Translations under genes and position numbers: made by a program
Source: Syntrophaceae bacterium UBA4810
GTDB taxonomy: Bacteria; Desulfobacterota; Syntrophia; Syntrophales; Smithellaceae
Length of the DNA stretch: 64,000 nt
Direction of reading: 5' to 3'
Assembly: GCA_002402545.1 (NCBI GenBank)
Contig: DHGA01000061.1
Coordinates: 1,239-65,238, forward strand
The notes under the pieces: generated by a model
Seen by the model: the letters and a program-made list of their open reading frames with translations, nothing else
What the model was told of the DNA's origin: nothing
Database searches by the model: none
Shown: positions 1-64,000 of the stretch, in pieces
Layout of the letters: every line of letters begins with the position of its first letter
How positions within the stretch are numbered: position 1 is the stretch's first letter

Positions 1-632
1 TCAGCAAACTGGTTTGGACTGGTATTATTAAAACATCTTTGTTTATAGTCATTTCCCCCGCAGTGGGTATGGTCTTGGGATTTTTTTTCATGGTCATTTC
101 CATGAATATGAGCCGCAACTCCAATATTGCTAAATCAGACAGAGCTTTCCGTAAATTACAGCTTTTTTCCGCCGCCGCCTATTCGCTTGGTCACGGCATG
201 AACGACGCACAGAAAACAATGGGTATCATTGCTATGCTGTTATTCAGTAAAGGATTTTTAGGACCGGTATTTTACATTCCTTTCTGGATAGTGCTTCTGT
301 GTCACGCATTCATTGCGCTGGGCACAATGTCCGGCGGCTGGCGTATTGTGAAAACAATGGGAACAAGGATAACAAAACTGCAGCCGATCGGGGGGTTCAG
401 TGCGGAAACAGCCGCTGCTGTTTCAATCATCGGCGCTTCTGTTGCGGGTATTCCCGTCAGTACGACTCACACAATTACGGGAGCAATTGTCGGTGTCGGT
501 GCATCTAAAAGAATGTCTGCCGTACGCTGGGGGGTGGCCGGCAATATCATCTGGGCATGGATTCTGACCATTCCTATATCTGCTTTAATTTCTTCATTTG
601 TTTATTTTACGGTAGGGTATTTCGCTGGTTAA
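1..632 (+). CDS. inorganic phosphate transporter, PiT family (C-terminal part; gene begins upstream of window)
   Basis: Reading frame is open to the window edge. GHGMNDAQKTMGII motif and a multi-TM hydrophobic profile. Confidence 0.85.
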   Translation, partial: SKLVWTGIIKTSLFIVISPAVGMVLGFFFMVISMNMSRNSNIAKSDRAFRKLQLFSAAAYSLGHGMNDAQKTMGIIAMLLFSKGFLGPVFYIPFWIVLLCHAFIALGTMSGGWRIVKTMGTRITKLQPIGGFSAETAAAVSIIGASVAGIPVSTTHTITGAIVGVGASKRMSAVRWGVAGNIIWAWILTIPISALISSFVYFTVGYFAG

Positions 633-762
633 TTTAGCCTGACTCGAAAAAAAGCGACAAAATTATCATTGATAAATTGCTTTTTTTGTCTTAAATGGTC
701 TTAACGCTTAGCAAGAATTACAATTTTTATTATAAAAAATTTCGAATTAGGATTTGATTTAT

Positions 763-2028
763 ATGGCGGCAAAAGTATTGCCTTTTACCAAACAACAAAT
801 CGAAAAAATAATCGCAAAATATCCCACGCCTTTTCACCTTTATGATGAAAAAGCCATTAAGGAAAACGCGCGCGCATTTAAACAGGCCTTTTCCTGGAAT
901 GAAGGCTTCAAGGAATTCTTCGCCGTCAAAGCCGCGCCCAATCCTTATCTCATGAAAATTTTGCAAAAGGAAGGTTTCGGCTCTGATTGCAGTTCACTGC
1001 CCGAACTTCTGCTGGCCGAAAAAACCGGCATCACCGGTGAGGAAATCATGTTTTCTTCCAACGACACGCCGGCGGCGGAATTTGTCAAAGCCAGAGAACT
1101 TAACGCCACGATCAACCTGGATGATCTATCGCACATTGCGTTTTTGGAAAAGCACGCTGGTCTTCCGGAACTTATTTGCATGCGCTATAACCCCGGGCCG
1201 CTAAAAAAAGGCAATATCATTATCGGCCATCCGGAAGAGGCAAAATACGGTTTCACGCGCGAACAGCTTTTTGAAGGATATAGAATTTGCAGAGAAAAAG
1301 GAGTGCGCCGTTTCGGCATTCACGCCATGGTCGCCTCCAATGAACTGGATGCCAATTATTTCGTCGAAACTGCTGAAATATTATTTGAACTGGTCGCGGA
1401 AATATCACAAAAGCTGAAAATCCGTTTTGAATTTGTCAATCTCAGCGGCGGCGTGGGCATTCCTTATCTGCCCGAGCAGGAGCGTATCGATCTTGCGGCA
1501 ATGAGCCGCGGTGTAAAGACTAAATATGACGAGATTATTGTCGCCGGCGGTTTCGCGCCGCTTAAAGTATTCACCGAATGCGGCCGCTATATTACAGGCC
1601 CGTACGGATATTTAGTTACTCGAGTTTTGCATATAAAAGATACTTATAAGAAATTCGCCGGGCTCGATGCCAACATGGCCCATTTGATGCGCCCCGCGAT
1701 TTACGGCGCTTATCATCACATCACTGTCGTCGGCAAAGAAGATAAACCTCACAATATCGCCTATGATGTTACCGGCTCGCTTTGCGAAAACAACGACAAA
1801 TTCGCCATCGATCGCCTCTTGCCGGAAATGGAACCCGGGGATATCGTTGTCATTCATGATGCGGGCGCGCACGGCCACGCGATGGGATTTAATTACAACG
1901 GAAAGCTACGTTCCGCGGAATTGCTACTGAGAGATGACGGCAATGTTGTGCAGATAAGACGCGCGGAAACTGTTGATGATTATTTTGCCACGTTGGATCT
2001 TGAAGGGCTTTCCAAATTCAAAGTTTAA
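763..2028 (+). CDS. PLP-dependent Orn/DAP/Arg decarboxylase family (diaminopimelate decarboxylase-like)
   Basis: N-terminal PTPFHLYDE...FAVKA, HIG/ GGG(V)GIPY-type and CE..D motifs typical of fold-III decarboxylases. The ATG at 763 is preferred over the TTG at 754. Confidence 0.75.
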   Translation: MAAKVLPFTKQQIEKIIAKYPTPFHLYDEKAIKENARAFKQAFSWNEGFKEFFAVKAAPNPYLMKILQKEGFGSDCSSLPELLLAEKTGITGEEIMFSSNDTPAAEFVKARELNATINLDDLSHIAFLEKHAGLPELICMRYNPGPLKKGNIIIGHPEEAKYGFTREQLFEGYRICREKGVRRFGIHAMVASNELDANYFVETAEILFELVAEISQKLKIRFEFVNLSGGVGIPYLPEQERIDLAAMSRGVKTKYDEIIVAGGFAPLKVFTECGRYITGPYGYLVTRVLHIKDTYKKFAGLDANMAHLMRPAIYGAYHHITVVGKEDKPHNIAYDVTGSLCENNDKFAIDRLLPEMEPGDIVVIHDAGAHGHAMGFNYNGKLRSAELLLRDDGNVVQIRRAETVDDYFATLDLEGLSKFKV

Positions 2029-2043
2029 AATTTATCTTCACCA

Positions 2044-2514
2044 TTAAGGAAGCTGTGATTTTTTTCCGGTAAGTTTGTCTATCTTCACGCCGACAATCAT
2101 GGTTTTTTGCACTATATTTTCCGGATAGGTATAGTTGCCCCGTCCCGCGTATTTTTCCATAAGCAGGTTGAGCGCCTTTATTTTTTCCGCTTGATCATTC
2201 ACGAAAAAAGCGCGTCCGCAGCCTATAACGCTCGCGTATTTCATGCCCCACGCGCAGGGAGTTTCACCGGCTATAATCTGCGCGTTAATCTCCATTTCAA
2301 AACACACGTTGTTGTTTTCGTTTAAAATTTCAATTTTCTTTCCCTTGGTTGCCGAGTGGAAATAAAGACAATCACCTTCCACGACAAAATTTAGCGGAAT
2401 CAAATAAGGCATACTTCCTTGCGCCATAGCTATACGGCAGATTTGAGCTTGACGCATGATGTCTTGAATTTCTTCTGGATTACTGATTTCTTTTTCCGCA
2501 CGGTTCATCGTCAT
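2044..2514 (-). CDS. pyridoxamine 5'-phosphate oxidase family flavoprotein (NimA-like)
   Basis: 156 aa. The CRIAM...PYLIPLNFV...LYFHSA pattern matches the PNPOx split-barrel family. Confidence 0.65.
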   Translation of the reverse strand: MTMNRAEKEISNPEEIQDIMRQAQICRIAMAQGSMPYLIPLNFVVEGDCLYFHSATKGKKIEILNENNNVCFEMEINAQIIAGETPCAWGMKYASVIGCGRAFFVNDQAEKIKALNLLMEKYAGRGNYTYPENIVQKTMIVGVKIDKLTGKKSQLP

Positions 2515-2625
2515 ATTCTAAAGCATATGACCAAACAAGAAATATTGCAATATCCTAACCGGTTATGCTATTAATTAAGCGCGGTTGCCACAAAAAACGC
2601 GCTTCTTTTTTTCTAAGGATTTTAG

Positions 2626-3954
2626 ATGAAACCAATTCAAAAATCGATCATCAACGATTTTCGACATGGTATTTTCCTTACTCTTCTGGCTCTCTTCGCG
2701 ATCTACTTCTTCTGGCCCCAACTGGAAAGAATTGAATACGGCCTGTATGACCTGGGTTCGCGCCTGCGGGTAAAGCCCGTGGCCTCGCCCGTCAGCGTTA
2801 TCGCGATTGACGAAAGAAGCATTGCCGATTTCGGCCCGTGGCCCTGGCCCCGATCTTACATAGCGTTTATGATTGATATGCTGGACGTTTATGAGGCAAA
2901 AGTTATCGGCCTTGATATTATCTATTCCGGCAAGGACCTTAATCACGGCCTCAAAGAAGTCGTTAATATTATCAAGACCATTGAAAACAATCCCCAGTAT
3001 TCCAAAAAAAATATGAGTACCGTTGTTTTATTGGCGGCGCTCAAAGACGCGGAAGAACGCCTGGATAACGACGCGATTTTAGCCAATTCCGTTGCCGCAA
3101 GCAAAAAAGTGGTTATGCCCCTGCTGTTTCATCTGAAAAAATCGAAGGAAGCTCCTTATAATTTCTATACCGATTACATGACCGCCAATTCACTTTTCCC
3201 CTACCCCTCGGATAAAAGCGTTGTTGCCCGCGATATTACTGTCCCCATAGATCCTTTCGCGAGCGACGCGCTGCGGCTGGGGCATATAAATATTTTCGCG
3301 GATAACGACGGCGCGGTGCGAAGTGAAAACTTTTTTATCAATTATAATGGCAGAATATATCCTTCTCTCGCTCTTCAGCTTGTGTTGGCTTACTTTGATC
3401 TTGATTTAACGGATTTATCTTTCGGAAAGAATCTAACTTTCGCGCACAAATCCATTCCTCTTTTAAACCAGAACAGGATGCTTATTTCTTTTAAAAACGA
3501 GATCCCTTATTATTCGTTTGTAGATGTTATTAATAAAAAAATCCCCGCTGACGCGTTTCGGAATAAAGTTGTCATCATCGCTCCCAGCACGGCAGGCTTG
3601 GGGGAACTGCGTGAAACCGCGACGGCTTATAAAGTTCCCTCGGTAAAAATTATCGCCAACATTATCGATAATATTTTAAGCGACGATTATATAATCCGCC
3701 CGGAATGGGCATTGGCGCTGGAATTGATGATGATTTTTTTATTCGGGCTTTTTATTACGCTTATCATACCGCGCCTCGGAGCATTGATCGGCACCATCAT
3801 AACTCTGGCCGTTTTGGCTATGTGGATTGGCGTGAGCTTGTATCTTTTTGTTAATTACAGTTACTGGATCAAAGCAGTGTATCCCGCTTTCGTTCTTTTG
3901 ATGGGGCACATTATCATCGTGTCCAAAAGATATGAAGTAGCTCCAAAAACGTGA
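2626..3954 (+). CDS. CHASE2 sensor-domain membrane protein lacking any output domain
   Basis: N-terminal TM, VIAIDERSIADFGPWPWPR...VIGLDIIYS CHASE2 signature, and C-terminal TM bundle. The protein stops right after the TMs. Confidence 0.7.
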   Translation: MKPIQKSIINDFRHGIFLTLLALFAIYFFWPQLERIEYGLYDLGSRLRVKPVASPVSVIAIDERSIADFGPWPWPRSYIAFMIDMLDVYEAKVIGLDIIYSGKDLNHGLKEVVNIIKTIENNPQYSKKNMSTVVLLAALKDAEERLDNDAILANSVAASKKVVMPLLFHLKKSKEAPYNFYTDYMTANSLFPYPSDKSVVARDITVPIDPFASDALRLGHINIFADNDGAVRSENFFINYNGRIYPSLALQLVLAYFDLDLTDLSFGKNLTFAHKSIPLLNQNRMLISFKNEIPYYSFVDVINKKIPADAFRNKVVIIAPSTAGLGELRETATAYKVPSVKIIANIIDNILSDDYIIRPEWALALELMMIFLFGLFITLIIPRLGALIGTIITLAVLAMWIGVSLYLFVNYSYWIKAVYPAFVLLMGHIIIVSKRYEVAPKT

Positions 3955-4094
3955 AGGTGGTGAAAACACTTTAATTTACACTGCTGACTTTTTTCTAGCC
4001 CTGGCTATGACACTATGGTAAAGCCGTTACAAACTTGCCTTCGGACAGGAATTTTGCCAGAAAAAAGATGGACAAGGAGTTTTAATTTTTACCC

Positions 4095-4895
4095 GTGAAA
4101 AATGACCGTGCCATAGGCGTTTTCGATTCCGGAGTCGGCGGCCTGACCGTTGTGCGATCCCTCATGGAGCGCCTGCCGTCAGAAAATATCATTTATTTCG
4201 GTGATACCGCGCGCGTACCTTACGGCATAAAATCAGTCGATACGATCAATCGCTACGCCTCCCAAATCACTGAATTTCTTTTAAAAAGAGATGTTAAGCT
4301 GCTGATTGTCGCCTGCAATACGATGGCAGCTGTCGCCTATCAGACAATCAAGGATTTATCCGACGTTCCGGTTTTAGAAGTCATCGAGGCCAGCGCCCAT
4401 AACGCTGTGCGCCAATCGCGCGCGAAGGTTATCGGCGTTATCGGAACGCCGGCTACTATCAACTCGAACGCCTACGCGCGCGCGATCCGTCATTGTGACA
4501 AGACGATTAAAATTTATTCTCAGGCCTGCCCGCTTTTTGTGCCCCTGGTGGAAGAAGGTTTGTTTGAACATGAGGCGACAAATCTTATCGCGCGGGAATA
4601 TTTAAAACCGCTTATGGCCGAAAAAATTGACACGCTTGTGCTGGGATGCACTCACTATCCGTTATTAAAACCGTTGCTTCAGGATATTGCCGGCCCCGAA
4701 GTAACTCTTATCGATTCGGCGCAGGCAATGGCGGATATCGCCGCGGATCTGATCGCGAAACAAAAAATTGCCAATGACGGCAATGATCATCCCGATTACC
4801 TGTTTTGCGTAAGTGACGTTCCGTACCGTTTTCAGGCTATCGGTGAAAAGTTTTTGGGTCGGAAATTTGACCGCGTGGAAGTGGTTAACTTATAA
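4095..4895 (+). CDS. murI: glutamate racemase
   Basis: GVFDSGVGGLTV, ACNT and GCTHYP motifs. GTG start. Confidence 0.9.
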   Translation: MKNDRAIGVFDSGVGGLTVVRSLMERLPSENIIYFGDTARVPYGIKSVDTINRYASQITEFLLKRDVKLLIVACNTMAAVAYQTIKDLSDVPVLEVIEASAHNAVRQSRAKVIGVIGTPATINSNAYARAIRHCDKTIKIYSQACPLFVPLVEEGLFEHEATNLIAREYLKPLMAEKIDTLVLGCTHYPLLKPLLQDIAGPEVTLIDSAQAMADIAADLIAKQKIANDGNDHPDYLFCVSDVPYRFQAIGEKFLGRKFDRVEVVNL

Positions 4896-4938
4896 AAACT
4901 TGATGGAAATTATCTAAAAAAAAGGTAAATGACCTGTC

Positions 4939-6507
4939 ATGAAAATTTTACTTGCCGGCTATAACCTTGATTATGAGCTTATCAGTGAACTCAAACAAAA
5001 AAAATCTCTCGCTGAAGATTTGACACCGGAGACAATCTCCGCCGCTTACGCGCGCATCAGCCGCAGCCCCAAACCTGTTGATGAATTGCGCCAGCTGGCG
5101 CGAGGCGAAGTGGAAAAAGCGCGCCAGTCCAACCGCAACATCGTTTTTGAAATGGGACATAGCTCTGTCGCGGAACACGCTGTTTTTAACATCGATGTGC
5201 TGGGTGTTTCGCGCCTGCTGGTTGAAGAAATTGAGAAATTTCGCCTGTGTTCATTCACGGAAAAATCGCAGCGCTATGTTCTTTTCAATAAAGATTTTGT
5301 CGTGCCGGATGAAATCTGGCGGGCGGGTATGACCAATCTTTTCGTGGAGACAATAGCGGCGCAAAATGACTATTATCATGAACTTTATGAGAAGCTTCGC
5401 CCTTTTGTTTTTGAGCAAAACAAAGCGCTGGCCGAAAACCCGTCCAACAAATCCACGCTGGAAGGCTGGGCTAAAGAAGACGCCCGCTACGCCATTTCTA
5501 TGGCCACACAGACACAGCTGGGCATGACCATTAACGCCCGAAATCTAGAACTGATGCTGAGAAGACTCGGCGCGCTACAACTGGAAGAAGCCAAAGAATA
5601 TGCTAATAAATTATATGTGGCTACAAAAAATGTAGCACCTTCTCTTATTCGTTATACTGATGCAACATCCTATGATCGGCTTACTAGAAAAAATTTATGG
5701 AGACATCCTCTTTCAAGTCAACAGCATTTTCCATTTTTTCTCAGCACCGACTATGACTTGTTTACTAGACAAGGTTTACACGAGCAGGCATCTGCTATTA
5801 TGAATAAATATCCACAACCCAGAAGGAATAAAAAATTGCAAGCCGTACAACTTCTGTCTATCTCGGACGATGCTGATGACCGTATTGTCGCTTCACTTCT
5901 TTATTCTTCATCCCGTGATAATTACATAAATTGCATAAAGCGGGCTAAGCAAATGAACATCAAAGAAAAAAAAGCCTTGTTCAAAACTGCTTTTGAGCAT
6001 CTTGAACCGCATGACTCCGTGCTGCGCGAACTAGAAAATGTTGATCTTCACTTTGAACTCATCGTCAGCTCCACTTGTTTTGCACAATTAAAAAGGCATC
6101 GCATGGCGACAATTATCACGCAGGAATACGACCCCGCACTCGGTGTTACCATTCCTTCTTCTGTGCGCAAAATCGGCCAGCAAAAAAAGTTTATGGATAT
6201 CATCAAACAGACAAACAAAATTTACTCGCAAATCCGCAAGAAAGCGCCCGAAGCCGCGACCTACATTCTTACCAACGCGCACCGCAAAAGAGTATTGATG
6301 AAATTAAACGCGCGCGAGATGTATCATCTGGCGCGTCTGCGCGCCGACGCTCACGCCCAATGGGATATCAGAAACCTTACCGAAAGCATGCTCAAAAAAG
6401 CGAATATAATTATGCCTTTGACGCTTGCGCTGGCCTGCGGAAAAGACTCCTTCGAAAAGCTTTATAAAAAGACTTTCGGCGCTCAAGGCAGGCAGGGCAA
6501 ATCCTAA
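4939..6507 (+). CDS. thyX: FAD-dependent thymidylate synthase, double-length (tandem ThyX domains)
   Basis: 522 aa. The N-terminal half has GHSSVAEH...FTEKSQRY, and the C-terminal half has LKRHRMAT. Confidence 0.7.
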   Translation: MKILLAGYNLDYELISELKQKKSLAEDLTPETISAAYARISRSPKPVDELRQLARGEVEKARQSNRNIVFEMGHSSVAEHAVFNIDVLGVSRLLVEEIEKFRLCSFTEKSQRYVLFNKDFVVPDEIWRAGMTNLFVETIAAQNDYYHELYEKLRPFVFEQNKALAENPSNKSTLEGWAKEDARYAISMATQTQLGMTINARNLELMLRRLGALQLEEAKEYANKLYVATKNVAPSLIRYTDATSYDRLTRKNLWRHPLSSQQHFPFFLSTDYDLFTRQGLHEQASAIMNKYPQPRRNKKLQAVQLLSISDDADDRIVASLLYSSSRDNYINCIKRAKQMNIKEKKALFKTAFEHLEPHDSVLRELENVDLHFELIVSSTCFAQLKRHRMATIITQEYDPALGVTIPSSVRKIGQQKKFMDIIKQTNKIYSQIRKKAPEAATYILTNAHRKRVLMKLNAREMYHLARLRADAHAQWDIRNLTESMLKKANIIMPLTLALACGKDSFEKLYKKTFGAQGRQGKS

Positions 6508-6511
6508 TTTC

Positions 6512-7882
6512 ATGACCGACAAAAACAATTTTTATATTCTGCTCGCCGTCACGTTAAGCGCGTTTCTGACACCATTTATGGGTTCGGCTGTTAATGTCGC
6601 CCTGCCGGTTATCGGCAAAGAATTTTCCATGACCGCGCTGGCCTTGGGCTGGATTGTTTCTTCGTTTATTCTGGCCGCCGCGATCACGCTTGTTCCTTTA
6701 GGCAGAGTATCGGACATTTACGGGCACCGTAAAATATTTCTCTACGGCGCGCTGATTTTTACTATCTCCTCATCTTTGTGCATCTGCGCGCCCGCGTCTT
6801 CTTTGTTAATTTTTTTCCGGACTATTCAAGGCGTTGGCGGAGCGATGATTTTCAGCACGGGAACGGCTCTTTTGATTTCTCACTATCCGGCACAAAAACG
6901 CGGCATGATTTTGGGCATTAATCTGGCCGCGGTTTACAGCGGCTTAACCATTGGCCCTTTTGTGGGCGGACTTTTAACGCAGCATTTCGGCTGGAGATAT
7001 ATTTTTCTTTTTGCCGCATTTTTGGGCGTAATTATTATCTTAACCATCGCTCCCCTGGCGCGGCAGGAACGCCCTGAAGCCCGCGGTGAAAAATTTGATT
7101 ATACAGGATCTCTTATATACGGAGCGGCTTTGTTTTCTATTATGTACGGCTTTTCACTATTGCCTGCGTGGTCTGCCGCTTTTCTTATTTTCGCGGGTAT
7201 CCTGGGACTCATATTCTTTATCCTGCGGCAGCTTAAAATTCCCTTTCCGCTTTTGGATATTCGTCTTTTTATGGAAAATAGGGTTTTTGCCTTTTCCAAT
7301 CTGGCGGCGATGATTCATTATTGCGCCACGTTCGCGGTGACATTTTTGCTGAGCCTTTATTTACAGCAGGTAAAAATGCTTTCACCCGCGCAGACGGGAT
7401 TCATTCTGGTTGCCGAACCGGTTGTCATGGCGCTGTGTTCGCCTTTCGCGGGCAGGCTATCCGATCGTTTCGAACCGCAGATCATTGCTTCTTCCGGAAT
7501 GGCTCTCACCGTTGCCGGTCTTATTTTGCTGATGTTTATCAGTCCTGCTACCACCACCTGCTACATCATCACCTCGCTGATTCTCCTGGGCGTCGGTTTC
7601 GCGTTTTTTTCCTCGCCCAACGTCAATGCCACCATGAGTTCCGTCGGAAATAAATTTTACGGCGTCGCTTCGGCAACTCTGGCCACTATGCGGCTTACCG
7701 GCCAGATGTTTTCCATGGGCATTACCATGCTGGTTTTTGCCGTTATTCTGGGGCAGCACACACTCGGCGCGGCGGATAATTTGCTTCTTTTAAAAAGCGC
7801 GCGTATAATTTATTTTATTCTTGCGGTAGTTTGTGTGTTTGGTATTTTCGCCTCGGCGGCGCGGGGAAAGGTGCATAAATGA
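6512..7882 (+). CDS. MFS transporter (about 14 TM, DHA2/EmrB-like)
   Basis: Hydrophobic repeats and a GRVSDIYGHRK motif-A-like loop. The ATG at 6512 avoids overlapping thyX. Confidence 0.8.
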   Translation: MTDKNNFYILLAVTLSAFLTPFMGSAVNVALPVIGKEFSMTALALGWIVSSFILAAAITLVPLGRVSDIYGHRKIFLYGALIFTISSSLCICAPASSLLIFFRTIQGVGGAMIFSTGTALLISHYPAQKRGMILGINLAAVYSGLTIGPFVGGLLTQHFGWRYIFLFAAFLGVIIILTIAPLARQERPEARGEKFDYTGSLIYGAALFSIMYGFSLLPAWSAAFLIFAGILGLIFFILRQLKIPFPLLDIRLFMENRVFAFSNLAAMIHYCATFAVTFLLSLYLQQVKMLSPAQTGFILVAEPVVMALCSPFAGRLSDRFEPQIIASSGMALTVAGLILLMFISPATTTCYIITSLILLGVGFAFFSSPNVNATMSSVGNKFYGVASATLATMRLTGQMFSMGITMLVFAVILGQHTLGAADNLLLLKSARIIYFILAVVCVFGIFASAARGKVHK

Positions 7883-8646
7883 AACTAAACGTTATCAGCT
7901 TAATCATCGGAATTTGCGCCGGCGCTTTCGGCGGCCTTATCGGCATCGGCGGCGGTTTAATCATGATTCCGCTGATGATGCTGTTTTTGAAATTCGGCCA
8001 ACATAAGGCTCACGGCACGAGTTTAGTCGCCCTTATTTTCACGGGAATCAGCGGCGCGATAATCTACGGCCTGCATGGCTCTGTGGATTACGTGGCTGCT
8101 ATTACGCTGGCCGTGCCCGCGATTTTTACCGCGAGATTAGGGGCAAAATACGCTCATTCTCTAGCGGAATGGAAATTGCGGAAATTATTTGGAATTTTTT
8201 TATTTTTCTGCGCGATGATGTTATTTTTCAAACCTTACATGGGAAACGCGATTGTCATCACATCTCCCGCGTTTATCATCATTATTTTTGTGATTGCCGG
8301 CGCGGCCACCGGATTTCTTTCCGGCATGATGGGTGTGGGCGGCGGAACAATAATGGTTCCGGTAATGGTGCTGCTGGCGGGATTCGGCCAGCACATGGCG
8401 CAGGGCACATCGCTTTTGGTTATGGTTCCGGCGGGTGCCGTGGGTGCTTATACGCACTGGCGGCTCGGAAACGTTAATCATCAAATTCTTTACGGCCTTA
8501 TCGTGGGAATTCTTGCCGGCACATATTTAGGCGGATACCTGGCGCATCTGATCGCGGAAGATATATTAAGGTTGATTTTTGTGACAATAATGATAGTGCT
8601 TAGTTTCCGTTATATTAAAACCGGTTATCCTGAAGAAGTTGAATAA
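7879..8646 (+). CDS. TauE/SafE (DUF81) family anion exporter-like membrane protein
   Basis: Two internal repeats with G-rich TM helices (GIGGGLIMIPLM / GVGGGTIMVPVM). Its start overlaps the upstream stop by 4 nt. Confidence 0.8.
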   Translation: MKLNVISLIIGICAGAFGGLIGIGGGLIMIPLMMLFLKFGQHKAHGTSLVALIFTGISGAIIYGLHGSVDYVAAITLAVPAIFTARLGAKYAHSLAEWKLRKLFGIFLFFCAMMLFFKPYMGNAIVITSPAFIIIIFVIAGAATGFLSGMMGVGGGTIMVPVMVLLAGFGQHMAQGTSLLVMVPAGAVGAYTHWRLGNVNHQILYGLIVGILAGTYLGGYLAHLIAEDILRLIFVTIMIVLSFRYIKTGYPEEVE

Positions 8647-8648
8647 TC

Positions 8649-9143
8649 ATGATTCGCCAATGCACACAAAATGATTTTGAAGAAATTCTGGCCATCATCA
8701 ACGACGCGGCAACTGCCTACATTGGATTCATCCCTGATGACTGCTGGCACGAGCCTTACATGTCTGCCGATTATCTACGCCACGAAATGGATGACGACGT
8801 GAACTTCTGGGGGCTGGAAGAAGAAGGCCGGCTTATTGGTGTAATGGGCATTCAGGACAGAGGCGATGTTACGCTGATTCGCCACGCTTATGTCCGGACA
8901 GCTTCGCGCAATAAAGGAATCGGCTCTCAGCTATTAAATAATTTACAAAACATGGCCGACAAGACCATCCTTATCGGCACCTGGGCTGCCGCCACTTGGG
9001 CGATATCTTTTTACGAGAAAAACGGCTACAGTCTGGTCTCCACTGAAGAAAAAAACCGCCTGCTTAAAAAATACTGGAAGATTCCCGCGCGCCAGGTAGA
9101 AACATCCGTGGTTTTATCTTCAAAAATCAAAACTCTCATCTAA
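8649..9143 (+). CDS. GNAT family N-acetyltransferase
   Basis: RNKGIGSQLL acetyl-CoA-binding motif. 164 aa. Confidence 0.75.
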   Translation: MIRQCTQNDFEEILAIINDAATAYIGFIPDDCWHEPYMSADYLRHEMDDDVNFWGLEEEGRLIGVMGIQDRGDVTLIRHAYVRTASRNKGIGSQLLNNLQNMADKTILIGTWAAATWAISFYEKNGYSLVSTEEKNRLLKKYWKIPARQVETSVVLSSKIKTLI

Positions 9144-9151
9144 AAAAAGTT

Positions 9152-9622
9152 TTAACGGAGAGCTCTTTCGTAGGCGCTTTCGGAATAGCCGTGAATGGCG
9201 CGACCGTTAATGATGGCAAAGGGCACACCGCTTCTTGGGTCAAGCTCCCTTTTTCTGGCCGCGGCCTCGCGGTCTTTTTCCACGTCATATTCGGTAAAAG
9301 GAATATTGCGGGACAGAAAAAAATTGCGCGCTTTCGTGCAGTAGGGGCACCAGCTTGTCGTATAAAGAACAACTTCTTGATTCTTATCCTGAATTGCCTC
9401 TTTTTTATCCGCGGATGTTTTTTCTTTTTCCGGCCTGATGCAAATCTCTTGGGGAGTATCCGCATCTTTGCTCGTCTTTACTTTTTTGCCATACTTCGCG
9501 GGCGGCGGATAATCGGTTATATGGACATTGCCCTGATCATCTTCCCACGTATAGAAATCCGCAACGGCAATTCCCTGCAGGGCAAAAAATATAGCAATAC
9601 AAATAAATAAATGTTTTATCAT
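9152..9622 (-). CDS. secreted DUF4124 / glutaredoxin-fold fusion protein
   Basis: Signal peptide, FYTWEDDQGNVHITD (DUF4124-like), and VVLYTTSWCPYCTKAR glutaredoxin CPYC motif. Confidence 0.7.
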   Translation of the reverse strand: MIKHLFICIAIFFALQGIAVADFYTWEDDQGNVHITDYPPPAKYGKKVKTSKDADTPQEICIRPEKEKTSADKKEAIQDKNQEVVLYTTSWCPYCTKARNFFLSRNIPFTEYDVEKDREAAARKRELDPRSGVPFAIINGRAIHGYSESAYERALR

Positions 9623-9717
9623 CCGTTCCTGTCGCTGATGTTTATGACATTGAGATTATTATATTTTTAGCCCCGGCATTTGTCCAGAACAATATTATTA
9701 CGGCGCAAACAAACAAT

Positions 9718-9746
9718 TTGACAGACAAATATCTTCTTCATATACT
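9718..9746 (+). promoter_or_regulatory. sigma70-type promoter (TTGACA-17-TATACT)
   Basis: Exact -35 and near-consensus -10 with a 17-nt spacer, about 80 nt upstream of the 9828 start. Confidence 0.5.
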
Positions 9747-9827
9747 CTTGCCACAAAAGCCTCCCCCGGCCGGTTAATTTGCTCATAAAAACGCAATTAT
9801 TTTAATAAAATACAGGAGGAAAAAGTA

Positions 9828-10943
9828 ATGTTAAAAACGAGACTAACAGAATTATTGGGAATTAAGTACCCCATCATGCAGGCAGGCATGGGCCCATTTT
9901 CCAACAACAACCTTTGCGTGGCCGCGGCCAACGCCGGCTGCCTGGGACTGCTTTCCACCAGCGGTCTTTTCAACAAAGACGACCAGCCCTGGGTATACAA
10001 CGCCTTTTGTGACACCGGCGAAGCGAAACGTGACGACGATATGGCCACCGTGCTGGACACTGTTCTGAAACGCACGCATCGTCTGGTCAAAGACAAAGGC
10101 GGCGTTTTCGGCCCCAATGTGATGGTATCGGCAGAACTAAAAGACAAAGCCAACATCATGATCGAAACGGCCATCAAGGCGCGGGAAGAAAATCCCGACA
10201 TGAAAAAAACCCTCAAGGTAATTTATACATCTGCCGGTGATCCAATGGGCTGGGGAGAAAAAATTAAAGGCGCCGGCTTCATCTGGATTCATATCATCCC
10301 TTCCGTCAGAGCCGCATTGCGCTGCAAAAAGGCGGGTGTGGACGTGATTGTCGCTTCCGGCCATGAAGGCGGATTCCACACACATTGGGAACCGCTTCAT
10401 TCTATGGTTCTTTTCCCCGCCGTTGTCGAGGCAGTGTCCGACGCAAAAACGCTCGTAGTGGGCGGCGGCGGCGTATCCGACGGCAAAACTCTGGCCGCCA
10501 CTTTGGCTTTAGGTTGTGACGGAGCGCTGATGGGAACCCGCTTCCTCGCGACACAGGAAAGCGATTTTCCCCCGCTGTGGAAGCAATCCGTTGTAGAAGC
10601 GCAGGATCGCGGCACGCTCGTCGCCCGCGGTTATGTGGGCCCCGCCCGCTGGCTGAGAAATCCCCGCAGTGAAGAGCACGCGGTGAACACGCTGAAAAAA
10701 TCTCCCGGCGTGTTCCTCGGCACACCGGACAGCTATACAACCATGGAAGATATGTCTTTGATTGATTTTGAAAACGAATCTATCAAGGCCGTGTTTGAAG
10801 GAGACAAATCAAAAGCGATGATGGCCGCCGGCGAAGCCGCCCAGCGCATCAACGACATGCCCAAGGTTGAAGATTTGGTTAAAGCCATGGCCAAAGAGGC
10901 GGAAGACATTATCGTCAACATGCCCAAGAAATACGTTAAATAA
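9828..10943 (+). CDS. NAD(P)H-dependent flavin oxidoreductase (nitronate monooxygenase / FabK-like family)
   Basis: LLGIKYPIMQAGMG N-terminus and GG(G)VSDG...GTRF FMN-binding pattern. Confidence 0.8.
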   Translation: MLKTRLTELLGIKYPIMQAGMGPFSNNNLCVAAANAGCLGLLSTSGLFNKDDQPWVYNAFCDTGEAKRDDDMATVLDTVLKRTHRLVKDKGGVFGPNVMVSAELKDKANIMIETAIKAREENPDMKKTLKVIYTSAGDPMGWGEKIKGAGFIWIHIIPSVRAALRCKKAGVDVIVASGHEGGFHTHWEPLHSMVLFPAVVEAVSDAKTLVVGGGGVSDGKTLAATLALGCDGALMGTRFLATQESDFPPLWKQSVVEAQDRGTLVARGYVGPARWLRNPRSEEHAVNTLKKSPGVFLGTPDSYTTMEDMSLIDFENESIKAVFEGDKSKAMMAAGEAAQRINDMPKVEDLVKAMAKEAEDIIVNMPKKYVK

Positions 10944-10964
10944 AGATTTACACGCCAAACAAAA

Positions 10965-10991
10965 GCCGGAGGCGATTTCTGCGCCTCCGGC
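10965..10991 (+). terminator. GC-rich hairpin downstream of 9828-10943
   Basis: CCGGAGGCG-atttctg-CGCCTCCGG. No clean T-run follows. Confidence 0.4.
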
Positions 10992-11124
10992 AATTACAAT
11001 AAGGGGTGTTTTTATGCGTCACCTCGAATTTATTAAACCTGTAAACTGTTTCAAAAAGCAACTGATATATTTACCAGACATTACCCAGTTGTTATGATAA
11101 ATAAAATGAAGGAGGCTCAATGAA

Positions 11125-11664
11125 ATGGTAGAGCAACCAAAAAGAAGTTTAGGAAAAGCAATTGATTCAATTGTTGACGCACTAGAGACCTTGGATGATG
11201 ATTCAAAACTTATTGCGGTTAAAGCTGCATGTGCTCACCTGAATATCCCTTTGGGTAACGAAGCACAAACAGTTCTACCACCACGGACAGTAACGCCAAC
11301 TCAATCTGAACAGATAGCACCATCCTCAACTCAATCACCAGATAATACACAAATTATTGATATCAGGTCTCTCAAAGAGAGCAAAAACCCTAACAATGCT
11401 GTTGAGATGGCTTGTATTGTAGCATTTTACCTTGGAAACACTGCCCCAACCGAAGAAAGAAGGAATGAAATTTTTACCAAAGACATTGACCGCTATTTTA
11501 AGCAAGGAGGATTTCCTCTTCCTAAAGTGCCTGGCCAGGTATTACGTGATGCCAAGGCCGCTGGCTATTTGGATTCTGCCGGTCGAGGATCTTTTAAATT
11601 AAATCCTGTCGGTTATAATTTAGTTGCACATACTTTACCGCGAGCAAAAGGTAAAAAATCTTAG
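11125..11664 (+). CDS. hypothetical protein (AT-rich accessory DNA)
   Basis: GGAGG RBS and a 179-aa ORF. I recognised no family. Confidence 0.55.
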   Translation: MVEQPKRSLGKAIDSIVDALETLDDDSKLIAVKAACAHLNIPLGNEAQTVLPPRTVTPTQSEQIAPSSTQSPDNTQIIDIRSLKESKNPNNAVEMACIVAFYLGNTAPTEERRNEIFTKDIDRYFKQGGFPLPKVPGQVLRDAKAAGYLDSAGRGSFKLNPVGYNLVAHTLPRAKGKKS

Positions 11665-11713
11665 CTTTGTTCTTGGCTGGTATCAAATCTTTGAAGGATT
11701 TAGGTCTTATTAA

Positions 11714-12517
11714 ATGATTGAACATATCAGAACTTTACAAGAAGCTCTTAATTCTCTGCAAATTGGCCTTCGTAAAATAAGATCAAAACAGATTCATCAT
11801 AAAAAGATCATTGCTGCTTCAAAAAAGATAGTTGATATTTATTTTAGAGAACTTCGTGAATTTCTTTTGAGTGCCTGCAACAACACGTCTGTTATTACAG
11901 ATCTGGATGCTAATATGCAAGACCTTCTTGAAGCAACACATAAGAAGACTAGTATCGGTATTTATAAGAGCAGGGTATCAAAAATAAAAAATCTACTATT
12001 GGAAACAGAAAAACTTATCCTTTTATCAGCAAGTAATTCTAATAACAGACATCAACTTACCCCTGCTGACAGAAGGGTAATAGAGACATTAAAGAAAATT
12101 CTCCCCTCGGCTGCGTTATCGTATGAGCAAGCATTAATAGATATGGAATCGTCGCACCGCTTATCCTGGAGGGGACCAGCGACAGATTTACGTGAGGCAT
12201 TAAGAGAGTGTTTAGATCATTTAGCCCCTGATAAGGAAGTTGAAGATGCCCCCGGATTTAAACGCGAACCAAATGCAAATGGCCCCACTATGAAACAAAA
12301 AACTACATATATACTGAGGAGTAGGCAATTATCTAAGGAATCAATTAAATCAGCACAAGATTCGGTTGCACTGATTGATGAAATGCTTGGATCATTTGTC
12401 CGATCAATTTATACACGCGCAAGTATATCAACACATACACCAACGGATAAAAAAGAAGTGGGGCGTATTTGTGATTTGGTAAGATTTGTTCTATGTGAAC
12501 TATTATCAATTTCATAA
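11714..12517 (+). CDS. hypothetical protein with C-terminal Rx5H (HEPN-like?) motif
   Basis: 267-aa ORF with RASISTH near the C-terminus. Family not recognised. Confidence 0.5.
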   Translation: MIEHIRTLQEALNSLQIGLRKIRSKQIHHKKIIAASKKIVDIYFRELREFLLSACNNTSVITDLDANMQDLLEATHKKTSIGIYKSRVSKIKNLLLETEKLILLSASNSNNRHQLTPADRRVIETLKKILPSAALSYEQALIDMESSHRLSWRGPATDLREALRECLDHLAPDKEVEDAPGFKREPNANGPTMKQKTTYILRSRQLSKESIKSAQDSVALIDEMLGSFVRSIYTRASISTHTPTDKKEVGRICDLVRFVLCELLSIS

Positions 12518-12520
12518 GAA

Positions 12521-12587
12521 TCCTAACCAGTCGCTAAAGCCGATCGCAGCGCCTGCGGCGCCGCTCCGGCTTAGCTTTTCGTTGGGC
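12521..12587 (+). repeat. attC-like recombination site 1
   Basis: TCCTAAC...CGCTAAAGCCGATCG...GCCGCTCCGGCTTAGCTTTTC-GTTGGGC. Imperfect palindrome with unpaired bases. It begins 4 nt after the upstream stop and ends 8-20 nt before the next start. Confidence 0.65.
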
Positions 12588-12606
12588 AACAAAATTGAAT
12601 ACAATC

Positions 12607-13686
12607 ATGAAGCGAGAAAACAGGCTTTTCATAGATGAATGTGGTTATACGGGAGAAGACCTCTTTAATGAGGATCAACCCGTTTTTGTCCTAGCCAGTT
12701 TCTGGTTAGCTGAAGAATATTGCGTCGATTTAAAACACAAATATTTCTCAAAAGTAAAAGCCAAAGAGCTGAAACATTCACGTTTATCAAGATATCCCGC
12801 CCAACAAAATATGGTTATTGATTTTCTTCGTGATATAGCAAAGGAATCAGACTCAGTCAAATTTGCCATTGCCCATAAACATTATGTTCTTATAACTAAA
12901 ATTGTTGACCTTCTTATCGAACCAATGGCGTATGAAGATGGTTTAGATTTCTATCAAGATGGTCTCAATATAGCTTTTTCAAATATGCTATACATCCAAA
13001 CCAAAAGACTCGCAGGAGATGATTTTTTTAAATGTATGCTCAAAAGTTTTCAGCAAATGATGAGAGAAAGGACATATCCCGCGTATGAAGCTTTTTTTAG
13101 GCCCATTTGCGAAAAAAAATTTCATAAAAAGCTTGATGAATTTTTTATTTTTCTTAAGGCACATCACGTACGATATGGCCCCAATTTTTTACGTACAATT
13201 CCGAAAGATGCGCTTGAAATTGCCTTTGCTGAAGCATTCAATTTGGTAGCTGAGTGGTCGAAATCTATTCAAGGCAATTTTTCACTTATACATGACAAAT
13301 CTTCAAATATGGCCAAAAATAAAAAGGCCTGGGATAAAGTGCTTCACCCTGCGGTTCCACCCAAAGTTGTAGGCTACGACAGGAGAAAAATGTATTTTCC
13401 CATTCGGACGGAAAAATCAGACTTCGAGAATTCATCTGATTTTGCAGGATTGCAACTTGTGGACATATTAGCAGGAGCAATGGCCAGATGTATGAAATGG
13501 AATATTCAGGGGGAAGAAGATCATGACGACTATGCGAAAGAATTGTCATCCTTTTTGCCAGAGTCATTTGGAGGACATATGCTTTGGCCTAGTACAAATG
13601 TAACTCCCAAAGATCTTGGGACAACTGGTCCAAAGGCTGAAGATGCAATACAGCATTTCATTGACTTGATCAAAGATGTTATCTAA
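12607..13686 (+). CDS. DUF3800 domain protein
   Basis: N-terminal FIDECGYTG (DE motif) and C-terminal LQLVDILAGA motif typical of DUF3800. The ATG at 12607 is preferred over the TTG at 12595. Confidence 0.65.
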   Translation: MKRENRLFIDECGYTGEDLFNEDQPVFVLASFWLAEEYCVDLKHKYFSKVKAKELKHSRLSRYPAQQNMVIDFLRDIAKESDSVKFAIAHKHYVLITKIVDLLIEPMAYEDGLDFYQDGLNIAFSNMLYIQTKRLAGDDFFKCMLKSFQQMMRERTYPAYEAFFRPICEKKFHKKLDEFFIFLKAHHVRYGPNFLRTIPKDALEIAFAEAFNLVAEWSKSIQGNFSLIHDKSSNMAKNKKAWDKVLHPAVPPKVVGYDRRKMYFPIRTEKSDFENSSDFAGLQLVDILAGAMARCMKWNIQGEEDHDDYAKELSSFLPESFGGHMLWPSTNVTPKDLGTTGPKAEDAIQHFIDLIKDVI

Positions 13687-13708
13687 CAATAATGAACTTA
13701 AGGGCAAT

Positions 13709-13772
13709 GCCCAACACCCGCTAAAGCCGATCGTGGCCACAAGGGCCGCTCCGGCTGAGCTTTTCGTTGGGC
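13709..13772 (+). repeat. attC-like recombination site 2
   Basis: GCCCAAC (RYYYAAC) ...CGCTAAAGCCGATCG...GCCGCTCCGGCTGAGCTTTTC-GTTGGGC (GTTRRRY). The ends are exact reverse complements. It shares an obviously related internal sequence with site 1. Confidence 0.7.
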
Positions 13773-13783
13773 AGGAGAAGGAC

Positions 13784-14386
13784 ATGAAGAAGCGATGCGA
13801 GTGGTGCGGCGGTGATCTCCTGTATATTGCCTACCACGATGAAGAGTGGGGTGTCCCTGTTCATGATGACCGCCTGTTGTTTGAGTTCCTTGTGCTGGAA
13901 GGAGCACAGGCGGGACTAAGCTGGCTGACCATCCTGAGGAAACGGGAGAACTATCGGAAGGCGTTTGACGCCTTCGAGTGTGAGCGTGTTGCCAAATACA
14001 CAGGGCATGACGTAACGCGCTTGCTCTCGGACTCCGGAATCGTACGGAATCGGCTCAAGATCGAATCGACCATCAAGAACGCTCGCACCGTTCTTGAAAT
14101 CCAGAATGAATGGGGCTCTCTGGATGCGTACTTATGGCGCTATGTTGATGGCATCCCAAAGCAGAACATGTGGAAATCTATGGCGGAGTTGCCCGCGAAG
14201 ACCGAAACGTCCGACATGATGAGCAAGGATTTGAAGAAGCGCGGATTCAACTTCGTGGGCTCAACAATCTGCTACGCATTCATGCAGGCGGTCGGCATGG
14301 TGAACGACCACACCACAGACTGCTTTCGCTACAGGGAGATCAAGAAGCTGAGATCGTCCAACCAGCCATCGGAAGCGACTCGCTAA
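13784..14386 (+). CDS. tag: DNA-3-methyladenine glycosylase I
   Basis: CEWC...YHDEEWGVPVHDD...LEGAQAGLSW signature. GGAG RBS, with the start 12 nt after the attC R' box. Confidence 0.9.
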   Translation: MKKRCEWCGGDLLYIAYHDEEWGVPVHDDRLLFEFLVLEGAQAGLSWLTILRKRENYRKAFDAFECERVAKYTGHDVTRLLSDSGIVRNRLKIESTIKNARTVLEIQNEWGSLDAYLWRYVDGIPKQNMWKSMAELPAKTETSDMMSKDLKKRGFNFVGSTICYAFMQAVGMVNDHTTDCFRYREIKKLRSSNQPSEATR

Positions 14387-14417
14387 AGCTCGCTCCTAAA
14401 TGGCTAACGTTAAGGGA
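14355..14417 (+). repeat. attC-like recombination site 3 (more divergent, overlaps tag 3' end)
   Basis: GTCCAAC...AGCCAT.GGAAGCGA-loop(CGCTAAAGC)-TCGCTCC...ATGGCT-AAC-GTTAAGG. Arms pair with bulges. The next ORF starts 11 nt downstream. Confidence 0.5.
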
Positions 14418-14428
14418 AAAAACATATT

Positions 14429-14782
14429 ATGCAGTACACCACTGTTCCTTTGTATGTCTCTACGCCGACAATGAAGAGCCTGGGCAATGAATATACTATC
14501 TTCGAGGACAAAATAGATTTGAGGTGCAGGTATTTGTTTTTCAATAAGATAATTACCGTGAAAAAGGAGGATATCGTTTCTATCGACGTATTCAGGCCAC
14601 CGGTAATCAGAACTTCGTTTAAAGCGCTAAAGCTTGATCTCGCGGATTTTTATGAGCATGTCGGCATAACCAGAAAGGGCGGCGTTTTCAGTCAATTGCG
14701 TTTTACCCCGGAAGACCCGCAGAAATTTGTTGCCGCGGCCAAAGAGGTTTTTGATATTGCTAATAAATCAAAGGAGATTTAA
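14429..14782 (+). CDS. hypothetical protein
   Basis: 117-aa ORF immediately after attC-like site 3. Confidence 0.5.
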   Translation: MQYTTVPLYVSTPTMKSLGNEYTIFEDKIDLRCRYLFFNKIITVKKEDIVSIDVFRPPVIRTSFKALKLDLADFYEHVGITRKGGVFSQLRFTPEDPQKFVAAAKEVFDIANKSKEI

Positions 14783-14784
14783 AC

Positions 14785-15120
14785 ATGCCCGAAAAGTTAT
14801 CAGAGATAAAAGATTTGACCAATGTATTGAAGCTAAAAGATATCGTCGCCTATCAGGAGCATTCCGTGGTGAGCCGGGAATTAATCCGCAAGCCAACCGG
14901 AACGCTGAGCGTTTTTGCCTTTGACCAGGGCGAAGGCTTAAGCGAACATACCGCGCCATTTGACGCAGTGGTCTGCATCCTGGAGGGCGAAGCGCAAATC
15001 AGCATTGATAAAAAGCCCCATACGATTAAAGAAGGCGAGATGCTGATTATGCCCGCCAACAAGCCACACGCGCTGCAGGCTGTCACCAAATTCAAAATGT
15101 TATTGGTGATGATTAAATAA
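14785..15120 (+). CDS. cupin domain protein
   Basis: GEMLIMPANKPHAL and H..P....V.EG cupin motifs. 111 aa. Confidence 0.7.
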   Translation: MPEKLSEIKDLTNVLKLKDIVAYQEHSVVSRELIRKPTGTLSVFAFDQGEGLSEHTAPFDAVVCILEGEAQISIDKKPHTIKEGEMLIMPANKPHALQAVTKFKMLLVMIK

Positions 15121-15209
15121 AGATTAGGATTATTATATAAATACACTTTTTTAACATTCCAAATGTTTGGCAGCAAAACAAATGACTTGATTTTCAAAAA
15201 GATTACTTC

Positions 15210-15238
15210 TTGACATTAGTAAACATATTGTTTATCAT
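15210..15238 (+). promoter_or_regulatory. sigma70-type promoter of higBA (TTGACA-17-TATCAT)
   Basis: The -10 box ends 6 nt before the higB ATG, which implies a leaderless or near-leaderless mRNA. Confidence 0.5.
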
Positions 15239-15244
15239 GCCTGC

Positions 15245-15526
15245 ATGATCAAGTCTTTTCGTTGCCGTGAAACCGAGAAGATATTTCGGCGTGAGTTTTC
15301 ACATAAGTTTCCTCGAGACATCCAGCAGCGCGCCTTCATAAAACTCAACGCCCTTGATGCGGCAATAAAAATTGAAGATTTGCGTTTGCCACCTTCTAAT
15401 CGGCTGGAGACATTAAAAGGAAAGCGACAGGGACAATGGAGCATCAGAATCAATGACCAATGGCGTCTTTGCTTCACATGGAAAGACGGCCATGCAGAAA
15501 ACGTTGAAATCGTTGATTATCATTAA
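15245..15526 (+). CDS. higB: HigB-type (RelE/ParE superfamily) toxin
   Basis: 93 aa. The pattern ...LKGKRQGQWSIRINDQWRLCF.W......VEIVDYH is typical of plasmid-maintenance killer HigB. Confidence 0.8.
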   Translation: MIKSFRCRETEKIFRREFSHKFPRDIQQRAFIKLNALDAAIKIEDLRLPPSNRLETLKGKRQGQWSIRINDQWRLCFTWKDGHAENVEIVDYH

Positions 15527-15537
15527 GGAGATTTAAA

Positions 15538-15840
15538 ATGGCAAAAAAACCAATAAAGCCAGTTCATCCGGGAGTTTATTTAAAAGAGTTGCTCAATGAG
15601 CTCGAGCTTTCACAGTATCGCCTCGCAAAAGAGTTGAATGTTCCGGCGATGCGTATTAATTATGTAATAAACGGCAAACGCCCCGTGAATGCATCTCTAG
15701 CTTTGAGATTGGGAAGGTATTTCAGCCAAGACCCGCGTTACTGGATCAATCTGCAGAGCCGCTACGATATGGATATAGCCGAAGACGCGCTGGAAAATAA
15801 AATCGTCCGCGAGGTTCATCCCCTGAGAATGGCAGGATAG
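15538..15840 (+). CDS. higA: HigA-type XRE-HTH antitoxin
   Basis: PVHPGVYLKELL...LSQYRLAKELNVPAMRINYVINGKR pattern. Toxin-first gene order. Confidence 0.8.
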   Translation: MAKKPIKPVHPGVYLKELLNELELSQYRLAKELNVPAMRINYVINGKRPVNASLALRLGRYFSQDPRYWINLQSRYDMDIAEDALENKIVREVHPLRMAG

Positions 15841-15875
15841 CATAAATAATTTAGATGCTGAAATTTATTGATTGT

Positions 15876-15910
15876 GAGGCGGAGGCCTTTTGGCCGCCGC
15901 CTCTTTTTTT
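15876..15910 (+). terminator. intrinsic terminator after higA
   Basis: GAGGCGGAGGCC-tttt-GGCCGCCGCCTC followed by T7. Confidence 0.7.
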
Positions 15911-15916
15911 AATAAC

Positions 15917-16540
15917 CTAAATCCACTTAAGAATTCCCGCAAAAACAATCAGCATCAGGGCATTGACGCCAAAGAACGTGCCAATAACTATCTTCTGCGT
16001 TTTGGGCTTCCAATCGTAGGAATACATGGAGACGACAAAGAAGGGAATGTACACGGTGATAAACACGGGGATCGAGCCCCACCACGGATATACCCAGACG
16101 AAAGCGGGCGTTTTGGCCAGAAATATCTCAAAGATGGAGAAAAAGGCCGCGGCGCCCAGCGCGATAAAGAGACGGTTGTTGATGCCCAGTATTTTCTTTT
16201 TCGGTTTGGGATCGAGCAGCTTGCTGTAGACTAACCCTGCGGCGGCAAACATGATGCTGAGTTCCGCGCACACGCCTACCAGCAGCAAAAAACCCGTGCC
16301 GGTGGGAACAGTCCAGAGCGCGTGTCCGCTGAAATGCTGAATTAAAGCGTTGATAATTTCATAAAACCAGTGAACCATATACAAAGACAGGCCCGCGGCG
16401 ATGCCTTTGTAATTCTTTCGCGCGTACTCATCGAAGTAAATGTAGAAGAGAAACATCAAAAGCGGAATGATATACCACTGGAAATTCTCGCCGTTTCTGA
16501 GGATCGCCAGCGCCTGTGTTGTTGCTTCGGGATTGTTCAT
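15917..16540 (-). CDS. hypothetical integral membrane protein
   Basis: 207 aa with about 6 TM segments. Confidence 0.55.
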   Translation of the reverse strand: MNNPEATTQALAILRNGENFQWYIIPLLMFLFYIYFDEYARKNYKGIAAGLSLYMVHWFYEIINALIQHFSGHALWTVPTGTGFLLLVGVCAELSIMFAAAGLVYSKLLDPKPKKKILGINNRLFIALGAAAFFSIFEIFLAKTPAFVWVYPWWGSIPVFITVYIPFFVVSMYSYDWKPKTQKIVIGTFFGVNALMLIVFAGILKWI

Positions 16541-16778
16541 AATTGTGCCCTCCCTTTTCTGGTTTATTTCCGCATAATGTACCGATCCGCAAAGGCGGCG
16601 TCAATCGGAATTTATATTCTGAAATTATTCCACTTTTTTATAAATTCTCCGGCTTCATTGTTTTGTGTTCTTTTTTTTTCTTAATGAAGGTATAATCCAA
16701 AAACCTGCCAAGCGGGTATATTAATCGTTGCACAGGCGCATAGCGACTCGCCTACGCCGCAAAGGGGATAGATTGCCA

Positions 16779-17483
16779 ATGAGAACGCTCATCAATCCTT
16801 TTGGAATCATTGCGCTGGGGTTGACTTCAATATTTATCGTCGTCCAGGGATGGTCACTTCCGGAATTCTGCTGGAGCATCTGGCTGGCCGGACTTGTTTA
16901 CGCATGGGGCTGTATCCTGACAGCGCTTCTGCATATAGTTCTGACTGCCCGGTCGCAAAAAGCTTTCTACGAGCAAAAATGGCCATTTCTTCAGCGTCTT
17001 TCTCCGATGCCTTTCCTTATGTGCGTAACCGTTGCCGCCATATGTGCGGGATTTTTAGGTTTTCGCATATATACTTTTTTATTCGGTTTTTATGGCTTGT
17101 TTCTCTCTGTTTTTGCGGAAATGGAGCCTTTTTCTCTTTTCGGAAGAAATGGATTTATTAACTCAGATTTTTTCACCCCTGTGGCATACCTCTTAAATCG
17201 CTTCTGGCCCATGGCAGCAGGTGTAGTTATTGCGAACTGGGACGATTTCTTGCGTCATAACCCGTGGAAGCGTATCGTGTTACCCTTTCAAAAAGAAATA
17301 GTACGTCTGCATATCATGATTCTTGCCTTGCCTTTTTTATCGCTTATCGCGTGGTTTATCTTCGGAGAGGCATACCAGCTAATAACCATTTTACTGCTCT
17401 TGGGACTTTTCTATCTTTTGCCCAAGAAGGCATTGATAAATCAATCGGCGAGGAAAAATGAAGTCGACAATCGCTCCCAATAG
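16779..17483 (+). CDS. hypothetical integral membrane protein
   Basis: Multi-TM ORF. ATG at 16779 with an AAGGGGA RBS. Confidence 0.55.
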   Translation: MRTLINPFGIIALGLTSIFIVVQGWSLPEFCWSIWLAGLVYAWGCILTALLHIVLTARSQKAFYEQKWPFLQRLSPMPFLMCVTVAAICAGFLGFRIYTFLFGFYGLFLSVFAEMEPFSLFGRNGFINSDFFTPVAYLLNRFWPMAAGVVIANWDDFLRHNPWKRIVLPFQKEIVRLHIMILALPFLSLIAWFIFGEAYQLITILLLLGLFYLLPKKALINQSARKNEVDNRSQ

Positions 17484-17484
17484 A

Positions 17485-17604
17485 GAAGCCCTTGATCCGC
17501 TCCCTGCGCACGGGTTTCGGGATAACAACTATGTCGGACTGGAGCACCCACCGCAAAGCTATCTGCGACGGTTTTTTGCCGTATGCCTTGCCTGGCGCGG
17601 CCAA
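17485..17604 (-). pseudogene. aldo/keto reductase C-terminal remnant
   Basis: AYGKKPSQIALRWVLQSDIVVIPKPVRRERI matches the conserved AKR C-terminal block (..GKTPAQVALRW.LQ.G..VIPKS....RI). The roughly 230-aa N-terminal part is absent. Confidence 0.6.
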
Positions 17605-17616
17605 GCGTTGAAAGTT

Positions 17617-17774
17617 AATCTTTCATTGACACACAAAGCCGTCTGTCTTAATATTACAACAGTGTAAAACACTTTTTTATTTCCGGCGCATAGGCAAAAC
17701 CCATCTATGGATAGTCCCACAGGCGAAATCAAAGGAGTGGAATACCGCGAGGAATTTGTTGCGGTTGATGATGC
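17617..17774 (+). repeat. left copy of a direct repeat (promoter box plus first 23 codons of the alpha/beta-hydrolase gene)
   Basis: 17617-17651 matches 21726-21760 (35 bp, 2 mismatches) and 17706-17774 matches 21806-21874 (69 bp, 2 mismatches). Contains TTGACA(17626)-17-TAATAT. Confidence 0.85.
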
Positions 17775-17880
17775 GGACGGAAAACCAGGCGGTACACAAG
17801 CAAAGCAAAAATCAATCGGCAATATCGCGAGGCACTGCATTGTTTGCATGAAAAGGAGGAATCTCAAGCATGGCAACTGA
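17707..17880 (+). pseudogene. 57-codon chimeric ORF: duplicated hydrolase N-terminus (MDSPTGEIKGVEYREEFVAVDDA) fused to unrelated sequence
   Basis: My own translation. Its TGA (17878-17880) overlaps the ATG region (17870) of the next gene. Confidence 0.5.
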
Positions 17881-18892
17881 TTTGATCCGTTCCCGCCGGC
17901 AGGCAAACTGGACACGCTACCTTCCCGGCCAGAAAAAAGGTCACTATGAAAGTTTTTTTCAGCGCGCCAACCACCCGACGCGCCCTCTGGCCTTCTGGAT
18001 CCGTTACACCATCTTCAGCCCTCATGAACGCCCCGCGGATGCCCTGGGCGAGCTCTGGGCTGTCTATTTCGACGGCGAGAATGGCCGCCATGTTACGGTC
18101 AAAAAAGAGGTGCCTTTTCAGCAGTGCTCTTTCAGCACGGAGGGATTTTCCGCCAAAATTGCCGATGCTTTTTTAGAAAACCGCAAACTAAAAGGCGAAG
18201 CGGCTTCCGGCGGCCGTCAGATTTCCTGGAATTTACAATTTGCAGGCCAGGAAAATCCTCTCTTCTTTCTGCCGCTTAACTTATACGAAACCGGTCTCCC
18301 CAAAGCCAAAAGCCTGGTGGGTTTGCCTCTGGCCGTTTACAACGGATTGCTCACCGTGGATGGCCGGGAAATCGCCATCACTGATTGGGTGGGCAGTCAA
18401 AATCATAACTGGGGAAGCAGGCACACAGACCAGTACGCCTGGGGACAGGTGGCGGGCTTTGACGCTGACCCCGATAGTTTTCTGGAAGTGGCTACCGCGC
18501 GTATTAAAATCGGCCCCTTCTGGACGCCGTATATGACGCCGCTGGTGCTTTGCCATCAGGGGGAGGAGTTTGCCCTCAACGGCCTGACACAGATATTTCG
18601 CGCCCGGGGAATGTTTGATTACTTTACCTGGAAATTCCGATCGGAAACGGACTCTGTTTGCGTGGAGGGCACAATCACCGCGCCCAAGGAAGCTTTCGTC
18701 GGGCTCAACTACTACAACCCGCCGGGCGGCAGCAAGCACTGCCTGAATACAAAGATCGCTTCCTGCCAGATCAAATTCACGCGCAAGCTGCAAGGCAGGA
18801 CCGATGATGTAGAAATTTTTTCCACAAAACACCGGGCTGCTTTTGAGATTTTAACCAACGACCGGGATCACGGTATCGAGATCAGCGCCTAG
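17870..18892 (+). CDS. hypothetical protein, possibly tocopherol-cyclase/CrtC-like fold
   Basis: AAGGAGG RBS. HYESFFQRANHP...LAFWIRYTIFSP loosely resembles the FFEGWYF...FAFMYSI block of tocopherol cyclases. Tentative. Confidence 0.35.
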   Translation: MATDLIRSRRQANWTRYLPGQKKGHYESFFQRANHPTRPLAFWIRYTIFSPHERPADALGELWAVYFDGENGRHVTVKKEVPFQQCSFSTEGFSAKIADAFLENRKLKGEAASGGRQISWNLQFAGQENPLFFLPLNLYETGLPKAKSLVGLPLAVYNGLLTVDGREIAITDWVGSQNHNWGSRHTDQYAWGQVAGFDADPDSFLEVATARIKIGPFWTPYMTPLVLCHQGEEFALNGLTQIFRARGMFDYFTWKFRSETDSVCVEGTITAPKEAFVGLNYYNPPGGSKHCLNTKIASCQIKFTRKLQGRTDDVEIFSTKHRAAFEILTNDRDHGIEISA

Positions 18893-18965
18893 GGGTCAAA
18901 GTCAATCACTTACCGTCTAATCAGTCGTTCATCTGGATAGTGCTTTAAGAGCTATGTTTTAATTA

Positions 18966-18993
18966 TTGACATATGGAATCCCCCTGCTACTAT
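18966..18993 (+). promoter_or_regulatory. possible internal promoter (TTGACA-16-TACTAT)
   Basis: Lies in the 130-bp gap before the MaoC-like gene. Confidence 0.35.
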
Positions 18994-19023
18994 GTCATGG
19001 TCAATGACGAAAAGGGGCACTCG

Positions 19024-19899
19024 ATGCATCTTGATTCTTCCTTCGTCGGCACAACTCTGCGCGAATATAAAACTACAGTCCACTGGCGGCATACGATGAA
19101 CTATGCCGCCGCGGTGAACGATCCCAATGAAGCGTATTTTAACGATGAAAGGCCGGAGGGAATTAGCGCCCACCCGATGAATTGCGCCGCTTTAACCTGG
19201 CCCATAACCGAACGGATACAGGATTTTATCGAATCAGAGGATTTCCCAAAGGAGCTGCTTGCAAGGCAGGTGCATTTCACCGAGCATCTGGAATTCCATC
19301 GGCAGGTCGTGCCGGGGGATGAATTGCTGATACAGGGACGCATCGCGGCAATTGAGCCCCACCGCGCCGGTACCCACGTAATAATACGTTTTGACGCGAC
19401 AGACAGAGAGGAGCAGCCCGTGTTTACCGAGCACATCGGCGGCCTCATGCGGGGAATCGAATGCAGGGGTGATGCCCGTGGAATGGATGATGTTCCCATG
19501 GTACCTAAATCTTCATCCGCCGACGTGCAATGGGAATCGGCCATCCCTATCGATAAAATGGCTTCTTTTATATATGACGGATGCACAAATATTTTTTTTC
19601 CAATACATACCTCCAGAAAATTCGCGCGTCAGGTCGGTCTGCCGGATATCATCCTGCAGGGAACCGCGACCCTTGCCTTTGCCGTGAGAGAACTCATCAA
19701 CAGGGAGGCCGGTGGAGATCCCGCGCGCGTTTCAAAGATATACTGCAAGTTTACCGGAATGGTTATGCCCGCATCTAATATCAGGGTACAGCAGACCGGC
19801 AAACTGAACACAGGCGCGGGTATAGATATTTTTTTTGTCGTACTGAACAGCGAAGGACAGAAAGCCTTAAATAACGGCTACATACAGATAACATCATAA
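19024..19899 (+). CDS. MaoC-like double hot-dog dehydratase
   Basis: The two hot-dog halves have the dehydratase-N / MaoC layout. ATG at 19024 follows AAAGGGG. Confidence 0.6.
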   Translation: MHLDSSFVGTTLREYKTTVHWRHTMNYAAAVNDPNEAYFNDERPEGISAHPMNCAALTWPITERIQDFIESEDFPKELLARQVHFTEHLEFHRQVVPGDELLIQGRIAAIEPHRAGTHVIIRFDATDREEQPVFTEHIGGLMRGIECRGDARGMDDVPMVPKSSSADVQWESAIPIDKMASFIYDGCTNIFFPIHTSRKFARQVGLPDIILQGTATLAFAVRELINREAGGDPARVSKIYCKFTGMVMPASNIRVQQTGKLNTGAGIDIFFVVLNSEGQKALNNGYIQITS

Positions 19900-19911
19900 A
19901 TGGAGGGTCAC

Positions 19912-21612
19912 ATGACAAACAGCATTGAAGAACTGAACCTGCCCCTGGTAAATTCCTATGTTGAATACTGGGCAAAAAAAACTCCCGACGCTATCGCGAT
20001 GATTCAGCATGAGGATGACAGAGCCTTTTCGTATAAAAAGTTTGCATCCCTGATCGACTTCTTCGCGTTGAGGCTCCTGGACATGGGCATTAAAAAGGGC
20101 GACACCATAGCCACGCTGCTCGTGCTTCTTCCCGAGCATATCATGCTGATGTACGCGTGTTTCAAAATCGGCGCCATCATCGCACCCCTTGACGTGCGCC
20201 TTCAGGATGATGAAGTCGTGCGGGATATCGATAAGATTAAGGCGAAGGCCTTTTTCTTTCTCGGTAATACGCCGGTAAGGGACTTTCGCACGGCAGGAAA
20301 AGCAGTTAAAGAAAAGTGCCCCTACGTCGAGCATCTCATTCAATTCACACCTGATCCGCAACCGGGCGACCTCATCGCAGGCGCTACCGGCATCACGGGA
20401 ATGATGGATAAAAAACGGCTGATCTGGCTGAAAATTAAAGATGTCATATCGGGCAATCTGAAAAAAGTTTACGCGAATATCGATAAGAGAACCCCCGCGC
20501 TTATTATCTATACCACAGGGACTACGGGCGAACCTAAGCCCGCGCTCCTCTGCCATGAAAATATCATCGTGCAGAACAGAATTCTTTCACGGGGGATAAA
20601 CGTTGATAGTATTAAAATACTGGTGAACCTGCCGCCGAGCCACGTGGGGTGCGTCACTGAAACTTTTATGACCACAATATTTCTGGGTGGCACCGCGGTT
20701 CTGCTCAGAATATTTGATGTCGCCATGAGCCTTGAGGCGATACAGAAGCACAAGATCAATGCGATAGGTCAGATCCCCACTCAGTTCAGGATGATGTGGG
20801 CGCATCCTGATTACAAAAAATTCGATCTCAGCAGTCTGAAGGCCGCGGCCTACGCGGGATCCGCAGTTGATGTTGAATTTCTAAAAAAATTATCCACAAT
20901 GGCCCCGAATATCGGTACGGGCATCGGCATGACTGAAAACGCGGGCTTCGCTACATTCACTCCCGCCGGTATAAGCGTCGAGGAGATGGCCGGTCAGGTG
21001 GGGCGCGCTTTCCCGGACCTCGCACAGGTGTCGATCAGAAAACCGATGAACGCCAACGGGACAGCCGGCAATGAATTGGCAGACGGCGAGATCGGCGAGA
21101 TATGTTATCATCCCCCGATAGTCTTTCTCGGTTACTACGGCCAGCCGGAGGCCACTGCAAAGGCGATATCTAAAGAGGGAATTCTTTATACCGGTGATAT
21201 AGGATGCTTCAAGGACCTGGGCACATACCGGGCTCTGTATCTCGCGGGAAGAGAAAAATTCATGATCAAGCAGAAGGGCTTCAAGGTATTTCCTGGTGAG
21301 GTCGAAGACCATATTTCGAAACTGGATAAGGTCGATGTAGTCGAGGTAATCGGTATGCCGCATTCAATATTCGATGACGGTATTTTCGCCTTCGTAAAAC
21401 CGAAACCGGGAGAAGAGCTCACCGCTCAGGCTGTGATGGAACACTGCAAAGAGATCGCGTCATACAAACGTCCGCAGCACGTAGAAATATGGCCGGCTGA
21501 TAAACTTTTCCCATTGACCAGAAGCACCAAGGTTGACAAACTCGCCCTGAAGAAACTCGCGGCACCGATAATAGAATCGCTCAGAAAAGGGGGCGGATGG
21601 GACGCGTCATAA
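19912..21612 (+). CDS. AMP-dependent acyl-CoA synthetase/ligase
   Basis: IIYTTGTTGEPKPA AMP-binding motif, YTGDIG, and C-terminal K. GGAGGG RBS before the ATG at 19912. Confidence 0.85.
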   Translation: MTNSIEELNLPLVNSYVEYWAKKTPDAIAMIQHEDDRAFSYKKFASLIDFFALRLLDMGIKKGDTIATLLVLLPEHIMLMYACFKIGAIIAPLDVRLQDDEVVRDIDKIKAKAFFFLGNTPVRDFRTAGKAVKEKCPYVEHLIQFTPDPQPGDLIAGATGITGMMDKKRLIWLKIKDVISGNLKKVYANIDKRTPALIIYTTGTTGEPKPALLCHENIIVQNRILSRGINVDSIKILVNLPPSHVGCVTETFMTTIFLGGTAVLLRIFDVAMSLEAIQKHKINAIGQIPTQFRMMWAHPDYKKFDLSSLKAAAYAGSAVDVEFLKKLSTMAPNIGTGIGMTENAGFATFTPAGISVEEMAGQVGRAFPDLAQVSIRKPMNANGTAGNELADGEIGEICYHPPIVFLGYYGQPEATAKAISKEGILYTGDIGCFKDLGTYRALYLAGREKFMIKQKGFKVFPGEVEDHISKLDKVDVVEVIGMPHSIFDDGIFAFVKPKPGEELTAQAVMEHCKEIASYKRPQHVEIWPADKLFPLTRSTKVDKLALKKLAAPIIESLRKGGGWDAS

Positions 21613-21725
21613 AAGACCATCGCCGTAAAACAAAGGATTGAAGAGGGCAATTCGGAGGATATAAAACTTAATTATCTTCAGGGACATCAGGGCTGTTGTC
21701 CCTGATTAGTCCACAGACAGGACTC

Positions 21726-21874
21726 AATCTTTTATTGACACACAAAGCCGACTGTCTTAAATTCGCCTATTAGAAAGCCATGTCGTATCAGAAGTTAGAG
21801 GCAGTTATGGATAGTCCCTCAGGCGAAATCAAAGGAGTGGAATACCGCGAGGAATTTGTTGCGGTTGATGACGC
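21726..21874 (+). repeat. right copy of the direct repeat (native promoter and 5' end of the hydrolase gene)
   Basis: See the left copy. Contains TTGACA(21735)-17-TAAATT. Confidence 0.85.
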
Positions 21875-22670
21875 CGTGCGGCTCAAGGTAATGGTTTTTA
21901 AACAGACTGCCGCGCAGGGCAAAGCGCCTGTTCTTTTTGTATCGGGCTGGGTTTCCGCATTTTCCGGCTGGGCTTCTTTTATCCGGGCGCTGGCCGGCGA
22001 GCGCGATGTTTATTATCTGGAGACAAGAGAAAAGTCCTCGGCGCTAATTGACGAAAAAGCTCCTTTAACCGATGACGACTTCAGTATATTTCAAATCGCA
22101 AAAGACATCATTAAGGTCTGTGAACACTTCAAGATAAACAATCCGCAAACGCTGGCCTGCGGCAGTTCGCTGGGCGCGACATCGCTTTTGGAAGCGCTCA
22201 AAAATGGCAAGCTCAAAGTCGGTGGCGCGTTTCTGGTAGGGCCCAATAGTGAATTCACCGCGTCACGCTTTCTTTTGTGGATTTTATATTTGCACGTCAG
22301 CTTCTACAAGCCCTTCACCTACTTTTTGGTTTGGTATTTGCGCCACTTTCGCGTGGATGCCAAAACGGAGCCCGAGCAGTTAAAGCGCTATAAAGCAATG
22401 CTCAATGATGTTGAACCAAAGCGGCTGAAACACTCCGCGCGATCGGTCATTTTGGGAAAATACCGGGTGTGGAACGATTTGGAAACAATAAAAATCCCTG
22501 TTGCTGTTGCCTACGCGCCTACCGACAAACTGCATAATCTGAATAACCTTTTATTAATCGCCCGGCGTCTTCCTTTCGGAAAGTTGAACCCCTGCCCGAC
22601 AAATCTCTATATGCACTCAGAGCAACTGCTTGATGATATCAACGCCTTTGAGCGGGAAATCCGGTATTGA
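21780..22670 (+). CDS. alpha/beta hydrolase
   Basis: 296 aa with a GSSLGA nucleophile-elbow-like motif. An alternative start at 21807 coincides with the repeat boundary. Confidence 0.65.
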   Translation: MSYQKLEAVMDSPSGEIKGVEYREEFVAVDDAVRLKVMVFKQTAAQGKAPVLFVSGWVSAFSGWASFIRALAGERDVYYLETREKSSALIDEKAPLTDDDFSIFQIAKDIIKVCEHFKINNPQTLACGSSLGATSLLEALKNGKLKVGGAFLVGPNSEFTASRFLLWILYLHVSFYKPFTYFLVWYLRHFRVDAKTEPEQLKRYKAMLNDVEPKRLKHSARSVILGKYRVWNDLETIKIPVAVAYAPTDKLHNLNNLLLIARRLPFGKLNPCPTNLYMHSEQLLDDINAFEREIRY

Positions 22671-22719
22671 ACCCGCACGCATCCTCTCTTCTGCGCGATA
22701 GGCGTCTGCAAAAAACAGC

Positions 22720-23943
22720 TTATGTAATTTCTTCGATACCAAGCGGATACTTAGACATAACTTCACAGCCGTCTTTAACAATAACAATATCATTTTCGTA
22801 GCGAAAACCGATATTCTCTTCCGGCGCGGCATACTGCATAGCGCAGACAACCACTTCATTTTCCTGATAGACATGGTCCTGGTCTGTCCAATAGGGCAGA
22901 TCAGGATTGACCACCGCGCCAATGCGCCACTCGTCGCCGAAAAGGCCGATGCCGTGCTCGCACGCTGGCTGAATAAAGTCGCCGCAGCCGCGCGACTCGG
23001 CGTAGTCCATCATAATCGCGGCAAGCGTTCCGGGAGTGGTGCCGGCCCGGTAATTATCAAGCACTTTCTGAATAATCGCGACAAAATTATCCGCGTGCCA
23101 TCGCTGACGCTTTGTTGCCGGCCCGATCAGATAATTGTGCGAATGATCTCCCAGCGCGAGTTTAAACATCGCGTGAAAATCCAGCATCAGCGGCTCGCCC
23201 GCTTTTATTTCTTTCGTGGTCGGAGGAGTACACGCCCCCAGTCCCGTGCGGTAGCCGCTGGAAATCTCGTTCAGTCCCGCAAAATTCCACTCCGACACGC
23301 TTCCCGCTTTGCGCATCGCCAGCGCGGCAATCCCGGCAATGACTGTTTCCGTCATTCCTTTGTAGCCGCCGTTTTCCAGCGCCGCACGCGCCGCTTTATG
23401 GCCTTCATCAACAATAAGCGATGCGGTGCGAAAACGCTCAATTGTTCCTTTGTCTTTTATTAAAGAAAGGGCGTCAATAATGTCATGGGCGTTTACCCAT
23501 TCAAAACCGGGCAGAGCGTCTTTAAAATGAGTGTATTCCCAATGCGTTAGATTTCCCTCGGCTGTATATGCGGAAATGCCATCTTCATAGCCGAGGCGCC
23601 CTTTATTGATTCCTATCTCATCTTTTATATAATCAGTGATGGCGGAGACCTGATCCATGCCGCCCATTGGTCCGTAGGCGCGAACATGATCACCGTCCAG
23701 CCAGGTCTCGTCTCCTATCCGCAACGCGTCCACGACAAAAGTAAAATAGGTCGGCTGTCCTTCGGGCGGAATAATGATATAACTTCTCCACGGGCAAAAC
23801 GTATCCATGACAAAGCTCATGGTGCGAATGCGCGAACCTAGATACACGTCAATGCCGCGCTTGTGCATTTCGGCCTGTATCGCCTTAACACGTCCGGGAT
23901 TATCGATGTAATATTTGTCTTTCGGATCAAGTTTTCTGGGCAT
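22720..23943 (-). CDS. M24 family metallopeptidase (creatinase/Xaa-Pro peptidase-like)
   Basis: Creatinase-N-like N-terminal domain plus a pita-bread C-terminal domain (DFH...GD.SH...CEHGIG). Confidence 0.7.
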   Translation of the reverse strand: MPRKLDPKDKYYIDNPGRVKAIQAEMHKRGIDVYLGSRIRTMSFVMDTFCPWRSYIIIPPEGQPTYFTFVVDALRIGDETWLDGDHVRAYGPMGGMDQVSAITDYIKDEIGINKGRLGYEDGISAYTAEGNLTHWEYTHFKDALPGFEWVNAHDIIDALSLIKDKGTIERFRTASLIVDEGHKAARAALENGGYKGMTETVIAGIAALAMRKAGSVSEWNFAGLNEISSGYRTGLGACTPPTTKEIKAGEPLMLDFHAMFKLALGDHSHNYLIGPATKRQRWHADNFVAIIQKVLDNYRAGTTPGTLAAIMMDYAESRGCGDFIQPACEHGIGLFGDEWRIGAVVNPDLPYWTDQDHVYQENEVVVCAMQYAAPEENIGFRYENDIVIVKDGCEVMSKYPLGIEEIT

Positions 23944-23955
23944 ATTTAGTCTCCC

Positions 23956-24357
23956 TTAATAATTGGTTGGTATTTTTGCTAAAACTTTATTCAGGCGGTC
24001 GGAAACCGCCGCGAGTTTGAGCGCTTTGGCCAGGTTGCCTTTGAGCTTGAGCTTCCCCGTCATCAGCGCTTTCTGCGCGCCCAGCTCCGCGCGGGAAATT
24101 TTGGCAAATGTTTCGTAATTGCCGGTGATGAGAAATTCCGCCTTGGGCGGCTCGCCCGTGCCTGTTTCCACGCGGGTTACTTTCCCTTCTTTGCATTCGA
24201 CAAATAAAAACATTTCCGCGCCGCTGGGACAGTTTTTATAAATGTTGGACATAGACGTGGTTACATTGTTCATTTTTTCCGGTGTGAGTTCTGACTGAAG
24301 CCTATTGAGCGCTTCATCACGCCATGCCGGGCTCAGGTACGCGTGTTGTTCGGACAT
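23956..24357 (-). CDS. SCP2 sterol-carrier domain protein
   Basis: ...ALMTGKLKLKGNLAKALKL C-terminal SCP2 signature. Confidence 0.7.
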   Translation of the reverse strand: MSEQHAYLSPAWRDEALNRLQSELTPEKMNNVTTSMSNIYKNCPSGAEMFLFVECKEGKVTRVETGTGEPPKAEFLITGNYETFAKISRAELGAQKALMTGKLKLKGNLAKALKLAAVSDRLNKVLAKIPTNY

Positions 24358-24546
24358 GTTATTTTCCTCCTGGCTGATAAGTTATCATATTTTTATGCCG
24401 CAAGCATAGGTTAATGCTTCGCGATATGTCAATGAATTTATATCCTTATTGCTGAATACCTGATTTAGCAGCTAATATTCAGATTTATTTACGATAAGCA
24501 GCGCAATGAGGAGATATTGAACTAAAATATTGGTGGCAATCTTTCA

Positions 24547-24575
24547 TTGACTCTCAAAACCGTGTGTCTTAAAAT
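24547..24575 (+). promoter_or_regulatory. promoter (TTGACT-17-TAAAAT), third copy of the conserved 37-bp promoter box
   Basis: TCTTTCATTGACTCTCAAAACCGTGTGTCTTAAAATC compared with 17619 TCTTTCATTGACACACAAAGCCGTCTGTCTTAATATT. Confidence 0.5.
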
Positions 24576-24626
24576 CAGCTTGTTGAAAAAGGTCCATGGA
24601 AAAATGAACGGAAAGCGTAAAAACCC

Positions 24627-25886
24627 ATGAAATATGTCGGGCAGGATTCTAAAGAAAAAATTGTACAGCGCTTCGCCCAATATGTCAGCCCGGGCAAGGC
24701 GGAAACATTCAAGGCCTACGATATGCAGTTTGTCTTTGGCCGGCGTGAAGGGCCTTATGTCTGGGACGCGGTAAGCGGCAAGCGCCTGATCAACTGTCAT
24801 TGCAACGGAGGCGTCTTCAACTTAGGGCACCGCAACCCCATAATTATTCAGGCACTCAAAGATTCTCTGGATGAACTGGACATCGGCAATCATCACCTGA
24901 TCAGCGAGCAGCGCGCTTTGCTGGCCGAGAAACTGGCGGGGCTGATGCCGGGCGACATCGACTGCACGGTATTCGGCGTGGGCGGCGGCGAGGCGATTGA
25001 TCTGGCTATTAAACTGGCGCGCGGCTACACTGGTAAATTCAACATTATCTCCGCGCAGGGCGGCTATCACGGGCATACAGGATTTGCCCTCGCCACGGGC
25101 GATGAACAATACCGCGCTCCCTTCGGCCCCAACCTGCCCGGTTTTATTCAGGTTCCCTTCAACGACATTGATGCCCTCAGCAAAGCCTTGAACAAAGAAA
25201 CCGCTGCGGTTATCTTTGAAACCATACCAGCCACGCTGGGCATGCCTCTGCCTGATCCTGATTATTATAAGAAAGTAAATGAACTCTGCGCTCGCCACAG
25301 CACCCTTCTGATTATCGACGAAGTACAGACGGGACTGGGGCGCACCGGCAAACTTTGGGGCATAGAAAACTACGACACAGTGCCGGACATCATCGTCATC
25401 GGCAAGGGGCTCTCCGGCGGCATCTATCCGATGAGCGCCACCTGTTTCCGTCGCAAATACATGGACTTTTTTCGTCAAAATCCCTTTATCCACATATCCA
25501 CCTACGGCGGCGCGGAAGTAGGATGCCCGGTGGCGGCCGCGGTGCTGGAAGAATCATCAAGGCCGGAATTTTTACAAAATGTCACCGATCTGGCTTCGGT
25601 ATTTGCGGAAGCTTTTGCCGCATTAAAGAAAAAACATTCACGCATTCTGGTTGGGTTGAGGCAGCTGGGGCTGATGATGGGCATAGAGATGGTCAACGAA
25701 GATTGCGGTCCGCTTATGACCAAGGCCTGCTACGACCAGGGCATACTCGCCATTTACGCCAACAACAATAAACGCGTCTGCCAGCTTCTGCCGCCACTCA
25801 TTATCGACAGCAATGTTGCCGGAGAAATTATTTCCGGCATTGACACAGCGCTCAAAGAAACCGCGGATTTTCTGGGCCTTAAATAA
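24627..25886 (+). CDS. class-III (acetylornithine/GABA-type) aminotransferase
   Basis: DEVQTGLGRTGKLWG and IVIGKGLSGG (PLP Lys) motifs. Confidence 0.85.
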   Translation: MKYVGQDSKEKIVQRFAQYVSPGKAETFKAYDMQFVFGRREGPYVWDAVSGKRLINCHCNGGVFNLGHRNPIIIQALKDSLDELDIGNHHLISEQRALLAEKLAGLMPGDIDCTVFGVGGGEAIDLAIKLARGYTGKFNIISAQGGYHGHTGFALATGDEQYRAPFGPNLPGFIQVPFNDIDALSKALNKETAAVIFETIPATLGMPLPDPDYYKKVNELCARHSTLLIIDEVQTGLGRTGKLWGIENYDTVPDIIVIGKGLSGGIYPMSATCFRRKYMDFFRQNPFIHISTYGGAEVGCPVAAAVLEESSRPEFLQNVTDLASVFAEAFAALKKKHSRILVGLRQLGLMMGIEMVNEDCGPLMTKACYDQGILAIYANNNKRVCQLLPPLIIDSNVAGEIISGIDTALKETADFLGLK

Positions 25887-25905
25887 AAACATTCAGGAGG
25901 CCGTC

Positions 25906-26871
25906 ATGCAAATAGACATCGAACTTCTAAAAGAATTTGAACGTGGGCTTGACCCGGAACACCCGGAGCGCAGCCGCATACCGGCAAAAGTGCTGGGTTA
26001 CGGCGAGATCAGCACCATTTTTGAAATCGACAGCCCCACCACAATGGGCCTGGCCTGCAAACGCATGCCCATTTTTCAGACGGAAGAAGAAATCGCGCAC
26101 TACGCCCGCATCTATAACGACTACAACAACGTGCTGCAAAAAGAGATAGGGATAAACGTGCCGGATTTCGGATTTGTCTGGTTTGCCGCGGATGGCGGCA
26201 AAATAGTGGCTTTTGACCTGCAACGCAAACTGCCCGCCGAATCCATCGGCAACCGCGCCATCCATCTTATGGACAAAGAAAACATACGCGCGCTTTTTGT
26301 CTGTGTGCTGCGCGAACTGCTGAAGGTATGGTCCTTCAACAAAGCTCATCCCTCGCGCGCGTTGGGCATCGACGGGCAAATTTCGAACTGGTCTATCGCT
26401 GAGTTCAGCGCGGAAAAACTTCATATTAATTCCGCCACCAAACTTTTGTATATCGATACCAGCACGCCGCTGATGAAGAAAAGCGCGGTAGAACAGCTTG
26501 ATCCGGAACTCTTCCTGCGCAGCGCGCCGTCTTTTTTACGCTGGCTTATCCGCTGGCTTTTTCTGGAAGGAGTGATGACCAGATATTACGACGCCCGCCT
26601 TGTGACCATTGACCTCATCGCCAATTTCCACAAGGAGCAGCGCCCGGAACTGGTGCCGATGCTTATAGAGGCAGCCAATGAATTTTATAGTACCGAAGGC
26701 AGCCTGCTGGGTCTTGCGCCCTTTACCGAAAAAGACATCAGCGCGTATTACCGCGAGGATAAAACCATCTGGATTGTTTTTCTGGCGCTGCGCCGTCTTG
26801 ACCGCTGGCTGCATAAGTACATTTTACGCAAACCCTACGTCTATATTCTGCCGGGTAAAATCAGGCGTTAA
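25906..26871 (+). CDS. hypothetical protein, possibly an atypical kinase fold
   Basis: GYGEISTIF (G-loop-like), ACKRMP (Lys), IDGQISNW and YIDTSTP. AGGAGG RBS before the ATG at 25906. Confidence 0.35.
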   Translation: MQIDIELLKEFERGLDPEHPERSRIPAKVLGYGEISTIFEIDSPTTMGLACKRMPIFQTEEEIAHYARIYNDYNNVLQKEIGINVPDFGFVWFAADGGKIVAFDLQRKLPAESIGNRAIHLMDKENIRALFVCVLRELLKVWSFNKAHPSRALGIDGQISNWSIAEFSAEKLHINSATKLLYIDTSTPLMKKSAVEQLDPELFLRSAPSFLRWLIRWLFLEGVMTRYYDARLVTIDLIANFHKEQRPELVPMLIEAANEFYSTEGSLLGLAPFTEKDISAYYREDKTIWIVFLALRRLDRWLHKYILRKPYVYILPGKIRR

Positions 26872-26918
26872 TTTTTCCCGCCGTTGTTCGCGCGGTAGAA
26901 ATATAAAGAAGGCGCAAA

Positions 26919-28271
26919 ATGATTATCATGAATCATTTGGATAACCTCGTTAAGATGTACTGGGAGGCGGTGCGCACCGTTGACCCTGGCATGCTCATCA
27001 CCTCCTACGTAAAAAAAGAAAACGGCAAGCTAATCATCAAAAATCCAGGAACCATCATTTCCGAAGACTTGTCCCGCTACAAACAGATAATCGTTTGCGG
27101 CATCGGCAAGGCTGCGGCAAGGATGGCCGCGGCAATAGAACAAGTTTTGGGAGACGATATTGCCCACGGCCTGGTCATCACCAAATACGGACATACGGTT
27201 AAAACCAAAAAAATAAAAGTAATGGAAGCGGGGCATCCGCTGCCGGATGAAAACAGCGTGCGGGGCGCCAAAGTTCTCACGCAAATGGCGCGTGAAGCTG
27301 ATGAAGAAACTCTGGTTATTAATCTAATCTCCGGCGGTGGCTCGGCTCTTTTTTGCCTTCCCGCAGGCGCTCTCACCCTCGCGGATAAAATACAGACAAC
27401 AAAGCTACTTTTGGCCTGCGGCGCGGATATCGACGAAATGAATTGCGTGAGAAAGCATCTCTCGCGGGTAAAAGGAGGCGGCCTGGCCAGAATCGCTTAT
27501 CCGGCGCGGCTTATCAATCTGATTTTATCGGATGTAATCAGCGACCGAATCGATACCATCGCTTCCGGTATTACCGCGCCCGACCCGACCACTTTTGCCG
27601 ACGCGCTCGCCATCGCACGGAAATATTCTCTGGAAGATAAGCTTTCACCGGCGGTAATGGAACACCTGCTTCAGGGAACAAAAGGCCTTATCCCGGAAAC
27701 ACCAAAAGAAAATGATTCCGCATTTAAAAAAACTGTAAATATTATTCTCGGTAATAACAAGCTTGCCTGCCAGGCGGCCTTAAGAGAAGCGAAAAACTTG
27801 GGTTACGAGGCGCGTGTCCTGACCACAACTCTCACAGGAGAAGCCTCTGAGGCAGGAGTTATGTTTGCACAAAGAGCAAAAGAGTTAATCACAGATAAGA
27901 CGGGCGAGACGAAAAATTCCCTGCTGATCAACGGAGGCGAAACCACGGTTACCATACAAGGAGAAGGAAAGGGAGGCAGGAATCAGGAAATGGCGCTGGC
28001 CTTCGCCTGTGAACTCAACCGCATACAGCCCGGCGCTCGCAACGTTTATTTTCTGTCCGCCGGCACAGACGGCAGCGACGGGCCCACTGATGCCGCGGGG
28101 GCTTTCGTCACGCCGGAACTGATAGAAGAAATGAAAAACATCGCGGCCACGGCGGAAGCGCATCTGGCGCGAAACGACTCGTATAATTTTTTCGCGAAGA
28201 CGGGCTGCCTGTTCAAAACAGGCCCCACTTACACCAATGTCTGCGATATTCAAATTTTATTGGTTGTGTGA
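26919..28271 (+). CDS. glycerate 2-kinase (DUF4147/MOFRL family)
   Basis: GIGKAAARMA, ISGGGSAL, and GGETTV...GKGGRNQE...GTDGSDGPTD motifs. Confidence 0.8.
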   Translation: MIIMNHLDNLVKMYWEAVRTVDPGMLITSYVKKENGKLIIKNPGTIISEDLSRYKQIIVCGIGKAAARMAAAIEQVLGDDIAHGLVITKYGHTVKTKKIKVMEAGHPLPDENSVRGAKVLTQMAREADEETLVINLISGGGSALFCLPAGALTLADKIQTTKLLLACGADIDEMNCVRKHLSRVKGGGLARIAYPARLINLILSDVISDRIDTIASGITAPDPTTFADALAIARKYSLEDKLSPAVMEHLLQGTKGLIPETPKENDSAFKKTVNIILGNNKLACQAALREAKNLGYEARVLTTTLTGEASEAGVMFAQRAKELITDKTGETKNSLLINGGETTVTIQGEGKGGRNQEMALAFACELNRIQPGARNVYFLSAGTDGSDGPTDAAGAFVTPELIEEMKNIAATAEAHLARNDSYNFFAKTGCLFKTGPTYTNVCDIQILLVV

Positions 28272-28298
28272 TAAACTTGCCCTCAAAAGGAGGTTTTT

Positions 28299-29570
28299 AT
28301 GTGCGATACATGCGGCATCGGGCCTGAATTCACGGGCTCCGGCATCAGCATTTTCGGCAAGAATTCCGACCGCGAGCCGGATGAAACACAGCTTGTGGTG
28401 TCTGTGCCGTCAAAAAATGACGGCGCGAAAGAAGAACTGCGCTGCACTTATATCAGCATTCCTCAAGTTGAGGCTACTTTCGCCATGGTGCTCTCCAAGC
28501 CTTTCTGGCTGTGGGGCGCGGAAATGGGCGTCAACGAAAAAGGCGTGGTTATCGGCAACGAAGCGCTTTTTACCAAAGTAAAACAAGAAAAATCACCGGG
28601 GCTAATCGGAATGGATTTGCTTAGGCTGGCGCTGGAAAGAGGAGGCGATGCCCGGCAAGCGGCACAAATAATAATAGATCTATTAGAAAAATACGGGCAG
28701 GCCGGAGCCTGCGGCTACCGTGATAAAAAATTCAGCTATATGAATTCCTTTATCATCATGGACCGGAAGGTTATCATCAAACTGGAGACAGCGGGCAGGG
28801 ACTACGTCATGAAGGATGCCGGCACGCATGCCGCGATTTCCAACGGCATCACCATCGCGCGGGATTGGGACTCATCGTCGCTCGCGCCGAATACAGACTT
28901 CAGCAAATTCAGCGACCCGTTGATTACCTATTTTTCTGGCAGCGCTTTCCGTAAGGGCGGAAACGAAACCGCCATCAATCAGGCAAAAGGAAAAATCGAC
29001 GCCGGAGAAGTTTTTGCGATGCTCAGGGCTCATCACGGTGACGCGCCGGGAAAGAGCTTCAATCGCGATGTCTGTATGCACGCCGCCGGCCCGCTCATCA
29101 GAAAATCACAAACCACCGGCTCAATGGTGGTGGAGCTGCACCCGGAGGATAAATTCCGGATCTTTGTAACCGGCGGCTCGGCGCCCTGCCTCACCGCCTT
29201 TAAACCGTTTCTGCCGGCAGCGCCTTTTCCTGATACCGTCATCGGCGCCGGTCATTATTCTGATGATTCATACTGGTGGAGGCATGAGGCCTACCATATC
29301 AATGCCTTTTTGCGTTATGAATCCGTCAGGGATTTGGCGCGGCAATACATAAGGGAAATCGAAGGCAAATATGTCGAGAAATTCCCTCCGCACGCGTGGC
29401 GTGAGACTGATGCCTCTTTGGTCGCCAAATCTCACAGCGCCTTTAAAGAATCGGAAGGGCAGGAAAAAATTATTCTCGGACGAATGAAAACAATGAAAAA
29501 ACAGGCGCCGCGGCCGTCCGCTTTATTCTGGAAGCACATTGCCGGGCGTTGTGGCGTGCCACTTGTATAA
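28299..29570 (+). CDS. Ntn-hydrolase, C69 dipeptidase-like
   Basis: Met-Cys N-terminus (MCDT..) and a GKNSDREPDE block. Confidence 0.5.
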   Translation: MCDTCGIGPEFTGSGISIFGKNSDREPDETQLVVSVPSKNDGAKEELRCTYISIPQVEATFAMVLSKPFWLWGAEMGVNEKGVVIGNEALFTKVKQEKSPGLIGMDLLRLALERGGDARQAAQIIIDLLEKYGQAGACGYRDKKFSYMNSFIIMDRKVIIKLETAGRDYVMKDAGTHAAISNGITIARDWDSSSLAPNTDFSKFSDPLITYFSGSAFRKGGNETAINQAKGKIDAGEVFAMLRAHHGDAPGKSFNRDVCMHAAGPLIRKSQTTGSMVVELHPEDKFRIFVTGGSAPCLTAFKPFLPAAPFPDTVIGAGHYSDDSYWWRHEAYHINAFLRYESVRDLARQYIREIEGKYVEKFPPHAWRETDASLVAKSHSAFKESEGQEKIILGRMKTMKKQAPRPSALFWKHIAGRCGVPLV

Positions 29571-29619
29571 TAGACAAAGCGGCAGAACTGTTCACTGGCT
29601 TGCGTTAACCAATTCATTA

Positions 29620-29648
29620 TTGACTTATAGAATTATCTTTTCTATATA
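29620..29648 (+). promoter_or_regulatory. promoter at the left edge of the RiPP-like cluster (TTGACT-17-TATATA)
   Basis: Consensus-like boxes 65 nt upstream of the nucleotidyltransferase start. Confidence 0.5.
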
Positions 29649-29712
29649 AGGTTGGTGACAGCCTGATATTTTTTTAACGGCCTTATTATTAATTCCCCAT
29701 CTAAGGATTTTG

Positions 29713-30906
29713 ATGCGGCAGTCCAACTCAAATATAAAAATTTTATCTCTGTTTTCTCTTTTATATTCAGGCGGCAATTTTAAAAGCAACGCGTCGGCTC
29801 TGTCCGTCATTGATTGGCCGGAAATGACCACTTTTATTATGGAAAAAGGTTTGGCTGGGCATTTCTACAGCATTCTCTATCAAAATCCAACCGCCGCCGC
29901 ACTCATTCCTGCAGATACAATGGAAAGATTGAAAACCGCCGCTCGACGCGTCGCCGCTCACAATGTTTTTTACGAAACCCAATGCGCGGCAATACTCAAA
30001 GATTTGTCCGCAGCGGGAATAGAAAGCATTTTGCTTAAAGGCTTTTCCTATATGCGGGATATTTATGGCGACACTTCTTCCCGCAGCATGAGCGATATTG
30101 ATCTGCTTGTTCGCCCGGCCGACCGGATTAGAGCGCACGAATACCTGATAGATAACGGATTTTCTCTTTGCGTAATCCCTTCTTTCCGGGGCAGCCGGGA
30201 GGATTTCCTGCGCCTGACCGATATTATCGGCGAAACGCATTACATGAAACAAACCGGCGCGCTCACCGCGAGCGTCGACCTGCACTGGAAAATGCGCGCG
30301 GAATTTCCCATGAATAATTACATGGATTTGGATAAATTTCCCTGGTGGAAAAACGCCACGACTGTAGACATCGGCGATGCCCAGGCAAGAAGACTTGTGC
30401 CGGAGATGCAGTTCATTCATCTGGCGCTGCATTTCGCCATTCGTCATCACTATTGGGGGTTGAGATGGTTTGTGGAATTATTTCTTTTTCTGAAAACGTT
30501 CGGAGAAAAGCTGGATTGGGATTTCGTTTATCAAACAACTTCATCAAGTGACTGCCGCAAACTGCTGGGAGTCTGCCTGCGCCTTGTTAAAGATTATTTA
30601 GGCGATGCGTGCCCCGCTTCTGCAGAATGGCAAAAATTTCTGCCTGTCCGTTCTCTGTTACCCGGTGAATACAGCTTTTATAAAAGCTACCTTGCGCGGG
30701 ATAAAAAATCACGGCTGGCCGAATATCTTTGCATGCCGCTCAGCCCCGCGACGATTACCGGCCGGCTGAAGATGATTTATTATTTCCTCTTTGACGCGCA
30801 GGGAGTCGTTTTCTGGCAGGGAGCAGAAACCAGAGTGCCAAAAATGTTGCATCCTTTCTATGTTTTGTATATTGTTGCCCGGCAGTTACTGCGCCGTAGA
30901 AACTGA
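29713..30906 (+). CDS. nucleotidyltransferase family protein (NTP_transf_5-like)
   Basis: GFSYMRDIYGD...SMSDIDLLV NTase motif. The size and context (next to PqqD and an HPrK-like kinase) fit the family seen in lasso and other RiPP loci. Confidence 0.65.
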   Translation: MRQSNSNIKILSLFSLLYSGGNFKSNASALSVIDWPEMTTFIMEKGLAGHFYSILYQNPTAAALIPADTMERLKTAARRVAAHNVFYETQCAAILKDLSAAGIESILLKGFSYMRDIYGDTSSRSMSDIDLLVRPADRIRAHEYLIDNGFSLCVIPSFRGSREDFLRLTDIIGETHYMKQTGALTASVDLHWKMRAEFPMNNYMDLDKFPWWKNATTVDIGDAQARRLVPEMQFIHLALHFAIRHHYWGLRWFVELFLFLKTFGEKLDWDFVYQTTSSSDCRKLLGVCLRLVKDYLGDACPASAEWQKFLPVRSLLPGEYSFYKSYLARDKKSRLAEYLCMPLSPATITGRLKMIYYFLFDAQGVVFWQGAETRVPKMLHPFYVLYIVARQLLRRRN

Positions 30907-30944
30907 TGAAACGCCAATTTGCATAAAATAACGGAGAAATGCAT

Positions 30945-31211
30945 ATGAAAAAAATCCCGAAGAAGAACCCGGATATTATCTGGAAAAATGTAAAAGGAGA
31001 GACCGTGCTTCTCAATCCCCAAAGCGGAAAGTATTACGGCCTCAACAAGGTCGGCTGCGCCTTCTGGGAAAAGGTAGACGGAAAAAAAGCAATGCCGGAG
31101 ATCGCCGACTTATTGCTCAAAGAATTCACCGTGGAAAGAGAAAGGCTTCTGGGGGACTTGGAAGATTTACTTAAAACGCTTACCGAAAACAATATTATAA
31201 CAATAGAATAA
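30945..31211 (+). CDS. PqqD-family RiPP recognition element (lasso B1-like peptide chaperone)
   Basis: About 88 aa with the ...GETVLLNPQSGKYYGLNKVGCAFWEKVDGK...EIADLL..EF.V pattern typical of PqqD. Confidence 0.8.
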   Translation: MKKIPKKNPDIIWKNVKGETVLLNPQSGKYYGLNKVGCAFWEKVDGKKAMPEIADLLLKEFTVERERLLGDLEDLLKTLTENNIITIE

Positions 31212-31221
31212 AGAGGCCGGA

Positions 31222-32214
31222 TTGCAGAAATATTCTTATATTTTTGATGCTTTTGGAAGTTCGTTTGGAGTATCGGGCAACTGGCCTGACTGCCTCAAAG
31301 ATATCAGCGCCTGGTATGCCTTGCCGCAAAGCAAAATATCGGGCAAGCCGGATTTATCTTTGCAAATCTCCGGCGCCAAAATAGAAGAAATTGACCGGCG
31401 GCTTCCCCTGCCCTCTGAGAATCATAAACTCAAAAAAGGCGTCATGCTGGCCAATGAAAATTTTGATTATACATCTTACGCGGACAACGAAAGGCAATGG
31501 ATTGATTACGCCCGTGTCGGGCGAATTATGATTGATTACGTCAATGGTTCTGCGATAGCGCTTATGTGCGGCAGCGCCATGCTCCCTACCTACCAGAAAA
31601 TTCTTTTTCCCGACTATGCTTTGGACAAACTTCTTACCTCCCGGGGAATTTTTTCGATGCATGCCTCCTGCGCTGTGGTTAACGGCAAAGGCATAGCCTT
31701 TACAGGCAATTCCGGCGCGGGTAAGTCCACGGCGGCTTTTATGCTGATGCAGAAAGGAATGCAGATACTTACCGATGAAAAATTGTATGTTTTTAAAAAA
31801 GATTGCTACCGGGCGGGGGCGGTTTCGGATATTATTAAGGTAAACGATGATTCCATGTCGAGATTTTTTGCCGGGCGGGATTCTTACAGCGAATATGACG
31901 TTATCGCCGGGGAACATTATTTAAAAATCAGCGCCGCGACAAAATCCGCCGGGCAAAATCAGGTGCCGCTCAAAGCGCTGTGCCTGCTGGAGCAGACAGG
32001 CTTTCCCCAAACGCAGATAACCTCCGTCAATCCCACCAAGCTTGTCGGCGGCCTCTTCCCCGTTACCATAACAGGGACAAGCCGCAGATATAAAGCAGCC
32101 AAGTTTGATTTTATTATGGAAATGCTGGAGAACATCGAGTGCCGTCTGGTTAAATTCGGCACTAATATGGATAGTTTTACGGAAAAAATTAAGGAACTGG
32201 CAGATACATTATAG
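31222..32214 (+). CDS. HPr-kinase-related (HprK-like) P-loop kinase
   Basis: GIAFTGNSGAGKST P-loop in HPrK C-domain context. TTG start after AGAGG. Confidence 0.65.
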   Translation: MQKYSYIFDAFGSSFGVSGNWPDCLKDISAWYALPQSKISGKPDLSLQISGAKIEEIDRRLPLPSENHKLKKGVMLANENFDYTSYADNERQWIDYARVGRIMIDYVNGSAIALMCGSAMLPTYQKILFPDYALDKLLTSRGIFSMHASCAVVNGKGIAFTGNSGAGKSTAAFMLMQKGMQILTDEKLYVFKKDCYRAGAVSDIIKVNDDSMSRFFAGRDSYSEYDVIAGEHYLKISAATKSAGQNQVPLKALCLLEQTGFPQTQITSVNPTKLVGGLFPVTITGTSRRYKAAKFDFIMEMLENIECRLVKFGTNMDSFTEKIKELADTL

Positions 32215-32226
32215 TTATCTGATAAT

Positions 32227-32286
32227 AAAAAAGGCGTTCAATGACCGGATTTAACCCGATTCACTGAGCACCCGATAAAAACAAAA
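32227..32286 (-). terminator. conserved hairpin terminator module, copy 1 (after precursor A1)
   Basis: GGCGTTCAATGA...TCACTGAGCACC flanked by A/T runs. The loop CCGGATTTAACCC is conserved with copies 2 and 3. Confidence 0.55.
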
Positions 32287-32295
32287 TCTGATATT

Positions 32296-32382
32296 TTAAG
32301 GGTCTGGTTGTTTGCTCGAAGTGGTTATATCCGAAAGATCTTCATAAACGACAAGTTCCGGTTTTTCGTAGTCTTGCTTCAT
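32296..32382 (-). CDS. RiPP precursor peptide A1: MKQDYEKPELVVYEDLSDITTSSKQPDP
   Basis: My own codon-by-codon translation. AAGGGGGA RBS. The leader is shared with six paralogs. Confidence 0.8.
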   Translation of the reverse strand: MKQDYEKPELVVYEDLSDITTSSKQPDP

Positions 32383-32642
32383 AGTTGTTCCCCCTTTGAT
32401 TGAATATTAAATTGTTTTTATGCATACGACAAAAATCCATCACAAGCAAGTTTGTTTTTTTTTGCAATGATTCTAGTGAAACAATTCTTCAGAAGCAATA
32501 TATTATAAGCTCAGGTATTTGTGCCTTTTTATGACTTAATAATACTGCTCCATTGGCCAATTTCCCTTGACATATAAGACAGTCTTATCCTACGATTTTG
32601 CAACCAAATATAATATATTATCACAATTAGAGGTGGCTTTGC

Positions 32643-34190
32643 ATGAAGGAATTGGACCTTGCCTGGTACATGATACGACTGCACACGCGGCTGCGGCGTT
32701 TTGATCATAAGCGAAATAGTCAAGATAAGATAAATATTTTTCACCATGCCAGGAGGGTCACGAGTAAGTTGAGTTCCGTCCTGATTCGCTTTTCTGTAGC
32801 CGAGGCAAAAACCCCGTGGTTTACTGATGACGAAGCTAAAGCGATTCATCAAGAGAGAGAAAAACTATTAGAGAAGCTTTCCGGTCGGACAAACCTCAGT
32901 GCCAACGGGACTAAACTCCATCTCGGTAAGCTGTCTCGGGGTTGCACCATTTGCATGGATGGATACTGGGGTTGTAACTATATCAACGGGCGGTGCCACA
33001 GAAACTGCTTTTACTGCATGCGAGATCATTCAATGCAAACGGAACCAAATTCCAAAAGTGATGGTTTTGATTTTGGCACTTCCGAAGAACACATAGAATT
33101 CCTCAAAACTTTTCAGATCAGGGGTGTCGGATTTTCCGGGGGAGAACCCTTGTTGGTTCTCGATCGGCTCTTGGAGCACATTGTTGCGATACGTAAGGAA
33201 CTCGGTTCCACAATTTATCTCTGGATGTATACCAATGGCGATTTGGTAAACCGCGAGACGCTTAGTGCGCTCAGAGATGCCGGGCTAAACGAGATCCGTT
33301 TCGATTTGAGCGCCCGAGGTTATGACTTGTCACCTCTTGTGCTCGCCAAGGAATATATCCCCACCGTAGCTGTTGAAATACCGGCCATCCCTGAGGATTT
33401 TCTCTTGGTGAAAAAGTTGCTGGTCGATATGCAGGCTGTTGGCGTCAATCACCTCAATCTTCATCAATTAATGGCTGGGCAGCGTAATTGGAAGGCTTTG
33501 TGCCGTCGGCACTATCACTTTTCGTTTCAAAGTACGCCTGCTGTTCATGAGTCAGAGCTTTGCGCCTTGCGTTTGATTCTGTACGCTTGTGAGCAAAAAC
33601 TGAACCTGCCAATCAATTACTGTTCCGTAGCCTACAAATTTCGTTTTCAGGGACGAGCATTCAGAATGCGGCGCGCCTTGGTTCTTCGGGAAGGGTTTCA
33701 GGAAATAACGGAAGCGGGCTATATCCGATCACTGTGTATATCTGATTCCGCCGATAAGATTGAAGCGCTAGCTAGGCGGTTGAAGGGTGATCATGTGGAA
33801 CCCATATTGTGGAAAGAGGAATGCGATCATGGTGAAATCTCCTTGCACAGCAACCTGATGTCCTATGTTGATTGGTCTTCTGCGACGTTGGCTATCAAAT
33901 ACTATCAGGCTGGTGTTGCGCTCAAGAATAAATCCGCTCGATTCGAACCTGGAAATCTGAAAAGGGATAGGCGTACCGTCAAGACGGTTACCGGCTTGGG
34001 TTGTTCAGCCTTCGATTGTTGGCATAGGCTTTATGTTCAGAAGGAAGCCGCAACAGATGTTTTCAGCCCCACCCATCTTAAACACCTCGGTGTTTCGGAA
34101 GAGAAAAATCGGTTTAAGAATATAATCGGTCAACTGCTTTCTGTGGCCACATACGAACAATTGGAGGCTGGCTTGCCTGATGTGACTTGA
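32643..34190 (+). CDS. radical SAM protein (515 aa, large C-terminal extension)
   Basis: GRCHRNCFYC CX3CX2C motif preceded by an extra Cys cluster (CTICMDGYWGC). GFSGGEPLL glycine-rich SAM motif. Confidence 0.75.
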   Translation: MKELDLAWYMIRLHTRLRRFDHKRNSQDKINIFHHARRVTSKLSSVLIRFSVAEAKTPWFTDDEAKAIHQEREKLLEKLSGRTNLSANGTKLHLGKLSRGCTICMDGYWGCNYINGRCHRNCFYCMRDHSMQTEPNSKSDGFDFGTSEEHIEFLKTFQIRGVGFSGGEPLLVLDRLLEHIVAIRKELGSTIYLWMYTNGDLVNRETLSALRDAGLNEIRFDLSARGYDLSPLVLAKEYIPTVAVEIPAIPEDFLLVKKLLVDMQAVGVNHLNLHQLMAGQRNWKALCRRHYHFSFQSTPAVHESELCALRLILYACEQKLNLPINYCSVAYKFRFQGRAFRMRRALVLREGFQEITEAGYIRSLCISDSADKIEALARRLKGDHVEPILWKEECDHGEISLHSNLMSYVDWSSATLAIKYYQAGVALKNKSARFEPGNLKRDRRTVKTVTGLGCSAFDCWHRLYVQKEAATDVFSPTHLKHLGVSEEKNRFKNIIGQLLSVATYEQLEAGLPDVT

Positions 34191-34320
34191 TTAATTAACA
34201 AGCTGCCGACACTGGTTACCCAAAATAGTTGTGCCGTCCAGGGACTTTAATAGCGGATAAGATTGTTTTTATTATTGAGATGCTGGCAAATGCTGTCAGA
34301 AACATTATAAATGCTTGATA

Positions 34321-34376
34321 AACAAAGGCGCTCAATACCGGGATTTAACCCTATTCATTGATCGCCAGATAAAAAA
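34321..34376 (-). terminator. conserved hairpin terminator module, copy 2 (after precursor A2)
   Basis: GGCGCTCAAT-loop(ACCGGGATTTAACCC..)-ATTGATCGCC, with a T-run on the minus strand. Confidence 0.6.
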
Positions 34377-34387
34377 GATACTTACTG

Positions 34388-34477
34388 TTATACAGGACTG
34401 GTACTCAAGCCACCTGTCGTTACATCCGAAAGGTCTTCGTAAACAATCAGTGCGGGTGTTTCATAATCTTGTTTCAA
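34388..34477 (-). CDS. RiPP precursor peptide A2 (TTG start): MKQDYETPALIVYEDLSDVTTGGLSTSPV
   Basis: In-frame TAA two codons upstream of the TTG, and GGAGGG 6 nt upstream. Confidence 0.7.
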   Translation of the reverse strand: MKQDYETPALIVYEDLSDVTTGGLSTSPV

Positions 34478-34538
34478 AATTTACCCTCCTCAGATAATTA
34501 AAATACCTTTTAAGGTTTAAGGTTAAAAATATCCTGTT

Positions 34539-34634
34539 TTAATCTACTACTGTTTTGCTTATTGGCCCGCCTGTCGTGACGTCAGAAAGATCTTCATAGA
34601 CAACAAGTTCGGGTTTTTCGTATTCTTTTTTCAT
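34539..34634 (-). CDS. RiPP precursor peptide A3: MKKEYEKPELVVYEDLSDVTTGGPISKTVVD
   Basis: GGGAGG RBS. My own translation. Confidence 0.8.
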   Translation of the reverse strand: MKKEYEKPELVVYEDLSDVTTGGPISKTVVD

Positions 34635-34760
34635 GGTTACGCCTCCCTGGATTTCTTACTATAATGAATTGCTGAATAAATACAACAAAAACAAACAGTA
34701 GTCAATTTATTTTAGGGTTATAAAAACATAAAAATGCAAAATGGTGGAGTAGACAATATA

Positions 34761-34789
34761 TTGACACAAAAGTTCAATGTTCTTATACT
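34761..34789 (+). promoter_or_regulatory. promoter (TTGACA-17-TATACT) upstream of the formyltransferase gene
   Basis: Consensus boxes 52 nt upstream of the ATG at 34841. Confidence 0.55.
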
Positions 34790-34840
34790 TTCTGACCGCA
34801 TACTCGGCGGTAAACAAAAGAGGTTAAGGGGCATTTTTTT

Positions 34841-35779
34841 ATGAGAGTATTATTTATCGGCCAAAACGGGTCTTTCAGCACATATCCTCTGCGCAAAATC
34901 GCGGCGGAGCACGAAATCGTGGGCATTGTGGAATCCGTACCGCAAAAGTACACGCCAATGAAAGCAAAGCTGCTAAAATTTTTAACCCGCTACAATAAAA
35001 AGCAGACGCTCAGATCATTGGCCCGACAAATGTCCGTGCCCTACTTTTTGCTGCAGAGAGGCAAAAAAAATGGCCTCGCTTCTTTCGTTAAAACACTTAA
35101 CCCGGATATTATCTGCGTGGCTTCTATGTCGGAGCTTTTGCCCAAAGAAGTTTTTTCCATGCCTCCATTCGGGACAATAAATTTCCACCCCGCGTTGCTT
35201 CCCCAATACCGCGGCCCTCGGTCGTTTTTCTGGCAGTATTATTTTATGGAACCGGAAACAGGCGTAACCATTCATTACATAGACGAAGGCGAAGATACGG
35301 GTGATATCATCAGGCAAAAAAGCATTCCCATATTTTTGGGCATGAAAAGCGGGGAACTAGTAAATGAAATAACCATTATTGGAGCGGCACTCATGGCAGA
35401 GGCGCTTGACGATATAAGCAAAGGGACTGTCCAGAGCGTACCGCAAAAGCATCTGCCCTGCCCTTTTCGAGCAAGGCGCGAGAAAAAGGGCGAAGAGCTT
35501 ATTGACTGGAACTGGCCGATTGAACGCATCTGGCATTTTCTACGCGGAACGGCGTATCAGGATAAATCGTTCAAATACAGGTTGCCCGGCTCTTCCTGGA
35601 TTGTGAGGGATTTCAAAAAAGGCGAAACTGACGGCACAGCGGGGATGCTGAAAATCAGCTTACAGGGTTTCTACATGACCCACAGGGAAGGAAAAATCTT
35701 TGTTACCCTGAAATGGTCGCTAATAGATTTCGCCCGCGATTTATATCACTTTGCTTTAAAATTAACGGGACAAGATTGA
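34841..35779 (+). CDS. formyltransferase (Fmt/PurN-fold, with Fmt-like C-terminal domain)
   Basis: NFHPALLPQYRG (catalytic His block) and IHYIDEGEDTGDII (Asp block). Confidence 0.75.
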   Translation: MRVLFIGQNGSFSTYPLRKIAAEHEIVGIVESVPQKYTPMKAKLLKFLTRYNKKQTLRSLARQMSVPYFLLQRGKKNGLASFVKTLNPDIICVASMSELLPKEVFSMPPFGTINFHPALLPQYRGPRSFFWQYYFMEPETGVTIHYIDEGEDTGDIIRQKSIPIFLGMKSGELVNEITIIGAALMAEALDDISKGTVQSVPQKHLPCPFRARREKKGEELIDWNWPIERIWHFLRGTAYQDKSFKYRLPGSSWIVRDFKKGETDGTAGMLKISLQGFYMTHREGKIFVTLKWSLIDFARDLYHFALKLTGQD

Positions 35780-35803
35780 ACAAAAAAAGATTAGTGCTCG
35801 AAA

Positions 35804-35860
35804 TAAAAAAGGCGCTCAATGCCGGGATTTAACCCCGTATATATTGAGCGCCCGATAAAA
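35804..35860 (-). terminator. conserved hairpin terminator module, copy 3 (after precursor A4)
   Basis: Perfect 10-bp stem GGCGCTCAAT/ATTGAGCGCC, 22-nt loop, and T6 on the minus strand. Confidence 0.7.
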
Positions 35861-35872
35861 AAGATGCTTACT

Positions 35873-35959
35873 CTATCTTACGTCGCTAGGAACTCCAGTT
35901 GTTATCTCTGAAAGATCTTCATACACAACAAGTTCGGGTTTTTCATATTCTTCTTTCAT
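35873..35959 (-). CDS. RiPP precursor peptide A4: MKEEYEKPELVVYEDLSEITTGVPSDVR
   Basis: AAAGGA RBS. My own translation. Confidence 0.8.
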   Translation of the reverse strand: MKEEYEKPELVVYEDLSEITTGVPSDVR

Positions 35960-35991
35960 GTTTTTTTCCTTTCTGTGTGTGCTTTTCTACG

Positions 35992-36087
35992 CTAAAATGC
36001 TGTGCTTGGTTCTTGTGCGAATCCCTGCGTTATAACCAAAAGGTCTTCGTAAACTACAAGTTCAGGTTTCTCGTATTCTTTTTTCAT
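35992..36087 (-). CDS. RiPP precursor peptide A5: MKKEYEKPELVVYEDLLVITQGFAQEPSTAF
   Basis: GGGAGG RBS. The 5' UTR is nearly identical to that of A3. Confidence 0.75.
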   Translation of the reverse strand: MKKEYEKPELVVYEDLLVITQGFAQEPSTAF

Positions 36088-36177
36088 GTTTACGCCTCCC
36101 TGGATTTCTTACAATTGCGCAGTTATCTTCGCAAGAGCTTCATCAATAACCCTTTTCGGCGGGAAGCACTCGATCAA

Positions 36178-36261
36178 TTAAGCAATAGTCGTGCTTCCTG
36201 TTGTTATCTCTGAAAGATCTTCATAAACAATCAGTTCAGGTTTTTCATAGTCTTGTTTCAT
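36178..36261 (-). CDS. RiPP precursor peptide A6: MKQDYEKPELIVYEDLSEITTGSTTIA
   Basis: My own translation. Weak AAGAGA RBS. Confidence 0.75.
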   Translation of the reverse strand: MKQDYEKPELIVYEDLSEITTGSTTIA

Positions 36262-36317
36262 CGTTTTTCTCTTTTTATTAGCGGCTTGATTTTACGACGT
36301 TATCAACTACGGCGCTA

Positions 36318-36410
36318 TCACATGGTGTCGCCCGATACGAATATTCCCATTGTCACATCAGAAAGGTCTTCATAAACAATCAGTGCGGGTTTTTCATATT
36401 CTTGTTTCAT
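36318..36410 (-). CDS. RiPP precursor peptide A7: MKQEYEKPALIVYEDLSDVTMGIFVSGDTM
   Basis: AGGAGG RBS. My own translation. Confidence 0.8.
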   Translation of the reverse strand: MKQEYEKPALIVYEDLSDVTMGIFVSGDTM

Positions 36411-36498
36411 GGTTTTTCCTCCTGTTATGGAATCAGTCATGAAATGTTTACAATAAAGATTCACGTTGGTCAACTTTTTTTGTTATCGAATTATCACG

Positions 36499-36527
36499 TT
36501 GACACACAAGTGGAACTTTCTTATATT
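36499..36527 (+). promoter_or_regulatory. promoter (TTGACA-17-TATATT) upstream of the DUF362 gene
   Basis: Consensus boxes. This implies the annotated ORF start at 36466 is upstream of the transcription start. Confidence 0.55.
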
Positions 36528-36579
36528 TCAACTCCAAATAAGTTACCTGTTGTCAAAAAAGTCTGCCCGGGAGGATAAG

Positions 36580-37506
36580 TTGCTATTCCGCCGTTTATTG
36601 CGCTATTTGAACCGGCCTGCCGTCTTGCGCCGTATAGTGGTGAGCGGCCAGGCAAAGCCGCGCATCGCAAAAAACCATCCGGCCAAAGACCAGGTTTTTG
36701 TCTATCTATACAATAACGAAGATGCAGGCCTGAAAGATTTGTGTAGCTCTATTGCGCCAGCTTGGGAAAAAACCGAGCGGATTTTAATAAAGATTAACCT
36801 CAATACGGCGGATGCTTATCCTGCCTCGACCGACCCGGAATTTCTTGTCGCCCTGCTTGACGCGTTTCGCGATAGAGGTTTTAAAAATTTGCTGGTGGGT
36901 GATTGTTCTTCCATGGGCGCGCTACCCACGCGCAAAGTGGCGTATCAGGCAGGTCTTACCAACGTGCTGCGCGGCCGGGCACGGCTTATTTACTTTGATA
37001 ACGAACCGTGGGTGCAAGTTAGCCTCAACGGAAAATATCTTTCTTCAGTTGTTGTCCCCAAAGAAGTATTTGAGGCAGACCGAATAATTCATCTGGCAAA
37101 TATGAAATCACACGCGCTGGCGAATTTCAGCTTCGGCATGAAATTGGGCGTGGGATACATGCATCCCTTGGAGCGCTGTGACTTGCATGATGAATTCTTA
37201 CAGGAAAAAATCGCGGAACTGGCTCTCGCTATTCAGCCGGATCTGACGATAATTGACGGGCGACAGGCGTTTGTTTCCGGCGGGCCGGTTAAAGGCCGGG
37301 TGGAGAAGGCAAACGTTTTGCTTTGGGGAGAAAATCCCCTGGCGGTTGATGTGGAAACATATCGCAGATTGTATGCGTTAAAGAAAAAATTTGCATGTTT
37401 GGAAGGATTCACGCAAGATCCTTTTGCCATGCGCCAGTTGAAACACGCGCGCCAGATTGGTGTCGGAAACAAAGATTGGCAGGAATACAACATTGTGGAA
37501 ATATAA
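36580..37506 (+). CDS. DUF362 domain protein
   Basis: ILIKINLNTA...STDPEFLVALLDAFRDRG...LVGDCSS pattern of DUF362. TTG at 36580 after GGGAGGA. Confidence 0.65.
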   Translation: MLFRRLLRYLNRPAVLRRIVVSGQAKPRIAKNHPAKDQVFVYLYNNEDAGLKDLCSSIAPAWEKTERILIKINLNTADAYPASTDPEFLVALLDAFRDRGFKNLLVGDCSSMGALPTRKVAYQAGLTNVLRGRARLIYFDNEPWVQVSLNGKYLSSVVVPKEVFEADRIIHLANMKSHALANFSFGMKLGVGYMHPLERCDLHDEFLQEKIAELALAIQPDLTIIDGRQAFVSGGPVKGRVEKANVLLWGENPLAVDVETYRRLYALKKKFACLEGFTQDPFAMRQLKHARQIGVGNKDWQEYNIVEI

Positions 37507-37921
37507 GGGCTATGAACTGCCGCAAGATTTACCTCTGATTATCGGAGCGCTTCTGCGGCTGCTTTATTTTGAGTTGATACTTCACCGAAGGCCGCTACCG
37601 GATATTTTAGCGGAAATTAGCGGGATGCCTTCCGTTTTATCTGCGCCTGCGGCGGAAGTAGCCGTTACCTTGGATAAATTATGGCGCGCCTGCGGCTTCT
37701 GGATGGCAAGGGTGCTTAAAAATCCCCGTCCCTGTCTGCGCCGCTCGCTGGTTTTGTATCGCTGGTGTAAAAAGCATGGCGTGGAGAGCAAAGTGGTTGT
37801 TGGCGTGGATAAAGACGGGGACATCCTCAAGGGACATGCCTGGCTTTACGTGCACGGGCAGGTGTACAGAGAAGACCCGGAGTTACTGGCCAGAGATTAT
37901 ACCATAATGCTGGAAGGCTAA
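37457..37921 (+). CDS. lasso-peptide B2-type leader peptidase (transglutaminase-core Cys protease)
   Basis: PCLRRSLVLYRW....G......VGV......KGHAWLYVHGQVY carries the Cys and His blocks of McjB-C/B2 proteins. The start is uncertain (TTG at 37457 or 37493). Confidence 0.75.
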   Translation: MVSETKIGRNTTLWKYKGYELPQDLPLIIGALLRLLYFELILHRRPLPDILAEISGMPSVLSAPAAEVAVTLDKLWRACGFWMARVLKNPRPCLRRSLVLYRWCKKHGVESKVVVGVDKDGDILKGHAWLYVHGQVYREDPELLARDYTIMLEG

Positions 37922-37943
37922 TCGCAAGGTAAAAGGTTTTTTT

Positions 37944-39356
37944 ATGCGCTTTTTATTTATCACGCACGGCATAGAACCAAACTTGTTTCAGGGCCCGCAC
38001 TGGCTGCCTTTGGGCTTTGCCTATATCGGCGCGTTGCTGAAACAGCATAGGCATGCTGTACAAGTTTTTGATCGTTACGCTGCGATAGATCGTTTAGGGC
38101 AAGACGCGGAAAAAATCGATCAGGCGATGTTGAATGCGATAACAATTTTTGCGCCGGATGTTGTCGGCCTGTCCACTGTTTCACCAATGATTCATGATGC
38201 AGTTCATTGCGCCAAAATAATCCGGGATGTTTTCAATGGGACAATGCTGGCCGGCGGGCACCACGCGACTGCCCTGCCTCGCCTCACTATGGAAAAGATC
38301 GCCGAGCTGGACGGCGTGGGAATTGGGGAAGGAGAAGAATCCCTGCTGGCTTTAGCCCAAGGCAAAAAACCAGATGAAATCAAAGGACTTTATTGGCGAA
38401 AGAATTCCGGCAAAGAAAGTTTCGGCCGTGTGGAGCAACTTGATTTGCTGCCTTTTCCCGATTTTTCATTGTTTGACACGGATTTTTACACACGACGTAC
38501 TTCGTCCATAATTCGCGGTTTTCATCTTTCGACACTTTCCATGCTTACATCACGAGGCTGTTCTCAGCGCTGTTCTTTCTGTACCGAATCACTGACCTAT
38601 GGCGGCGGCGTGCGTTTCCATAGCATAGATTACATTACGGAACTGGTTAAACGCGCCCTCAAACAGTATCCGCATGTTGAAGGCATCTATTTTCACGACA
38701 ACGACTTTATGGTTGACCCGGCCCGCGTGGAAAATATTTGTCGCCGCTTTATCGAGACGGGACTTGCCAAGCGCTTTGCCTGGGCGATTCAGGCGCGCGC
38801 AGACAGGTTAAAGCCTGCCCTGCTGCGGCTGATGCGCAAGGCGGGATGCATCAAGATGGAAATCGGCGTGGAAGCTGCCTTGCAAAAAAACCTGGATTCG
38901 GTGCGAAAAGGCACCACGGTAAACGTCAACGAAAAAGCGCTAAGGCTATGCCGTGATGCCGGAATCAGCGTGCACGCGTATATTCTGACAAAAACACAAA
39001 ACGAGTTACTCGCAGATTTGGATTTTACGCTCAATTGGCTCAAGAAAAATCGGCCGGATACATTCAGCTTGCATCCTTTATTGCGTCACCCGGGGTCTGT
39101 ATTATACAAGGAAAAAGGAAATAGGTTTTTTGAATCTCACGACTGGACAAGGGAAAACGTTCTTCGCTTTTATAATGAAGATGTTTTTTCTAAGATTAGC
39201 CCACAGGAAAGAAAAAAATGGGCGCTATCACGTTACAATCCTTTTTACAAAAGGCATCACCGCATAATCCGCTACAAGGTGAACCCTCTTCGCAAATGGC
39301 CGCAAATGCTGTATGAGGCGCTGGCGCGCAGGCTGAAAAAATTGTTTGCCAAATAA
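37944..39356 (+). CDS. B12-binding-domain radical SAM protein (class B-like)
   Basis: N-terminal Rossmann-like B12-binding region. SRGCSQRCSFCTE CX3CX2C motif. Confidence 0.75.
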   Translation: MRFLFITHGIEPNLFQGPHWLPLGFAYIGALLKQHRHAVQVFDRYAAIDRLGQDAEKIDQAMLNAITIFAPDVVGLSTVSPMIHDAVHCAKIIRDVFNGTMLAGGHHATALPRLTMEKIAELDGVGIGEGEESLLALAQGKKPDEIKGLYWRKNSGKESFGRVEQLDLLPFPDFSLFDTDFYTRRTSSIIRGFHLSTLSMLTSRGCSQRCSFCTESLTYGGGVRFHSIDYITELVKRALKQYPHVEGIYFHDNDFMVDPARVENICRRFIETGLAKRFAWAIQARADRLKPALLRLMRKAGCIKMEIGVEAALQKNLDSVRKGTTVNVNEKALRLCRDAGISVHAYILTKTQNELLADLDFTLNWLKKNRPDTFSLHPLLRHPGSVLYKEKGNRFFESHDWTRENVLRFYNEDVFSKISPQERKKWALSRYNPFYKRHHRIIRYKVNPLRKWPQMLYEALARRLKKLFAK

Positions 39357-39384
39357 TTTTATTTGCGCTCTAACTAGTTTACTT

Positions 39385-40305
39385 ATGGCCGCAAAAAAGA
39401 AAAATGACTTTTATCTTGCCGACTCAATAAACAATCTGATTGCCAGAGAAATACAGTCGGGCGATTTCACGTGCGACCTTCCATCGCACAAAGGAGACGC
39501 CGAGTGCCGCAATTTGTTTCTCAATATCTACGATGAAGCAATGATCCGCCGGAAGTTCGAGGAGATCGGTTTCGCCGCGCACCTGAAAAATAGAGGTTTT
39601 ACAAAGCTGCAAATAGAAATTGACCGGGGCATGAATTCAGTTTCGAGCCTGAGATTATATAACGGGCCTATTTCGCCGGATAACCGCCTGTTGGACACGC
39701 GTTTCAGCGAAACTATTTTTACTCCTTTCAGGGAGTTTTGTGAACTTGCCGGCGATAAAAAAGACCCCTGCAAGTTTCAGATGATTGTAATCGAGTGGCT
39801 CGAGGCGCTTGACCCAAAAGCCCACTTCACTGCTGAAAAACCCCAGCTTCCCGGCCAGAAAAAACCCGGACTGGGGGCGCTTGTCTATATCAAGAAATTT
39901 TTGGGTGTCGTGGGAAAAGATGTTTCCCGCGACGGGTTTCTGAAAATCGCCGACCATATTCACACAGCTCTTATGTATTCAGATATCTTCATGTTCGTAA
40001 ACCCAGCCCGCCAGGGATATCTCAGCGCGCTGCGGCGTGATATGGAAAAGTACAGTTTAAACGATATCGCCTGGGGTTTTGTGACTGAAACAATCTGTGA
40101 CCGCGAAACCGGCGCGCCGGAAAAATATATTCCTTCCGAGCAGGTTTTGCCGCTTTCCGACAGATTAATGGAGCATTTTACTTCACGCAAATACGCGGAC
40201 GATGTGCGCGCAGTTTATGAAAACAAGGGGTTTCGGTTCGACATTGACCGCATGCTTTTGCTGAAAAAAGAATGGCTTGGCAAAAACAGGCCGGAAGACG
40301 CTTAA
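39385..40305 (+). CDS. hypothetical protein (last gene in the same orientation as the cluster)
   Basis: 306-aa ORF. Family not recognised. Confidence 0.5.
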   Translation: MAAKKKNDFYLADSINNLIAREIQSGDFTCDLPSHKGDAECRNLFLNIYDEAMIRRKFEEIGFAAHLKNRGFTKLQIEIDRGMNSVSSLRLYNGPISPDNRLLDTRFSETIFTPFREFCELAGDKKDPCKFQMIVIEWLEALDPKAHFTAEKPQLPGQKKPGLGALVYIKKFLGVVGKDVSRDGFLKIADHIHTALMYSDIFMFVNPARQGYLSALRRDMEKYSLNDIAWGFVTETICDRETGAPEKYIPSEQVLPLSDRLMEHFTSRKYADDVRAVYENKGFRFDIDRMLLLKKEWLGKNRPEDA

Positions 40306-40364
40306 ACAGCCTGCTATTCAGCAAAAAACTTTTGTCGCCTATCACGCCACAAGAACTCAGGTAA

Positions 40365-41024
40365 TCATTTCGACCGCACAGAGAGCAGTATTCCAAAACT
40401 TAACAGAAAAAGACCTGTAAAGTAGACGGGAATGGTAAACAAAGGCGAGGGGTGTCCGTTAAAAACAAACTTGGCCAATGCCAGCAAAGCATCGGAAAGC
40501 ATGAAAATAAATGCCCCGATAGCGGCGAGTGGACGAACATCAGCCACGATGGCAAGCATTGTCATAAGGGTAATAACAACAAGGTATAACATAACCGGCA
40601 CAAGCAGCGAACCCAGTTTGGGAACAAGCACAAAAGCCATGGCCAGCGAAAAAAGCAACACGGGCATTATCCATATACGGCGGGGACTTTTTGGAACACG
40701 CCGCATCCAAAATAAAATAAGAAAGCCCGCATGACCCAAAAGAAACGCGGCAAGACCGGGAACAAACAGGCGAACCCGATCTATGTCGAGAATCACGTCT
40801 CCGGCGCCACAAAACAGCGCGCCGGTTAACATCGCGATTTTCTGCGGAAGCGCCAACTGGCCGGTGACAAGTATTGCGACAGCCAGAATCAGCGCCGGAA
40901 TCACCTTGATAACAAAGCTGGCCGTAAAGTCGGGTATAAATATTTTGACCAGCATGAAACTTACGGCGGCCGCCACATAGACCACCATGAAGGGTATATA
41001 GGAAAATCCTTTTTCGCTTTTCAT
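40365..41024 (-). CDS. YhhN/lysoplasmalogenase-family membrane protein
   Basis: Multi-TM with GDVILD and FMLSDALLA motifs. ATG at 41024 is preferred because the TTG at 41060 abuts the upstream terminator. Confidence 0.65.
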   Translation of the reverse strand: MKSEKGFSYIPFMVVYVAAAVSFMLVKIFIPDFTASFVIKVIPALILAVAILVTGQLALPQKIAMLTGALFCGAGDVILDIDRVRLFVPGLAAFLLGHAGFLILFWMRRVPKSPRRIWIMPVLLFSLAMAFVLVPKLGSLLVPVMLYLVVITLMTMLAIVADVRPLAAIGAFIFMLSDALLALAKFVFNGHPSPLFTIPVYFTGLFLLSFGILLSVRSK

Positions 41025-41061
41025 GCGTTCATTAATAATTGGATATTCAGCGAAATGCAAG

Positions 41062-41094
41062 AAAAAAAAGCCCCGCCTCTGGAAGAGGCGGGGC
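41062..41094 (-). terminator. intrinsic terminator after the acylase gene
   Basis: GCCCCGCCTCT-tcc-AGAGGCGGGGC plus T8 on the minus strand. Confidence 0.75.
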
Positions 41095-41121
41095 TCAAAA
41101 CAACACCATGTTTACGACGTA

Positions 41122-43695
41122 TTACGGATTAAGGTACAGTTTATACTTGGCAACCGCCTCTACTTTTTCACGGCTCCACAGCATGGGCTGGTATTCGACT
41201 TTAGCCCAGGGTACCATTTGATCCTCGTACCACTTGCTCCCCGGGTGGCCGCTGACGCCGGTCGAATTTATTTTCACGCTCTGGTCAAAATCGCCCAAGT
41301 CAACAATCATGCGCATGGAAGGTATCAGCCCTACACTGAAATTGCCCTTGCTCGCGTACCAGATATTGTTGTTGACCGTTTCCGTGGAGCCGGATGTGGG
41401 CACAGGCCCCCTATTGACCAGCGCTTCAAGCGGTTTGACACGGCTGGCACCCAGCGGATTGCTGACGAACGTGGCGGTATGAAGCTTGCCCCAATTCCAT
41501 TTATTGCGGTCATTGCCCTGAGCTAACTTTGCCGCCGCGTAAGCTTCGGCAAAAGATTTTATCAGTGTCTCATCGCGTGTTTCTTTCCTGTCCGGTGTTG
41601 TGGGATCATCCCACCAAGGGTCGTTGGGATTCTTCAAAAGCAGGGTAATTGCCCACAATTCCTTATCAATGCCATCGGCCTTTCCTATGTCTCCTATTTT
41701 ATTTTGAAAAGTGTTCTGCATTAATTTCATTATAAAATGATTGAACAACACGGCGTGCGGGCTGTCTTCTCCACAGATAGCATCCCACTTTATAAGCCAG
41801 TCGCGGGCATCGGTCAGTTCCGCGTCTTCAAACTTGAGTTTGGCCAGCGCGGGCATAATCTCCTTAGCCGGTATGCTCAAATTATCGCCTTGAATCGCCT
41901 GATAAGTGGCCACGCTGTGCGGCGCGAGTTGCTTCATTAAATCATATGTGCGCTGCGAACGGTAGCCGTAAACCCACTTGTTATATTTGGAACCGAAGTG
42001 AGCATTTACGTTTGGCCCCAGCTTGCTGTTGAGCATGGCAAAATAACGGGGAGGCGCTATTTCCTGATTCGAGGCCACGATGTATTTACGCGCCGGGTTA
42101 TAGAGACGTGGCATCAGATCATAAGGGACATACCCCTTCCATGCGTATTTGTCTGTCCAGCCGGGCACGGGCACCTGGCCGGTGTGGTTTTGAGCACGAA
42201 CGGGAATTTTCCCCGGCATCTGCACGCCGATGTTACCCTTCCGGTCGGCATAAACCAGGTTTTGTGAAGGGGTATCCCAATATTTAAGCGCCGCGATGAA
42301 GTCATTCCAGTTTCGGGCTCGGTTAAGCTTTAGGATGGCCAGCGTAATAGTGCTCGGCTCCAAGCCGGTCCAGCGCAGAGCCAGGGGGTCTTTGTTGTTA
42401 AATCCTGCCAGCTCGCCCGTCTTGGGATCAGCTCTGTTTTCATTAATGATTGGACCCAGGTGCGTGATTCTGACCTTGATGTTGATGGAAGGTTTTCCGT
42501 CGCCGAATCTGATCGTTTCTTCACGAATGGTCATATCACGCCATTTCCCGTTCCACTCATATTGCAGCGGGTTGTCCGGATTGACTTTGATTTGATAAAG
42601 ATCGTTCACATCAGGATAGACATTCGAGTTTCCCCAGGCGATGTCGTTATTATGACCCGCGACCACACCGGGAGAAGGGGCAAAGGCAAAGCCGGTTACG
42701 TCAAAAGGCCGGCCGGTGCCGTCGTCCGGGCAATGCAGCGCGACTTCATACCAGATAGAGGGCTGCTGAATGCCCAGGTGAGGATCGTTAGCCAGAAGCG
42801 GCTTGCCTTGCTTTGTCATCGAGCCGGTCGCCACCCAGGAATTAGTGCCAATCCCTTCGGCCTGACCCATGATGTGGGAAAGATCACCGGCGGGCTGTTC
42901 ATAGCTTTGCGTAACCTCGGCAATTATTTTTTCCCGCGGCTCAGGCGACAAAGCTAAAGAGGCGGGATACATTGCCTTAATATCCTCATCGAGTAAAGTG
43001 GTGGGTTTAAGCCCGAGCGGCCAAGCCGGTACCAGCCACTGTTCCGCCATTTTCGCGCCTAGCTTGACATAGAGCTTGGCGCGGATGATTTCCAAGTCGC
43101 GTGAAAGGCCCAGATCCCAGGCCATCAGCTTGGAGAAAACCAGCGTATCAAGCGGAGACCATGGTTCCACCTTGAACTTGACTCCGGTAAGGCCAAGAAT
43201 CGAATAGTTGACCGAAAGCTGCTGAGGGCTGCGGCCTGAAATATAAGCGTTAACGCCAGCAGCGAAAGCATCCAGGGCAGTGCGGTCTTGCGCGCTAAAA
43301 CTGTTATATTCCTTTTCGGCTACTTTATACAGACCCAGTGACCTCAGGTAGATGTCGGAATTTACCAGCGCGGCTTTCCTGCCGGTGAGTTCCTCAATCC
43401 GCCCACCGCATGTTTTGCGGAAGAATTCCATCTGCCACCAGCGGTCCTGAGCCTGAACGTAACCCTGGGCGAAGAAAAGGTCCTGCATGTTGTTCGCGTA
43501 GATATGTGGCTTGCCGCCGGAATCGCGTAAAATCTCCACGCGCTCCTTAAGCCCCGCCACCTTCAGTTCACCTTTAACCTGTGGCTGAGGGCGTATTTTG
43601 TAGTAAGCACAACCGCCTAGCATATTCACTAACATCAATGAGAATAAAGTAATTACTGCACCTTTAAAAATCGTGCCAAATTTTTCCCTTTCCAT
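41122..43695 (-). CDS. penicillin/AHL acylase family (S45 Ntn-hydrolase)
   Basis: 857 aa, signal/TM N-terminus, and GTNSWVATG...LLANDPHL nucleophile block. Confidence 0.85.
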   Translation of the reverse strand: MEREKFGTIFKGAVITLFSLMLVNMLGGCAYYKIRPQPQVKGELKVAGLKERVEILRDSGGKPHIYANNMQDLFFAQGYVQAQDRWWQMEFFRKTCGGRIEELTGRKAALVNSDIYLRSLGLYKVAEKEYNSFSAQDRTALDAFAAGVNAYISGRSPQQLSVNYSILGLTGVKFKVEPWSPLDTLVFSKLMAWDLGLSRDLEIIRAKLYVKLGAKMAEQWLVPAWPLGLKPTTLLDEDIKAMYPASLALSPEPREKIIAEVTQSYEQPAGDLSHIMGQAEGIGTNSWVATGSMTKQGKPLLANDPHLGIQQPSIWYEVALHCPDDGTGRPFDVTGFAFAPSPGVVAGHNNDIAWGNSNVYPDVNDLYQIKVNPDNPLQYEWNGKWRDMTIREETIRFGDGKPSINIKVRITHLGPIINENRADPKTGELAGFNNKDPLALRWTGLEPSTITLAILKLNRARNWNDFIAALKYWDTPSQNLVYADRKGNIGVQMPGKIPVRAQNHTGQVPVPGWTDKYAWKGYVPYDLMPRLYNPARKYIVASNQEIAPPRYFAMLNSKLGPNVNAHFGSKYNKWVYGYRSQRTYDLMKQLAPHSVATYQAIQGDNLSIPAKEIMPALAKLKFEDAELTDARDWLIKWDAICGEDSPHAVLFNHFIMKLMQNTFQNKIGDIGKADGIDKELWAITLLLKNPNDPWWDDPTTPDRKETRDETLIKSFAEAYAAAKLAQGNDRNKWNWGKLHTATFVSNPLGASRVKPLEALVNRGPVPTSGSTETVNNNIWYASKGNFSVGLIPSMRMIVDLGDFDQSVKINSTGVSGHPGSKWYEDQMVPWAKVEYQPMLWSREKVEAVAKYKLYLNP

Positions 43696-43927
43696 ACTTA
43701 CATCCTTTCCGCGCCCGGATAAAAAACTACAGACGCATGAAACTTTATCATCTCTTAATTATCAAAAGTCAATACCTAGCTTTTTAAATCATTTGTTATG
43801 AAGACTGCGGGTCATGATAAAAAAGATGTTGCTTTCAGCGTAAAAAACTTTAATAATCACATCTACAGGGATCTTTCCGCTCAAAGAATTATTCAGACTT
43901 GTTGGTATATCACAAACTGGTAAAACC

Positions 43928-43955
43928 TTGACGTAAAGACACTTATCAATATACA
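43928..43955 (+). promoter_or_regulatory. promoter (TTGACG-16-TATACA)
   Basis: Upstream of the XRE-cupin regulator gene. Confidence 0.4.
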
Positions 43956-43969
43956 TACGGTGAATCATT

Positions 43970-44518
43970 ATGGCAAAAGTCAAAGAAGTTAAAAAATCTT
44001 TCGGCCAGGGCATAAGAGCTTATCGCGAAGAAAGAAAGATGAGCATAAAAGACCTGGCGCATGAAACCGGATATCCCGCAGACGTTCTGGAAAAAGTGGA
44101 AGCAGACAAGGTGACTCCGCCGGTGGCTCTTGTATTGCAGCTGAGTCGCGCGTTAAAGATTGATGTGGAAGCGCTGGAAGACGAAAAAGGCAAAAAAACC
44201 GCGTCGCGCGTGAAAAGCCAGAAAAAACGCGCTGGTTCCTACGCCTACACTCAATTGACCAAAGCAGGTTCGGACAAGCACCTGGGCGCATACCGCGTAA
44301 CCATTGAACCGAACACGGCCCATGAAGGGGTGGAATACCACCATGATGGTGAAGAATTCATTTATGTTTTAAAGGGCAGGCTTTCCATATCGGTGGGCAA
44401 AAATACCAGTGTATTGGAGCGGGGGGAATGCATTCATTTTAATTCGGCGCTTCATCACGCGCTCAGCAATCCTTCCGGCGAAAAAACAGAATTACTTGTG
44501 GTTTTATACATTCCCTGA
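43970..44518 (+). CDS. XRE-family HTH regulator with C-terminal cupin domain
   Basis: HTH_3-like N-terminus and a cupin block (GEEFIYVLKG...IHFNSALHHA). Confidence 0.75.
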   Translation: MAKVKEVKKSFGQGIRAYREERKMSIKDLAHETGYPADVLEKVEADKVTPPVALVLQLSRALKIDVEALEDEKGKKTASRVKSQKKRAGSYAYTQLTKAGSDKHLGAYRVTIEPNTAHEGVEYHHDGEEFIYVLKGRLSISVGKNTSVLERGECIHFNSALHHALSNPSGEKTELLVVLYIP

Positions 44519-44529
44519 CGGCGGCATCT

Positions 44530-45669
44530 ATGGCTTTTGAAATCTCCAGCGAACAAGAAATGATCAGGCTCATGGCGCGTGATTTTGCTAAAAAAGAGCT
44601 CGAACCTAAGGCGGCCGAATGGGACAGACACGGCATCTTTCCCCTGGAAGCAGTAAAAAAGATGGGTGATGTTGGGCTGTTGGGAATGATGGTCCCGCCG
44701 GAGATGGGCGGCTCGGGCGCCGGCGCGGTTGCCTACTCGCTGGCCTTGCAGGAAATCGCCTACGCCTGCGCATCAAGCGCCGTTACCATGTCGGTGGCCA
44801 ATCTCTCCACGGAGCCACTGCTTAAATTCGGCACCAAAGAGCAAAAAGAAAAATGGCTGACCGGATTGGCGGCTGGTTCCCTTCTGGGGGCATTCGCCTT
44901 GACGGAGCCGGGTGCTGGTTCCGACCCCGGTTCGATGACAACTACGGCCGTGTTAAAAAAAGATAAATACATACTAAATGGCTCAAAAGTATTTATCACG
45001 CACGGTCAACAAGCCGATTTAATTAATCTCATCGCCCGCACCGGTCAGGAAAAGGGAAGCCGGGGCCTTTCCGCTTTTCTCGTGGAAAAGGGAACGCCCG
45101 GTTTTAAGATAGGAACAAAAGAAGAAAAGCTGGGGCTGAGAGCGTCAAACACGGTAGAGCTTATTTTTGAAGACTGTGAAATTCCCGCGGCAAATTTATT
45201 GGGCAATCCAGGCGAAGGATTCAAGGTGGCCATGCTCGCGCTGGACAGCGGACGAATCGGCATCGCATCCCAGGCGGTGGGAATCGCCCGCGCCTGCCTG
45301 GACGAAGCGGTTTCCTACACAAAGGAACGGCGGCAGTTCGGAAAAACCATAAACTCTTTTCAGGCAATACAGTTCATGATCGCCGATGCCGCCACGCAGA
45401 TTGAAGCCGCATCCTGGCTTACGCTGGCGGCCGCAGACCGTAAAGACAGAGGCGTGAAATTCACTAAAGAAGCTTCCATGGCAAAGCTTTTCGCCTCGGA
45501 GGCGGCAAACGCGATTTCCTATATGGCGCTGCAGGTGCACGGCGGCTACGGATACACAAAGGACTACAAAGTGGAGCGCCTGTTCCGTGACGCGAGGGCC
45601 ACAACTATTTATGAAGGCACTTCAGAAATTCAGCGTATTGTCATCGCCAGAGAAATTATCAAGGAATAA
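44530..45669 (+). CDS. acyl-CoA dehydrogenase (short/butyryl-CoA type)
   Basis: ALTEPGAGSD, QVHGGYGY and YEGTSEIQR motifs. Confidence 0.9.
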   Translation: MAFEISSEQEMIRLMARDFAKKELEPKAAEWDRHGIFPLEAVKKMGDVGLLGMMVPPEMGGSGAGAVAYSLALQEIAYACASSAVTMSVANLSTEPLLKFGTKEQKEKWLTGLAAGSLLGAFALTEPGAGSDPGSMTTTAVLKKDKYILNGSKVFITHGQQADLINLIARTGQEKGSRGLSAFLVEKGTPGFKIGTKEEKLGLRASNTVELIFEDCEIPAANLLGNPGEGFKVAMLALDSGRIGIASQAVGIARACLDEAVSYTKERRQFGKTINSFQAIQFMIADAATQIEAASWLTLAAADRKDRGVKFTKEASMAKLFASEAANAISYMALQVHGGYGYTKDYKVERLFRDARATTIYEGTSEIQRIVIAREIIKE

Positions 45670-45705
45670 ATTTTTCAGAAAAATCAAGAACGGCAGCAGG
45701 CGAAC

Positions 45706-46257
45706 ATGAAAATTTTAATATTAAACGGTAATCCATCCGAAAAAGGCAAAGAAATTGACGGATACATTGAACGGCTGGCCGGCGGAATAAAAAATGCCGG
45801 ACACACTGTTCAGGTCTTCACTTTGCGGGATATGAAAATCACTCCTTGTCTGGGCTGTTTCGACTGTTGGGTTAAAACACCTGGTTTATGCAGCATCAAA
45901 GACGACGCTGTCGAAATAGCGAAGACATTCATCACGGCGGACCATGTAATCTTCTGTTCACCGCTGCTTATGGGTTTTGTGAGTTCTGTTTTGAAAAACG
46001 CGATGGACAGAAAGCTCCCTTTGATTCATCCCCATCTGGAAGAAATAGAAGGCGAGGTGCACCATAAAAAGCGTTACGACAAATATCCGCTTCTTTCCTT
46101 CCTCCTGGAAAAAGAAGAAGGCACTGATGAAGAAGACCTGTCAATCGTCACGGATATTTTTCGGCGCGAGTCAATTAATTTGAGATCCGCGTTGGGCTTT
46201 GTCCACGTGACCGATACACCCGTCAAGGAGATGCTCAATGAACTTGGTATTCATTAA
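45706..46257 (+). CDS. flavodoxin-fold NAD(P)H-dependent oxidoreductase (iron-sulfur flavoprotein-like)
   Basis: MKILILNGNP... and a CLGCFDCWVKTPGLC Cys cluster. Confidence 0.6.
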   Translation: MKILILNGNPSEKGKEIDGYIERLAGGIKNAGHTVQVFTLRDMKITPCLGCFDCWVKTPGLCSIKDDAVEIAKTFITADHVIFCSPLLMGFVSSVLKNAMDRKLPLIHPHLEEIEGEVHHKKRYDKYPLLSFLLEKEEGTDEEDLSIVTDIFRRESINLRSALGFVHVTDTPVKEMLNELGIH

Positions 46258-46894
46258 CGGTTCGCCGCGCACAACAAAAAGCAATACCGGAAAACTGATG
46301 GATCGTTTTCTCCGGGGTTTTCAGGAAACTGCCGGTAACACCTTTGATCAGGAATATTTGTTCAAGCACAGGAAATATTTCGGTCAGCTGGTGGAGAAAT
46401 TCGCGGCGGCAGAAAACGTAATTATCGGCTTCCCTCTCTATGTGGACGCGATGCCGGGAAGTGTTAAGGAATTCATTGAAGCGCTGGAGCCTCTTACCGG
46501 TAGAAAAAATCTACCCGCACTGGGGTTCGTTGTTCAGTGCGGTTTCCCGGAAACTGCGCATCTGCGCTTTGTGGCCAGATATTGTGAAAAGCTTGCGCGC
46601 CGTCTCGGCTGTCAACCTCTGGGCAGCATTCTGAAAGGCGGCTGCGAGGGTCTTGATGTTCAGCCAGATTTTCTGAAGGCCAAATACTTTTCTTCCTTCT
46701 ATGCCATCGGTGCCCATTTCGGCAAGACAGGCAATTTTGACGAAACCCTTCTTAAAAAACTAGCCCATCCGGAACACCTGAAAGCGGAAAACATGCTTCA
46801 GCTCATTCCGTTTATCAACCAGGGTTTATGGGACGCGCAGATGGAAAAAAACAACGTGCTGGATAAGAGCTTTGACCGGCCTCTGCTGCCTTGA
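46238..46894 (+). CDS. flavodoxin-fold NAD(P)H-dependent oxidoreductase
   Basis: VFINGSPR... N-terminus. Overlaps the upstream gene by 20 nt. Confidence 0.55.
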   Translation: MNLVFINGSPRTTKSNTGKLMDRFLRGFQETAGNTFDQEYLFKHRKYFGQLVEKFAAAENVIIGFPLYVDAMPGSVKEFIEALEPLTGRKNLPALGFVVQCGFPETAHLRFVARYCEKLARRLGCQPLGSILKGGCEGLDVQPDFLKAKYFSSFYAIGAHFGKTGNFDETLLKKLAHPEHLKAENMLQLIPFINQGLWDAQMEKNNVLDKSFDRPLLP

Positions 46895-46906
46895 AAATCA
46901 GGCTGG

Positions 46907-47929
46907 CTATTCCCGAATACGTTTTTTTAGTTCTTTAATCAGACTGTTGAGGACATCGCTCGCGTCAGCCACCATGGCAACATCGGCCATTTTCATCATC
47001 GTGGCCTGCGGGTTTTTATTGATGGCCACGATAAAATCCGCCTCGCCCAGTCCCGCCGTGTGCTGAATCGCGCCACTGATGCCGAAGGAAAAAAGAATTT
47101 TCGGTTTGATGTGCTTTCCCGCTTGGCCGACCAGTGCGTCATGATCCGCCCAGCCCGCGTAGACAACAGGCCGCGTCGCACCGACGCCGCCGCCTAAAAT
47201 TCTGGCCAGTTCATGAAGTTTGGCAAAATTATTTTTATTACCCATACCGCGGCCGCCGCAGACAATCACCTGCGCGTTTTCAATGGAATGCTCTTTTTCC
47301 GCGCAACGTTCATACTCGATAAGCCGTACACGCGGTTCGGGCAAATCCTTTATCAATGGCAGTCGCTCCACCTGCGCTTTGCGGCTGTTGTCATGCGGGA
47401 TTTCCTTAAACGTTCCGGGACGGACAGTCGCCATCTGCGGGCGGTGATATTCGGTGACGATTTCCGCCAGCATGTTGCCGCCGAAAGAAGGCGCGATCTG
47501 TACCAGCAGTCCCTCCGGGGAAATTTCCAAGCCGACGCAATCAGCCGACAAACCTGTTTTCAGGCGTTTGGCCAAACGCGGGGCGAATTCACGGCCGAAA
47601 TCCGTCGCGCCGATTAAAATTATTTCCGGATCACGCTCGCGGGCCAGATTTTCCATAATCACCAGATATTGCTCCGTGCTGTAACTTTTGAGCGCCGGGT
47701 CATCGATGGCCAGAATCCTGTCCGCGCCGTGCGCCGTGTATTCCATAATCCATTCGTTGATTTCATGGCCGAAGACCAGAGCGCACACTTCCGCGTTAAT
47801 GGCTTTGGCCAAATCCATCGCTTTGGAAATAAGCTGCAGCGTTACACGGTTCTGATAATAATTGCGGTAATCGCCGAAAACCCAGATGCTTTTCTTTTTA
47901 TTTTCCACGCGTGCGTTCTTTCCCTTCAA
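46907..47929 (-). CDS. etfA: electron transfer flavoprotein subunit alpha
   Basis: C-terminal FAD block (GGRG...SRP.VD.GW....QVGQSG-like, GISGAIQH). The start is uncertain: TTG at 47929 or GTG at 47908. Confidence 0.85.
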   Translation of the reverse strand: MKGKNARVENKKKSIWVFGDYRNYYQNRVTLQLISKAMDLAKAINAEVCALVFGHEINEWIMEYTAHGADRILAIDDPALKSYSTEQYLVIMENLARERDPEIILIGATDFGREFAPRLAKRLKTGLSADCVGLEISPEGLLVQIAPSFGGNMLAEIVTEYHRPQMATVRPGTFKEIPHDNSRKAQVERLPLIKDLPEPRVRLIEYERCAEKEHSIENAQVIVCGGRGMGNKNNFAKLHELARILGGGVGATRPVVYAGWADHDALVGQAGKHIKPKILFSFGISGAIQHTAGLGEADFIVAINKNPQATMMKMADVAMVADASDVLNSLIKELKKRIRE

Positions 47930-48734
47930 TCGATTTGCCGATTACCGTGCTGATTTTTCTTTCGTACTTATTGAGAAATTCATGGACCACATTTACCGCG
48001 ACGCCGGTGAAAAACTCGTTTTCTTTTTGTGTCTTTCGCAAAAACACCCGGCGGACTTTCGTCCGCGAGCCTTCCTTCTGGACATCCGCGGCGACAATAC
48101 CCAACGTGGCAGTATCCATAACTTTAATCTGGTTTTCGTCAAAGGCGCTTTGCAGTCCGCCCAAGCCCACGTAGCGCGGCAGATAATTTTCCATGGATAC
48201 GGTCACGAGCGCGGGGCATTCCATTTCCATCGTTTCGCGGAAATTATCGACGATACGCCGCACGCGCAGCGTCCTGCCGTTAACTTCAATTTTTTCCGCG
48301 TAAGCAACCGCGGGAAGATTCATTCTTTCCGCGAGCTGCGGCCCGACCTGCGCCGTTTCGCTGTCCGCGGTAAACGCGCCGCATAAAATCAGATCCGCCT
48401 TATCGCATTGTTTATTTATCGTCTGCGCGAGAATCCAGGATGTCGCGTAAGTGTCGGAGCCGGCCAAAATTTTATCACAGATTAAAATAGTGCTGTCCGC
48501 GCCCATCGCCAGCGCCTCATAAAGCACCTCTTTAGCCGCGGGAGGCCCCATCGTGATAACCGTAAGATGCGCGGAATGTTTTTCTTTTATTTGCAGCGCC
48601 GCTTCGAGGGCGTGCTTGCAGGCGGGATTCATCATTCCCGGCGCGAGATCACGCCTGAGTGTGCCGGTTTTTTCATCCCACGGAAGTTCCGTCACCATGG
48701 GAACCTGCTTTATGCAAACGACAAGTTTTAACAT
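47898..48734 (-). CDS. etfB: electron transfer flavoprotein subunit beta
   Basis: MLKLVVCIKQVP N-terminus and a ...DLILCG...D... block. Confidence 0.85.
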   Translation of the reverse strand: MLKLVVCIKQVPMVTELPWDEKTGTLRRDLAPGMMNPACKHALEAALQIKEKHSAHLTVITMGPPAAKEVLYEALAMGADSTILICDKILAGSDTYATSWILAQTINKQCDKADLILCGAFTADSETAQVGPQLAERMNLPAVAYAEKIEVNGRTLRVRRIVDNFRETMEMECPALVTVSMENYLPRYVGLGGLQSAFDENQIKVMDTATLGIVAADVQKEGSRTKVRRVFLRKTQKENEFFTGVAVNVVHEFLNKYERKISTVIGKSIEGKERTRGK

Positions 48735-48740
48735 GAAAAC

Positions 48741-49874
48741 CTACAGTGTCAGTTTTGACAGTACCGCGCGCGCGATGACCATGCGCTGAATTTCGCTCGT
48801 GCCTTCATAAATCTCCGTTACTTTGGCGTCGCGGAAATATCTTTCCACATCGTATTCCTTACTGTAACCGTAACCGCCGTGAATCTGCACAGCCAGTGAT
48901 GTTGTCTTGGACGCAAGCGTACTGCAATAAAGTTTTGCCATCGCCGCTTCGCAGCCGTAAGGCTCGCCCGCGTCTTTTAGCTCGCAGGCGCGGTATAAAA
49001 GCAGGCGCGCCGCCGCCTGCTCGGTCGCCATATCGGCAATATAATTTTGAATGGTCTGGAGCGAGGCAATCGGCTTTTTAAACTGCTGTCTTTCCTTGGC
49101 GTATTTTACCGCCGCTTCAAACGCGCCCTGAGCGATGCCCAAAGCCTGCGCCGCCACGCCGATGCGGCCGTTATCCAGCGTGGTCATACCGATTTTCATT
49201 CCCATGCCCAGTTTGCCCAGAATATTTTCTTCCGGCACGCGGCAGTTTTCAAAAAAAAGTGAAGAGACGGGATTGGCGCGCATGCCGCAGAGGTCTTCAA
49301 GCTCGCCGCGCAAGAAACCTTCGCAGGAACTCTCCACGATAAACACGGAGCTTTGCAGTTGCTTCTGATCGGAATTAGTCAGCGCGAAAATCAGCGCCAA
49401 ATCACAAATGCCGCCGTTGGTGACAAAAATTTTTGTACCGTTTAAAACATAACCCTTGCCGTCTTGCACCGCCGTGGTTTCCACGGAACCAGCGTCGGAG
49501 CCGGCATTGGCTTCCGTAAGGCTAAACGCGCCGATCATTTCCCCGCTGGCCAGCTTGGGCAGATAGTGTTCATTTTGTTTTTTGTTGCCGAACTGCAGAA
49601 ACGGAAAAACAGCAACACCGTTGTGCACGGTAACACACAGGCCCACCGCCGCGCATACGCGGGAAAGCTCTTCCACCACAATGGCCGCGCTAACCGAGTC
49701 CAGCGCCGCGCCGCCGAATTCCTTCGGAACCTGCAGACCGAAATAGTTAAGCTTTTTCATTTTTTCGGCCACCGCAGTTGGAAAGGTGGCGTTTTTGTCA
49801 ATTTCCGCAGCAATCGGTGCCAATTCTGTTTCCGCGAAATGGCGCGCGGAATCGCGGATAAGTTTGTGTTTCAT
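48741..49874 (-). CDS. acyl-CoA dehydrogenase
   Basis: SLTEANAGSD, QIHGGYGY and YEGTSEIQR motifs. ATG at 49874 is preferred over the TTG at 49892. Confidence 0.9.
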   Translation of the reverse strand: MKHKLIRDSARHFAETELAPIAAEIDKNATFPTAVAEKMKKLNYFGLQVPKEFGGAALDSVSAAIVVEELSRVCAAVGLCVTVHNGVAVFPFLQFGNKKQNEHYLPKLASGEMIGAFSLTEANAGSDAGSVETTAVQDGKGYVLNGTKIFVTNGGICDLALIFALTNSDQKQLQSSVFIVESSCEGFLRGELEDLCGMRANPVSSLFFENCRVPEENILGKLGMGMKIGMTTLDNGRIGVAAQALGIAQGAFEAAVKYAKERQQFKKPIASLQTIQNYIADMATEQAAARLLLYRACELKDAGEPYGCEAAMAKLYCSTLASKTTSLAVQIHGGYGYSKEYDVERYFRDAKVTEIYEGTSEIQRMVIARAVLSKLTL

Positions 49875-50150
49875 GCAGGGATTAAATTGCAAAACGCGGG
49901 CTCCACTATAATTTTATCTGCGTCAAATAACTTAAAATCAGCGTAAAATCAAGGAAATGAATATGGTTTTCTATGTGTTAAGGCGCGCGTAATGCGCCTT
50001 GATACATTTTACCTAATCCGTCAATTTTTTCGATTACCGGCTCTTAGATACCTGTTATTATTATTGATATAATTTGTTTGTTGGTCTACCCGGGAAACAA
50101 TCGTATTTTTAATGCTTACGGCTTTTTTCCCATTAGCATCCGTGTGGTCA

Positions 50151-50456
50151 TCAAATCGCTTTTGCTTTTTCCTGATTTAAGTAATAGCGCCCATCTTCGG
50201 TACGGCAAACAGCCTCGCTGATAACCAGCATCTCCAGAGCTTTTGGCCGGTAATCGCGATACCCAATTTTGAAATATTCAGACTTATCATACTGTAATGC
50301 AACAGCTTTTGCTTCATTGACCGCGCCTTTTGTTTCCAATTCCCGCATGATTGCCAGGCATATTTTCTTAGTCCACCAGCCTGTCCCGAGCATCGCCAGG
50401 ATTAAAACAATGAGCAGTGCTAACATACCAAGAATGATTTGCGTTGATTCGGGCAT
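50151..50456 (-). CDS. hypothetical membrane-anchored protein
   Basis: One N-terminal TM. 101 aa. Confidence 0.45.
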   Translation of the reverse strand: MPESTQIILGMLALLIVLILAMLGTGWWTKKICLAIMRELETKGAVNEAKAVALQYDKSEYFKIGYRDYRPKALEMLVISEAVCRTEDGRYYLNQEKAKAI

Positions 50457-50651
50457 AATTTACGTTCTCTGAGAATAATTTTTAACTTTTTAAACAATTT
50501 AATTACATGAAGCAAGACATTTGTCATAACCTGGGCAATAATTTTTTCCTTTTTTAGCGCTGTCATAAAATATTGCTTTTTTCATTATACTTGCTATATT
50601 ACCTAGCAAAGCTTCATAAAATCCTTATTCAGCAATCAAAGAGGAGGGAGT

Positions 50652-51452
50652 ATGAAAAAGAAAAAACCAGCAAAAAAGAAAGTGCCGGCAAAGAAAAAAG
50701 CTAAAGCGTTAAAAAAATCAAAACCCATCAAAAAGAAAAAAGTCGTTAAAAAAGCGGCGGCTCCAAAAAAGAAAAAGGTTGTAAAAAAAGTCAAAGCGGT
50801 CAAAAAGGCCAAACCTGTTAAAAAAGCAAAGGCCGCTAAAAAGGCGAAACCAAAGAAAGCCGCTGTGTCCAAAAAAGCAAAGGCAAAAAAAGTCGCTAGT
50901 CCTAAAAAAGCAATTGCCAAAAAGGTGAAAGCGGTTAAAAAGCCCGCTGTGAAAAAGGCGGCCGCTCCAAAAACAAAAGTATCGCTGCCCGCGACGCCTG
51001 CTGTGCAGGATTTACAAAGACAAAAAGCGGTCTTCACGTTATGTTCCTGCCAGATGGCAGATCCGTGGTCCATAGAGCAGCAGGCGGCAGAATTAAAAGT
51101 TGATCCGCATTGCATTATCCAAACATTGGTTATGGAAGACGAAGTCGGCAAACCAATGCTGGTGTTGATGCACGGTGATCAGGAAGTTTCTCCGGAAGAG
51201 CTGGCCGCGACCATCGGAGCTCGGCAGATTGCGGCGTGCAATGAAGAACTGACTGAGGTGCACACCGGCTATGAAAGAGGCGCGATTTCTCCTTTCGGCA
51301 TCCAGAAAGTAATGCCCGCTTTTATGGAAAAATCTATCGCCATGATGCCCGAAATTTATGTGGGCGCGGGGCAGCGCGGGCTTCTGGCAAAGATGAAACC
51401 TGGCGAACTTATTGAGAAATTAAAACCTTTTATGGTGAGCATCGCCAAATAA
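50652..51452 (+). CDS. ybaK: Lys/Ala-rich histone-H1-like N-terminal tail fused to a YbaK-type aminoacyl-tRNA deacylase domain
   Basis: About 115 aa of KKAxKK repeats, followed by ...TGYERGAISPFG...IYVGAGQRGL as in YbaK/EbsC. Confidence 0.7.
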   Translation: MKKKKPAKKKVPAKKKAKALKKSKPIKKKKVVKKAAAPKKKKVVKKVKAVKKAKPVKKAKAAKKAKPKKAAVSKKAKAKKVASPKKAIAKKVKAVKKPAVKKAAAPKTKVSLPATPAVQDLQRQKAVFTLCSCQMADPWSIEQQAAELKVDPHCIIQTLVMEDEVGKPMLVLMHGDQEVSPEELAATIGARQIAACNEELTEVHTGYERGAISPFGIQKVMPAFMEKSIAMMPEIYVGAGQRGLLAKMKPGELIEKLKPFMVSIAK

Positions 51453-51502
51453 CGCGCGGATGTTTTTGGCTATATTGATTCAGTGCCGCAGGTGACAAAT
51501 GT

Positions 51503-52060
51503 ATGCCGGACAACGTTATTATCCGCTGTCTCAAATGCGGAACGAAAAATCGCATACCAAACAAAAAATTTCAGGGGCGTTCCGTATGCGGCAAATGCGG
51601 CACGCCGCTGGATGAATTGATTATCCCATGCCTCAAGTGCGGGACAAAAAACCGCGTGGCGGAAGATAAGCTTAACAAAAAACCATTGTGCGGCAAATGC
51701 GGCGATCCGCTGGTGGTAACACAGCAAAAACCCAAACCGCTTGACGTTACAGATAACACCTTCGCGCGTGAAGTATTGGCTTCCGATATTTCCGTGCTCG
51801 TCGATTGCTGGGCGCCCTGGTGCGGACCTTGCCGCGCCTTGTCGCCCATAATCGATGAACTCGCCTCCGATTACGTAGGCGGCGTCAAGGTTGCCAAGCT
51901 AAACGTAGACGAGAATCCGCTGACTGCTTCGCAATACGGCATCCAAAGCATCCCGACAATGCTTTTTTTTAAAGAAGGAAAGCTGGTGCAAAGACTGACC
52001 GGCGCGCTCCCAAAAGAAGAAATTGAAAAAAATTTACTGAGCATCATCAAAACAAACTGA
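51503..52060 (+). CDS. thioredoxin (Trx2-like) with two N-terminal zinc-ribbon repeats
   Basis: CLKCGTKNR...CGKCG occurs twice, followed by WAPWCGPC. Confidence 0.85.
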   Translation: MPDNVIIRCLKCGTKNRIPNKKFQGRSVCGKCGTPLDELIIPCLKCGTKNRVAEDKLNKKPLCGKCGDPLVVTQQKPKPLDVTDNTFAREVLASDISVLVDCWAPWCGPCRALSPIIDELASDYVGGVKVAKLNVDENPLTASQYGIQSIPTMLFFKEGKLVQRLTGALPKEEIEKNLLSIIKTN

Positions 52061-52077
52061 TTGCGGACGCCCTCTTC

Positions 52078-52611
52078 ATGGAAAACAATAAACCTTCCCG
52101 TGTTTACCGTTGCAAAATATTCGATGTTTATGAAGAAGATGTGGCGCTGCCCAATGGTCAATCCATTAAACAGACCTGGATTGACCACAAACCAACCGTG
52201 GCAATCATTCCGATAAATGAAAAAAACGAAATCTTTTTGGTAAAACAATACCGCGTAGCCGTGAAAAATCAACTGCTGGAAATTCCCGCCGGAGCTTTTA
52301 ACGACCATGACGAACCTGCCGAAGAATGCGCGCAAAGAGAGCTCGCGGAAGAAACGGGTTTTCGCGCCGGTAAAATGACCCGACTTTACGAAGGCTATTT
52401 GCTTGCCGGATACTGCAATGAATATATGTATTTTTTCCTCGCTTCCGACCTTGTTTACGCACCACTTAAACCCGATGAGGATGAATTTATCGAAGTCGTT
52501 CCGAAAAAACTTTCCGATTTAGAGGCGATGCTGAAAAAAGGCGAAATAGCCGACACAAAAACCGCGCTGGGCATACTCCTAACTTCAAATTACTTTAATA
52601 ACCATAAATAA
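52078..52611 (+). CDS. NUDIX hydrolase (ADP-ribose pyrophosphatase-like)
   Basis: Nudix box: GAFNDHDEPAEECAQRELAEETGF. Confidence 0.8.
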   Translation: MENNKPSRVYRCKIFDVYEEDVALPNGQSIKQTWIDHKPTVAIIPINEKNEIFLVKQYRVAVKNQLLEIPAGAFNDHDEPAEECAQRELAEETGFRAGKMTRLYEGYLLAGYCNEYMYFFLASDLVYAPLKPDEDEFIEVVPKKLSDLEAMLKKGEIADTKTALGILLTSNYFNNHK

Positions 52612-52712
52612 ATAGACGCCCTTTCGCGCAGGAAAGATTCTTGCCAGAGCAACAAAGTTTTGTTAGACTTTATTCATAATTGTTCTTTACGACGAAGAGA
52701 CTAAACTAACAC

Positions 52713-52805
52713 GTCTTTGCGAGGGAAAGCAGAGACCGAAGCAATCTCGTATTTAACTGATGTATAATGGATTGCCACGCTCCCCTTGGTCGCTCGCAAT
52801 GACAA
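52713..52805. repeat. degenerate hairpin repeats of the '...GCAATGACAA / GAAGCAATC' family
   Basis: GTCTTTGC-gagggaaa-GCAGAGAC + CGAAGCAATCTCG; GGATTGCCACGCTCCCCTTGGTCGCTCGCAATGACAA. Confidence 0.5.
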
Positions 52806-52845
52806 ACAGTTACTGATATATTATTAAATAAAGGGAGGCCCTTCC

Positions 52846-54141
52846 ATGTTCTACAACGAAGAATTTGAAACCCTGCCCCGCGAAGCGCTCAAAGCACTGC
52901 AGCTCAAAAGACTCCAGCAGGTTATGCAGCGTGTTTATCACACGGTGGGATTTTACAAAAAATCATTCGATGCCGCTCAAATCAAGCCTTCGGATATAAA
53001 ATCGATGAATGATTTGAAAAAACTGCCGTTTATCACCCGCAAGGACATGAGCGATAACTACCCCTATGGAATGTTTTCCGTCCCGATGGGCAGCATCGTT
53101 AGGCTTCACGCCTCTTCCGGCACTACCGGCCGCTCCGCAGTTTTCGGTTATACAAGACACGATATTGAAACATGGTCGGATCTGGTCGCGCGCTGCCTGG
53201 TTGCCGCGGGCATTACCAAAAATGACATTATCCACAACGCTTTTTCTTACGGCTTATTTACCGGCGGCCTGGGTCTGCACTACGGCGCGGAAAAGATTGA
53301 CGCGAGCGTTATTCCGATTTCCGGCGGCAACGCCAAACGGCAACTGATGATTCTGCGTGATTTCGGCCCCACGGTAATATGCTGCACGCCTTCATACGCG
53401 CTGCATCTGGCGCAGGAAGCTAAAACGATGGGTATGGATTTAAAATCATTCAAACTGCGCGTGGGCATTTTCGGCGCGGAGCCGTGGAGCAAAGCCATGC
53501 GCGAGGAAATCGAAAAAACTTTTAGCATCACCGCGCTGGATATTTACGGCCTTTCCGAGGTCATCGGCCCAGGGATCGCGATAGAATGCATCGAAGCGCA
53601 TAACGGCATGCATATTTTCGAAGACCATTTTATCGTCGAAACAATCAATCCGCAAACGGGAGAAGTTCTTCCGGAAGGCCAGGAAGGAGAACTTGTTTTC
53701 ACTTCTCTTTCGCGCGAGGCAATTCCGCTTATCCGCTACCGCTCCGGAGATATCTCCAGGCTGATCACCGAGCCGTGCCGTTGCGGGCGCACGCATATCA
53801 AAATGGAAAGAGCGCTCAAAAGAAGCGACGATATGCTGATCATCAGCGGTGTCAATATTTTCCCCGCGCAGATCGAAGCGATTCTGGTGGAGATCGAAGG
53901 CCTTGAGCCGCGCTATCAGATTATTGTAGATAAAGCAGGCGCTCTGGACGCGCTGGAGCTGCAAGTGGAAGTCAGCGATAAAATTTTCAGCGATTCTGGC
54001 AGCGTCAAGGAACTGCAGAAAATTGAACAGCGCATTGTCAAAGACATGCAGGATTATCTGGGCGTCGAGCCGCGCGTGAAGCTTGTGGGGCCCAATACGC
54101 TAAAAGCAGGCGATAAGGTAATCGACAAACGCCGTATGTAA
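52846..54141 (+). CDS. paaK: phenylacetate-CoA ligase family (PaaK-like)
   Basis: SSGTTG, YGLSE and the overall PaaK pattern ([15 protein letters not shown]...). Confidence 0.85.
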
Positions 54142-54168
54142 CAATATTACAGAAAGGGGTGGTAGGCC

Positions 54169-54600
54169 ATGAAAGTCGAACAAATATCAGTATTTCTGGA
54201 AAATAAACCCGGCACTCTGCAGCAGGCAACGCGCGTGCTTATGGATGCCAATATCAATATCCGCACTCTGTCCGTCGCGGAAACGGCGGATTTCGGCATT
54301 TTACGCTTAATCGTCAATGATGTGGAAAAAGCAAATACGGTACTTAAAGAAAATGGCTTTCAGGTCAGTAAAACTCCTGTGGTCGCCGTGGAAGTCCCGG
54401 ATAAACCGGGCGGACTGCACAGCGTGATGGAAGCCGTCTCCCGGGAAGGGGTGAACGTGGAATACGTTTACGCCTTTGTGGAAAAAAGCGGTGAAAACGC
54501 CGTCATCATCTTCCGTTTTGATAACCCGGAAAAAGCCATCGAGATTTTAACTAAGAAAAATTTCACGGTCGTACCGGGCAAAAAGCTCTACGAATTCTAG
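54169..54600 (+). CDS. ACT domain protein
   Basis: Two ACT-like halves. Typical partner downstream of paaK-like genes. Confidence 0.75.
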   Translation: MKVEQISVFLENKPGTLQQATRVLMDANINIRTLSVAETADFGILRLIVNDVEKANTVLKENGFQVSKTPVVAVEVPDKPGGLHSVMEAVSREGVNVEYVYAFVEKSGENAVIIFRFDNPEKAIEILTKKNFTVVPGKKLYEF

Positions 54601-54610
54601 ATATGTTTTT

Positions 54611-55369
54611 ATGGCCACAACCTTAAAACAAGCCATCAAAAAATTTTTGCGCCCGCAGGTGGACGCGGTGGGCTTTGCTCCCGTGTCACGTTTTGACGAC
54701 GCGCCGGAAAAACATCATCCCGCGCGTGTCTGTAAGGAGGCAAAAACCGTTATCGTAATCGGCATTCCTGTGCCGCAGGGGATGCTCCGCTCGCCTGATT
54801 ATAATCTTTACGGCGTGCACAGAACTTATCATAGCGCCTATACCTCTCTCGATCATGTCGCTCTTGCCCTGAGTAATTTTATTGAAGCCAAAGGCAAATA
54901 TCTGGCCATACCCATTCCCTGTTACGCGCCGATGGTTTTTCATGGGTTCGAACCCTGGGGTTTGATGTCATTAAAACACGCCGCAGTAAAAGCAGGCATG
55001 GGACGTTTTGGACGCTCCGGACAAGTTTATCACCCCAAATACGGCTCACTTTTACGACTTGCCGCCGTTGTGACCAGCGCGCCCATCCCCGGTGATAAAC
55101 TCCTTTCTAATGAATTGCCCTGCCCGCCCAAATGCAGTGCCTGCATGAAAGTCTGCCCCTCAAAAGCCTTCGATGAACACGGAAAATTCCATAAAATGAC
55201 CTGTCTTGCACACACAATAAAACACGCCATTTATCCGCTGGCACTTAAAACCGAAGAAGGCCTAAAAAACATCGAACGCGTCATCAACACCGCCGGCCAC
55301 AATTACTGGATTGACTGCGACGAATGCGTCAAGGTTTGTCCGTTGAATAAAAAGAAAGAGCGGAACTAG
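54611..55369 (+). CDS. 4Fe-4S cluster protein, QueG/reductive-dehalogenase-related
   Basis: CPPKCSACMKVCP and CDECVKVCP motifs. Confidence 0.5.
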   Translation: MATTLKQAIKKFLRPQVDAVGFAPVSRFDDAPEKHHPARVCKEAKTVIVIGIPVPQGMLRSPDYNLYGVHRTYHSAYTSLDHVALALSNFIEAKGKYLAIPIPCYAPMVFHGFEPWGLMSLKHAAVKAGMGRFGRSGQVYHPKYGSLLRLAAVVTSAPIPGDKLLSNELPCPPKCSACMKVCPSKAFDEHGKFHKMTCLAHTIKHAIYPLALKTEEGLKNIERVINTAGHNYWIDCDECVKVCPLNKKKERN

Positions 55370-55479
55370 GACGGATGTTTGGACGAAGCAATTACAGCAA
55401 GGTAAGCCAGGCGCGCAAGAGATCATGGCAAAAAATTAAAGATGCGACCCCTTATTTGCTCAAAGATAAGGAAAGATCA

Positions 55480-56010
55480 ATGAAGAAAATAATCACAGTA
55501 ATAATGATAATGCTTATCTGTTTTACGGGTTGTGCGACGGCAGACCCGACCACACCACCCGTTGAATTGCCTTTTGCTGTTCATCAAAAAGGTGCGACAG
55601 TTTCGACTGAACTGCGGATTATAGAGGAGGGTCCTTATAGATATCCTTTTGATCTTAAATTTATGTACAATGAGAAAGATAAGGCAGATAGAGAGCGTGT
55701 CCGAAAATTGGTTGGGAGATACGAAAGAGATGCACGAGGTAAACTACGTGAACCCGGTATTCCGATTCCTTTGAAATTAACAATCAGCGCCATTGATTCG
55801 TCAGCGTCAGGGGAACGGTTTTTATTGAAGAAAGAAGTCTTTGTTGGGGCATGTTACGCCTATGGCCGCAATGATTTCCTAAGAAGAATTGACGAGGATC
55901 AGAGCAAAATGTCCCCAGGGATTTACCGCGTTACAGTGCAGAGCTTGAAAGATATTCCGGAATTAGCAGATACAAAAGTATTTTTCACTATTTATAATCC
56001 AAGAAAATAA
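55480..56010 (+). CDS. lipoprotein, function unknown
   Basis: MKKIITVIMIMLICFTGC lipobox. Confidence 0.6.
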   Translation: MKKIITVIMIMLICFTGCATADPTTPPVELPFAVHQKGATVSTELRIIEEGPYRYPFDLKFMYNEKDKADRERVRKLVGRYERDARGKLREPGIPIPLKLTISAIDSSASGERFLLKKEVFVGACYAYGRNDFLRRIDEDQSKMSPGIYRVTVQSLKDIPELADTKVFFTIYNPRK

Positions 56011-56126
56011 CTATTAAGGAGGACATTATGGCATATTATTTAAGAGTCTATATAGAAGCAGCAGGCGGTATATAGGATCAAATCTTTACATTTCCCTTTG
56101 CTGCTTTCATCCAGCTGCGATGAATT

Positions 56127-56435
56127 TTATTTAAGTGGTTTGCCACATTCCTTGCACTTGCCATCCGGGCCGATAACACCAATACAGGCTTCGTCAGAAC
56201 ATAGAACACGTTTTTCCCAATCATCATCTTCAGACACTGTTTTTTCTGGTTTTTGTTCTGCTGGCGCAATCGGGTTACTGCTTACTGTGCCGTGGTCTTC
56301 TGGTAATTTTCCTTCGTAAACCTTGCCGCATTCCTTACAACGGCCATCCGGGCCGATGGTGCCGATACAGGACTCATCAGAGCACAAGATTCTTTTTTCC
56401 CAATTCTCGTTTTCATCAAATATGATTTCGGTCAT
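56127..56435 (-). CDS. small protein with two tandem Cys-rich (zinc-ribbon-like) repeats
   Basis: WEKR(I/V)LCSDE(S/A)CIG(T/V)IGPDG(R/K)CKECGK occurs twice. ATG at 56435 after GGAGA. Confidence 0.6.
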   Translation of the reverse strand: MTEIIFDENENWEKRILCSDESCIGTIGPDGRCKECGKVYEGKLPEDHGTVSSNPIAPAEQKPEKTVSEDDDWEKRVLCSDEACIGVIGPDGKCKECGKPLK

Positions 56436-56508
56436 TTGTTGTCTCCAATAATTAGCGAAGTTACTTATAACAGCTTTAAAAATATTTCCAGAAAACAATT
56501 ACACTTTG

Positions 56509-56681
56509 ATTGTCATTCCCGCGAAAGCGGGAATCCATCATATTAATAAGTATTTACTGGATTCCGGGTCAAGCCCGGAATGACAACGCGATTGCTTCAC
56601 CTGCCAGAGGCAGATTTTTACCCGGCGGCTGCCGGGCGCAAGGACAGAACACTGGATTCCCGCTTTCGCGGGAATGACAAT
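56509..56681. mobile_element. 173-bp MITE-like element bounded by 29-bp perfect inverted repeats
   Basis: 56509-56537 ATTGTCATTCCCGCGAAAGCGGGAATCCA is the exact reverse complement of 56653-56681. A third related hairpin, GGATTCCGGGTCAAGCCCGGAATGACAA, lies at 56559-56586. Confidence 0.6.
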
Positions 56682-56691
56682 GTACCGTTTT

Positions 56692-56813
56692 GCCAAGTCG
56701 CATTCAAAAGGATACCGAGGCGGCAAGGAGGAGGCTCCGCAGGCGTATTACTAATACGTTGAGGAAGCCGACGACGCTGCCAACAAAGGTAGCCGAATGA
56801 AGGCGGTCTTGGC
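56692..56813 (-). ncRNA. candidate structured RNA / long nested hairpin abutting the rtcB stop codon
   Basis: Four nested helices paired by hand: 56692-97/56808-13, 56719-24/56776-81, 56733-38/56763-69 and 56744-48/56754-58. Confidence 0.3.
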
Positions 56814-56815
56814 AG

Positions 56816-58258
56816 TCAGCCTTTAATACAGGCTATTGCTTTCAGTCTCGCAACTTTTTTGGCAATACCCGCGTCATGCATCACCTGCACGACATCCTGC
56901 AGGTTTTTATAAGCCTCCGGCATTTCTTCTTTGAGTGTCCCTTTGCTGGAAGCCATCACCAAAACACCTTTTTGAGCCAGTTCCTGGGTAATAGAGCGCC
57001 CCTGCGAGGCTTTGGTGGCCTGCGTGCGGCTCATCACGCGCCCCGCGCCGTGGCAGGCAGAACCAAATGTCTCTTCCATCGCTTTTTGCTGGCCTGCCAA
57101 AACAAAAGAGCCTGTGCCCATATCGCCGGGGATTAAAACCGGCTGACCGACGCTTTTGTAGCGGGCGGGCAAAGCGTCATGCCCCGCGGGGTAAGAACGC
57201 GTCGCGCCTTTGCGATGCACACATAATTTTTTTTGCTTACCGTCAATATCGAATGCTTCAATCTTGGCGATATTGTGGCAAACATCGAACACCAAGCGCA
57301 TGGCTAAATCGCGCGGCGAAAGCTGCAGCGTTTTTTCAAAAAGCTGACGTGTCTGCTGCATGAGCACTTGCCGGTTAGCCCAGGCGTAATTCGCGGCGCA
57401 GGCCATCGCCGCCAAGTAATTTTGTCCGCGCGTAGATTTTAGATAAGCGCAGGCAAGCTGCCTATCGGGCAGTTCAATGCCGGTTTGTGCCGCGTGCTTG
57501 ACCATCAGCGCCAGATAATCGTCGCAGACCTGATAGCCCAGGCCCCGCGAGCCGCTGTGAATCATCACGGCAATTTGGCCTTTTTGCAGGCCGAAAACAT
57601 GGGCGGCTTTTTCATCAAAAATTTCCTGCACCAGTTCTATTTCCAGAAAGTGATTGCCCGAACCAAGCGTCCCCAGCTGTTCTTTGCCGCGCTCAATAGC
57701 TCGGGCTGATACCTGCTCCGAATCAGCTCCTGGCATTATGCCGCCGTCTTCTGTGGCCTCCAAATCTTCTGGCTGGCCAAAACCATTTTTGACCGCCCAT
57801 ACAGATCCTTCTTCCAGAACTTTCTTCTGATCTTTGCCGGATAATTTTACAAATCCCTTTGTGCCGACGCCAGAAGGAATGCCCTGATAAAGAGCAGTGG
57901 TGAGTTTATCGATTTTGTTTTTAATGTCATCAAGCGTCAAAGTTGTGGTCATCAGGCGGCAGCCGCAATTGATATCGTAGCCCACGCCGCCAGGCGAAAT
58001 AATTCCACTATCCATGTCAAAAGCCGCCACGCCGCCGATGGGAAAACCATAGCCCCAGTGGACATCGGGCATCGCCAATGAATATTTCACGATGCCCGGC
58101 AGGCAGGCGACATTTGCCACTTGCTTTGCGCTCTCGTCGCTTTTTAAAAGCTCAAAAATTTTATCGTTGGCGTAGATGATCCCCGGTACGCGCATTTTTC
58201 CCGACTGCGGGATCAGCACACGGTTTTCATCAAGTCTTTCCATCTTGATTTCAGACAT
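56816..58258 (-). CDS. rtcB: RNA-splicing ligase RtcB
   Basis: GYDINCG, GSGNHF, HSGSRG, H...HNI and CHGAGR motifs. Confidence 0.9.
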   Translation of the reverse strand: MSEIKMERLDENRVLIPQSGKMRVPGIIYANDKIFELLKSDESAKQVANVACLPGIVKYSLAMPDVHWGYGFPIGGVAAFDMDSGIISPGGVGYDINCGCRLMTTTLTLDDIKNKIDKLTTALYQGIPSGVGTKGFVKLSGKDQKKVLEEGSVWAVKNGFGQPEDLEATEDGGIMPGADSEQVSARAIERGKEQLGTLGSGNHFLEIELVQEIFDEKAAHVFGLQKGQIAVMIHSGSRGLGYQVCDDYLALMVKHAAQTGIELPDRQLACAYLKSTRGQNYLAAMACAANYAWANRQVLMQQTRQLFEKTLQLSPRDLAMRLVFDVCHNIAKIEAFDIDGKQKKLCVHRKGATRSYPAGHDALPARYKSVGQPVLIPGDMGTGSFVLAGQQKAMEETFGSACHGAGRVMSRTQATKASQGRSITQELAQKGVLVMASSKGTLKEEMPEAYKNLQDVVQVMHDAGIAKKVARLKAIACIKG

Positions 58259-58667
58259 CAAAAATCACCCTGGCGCGCCAGCCTTGATCGCGTTTCTCGA
58301 TTTTCAGCGTGTGGTAGGTGACAGCCTTGATTTCCATTTTCAGATGATGCTTTTTCGCGTCATATGGTTCACCCTGCAGTCGCGCGGTAATTTTTTCTTC
58401 TTCCATCTCCAGTATTTCGCACGTTTTACAAAGCCAGGATTTGCTGTGAAAAAGATAAAGGGCTTCGCGCAAAAGATTAATCAGCATATCGGCCGTATCC
58501 GCGCCGCTTACGGCAATCTTTTTTTCCTCCAGTTCTGCCACGCTATCGTTTGCCGCGATTAAATCAAACATCGCTTCAACGGTCGCGGCGAGCGCTTCTT
58601 CTTTAGTGTTACCCCATACCTCAACGCCGATATCGGCGGTATGATCAAGCAGTGTGTAGTTTTTCAT
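58251..58667 (-). CDS. archease
   Basis: 138 aa with LDHTADIGVEV N-terminal and KAVTYH C-terminal motifs. Overlaps the rtcB start. Confidence 0.8.
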   Translation of the reverse strand: MKNYTLLDHTADIGVEVWGNTKEEALAATVEAMFDLIAANDSVAELEEKKIAVSGADTADMLINLLREALYLFHSKSWLCKTCEILEMEEEKITARLQGEPYDAKKHHLKMEIKAVTYHTLKIEKRDQGWRARVIFDV

Positions 58668-58718
58668 GAGGCAACTATAATGAATTTAACTTTCAAAAAC
58701 AAGCGCCGCAGGAAAACC

Positions 58719-58756
58719 AAAAAAGCCCCTTAACTTAAAACAGTTAAGGGGCTTTT
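58719..58756 (-). terminator. intrinsic terminator after gyrA
   Basis: GCCCCTTAAC-8 nt-GTTAAGGGGC plus a T-run on the minus strand. Confidence 0.75.
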
Positions 58757-58779
58757 GAAACTTTAAGTGACCGCGAATT

Positions 58780-61251
58780 TTATTCTTCGCCTTCTTCCTC
58801 AATTCCGTTTTCGTCATCGCCGCCTTCCGACGTGGTAAGCGCAACGCCAACCAGTTTTTCCTTGGCCTCCAGATCAATGAGCTTAACACCCTGCGCTACA
58901 CGATGATGAATCGGTATATCTTCTCCTTTTAAGCGAATGACTTTGCCTCCGTCGCTGATCAGCATAACGTGCTCTTCGCCCGATACCTGCAAGACACCGG
59001 AGACATTGCCTACTTTGGGAACAATTTTTAAATTAAGCGTGCCTTTACCGCCGCGGCTTTGCAGGCGGTATTCCTTAATCGGCGTGCACTTGCCGAATCC
59101 TTTTTCGGAAACGGTCAAGACGTACGTGTCTTTTTCCGGAATTTCCACGCCCACCACTTCATCATCCTTGCCCAGGCTGATGCCGCGCACGCCTTTAGCT
59201 GTGCGTCCCATGTCACGCACGTCTTTTTCTTTGAAACGAATGGCCAGACCGCGGCGCGTGGCCAGGAAGATATCCTGCTTGCCAGTGGTGACTTTCACAT
59301 CAACAAGTTCGTCGCCTTTATCCAGAGACAGCGCGATAATGCCGCCGGAACGCGGATTGGAATAAGCGGACAGCTCCGTCTTTTTAATCGTGCCTTTCCT
59401 GGTTACCATCACTATAGATTTATCATCATCAAACGCGCGCACGGGCAAAGTGGCGCTGACCCGTTCGCCCTGCCCCATGTTGATCATATTCACGATCGCC
59501 TTGCCTTTGGCGGCGCGACCCGCCTGCGGGATCTGATAAACCTTAAGCCAATGCACCCTACCGGTATTGGTAAACACCAGCAGATAATGATGCGTGGAGG
59601 CGACAAAGATTTTTTCGACAAAATCTTCTTCCTTGGTGCCCATGCCCACCTTGCCGCGTCCGCCGCGCCGCTGACTGCGATACAGGCTTACCGGATTGCG
59701 TTTGATGTAGCCGGCATGCGTAATCGTCACCATCATGTCTTCTTCCACGATCATGTCTTCAATATCGATATCACCGCTGCTGGCGACAATTTCCGAGCGC
59801 CGTTCATCGCCGTAGCGCTCTTTTATTTCGTTTAACTCATCGATAATTACCTGCAGGACTTTCTGCGGATCGGCCAGAATGCCTTCCAGCTTGGCCATGA
59901 GAGCTTTTATTTCTTTGTATTCCTCGTCAATTTTCGCTCTTTCCAGGCCGGTCAGGCGCTGGAGTCTCATTTCGAGAATTGCTTTGGCCTGAATTTCGGA
60001 TAACTTAAATTTGGTGCAAAGTTTTTCCGAAGCCTCCTGCGGATTTTTTGCCGCCTTGATCAGGGCGATAATGGCATCGATATTTTTGAGCGCGATAATC
60101 AGGCCTTCCAAAATATGCGCCCGCTCTTTGGCGCGTGCCAGATCAAACTCGGTGCGCCGCACGACGACGTCGCGGCGGAACACAATGAATTTTTCGAGCA
60201 CCTGCTTTAGATTTAAAACCTGCGGCCGTCCTTCAGCTATCGCCAGCATGATAATGCCGAAAGACGATTCCATTGCGGTTAATTTATAAAGTTTATTCAG
60301 GATAATTGATGAGTTTTCGTCGCGCTTTAAATCAATGACAACACGAATGCCGTCGCGGTCGGATTCATCACGCAAATCGCTAATGCCTTCAATTTTCTTG
60401 TCACGCACCAATTCAGAAATTTTCTCAATCAGCGTCGCTTTGTTTACCTGATAGGGAATTTCCGTAATGACGATAGTCTCTCTGTCGTTACGTGCGTTTT
60501 TTTCTATCAGCGCCCGCGCCCGCATTTTGATAATGCCGCGACCGGTTTTATAAGCGGAAATAATTCCTTCTCGCCCGTTGATAAAACCAGCCGTGGGGAA
60601 ATCGGGGCCCGGGATATGCTTCATCAGTTTTTCGACTGTGATCTCCGGGTTTTTGATGCAGGCTATCGTGCCGTTGACAATTTCTGTCAGGTTGTGCGGC
60701 GGAATATTTGTGGCCATGCCGACGGCGATGCCCGACGAGCCATTGAGCAAAAGCAGCGGGATACGCGCCGCCAAAAGCGACGGCTCCCGCAGAGATTCGT
60801 CGTAGTTGGGGACGAAATCAACAGTTTCTTTGTCCAGGTCGGCCAGAACTTCTTCCGAGATGCGGGACATCCTTATTTCCGTGTAACGCATAGCCGCGGG
60901 AGGATCGCCGTCGATGGAACCGAAGTTACCCTGTCCGTCAACAAGGGGGTAGCGCATGGAAAATTCCTGCGCCATGCGTACGATTGTGTCGTAAACCGCC
61001 ACGTCGCCGTGGGGATGGTATTTACCGATGATGTCACCGACGATGCGGGCGGATTTTTTATAGGGCTTGTTGTAGCGATTGCCCATTTCATACATGGAAA
61101 ACAAAGCGCGGCGATGCACCGGCTTTAAACCATCACGCACATCGGGAATAGCCCGGCCGATGATGACGCTCATGGCGTAATCCATGTAGGATTTTTTCAT
61201 CTCATCTTCTATGTTCACCATGGTTGGCTTTTTGTGGATATCTTGTTCCAT
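58780..61251 (-). CDS. gyrA: DNA gyrase subunit A
   Basis: [28 protein letters not shown] and AAMRYTE motifs. The ORF extends to a GTG at 61284, but the ATG at 61251 is preferred. Confidence 0.93.
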
Positions 61252-61320
61252 CTTAGCTTTTTTCCTCTCTAGATATGCGGTCACGTAATATTTTCAGCAA
61301 AAGTAATTTCCTTGGTCGGA

Positions 61321-63750
<2,430 letters not shown>

Positions 63751-63756
63751 TTATTA

Positions 63757-64000
63757 CTATATTTTTAACGGCATCACGATGCATAGATAATCATCGCCTT
63801 CTGTTTGTTTAACGGCAGTTGGTTTTATACCCACCCCAACTTCCATCAGAATATTTTCTTTATTTATAACTGCAATTGCATCGATTAAATAATTAACATT
63901 AAATCCTACTTCCACATCTTCTCCGGTATAGGAAACGTCTATTTCCTCCGTGGCTTCACCCACATCCAGGTTGGTGGAATTTAACGTCAGCTTTCCTTCC
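63757..64000 (-). CDS. dnaN: DNA polymerase III beta sliding clamp (C-terminal part; gene continues beyond the window)
   Basis: C-terminal ...VGFNVNYLIDA...YLCIVMPLKI pattern. The frame is open to the window edge. Confidence 0.8.
   Translation of the reverse strand, partial: EGKLTLNSTNLDVGEATEEIDVSYTGEDVEVGFNVNYLIDAIAVINKENILMEVGVGIKPTAVKQTEGDDYLCIVMPLKI

Follow-up and report, generated by a model that had tools for sequence, protein, structure and literature searches.

Organization of the locus

The window, by which we mean the whole 64,000-nucleotide stretch of DNA that was analysed, from a Smithella-like genome, harbors seven minus-strand mini-genes (A1 to A7) of 27-31 codons with a common 21-residue leader, interspersed with plus-strand enzyme genes (Table 1). 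They had been described as antisense genes in the original prediction, a label that we found misleading, since all seven sit in intergenic gaps without any overlap with plus-strand genes and since a strong sigma-70-like promoter of its own precedes the plus-strand gene that comes after each mini-gene cassette. Three predicted transcription units (A1, A3-A2 and A7-A6-A5-A4) comprise the seven genes, each unit ending in a conserved hairpin with a trailing U-run, and the minus-strand promoters listed for them are weak candidates picked by eye. For the DUF362 gene, the reading frame opens at 36466 and the likely start was taken from a 308-aa database protein (P0015).

Table 1. Features of the mini-gene locus, in window coordinates
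Feature	Coordinates	Strand	Remarks
PF14907 nucleotidyltransferase-family protein	29710..30906	+	E 8e-45; in 11 loci and 7/7 distant loci
PqqD-type RRE, lasso B1-like predicted leader-binding protein	30939..31211	+	NCBIfam best match lasso_PqqD_Bac
HPr-kinase-like P-loop kinase	31222..32214	+	H147, K168, D185 invariant; E186
Predicted intrinsic terminator, A1 unit	32227..32273	-	Hairpin and U-run, z -3.85
A1 precursor	32296..32382	-	Leader MKQDYEKPELVVYEDLSDITT, core SSKQPDP; same peptide in metagenome locus L024
Candidate sigma-70 promoter, A1	32421..32449	-	TTGCTT-17-TATGCA; weak, by eye; missed by promoter scan
Sigma-70-like promoter, rSAM gene	32567..32596	+	10/12
Radical SAM enzyme, 515 aa	32643..34190	+	Accessory; restricted to closest relatives
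Predicted intrinsic terminator, A3-A2 unit	34320..34367	-	Hairpin and U-run, z -1.93
A2 precursor	34388..34477	-	TTG start; leader end DVTT, core GGLSTSPV; strong Shine-Dalgarno GAGGAGG
A3 precursor	34539..34634	-	Leader end DVTT, core GGPISKTVVD; S-K core
Candidate promoter, A3-A2	34677..34705	-	TTGACT-17-TATTTA; -35 box kept in L017, surrounding DNA diverged
Sigma-70-like promoter, formyltransferase gene	34761..34789	+	11/12
Fmt-like formyltransferase	34841..35779	+	Accessory; tracks S-K cores
Predicted intrinsic terminator, A7-A6-A5-A4 unit	35805..35853	-	Hairpin and U-run, z -4.29
A4 precursor	35873..35959	-	Leader end EITT, core GVPSDVR
A5 precursor	35992..36087	-	Leader end VITQ, core GFAQEPSTAF
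A6 precursor	36178..36261	-	Leader end EITT, core GSTTIA; weak Shine-Dalgarno
A7 precursor	36318..36410	-	Leader end DVTM, core GIFVSGDTM; ATG inside 51-aa TTG ORF extending to 36473
Candidate promoter, A7-A4	36445..36473	-	TTGACC-17-TAAACA; block ~98% conserved with L017
Sigma-70-like promoter, DUF362-B2-B12rSAM	36499..36527	+	11/12; back to back with A7 candidate promoter
DUF362 protein, LarA (nickel-pincer racemase) fold	36580..37506	+	AF2 model, PDB fold matches
Lasso B2-type transglutaminase-like cysteine protease	37457..37921	+	C93, H127, E139 invariant
B12-binding radical SAM enzyme, probable C-methyltransferase	37944..39356	+	In 14 loci and 7/7 distant loci

Mini-genes predicted to encode precursor peptides

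When we re-translated the seven ORFs, we obtained exactly the peptides that had been predicted. A Shine-Dalgarno sequence had been claimed for every one of them; it is clear in six (GGAGG-type, 6-9 nt upstream), while that of A6 is weak (AAGAGA). The genes had also been presented as unannotated, which holds for A2, whose TTG start was never called, but not strictly for the other six, whose exact sequences are already deposited in public protein collections, either without a name or as 'hypothetical protein'. A degenerate DNA pattern encoding the leader hit exactly seven sites in the window, compared with none expected from 100 shuffles. The predicted near-invariance of residues 1-21 was confirmed: the copies are nearly constant as protein despite sharing only 73-89% identity as DNA. 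Codon positions 1, 2 and 3 of the seven leaders have 5, 5 and 15 variable sites, respectively, and the summed entropies over 65 unique leader DNAs are 7.4, 3.5 and 21.5 bits. A six-frame check found the minus-strand frame alone to be open in all seven copies, and among 115 copies of the 63-nt block found in related loci with a nucleotide profile, one of which ends at a contig end, none carries a frameshift or stop, although an accumulation of such lesions had been named as the outcome that would speak against coding. At the level of sequence, we regard minus-strand coding of the seven mini-genes as confirmed, and their products as probable precursor peptides.

Leader, cleavage site and variable cores

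The leaders match positions 1-20 of the NCBIfam model for lasso peptide precursors (NF033528) at E-values of 6e-5 to 1.5e-3, and weakly match the lasso leader model NF033521. Y5, P8, L10 and T20 show little or no variation across 73 unique homologues, in agreement with the YxxPxL...T spacing of lasso leaders to which attention had been drawn; T20 occurs in 71 of the 73, the remaining two having Ile or Val, and Ile at this position is described as a known lasso variant (PMC10368454). This conservation, the match to the leader model and the co-occurrence with PqqD/B1 and B2 support the earlier view of the peptides as RiPP precursors with a lasso-type leader. A glutaminyl cyclase gene is present in clusters with a core starting at Gln22 and missing from main clusters without one, and a formyltransferase gene was found exclusively alongside cores with an S-K motif, each covariation extending over about three independent lineages and being uncorrected for phylogeny. 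The restriction of the glutaminyl cyclase gene to clusters with a Gln22 core lends support to the proposed split between residues 21 and 22, where B2 would cleave (Thr at -2, any residue at -1).

The cores had been said to diverge completely beyond residue 21. They are indeed highly variable, with tails of 4-22 residues among the 73 homologues, many of them only 4-6 long, and with Q, L, I, V or F frequently at core position 1, but every core retains at least one Ser. Ser occurs in all 73 unique cores, which was matched by none of 20,000 pooled shuffles, as well as in 15/15 distant cores, and Cys is found in 0/73. The Ser is internal, with typically 2-4 residues C-terminal of it. Compared with the closest relative, the enzymes are 86-97% identical; between A7 and its counterpart at locus L017, promoter, 5'UTR and leader are ~98% identical and the alignment breaks down after the second codon of the core. 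It has been demonstrated that PadeK and ThcoK phosphorylate a conserved Ser of the precursor peptide and that PsmN decorates the phospho-Ser (PMC9266682). Because Ser is universal in the cores, the His, Lys and Asp of the kinase are kept, and these enzymes provide a precedent, the obligatory core Ser is most likely the modification target and is probably phosphorylated.

A conserved enzyme cassette

A six-gene cassette composed of PF14907, PqqD, HPr-kinase-like, DUF362, B2 and B12-radical-SAM genes is found with the peptides both in Smithella loci and as far away as Desulfofarcimen acetoxidans, which together with six metagenomic lineages provides the seven distant loci. Co-occurrence of the leader with the PqqD/B2 pair holds at every locus long enough to show both. 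We found no published description of this family or cassette in the literature, and the cassette is apparently undescribed. The PqqD protein scores 52 bits against lasso_PqqD_Bac, under the lasso-specific cut-off of 80, and the protease 47.6 bits against NF033537, above the cut-off of 33. The invariant Glu of the protease presumably occupies the position expected for the triad Asp by McjB-type spacing. In the kinase, H147, K168 and D185 align to HprK/P, the fourth catalytic position being Glu rather than Asp. No exporter was found in the window's cluster; close relatives have one.

The AF2 model of the DUF362 protein has a pLDDT of 90.8, and the top 18 matches of a fold search against the PDB all belong to the LarA family, with probabilities of 0.99-1.00. 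The invariant H178 and K188 align with the H-x10-K motif of malate racemase, and the link to LarA at the sequence level is weak (E 0.23). Pfam clan CL0471 contains both DUF362 and the LarA domain, and LarA-type enzymes act on carbons bearing a hydroxyl group (PMC11770544). Judging from this model, the DUF362 component probably has a LarA fold and would shuttle hydride at a C-OH group.

Alternative explanations

The 63-nt blocks recur in intergenic DNA alongside a repeated hairpin module, and one could suppose that the ORFs are incidental and that conservation acts on DNA or RNA, the blocks being a repeat element, a regulatory site or a small RNA. However, the variation piles up on third codon positions, no frameshift or stop appears in the 115 copies, the five other frames are interrupted by stops or show almost purely non-synonymous change, conservation extends to start codons and Shine-Dalgarno sequences, and Rfam gave no match, so that this explanation is effectively refuted. 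It also seems very unlikely that function resides in the 21-residue N-terminal part, which might for instance be a small regulatory or chaperone-titrating peptide, and that the tail is unconstrained junk. The far stronger conservation of that part and the varying length of the tail would fit, but the tail is constrained in its Ser and Cys content and covaries with accessory enzymes (Gln22 with glutaminyl cyclase, S-K with Fmt), lasso leaders, to which the conserved part is homologous, are cut off and discarded, and the peptides are always accompanied by a dedicated leader protease.

Genuine lasso precursors with a cyclase encoded elsewhere in the genome might also be considered, given that leader, B1, B2, kinase and PF14907 each have a lasso association; D. 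acetoxidans does have Asn-synthetase genes, but in separate putative lasso clusters (PMC4289311). The cyclase domain PF00733 was absent among the 30 window ORFs scanned and from the neighbour families that recur across 54 related loci, and none lay within 10 kb at the seven distant loci; 61 related loci in total yielded no cyclase. A core was counted as formally lasso-compatible when it began with G/A/S/C, had Asp/Glu at one of positions 7-9 and continued for five or more residues as a tail, which left 1/73 cores and 1/15 distant ones; threading is out of reach for all seven cores of the window, as only A7 has an Asp at position 7, with two residues beyond it; the frequent Q, L, I, V or F at position 1 and the many cores of 4-6 residues also argue against it. 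We rejected lasso peptides as the product because no cyclase was found in the ORFs and loci scanned and the cores are incompatible, and a remote cyclase appears extremely improbable. Somewhat less unlikely, but still doubtful, are B1/B2-processed RiPPs in which the Ser stays unphosphorylated and serves as a radical-SAM/LarA-type site (formylglycine, epimerisation, C-methylation or cross-link), the kinase and PF14907 protein acting elsewhere or transiently, for instance through phosphorylation followed by elimination to dehydroalanine. This would agree with the B12-radical-SAM and LarA-fold DUF362 genes being conserved as universally as the kinase, with the hydroxyl-bearing carbons on which LarA-type enzymes act (PMC11770544), and with the internal Ser, that of known kinase substrates being C-terminal. 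However, we recognised no lyase or other elimination enzyme in the cluster, the catalytic His, Lys and Asp of the kinase are invariant, and Ser phosphorylation with decoration is the sole experimentally established role of the kinase and PF14907 pair beside a lasso-type leader.

Proposed pathway

We consider it likely that the locus encodes a RiPP pathway which draws on the half of lasso biosynthesis concerned with recognising and removing the leader but lacks the ring-forming cyclase, and in which precursors are modified at Ser and cleaved by B2. With a lasso leader-binding protein and protease and without a ring-forming enzyme, it probably makes small modified peptides of a new kind. As far as sequence allows, the three minus-strand units would be transcribed separately from the enzyme genes on the plus strand, each halting at its own hairpin terminator, and the PqqD/B1 protein, by homology, would bind the invariant YExPxL...T leader. 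While the leader is still attached, the HPr-kinase-like enzyme would O-phosphorylate the obligatory core Ser, as PadeK and ThcoK do on lasso precursors, and the PF14907 protein may next decorate the phosphate as PsmN does; we assume that PsmN belongs to PF14907, like the window protein. Further changes could come from the B12-radical-SAM enzyme, probably by C-methylation, and from the LarA-fold DUF362 protein, probably by hydride shuttling on a C-OH group, these two being among the least certain assignments. B2 would then cut after residue 21, a site backed by covariation. Among lineage-specific accessory enzymes, the glutaminyl cyclase may cap an N-terminal Gln and the formyltransferase may act on Ser-Lys cores, possibly giving N-epsilon-formyl-Lys, and the window's extra 515-aa radical SAM enzyme could contribute a further modification. 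If this pathway is correct, it would yield a small library of peptides, all very short, linear and heavily modified, that diversify rapidly around one fixed Ser.

Comparison with known systems

Features shared between this family and the paeninodin/pseudomycoidin type of phosphorylated lasso peptides are the YxxPxL...T(-2) leader pattern, separate proteins for the PqqD-type B1 and the transglutaminase-like B2 protease, an HPr-kinase-like enzyme with catalytic His, Lys and Asp (PadeK/ThcoK/PsmK), a conserved core Ser and, given the assumed membership of PsmN, a PF14907-family protein. In contrast, the scanned loci of this family are without a lasso cyclase, the cores have 4-12 residues and all but one of the 73 are formally unsuited for a threaded macrolactam, core position 1 extends beyond Gly/Ala/Ser/Cys, the Ser is internal instead of C-terminal, and many paralogous precursors occur per genome, satellite loci included. 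To our knowledge, and with literature searches that came back empty, the LarA-fold DUF362 and B12-radical-SAM proteins, universal partners here, are not known from lasso clusters. The DUF362 component resembles LarA-family racemases/epimerases in fold, clan and His-x10-Lys motif, but it has ~308 aa rather than 400-450, its identity to them is 11-18%, and known LarA substrates are free 2-hydroxy acids, not peptides.

The bioinformatically defined SynChlorMet/HprK-related systems of TIGRFAMs/NCBIfam (ScmC, ScmD; TIGR04249, TIGR04248, TIGR04355) likewise bring together, in anaerobes, a PqqD homologue, radical SAM enzymes and an HPr-kinase-like protein, and they are not known to include an identified precursor, B2, DUF362 or PF14907. 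Kinases of several distant loci have precomputed matches to Pfam PF27840 'ScmC', and the window proteins score far under the cut-offs for ScmC (23 vs 125), ScmD (31 vs 100) and HprK_rel_B (34 vs 200). Prochlorosins and cyanobactins are multi-precursor RiPP 'libraries' in which one enzyme set serves near-invariant leaders with divergent cores. The present family resembles them in its paralogous precursors, with divergence between close strains concentrated in the core, but its enzymology is unrelated and its cores are much shorter, with a single Ser as the only fixed feature.

Coding potential and organization of the mini-genes

When we re-translated the window, the seven minus-strand ORFs (A1 to A7) were found where the original prediction had placed them, and their peptides were identical to those it listed. 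It had also put a Shine-Dalgarno sequence before every ORF, which holds for six of them (clear GGAGG-type motifs, 6-9 nt upstream), while the motif of A6 is weak. A degenerate pattern of the leader DNA had exactly seven matches in the 64 kb, namely A1 to A7, and none in 100 shuffles. The 63-nt leader blocks of these seven copies are merely 73-89% identical in DNA even though the encoded peptides are almost invariant, and their variable sites number 5, 5 and 15 at codon positions 1, 2 and 3. Out of six frames, the minus-strand frame alone stays open throughout the seven copies; each of the others is interrupted by stops or shows differences that are nearly all non-synonymous.

Conservation of such blocks could also act on the DNA or RNA. 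However, the third-position bias and the sole open frame point to purifying selection on the protein instead, and a scan of positions 29500-40500 for Rfam families returned none at E<=1. Since the pattern used to discover relatives was codon-aware, the search was repeated with a plain nucleotide profile of the leader block. Its 115 matches, one of them cut by a contig end, contain no frameshift and no stop, the kind of damage that the original prediction had associated with conservation at the nucleic acid level; the summed entropy over 65 unique leader DNAs was 7.4, 3.5 and 21.5 bits at codon positions 1, 2 and 3. The evidence supports the view that the A1 to A7 ORFs are coding.

The mini-genes had been called antisense, but they overlap nothing and are intergenic, divergent or convergent to their neighbours. 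They form three minus-strand groups (A1; A3-A2; A7-A6-A5-A4), whose three predicted terminators are copies of one module of about 47 nt. Candidate -35 boxes (TTGAC-type; weak and picked by eye) lie 45-60 nt upstream of the first start codon of each group, and beyond each gap the plus-strand gene is preceded by a separate, strong sigma-70-like promoter with 10-11 of 12 positions matched. Own terminators, candidate promoters and separate plus-strand promoters thus argue for intergenic rather than antisense genes. The description of the peptides as unannotated was correct in part: an exact-sequence look-up found six of the seven already in public protein collections (the samples include oil-sands tailings metagenomes), yet these are unnamed or labelled "hypothetical protein". 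As a separate observation, the 5′UTRs of A3 (34635-34660, minus strand) and A5 (36088-36113, minus strand) are identical at 24 of 25 positions (GTAAGAAATCCAGGGAGGCGTAA), and the leader DNA of the same two genes is just 76% identical, near the lowest of all pairs, which may reflect gene conversion, or a translational element that is conserved.

Predicted features of the cluster in the window, and the corresponding cluster of Desulfofarcimen acetoxidans DSM 771
Feature	Position	Strand	Remarks
PF14907 nucleotidyltransferase-family protein	29710-30906	+	Pfam/NCBIfam scan
PqqD (B1-like RRE)	30939-31211	+	PF05402, E 2e-17; top NCBIfam match lasso PqqD chaperone, 52 against a cut-off of 80
HPr-kinase-like protein	31222-32214	+	Pfam/NCBIfam scan; followed by gap with A1
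Terminator module, A1 group	32227-32273	-	GC-rich hairpin then U-run; fold z -3.9
Radical SAM enzyme, 515 aa	32643-34190	+	Pfam/NCBIfam scan; followed by gap with A3, A2
Terminator module, A3-A2 group	34320-34367	-	GC-rich hairpin then U-run; fold z -1.9
Fmt-like formyltransferase	34841-35779	+	Pfam/NCBIfam scan; followed by gap with A7, A6, A5, A4
Terminator module, A7-A6-A5-A4 group	35805-35853	-	GC-rich hairpin then U-run; fold z -4.3
DUF362 protein	about 36580-37506	+	Pfam/NCBIfam scan
Lasso B2 protease	37457-37921	+	PF13471; NF033537, 47.6 bits, above cut-off of 33
B12-binding radical SAM enzyme	37944-39356	+	Pfam/NCBIfam scan
D. acetoxidans DSM 771 cluster	CP001720.1, about 1,664,637-1,672,261	complement	Six cassette genes, ABC transporter, one precursor MENKEYEKPEVIVYGNLKNVTGGENPSTIL

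Leader family

All seven peptides matched positions 1-20 of NF033528, an NCBIfam lasso peptide family (E 6e-5 to 1.5e-3), and five of the seven gave weak matches to NF033521, a lasso leader family. Because the cores find no match in them, whole-peptide scores stayed under the cut-offs of these models (18-23 bits against 33 for NF033528). A codon-degenerate leader pattern matched 14 loci among species-representative genomes (Smithella spp. plus two MAGs, one from HGW-Deltaproteobacteria and the other labelled Syntrophomonadaceae), and metagenomes added 40 loci. From these 54 loci and the window come 73 unique peptides that are complete (25-43 residues), and M1, Y5, E6, P8, L10 and Y13 are invariant in all of them. 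The lasso-type motif first read in the window peptides, YxxPxL with a penultimate Thr, therefore extends to the family: its Tyr, Pro and Leu never vary and T20 is kept in 71 of the 73 peptides, the two exceptions having Ile or Val, and position 21 is free. A published study (PMC10368454) gives Ile at the penultimate leader position as a known lasso variant. Homology of this leader to lasso leaders is supported by these comparisons.

Enzyme cassette

Wherever related contigs are long enough, the peptides always occur with genes for a PF14907 protein, PqqD, an HPr-kinase-like protein, DUF362, B2 and a B12-binding radical SAM enzyme (B12-rSAM), so that the co-occurrence of the leader with PqqD and B2, which the original prediction had proposed to check, was seen in every such relative. 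Smithella loci invariably encode the peptides and the enzymes on opposite strands. The 515-aa radical SAM enzyme is confined to the closest relatives of the window, and the formyltransferase (Fmt) occurs in seven loci. As small, apparently coding ORFs with a conserved leader and a variable core, lying beside genes for an RRE protein and predicted tailoring enzymes, A1 to A7 can be classed as generic RiPP precursors.

In B2, C93 and H127 are invariant, as is E139, at a position which we take to be that expected for the triad acid. The AlphaFold model of DUF362, built with 26 homologues, was of high confidence (pLDDT 90.8, pTM 0.91), and its best 18 matches among PDB folds were without exception racemases or epimerases of the LarA nickel-pincer-nucleotide family (E 7e-6 to 9e-4). 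A single DUF362 sequence gave nothing meaningful against PDB sequences, and the family profile had one match, the malate racemase Mar2, which is weak (E 0.23); in this weak alignment the invariant H178 and K188 of DUF362 fall on the H-x10-K of Mar2, presumably the catalytic His and the cofactor-tethering Lys of LarA enzymes. The link to LarA is thus drawn from the predicted fold and the weak profile match. One Pfam clan holds both DUF362 and the LarA domain (PMC11770544). A speculative role for DUF362 would be hydride shuttling at a hydroxyl-bearing carbon, possibly of the Ser side chain or an attached sugar.

The cluster is flanked by ordinary metabolic genes. We rejected two ORFs as members of the system. 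The first, of 319 aa (39346-40305, plus strand), shares 11 nt with the end of the B12-rSAM gene. With no Pfam or NCBIfam match and no counterpart beside B12-rSAM in any related locus, it is doubtful as a member of the cluster. The other is a C45/AAT-like ORF (28299-29570, plus strand), which scored below cut-offs and is missing from related loci. A penicillin-amidase-family protein (PF01804, E 3e-211) is also encoded next to the cluster at 41122-43695 (minus strand). As neither this gene nor the C45/AAT-like ORF recurs in related loci, both are probably unrelated to the system.

Core peptides and comparison with known classes

According to the original prediction, the cores diverge completely after residue 21. 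Sequence and length do vary (4-22 residues, median 8, in the 73 unique cores), yet a Ser is kept in every one of them, which none of 20,000 shuffles of the pooled core residues matched. Ser is also present in all 15 distant cores, and Cys in none of the 73. Where the core has a single Ser (58 cores), this residue is 2-7 residues from the predicted cleavage site, usually after V, P, I or A and before G, M, A or K, and most often has 2-4 residues after it; in one core only is it the last residue. These counts support an obligatory Ser in the core.

The leader motif with its Thr at -2, B1/PqqD and B2 are those of lasso peptides. However, the system differs from lasso pathways in having no PF00733 (Asn-synthetase-type) cyclase and in having cores unfit for threading. 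No PF00733 domain was found among the 30 window ORFs scanned, the recurrent neighbour families of the 54 related loci or the called genes within 10 kb in seven distant loci, and two recurrent neighbours of cyclase size (610 and 668 aa) were identified as an acyl-CoA dehydrogenase and a sigma-54 activator. The first core residue is Gly in 46 of 73 and otherwise Q, L, I, A, S, V, F, N or Y, and Asp or Glu occurs at core positions 7-9 in 17 of 73. A lasso-compatible core (G, A, S or C at position 1, D or E at 7-9 and a tail of 5 or more residues) was seen in one of the 73 unique and one of the 15 distant cores; in the window, A7 alone has D7, with two residues after it. A conserved cassette from which the cyclase is absent is thus the picture supported by these loci, and by cyclase and core alike the A1 to A7 family falls outside the lasso peptides.

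A closer parallel is offered by kinase-tailored lasso peptides, in which PadeK and ThcoK, with the motif His-Lys-Asp-Asp, phosphorylate a conserved Ser of the precursor and not of the mature lasso, the phospho-Ser then being decorated by the nucleotidyltransferase homologue PsmN (PMC9266682). In 13 homologues of the HPr-kinase-like protein, aligned to Lactobacillus casei HprK/P, H147, K168 and D185 are invariant, but Glu186 stands at the second Asp position. Moreover, the strictly conserved Ser is C-terminal in those lasso peptides, whereas here it is universal (73/73) yet internal. The window also scores far below the SynChlorMet cut-offs (TIGR04248/TIGR04249), with 23.2 against 125 bits for ScmC and 30.6 against 100 for ScmD.

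The best-supported reading of these sequences is a RiPP pathway with a lasso leader, B1, B2, a kinase/PF14907 tailoring pair of the sort that phosphorylated lasso peptides have, and no cyclase, which would give very short linear peptides with one obligatory Ser modified. PqqD/B1 would bind the leader, B2 would remove it by cleavage and the Ser would be phosphorylated; parts for PF14907, B12-rSAM, DUF362, Fmt and the 515-aa radical SAM enzyme, and the biological function of the products, are likewise putative. That these are a new RiPP class of linear 4-12-residue peptides, derived from lasso pathways through B1/B2 and with one Ser modified by the kinase, PF14907, B12-rSAM and the LarA-fold enzyme, is a tentative proposal to which we give somewhat less than even weight; there is a fair chance that the class will prove new once the chemistry is known. 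If true, this would be a lasso pathway redeployed without its cyclase, with the first LarA-superfamily member acting on peptides, and the fast-diversifying multi-copy cores would provide syntrophic anaerobes with a natural library of peptides. The full-text literature searched, with most subscription journals outside it, contains no description of the cassette or peptides, and an earlier report may exist.

Covariation with accessory enzymes

A glutaminyl cyclase (PF05096, E 5e-72) is encoded in six loci (L009:2936-3706, minus strand; L003, L012, L025, L037 and L039). A core beginning with Gln22 (QVSAPV, QQPSKIMG, QLSKGSG) was found in all five of these with a complete peptide visible and in none of the main clusters without the enzyme, a pattern that rests on about three independent lineages with phylogeny ignored. 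The split between residues 21 and 22 proposed in the original prediction fits this pairing, as cleavage there would expose an N-terminal Gln. The covariation thus favours that cleavage site, and implies an N-terminal pyroglutamate cap in the Gln22-core clusters.

Similarly, a Ser-Lys core is present in 7 of 7 main clusters with Fmt versus 0 of 8 without it (Fisher p = 1.6e-4, phylogeny ignored, again about three independent lineages). The pairing occurs in the window (A1 and A3 cores) and in L009, L012, L016, L017, L037, L039 and L050, the sole seeming exception being a truncated Fmt at a contig end. This suggests that Fmt acts on the Lys of the Ser-Lys core or beside it.

Core evolution in the closest relative

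The closest relative of the window is the metagenome contig Ga0351945_1029 (loci L017 and L024). Its enzymes are 86-97% identical in DNA and its A1 is identical, while the precursor copies between Fmt and DUF362 number four in the window versus two in the relative. For A7, identity to the relative is about 98% over the promoter, 5′UTR and leader, but two codons into the core the alignment breaks down; a stretch that is coding in Ga0351945_1029 is intergenic in the window. Conserved flanks and leader, collapsing cores and indels together indicate that divergence is focused on the core and proceeds partly via indels. In L024, the stretch from the kinase gene to the A1 orthologue contains an ABC exporter, two additional precursors (with cores ASAGWA and GVGFPSDFE) and kinase 3′ fragments in duplicate; none of these is found at the corresponding spot of the window, whose cluster has no exporter. 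Such kinase fragments flank cassettes in relatives, and in the window the terminator module alone is repeated. Segmental duplication seems to be how the cassettes spread.

Distribution of the system

Seven distant contexts from a DUF362 protein search (41-52% identity), one of them in the complete Desulfofarcimen acetoxidans DSM 771 genome, were examined, and all seven contain the six cassette genes. The small ORFs in these contexts obey the rules described above, as in MENKEYEKPEVIVYGNLKNVTG followed by the core GENPSTIL, or leaders ending in YQKPVLTKQKKLKDITA and WNKPVLVELSVNETY followed by GDSNPPE and GLPSAQ, respectively. Judged by gene content, the system is thus widespread among anaerobes, in more than one phylum, and not confined to Smithella. 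With its complete genome and one precursor, D. acetoxidans DSM 771 would be a tractable model, and the cassette offers the large DUF362 family, which is related to nickel-pincer racemases, a first candidate biochemical role. Smithella is a syntrophic alkane degrader, and the literature searched contained nothing relevant on RiPPs in this genus; the clusters document its potential for peptide natural products.

To genome-mining tools, a lasso cluster is one with B1, B2 and cyclase together. With RRE-Finder, about half of some 8,000 discrete lasso-RRE matches were without peptidase and cyclase, and about 300 of those with a radical SAM enzyme; they were treated as possible false positives (PMC7470986). 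As the present locus shows, at least some of these partnerless matches belong to a coherent conserved pathway with identifiable precursors in more than one phylum, for which the predicted rule for mining is a lasso-type leader, Thr at -2 and a short core with one Ser.

Among the distant cassettes, a Radical_SAM-PF14907 fusion of 654 aa (L065:14178-16142, plus strand) and an extra rSAM-SPASM enzyme adjoining a Cys-containing 14-residue core (L064:14623-15624, minus strand) indicate that the system is modular. The flanks of L061 and L065, and L059:13599-15710, encode Wzy, glycosyltransferases, a MurJ-like flippase, sugar epimerases and an ABC-2/Wzt_C-type exporter; with such polysaccharide and cell-surface neighbours, the product could be glycosylated or surface-attached.

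Genes for sigma-54 enhancer-binding activators adjoin precursors in seven loci (L002, L006, L011, L028, L036, L038 and L044). Because several satellite precursors have such genes beside them, we searched 97 precursor upstream regions for sigma-54 promoters; none had a strict -24/-12 match and sigma-54 control was dropped. The commonest neighbour of satellite precursors away from the main cluster (15 loci; not in the window) is a Cys-rich 364-aa protein with the motifs CLHNCPDE...FFC and CSMDCSERRCRLC, encoded at L019:1376-2470 (plus strand) and also in L004, L006-L008, L014, L027, L037, L039-L041, L045, L046, L049 and L053. It has no Pfam or NCBIfam match and may be a further maturation enzyme.

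Follow-up and report, generated by a model that had tools for sequence, protein, structure and literature searches.

Located at positions 34841-35779 (plus strand) of the window, i.e., the whole 64,000-nucleotide stretch of DNA analyzed here, the formyltransferase gene encodes a 312-aa protein that we favor, with slightly better than even confidence, as an optional tailoring enzyme dedicated to its RiPP cluster and acting on a primary amine of cores of 5-12 aa. Across the family, the ε-amine of the Lys in a recurrent Ser-Lys motif appears to be the best-supported acceptor, and the enzyme might in addition formylate the α-amine of cores beginning with Gly1 or Ser1 in clusters with several precursors, that of the window among them. 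As far as gene contexts can be read, the small clade to which this enzyme belongs is confined to lasso-derived RiPP clusters that lack a cyclase and come from Syntrophaceae and Smithella.

The open reading frame begins with ATG, and a Shine-Dalgarno-like AAGGGG, read from the sequence, lies 9 nt before it (34826-34831, plus strand). The original prediction had assigned the protein to the Fmt/PurN-type formyltransferases from two catalytic blocks, NFHPALLPQYRG and IHYIDEGEDTGDII; both are present in the translation, and the assignment was upheld by Pfam, with Formyl_trans_N (PF00551) covering residues 3-188 and scoring 89.8 bits (cut-off, 26.1). Furthermore, Asn114, His116, and Asp152 are unchanged across a 63-sequence alignment of the family, in which L120, P121, G125, W131, D148, and G154 are likewise invariant, and the same triad is kept by every RiPP-linked ortholog examined. 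The HPxLLPxYRG block, corresponding to the folate site (H-x-x-LLP-x-x-RG), is also invariant among the relatives, and HMMER aligned the catalytic block with the INVHGSxLPRWRG and DTGD blocks of the Vibrio and Bacillus Fmt. In this context, the enzyme is best described as a predicted stand-alone, two-domain member of the N10-formyl-tetrahydrofolate-dependent Formyl_trans_N family, with this cofactor as the presumed formyl donor. The available evidence supports a protein that is putatively catalytically intact, dedicated to the cluster, and distinct from the housekeeping Fmt.

The C-terminal domain, which had been called Fmt-like, deserved that name by fold and not by sequence. In the AlphaFold2 model (mean pLDDT 90.7, pTM 0.88), this part of the protein forms a β-barrel plus a helix of the Fmt/ArnA kind, which supports the assignment at the level of the model, whereas Formyl_trans_C (PF02911) gave no Pfam match at E≤0.01. 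Foldseek aligned the model over ~300 columns, with a TM of ~0.70, to Fmt, to the ArnA formyltransferase domain, and to the FDH hydrolase domain, all three matching equally, with no preference among them. The promoter attributed to the gene met a similar fate: a sigma-70-like TTGACA-17-TATACT with 11 of 12 matches is indeed found upstream, at 34761-34789 on the plus strand, but the region holds 10 such promoter-like sites against a shuffle expectation of 9.2, i.e., the chance level, and the site is a good consensus match rather than a proven promoter.

The gene is part of an accessory island of 9.8 kb (~29571-39384) carrying the whole RiPP cluster, with a GC content of 45.2% versus 50.3% in the flanks. 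The island is missing from a syntenic Smithellaceae genome (L122), to which the window aligns at 22711-29570 and 39694-49963, the flanks sharing 84% nucleotide identity; since the two flanking genes lie just 13 nt apart in that genome, the cluster can be delimited as an accessory indel between the two genomes. These flanking genes, one of 423 aa with a weak AAT/Ntn-hydrolase match (28299-29570) and the other of 306 aa (39385-40305), were rejected as cluster members, since they adjoin each other in the syntenic genome with no cluster between them. A 359-aa gene found upstream of the L011-type clusters was also considered, and is unrelated to either of them.

Within the island every enzyme gene lies on the plus strand, and all seven precursor genes lie on the minus strand. 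The enzymes comprise a PsmN-like NTP_transf_5 nucleotidyltransferase (29713-30906), a PqqD-type RRE resembling lasso B1 (30945-31211; PqqD, 63.5 bits), an HprK/ScmC-like kinase with the P-loop GNSGAGKST (31222-32214), a 515-aa radical SAM enzyme (32643-34190), the formyltransferase, a DUF362 protein (36580-37506), a lasso-type B2 leader peptidase (37493-37921; Transglut_core3, 52.6 bits; NF033537, 47.6 bits with a cut-off of 33), and a 470-aa B12-binding radical SAM enzyme (37944-39356). For the DUF362 protein the called start, giving 308 aa, was retained, since a longer TTG reading frame from 36466 probably starts too early.

The seven precursors share the leader M-K-x-[DE]-Y-E-K-P-E-L-x-V-Y-E-D-L-x-x-x-T-x, in which Thr at position -2 is invariant (7/7), and the YxxPxL plus Thr(-2) signature recurs in all the related precursors found. 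Assuming cleavage after Thr(-2)-x, the predicted cores are SSKQPDP (precursor 1, 32296-32382, with the leader ending in DITT), GGLSTSPV (precursor 2, 34388-34477, with a TTG start), GGPISKTVVD (precursor 3, 34539-34634), GVPSDVR (precursor 4, 35873-35959), GFAQEPSTAF (precursor 5, 35992-36087, leader end ITQ), GSTTIA (precursor 6, 36178-36261), and GIFVSGDTM (precursor 7, 36318-36410, leader end VTM). Precursors 3 and 4 stand on either side of the formyltransferase gene, and the first core residue is predicted to be Gly in six peptides and Ser in the seventh; both features had been read correctly in the original prediction, and so had the lack of a cyclase. In fact, a lasso cyclase of the Asn-synthetase type, as well as fmt and def, were absent among the cluster genes and the window reading frames of at least 400 aa, with those of 300-400 aa outside the cluster scanned in part, and no cyclase was called in the related loci. 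Moreover, the predicted cores, of 6-10 aa in the window and 5-12 aa in its relatives, have no conserved acidic residue at positions 7-9 and are too short for a lasso, which takes a ring of 7-9 residues plus a tail.

Lasso clusters of the paeninodin and pseudomycoidin type share with the island the PqqD/B1 protein, B2, the HprK-like kinase, NTP_transf_5, the YxxPxL leader, and Thr(-2). The island differs from them by the missing cyclase, the shorter cores, and the several precursors on the opposite strand; it adds the formyltransferase, DUF362, and radical SAM enzymes, and its sister clusters add a glutaminyl cyclase. In the pathway that we infer, including the order of its steps, the formyl donor, and any peptide acceptor, PqqD and B2 would recognize the leader by YEKPEL...T-x, with cleavage following Thr(-2)-x; decoration of a Ser would fall to the HprK-like kinase and the NTP-transferase, the radical SAM enzymes would introduce further changes, and the formyltransferase would neutralize a remaining amine. 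In the sister clusters, Gln1 cores would be capped by the glutaminyl cyclase.

Proteins 50-100% identical to the formyltransferase come only from MAGs of Syntrophaceae and Smithella and from metagenomes. Orthologs of at least 50% identity with a readable context (L011-16, L019-22, and L114-121), on metagenome contigs and in MAGs, adjoin some of NTP_transf_5, PqqD, the HprK-like kinase, B2, and leader-bearing precursors, the short contigs among them showing part of the cluster gene set. A scan of viral contigs with the kinase alignment found nothing. The original prediction had proposed phylogeny as a means of separating the protein from methionyl-tRNA formyltransferases. In a neighbor-joining tree of 82 family members, drawn without bootstrap values, the RiPP-linked proteins, at 50-86% identity, form one clade of their own, and the score against the Fmt equivalog model TIGR00460 is 102.9 bits, about half of the cut-off of 201.5. 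This clade nests within a large family of 34-48% identity located mostly in polysaccharide clusters, where its members typically adjoin a DUF7033 protein weakly matching a polysaccharide deacetylase, a DegT aminotransferase, WbpB/WbpD-like enzymes, and a flippase, a setting that points to an ancestral enzyme acting on sugar amines. The isoelectric point, the net charge, an insertion at residues 33-56, and the charge of the C-terminal domain were tried as markers of the RiPP clade and discarded, since the polysaccharide relatives are similarly basic and none of these features separates the two groups.

This ancestry gives substance to the alternative that survives best, in which the enzyme formylates a non-peptide amine, as the polysaccharide relatives presumably do, for instance that of an amino sugar or of an amine-bearing group attached to a conserved Ser by the kinase and NTP_transf_5. 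The nearest relatives do lie in O-antigen-type clusters, and an acceptor of this kind would be independent of the core sequence, so that it would suit Gln-only and Gly-rich clusters alike. Furthermore, PsmK and PsmN of pseudomycoidin add phosphate plus a hexose to a lasso peptide via Ser (PMC6993621). The characterized sugar N-formyltransferases (the ArnA N-terminal domain, WbkC, QdtF, and WlaRD) have the same fold and catalytic triad as the enzyme of the window, and the uncharacterized DUF7033-paired family is the closest by sequence. However, this alternative loses weight because amino-sugar genes are missing from the island, as is any aminotransferase, dehydratase, or deacetylase gene through which a sugar amine could be provided or unmasked. 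Genes for amino-sugar biosynthesis surround most of the 34-48% relatives, but neither the window island nor any RiPP-type locus has them, and none of the RiPP clusters has the DUF7033 partner that is nearly always found with the polysaccharide relatives. The RiPP proteins also form a clade apart. A non-peptide acceptor is judged unlikely, yet a serious rival.

For an acceptor on the peptide itself, the most informative comparison is provided by the glutaminyl cyclase encoded in seven related clusters (Glu_cyclase_2, 242.6 bits; L011, L014, L119, L120, L021, L114, and L117). When precursors in the related loci were recovered with a leader HMM, each of these seven clusters was found to hold exactly one Gln1 core, namely QQPSKIMG in L011, QFPSKMG in L014, QPSKLMG in L119, QPSKVMG in L120, and QLSKGSG, QSMSD, and QLSKGPIDVA in the other three, and where a cluster has several precursors, the Gln1 precursor is on the cyclase side. 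Among the 12 cores of the four cyclase-less clusters (the window, L115, L106, and L112) there is no Gln1, so that a Gln1 core occurs in 7/7 clusters with the cyclase versus 0/4 without it, in lineages that are not independent of one another. On comparative grounds, this co-variation confirms the predicted cleavage site, and it shows a freed N-terminus that, by prediction, is enzymatically capped in this cluster family.

Since the cyclase and a Gln1 core always occur together and never apart in these clusters, the logic of N-terminal capping in the original prediction is supported; its application to the formyltransferase fared less well. Four minimal clusters (L011, L014, L119, and L120) carry the formyltransferase beside the glutaminyl cyclase, and the only linked core in each is the Gln1 peptide. 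Their formyltransferases have diverged (55-86% identity to one another) with the catalytic residues intact. Pairwise dN/dS among L011, L119, and L120 is 0.15-0.24 at an unsaturated dS of 0.30-0.62, and for L014, compared only with the multi-precursor L117 and L121, it is 0.14-0.22 at a dS of 1.3-2.2; in all eight pairs tested the ratio falls between 0.12 and 0.24. By these ratios, the enzyme of the minimal clusters appears to be kept under purifying selection. Because the cyclase, if pyroglutamate is made, removes the α-amine, the Lys of P-S-K would be the sole amine remaining on the peptides of these clusters. Because the minimal clusters keep both enzymes with a single Gln1 core, the α-amine cannot be the universal formyl acceptor.

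A limit of this comparison is that further precursors, not linked to the cluster, might be encoded elsewhere in the genomes with minimal clusters.

A second line of comparison is given by the Ser-Lys motif itself. At least one S-K core occurs in 10/10 formyltransferase-positive clusters seen with precursors, and none occurs among the three cores of the two formyltransferase-less clusters L106 and L112, a correlation spotted post hoc in a small sample with only two enzyme-less clusters having readable precursors. The leader HMM recovered no precursors in four further loci with NTP_transf_5, PqqD, the HprK-like kinase, and B2 and without the formyltransferase (L102-L105), which are therefore outside the enzyme-less sample. 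In the window, SSKQPDP and GGPISKTVVD carry the motif, and Lys is absent from the other five cores (5/7).

These data bear directly on the reading proposed initially, i.e., that the enzyme formylates only the α-amine freed by B2, capping Gly1 and Ser1 cores as an equivalent of what the glutaminyl cyclase does for Gln1. Several features speak for it. A free Gly1 or Ser1 amine is plausible in view of B2 and the Thr(-2) leaders, Gly1 begins six of the seven cores among which the formyltransferase gene is embedded, and the co-variation of the cyclase with Gln1 (7/7 versus 0/4) points to an N-terminus that is free and enzymatically capped. In addition, non-Gln cores, mostly Gly1 and many without Lys, directly follow the formyltransferase gene in L117, L021, L121, L114, and the window, and the multi-precursor clusters with both enzymes place it beside non-Gln precursors. 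The F domain of the linear gramicidin synthetase LgrA, a remote sequence match, offers a precedent for α-amine formylation by the same fold: its Formyl_trans_N core formylates the α-amine of a peptide building block, although it is a fused domain of an NRPS with carrier-bound Val as its substrate, whereas the enzyme of the window stands alone and presumably acts on ribosomal peptides. Against this reading, both enzymes persist in four diverged minimal clusters that have one linked core, beginning with Gln, and the low dN/dS values given above, Gly1 cores are present in L106 and L112 where the enzyme is absent, and the nearest relatives have a polysaccharide context. Exclusive α-amine formylation is judged distinctly improbable.

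The Lys ε-amine of the S-K motif, or a non-peptide amine, would fit the data at least as well as the α-amine. All acceptor assignments discussed here are ones that we infer, and they are graded as follows: formylation on Lys only is a tentative first choice, formylation on Lys plus the α-amine is a more doubtful combination, and the occurrence of any α-amine formylation, in whichever combination, is possible with no greater assurance than the Lys-only case. For a Lys-type acceptor a precedent is found in the N5-hydroxyornithine formyltransferases of siderophore pathways (PvdF and CchA), stand-alone Fmt-like enzymes that formylate a side-chain nitrogen. These enzymes, compared here by description only, differ by acting on a free hydroxylated amino acid and not on a peptide.

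A tailoring formyltransferase should also be weighed against roles in which no formyl group reaches the product, whether as a formyl-THF hydrolase resembling the FDH N-terminal domain, as a HypX-like enzyme generating formyl-CoA or CO, or as a scaffold. The FDH hydrolase domain and HypX resemble the fold about as closely as Fmt and ArnA do; however, the partner domains, aldehyde dehydrogenase and enoyl-CoA hydratase, are absent, and peptide tailoring accounts better for the conserved association with precursors and B2, so that such a role is considered very improbable.

The housekeeping fmt gene is shared by related genomes and usually lies beside def. Its product shares with the enzyme of the window the Rossmann-like Asn-His-Asp domain and, at the level of the model, the C-terminal β-barrel (TIGR00460; PDB 3q0i, 4iqf, and 1fmt/2fmt), with a full-length Foldseek TM of ~0.70, and differs from it by an identity of only ~22-24% over the structural alignment, the window gene lying in an accessory RiPP island and not with def. 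Although a sequence comparison with the PDB ranks Fmt structures first (E ~1e-21; 81 bits for 3q0i) and some database sources label the relatives as methionyl-tRNA formyltransferase, a housekeeping or paralogous Fmt located here by chance is hardly credible given the shortfall against TIGR00460, the missing PF02911 match, the location inside an island absent from the syntenic relative, the restriction of orthologs to RiPP clusters in readable contexts, and the lack of a nearby def among the scanned reading frames.

With regard to novelty, the enzyme superfamily is already known and the surrounding machinery is lasso-derived. The full-text literature searched yielded no formyltransferase dedicated to RiPPs or associated with lasso peptides, nor any account of a RiPP glutaminyl cyclase with PqqD, of this Pfam combination, or of this cluster family. 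In that literature, and to our knowledge, a formyl group found on a ribosomal peptide is otherwise what remains of the initiator fMet. Leaderless bacteriocins are one group of N-formylated ribosomal peptides. Another comprises short RiPPs such as microcin C, in which the N-formyl group matters for biosynthesis or stability (PMC12250964, PMC8183687). In peptides of this kind the formyl belongs to the retained initiator fMet, and no dedicated formyltransferase is known to act on them once the leader is gone, unlike the formylation proposed here, which would follow leader removal.

On this basis, and with confidence evenly balanced, we propose the first dedicated post-translational RiPP formyltransferase, a clade recruited from polysaccharide-type enzymes that would formylate Lys and/or the new N-terminus of peptides of 5-12 residues made by lasso-derived machinery (B1/B2, kinase, and NTP-transferase) from which the cyclase has been lost. 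This enzyme, along with the glutaminyl cyclase of the sister clusters, would mark out a new RiPP family in syntrophic Smithella and Syntrophaceae, made up of mini-peptides with capped amines and phospho-decoration. If this is true, formyl addition after leader removal would represent a new tailoring reaction and a new handle for genome mining. The cluster family also points to a reuse of the lasso machinery for leader recognition and cleavage, without the cyclase, to free very short linear cores, accompanied by two alternative amine-blocking enzymes, the formyltransferase and the glutaminyl cyclase. The co-variation of the latter with Gln1 turns the cleavage site into a testable prediction. 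Finally, the hosts are uncultured or hard-to-grow syntrophs of methanogenic consortia, in which these peptides might, speculatively, act as interspecies signals.

Seven clusters related to that of the window, located on metagenome contigs or MAGs, carry a Glu_cyclase_2 glutaminyl cyclase gene (L011, 8300-9070; L014, 7662-8432; L119, 5229-5999; L120, 5603-6373; L117, 8539-9309; L114, 654-1310; and L121, 802-1572), whose product looks cytoplasmic. A core with Gln at residue 1 was present in all clusters harboring the cyclase gene (7/7), and in none of those without it (0/4). This co-occurrence implies that the Gln1 core released by the leader peptidase B2 would be capped as pyroglutamate by the cluster-encoded glutaminyl cyclase; no account of this pairing was found in the literature searched.

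Among relatives of the formyltransferase in polysaccharide clusters, an almost constant neighbor is a DUF7033 protein that weakly matches polysaccharide deacetylase (L017, 6217-8566, and most of L024-L091), which suggests that the pair forms an uncharacterized sugar module performing deacetylation followed by formylation. In L017, a FemAB-like GNAT also adjoins the formyltransferase relative.

Compared with a syntenic Smithellaceae genome (L122-L124), the entire RiPP cluster of the window is a 9.8-kb indel (29571-39384), with a GC content about 5 points lower than its flanks and no mobility genes seen at its borders. Outside the island, a 423-aa protein with a Met-Cys start and a weak AAT/Ntn-hydrolase match (28299-29570) and a flanking 857-aa penicillin-amidase homologue (41122-43695) are probably unrelated to the cluster, since both genes also occur in the island-less genome. 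Other indels against this genome span 16558-17870 and 18892-22711, and the gene for a 570-aa AMP-binding enzyme (19900-21612) sits in one of them.

All seven precursor genes are on the minus strand (32296-36410), antisense to every enzyme gene (plus strand, 29713-39356), an arrangement shared by every related locus. The genes for precursors 4-7 point toward the formyltransferase gene from its 3' side, where overlapping antisense transcription is therefore possible. A second promoter match (TTGACA-17-TATATT, 36499-36527; 11/12 matches) falls within the longest DUF362 ORF (36466-37506); the true start of DUF362 is probably 36580, as called in public contigs, and the gene overlaps B2 by 14 nt.

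The window island has no transporter genes; in some clusters of its type, an ABC exporter is encoded on the same strand as the precursors, beside extra precursors (L110, 1491-3305; L099, 1514-3277; and L115, 142-1956; all minus strand). Furthermore, four related loci have a second, distant NTP_transf_5 gene of about 24% identity (L102, 10100-11720; L104, 6150-7131; L105, 13076-14033; and L106, 14414-15401), accompanied in L102 by a second PqqD. Behind this gene, all four have a conserved small ORF (MPV[IMT][GT]VIFY[SI]K[AG]YESPRICFF...), which may represent another peptide system.
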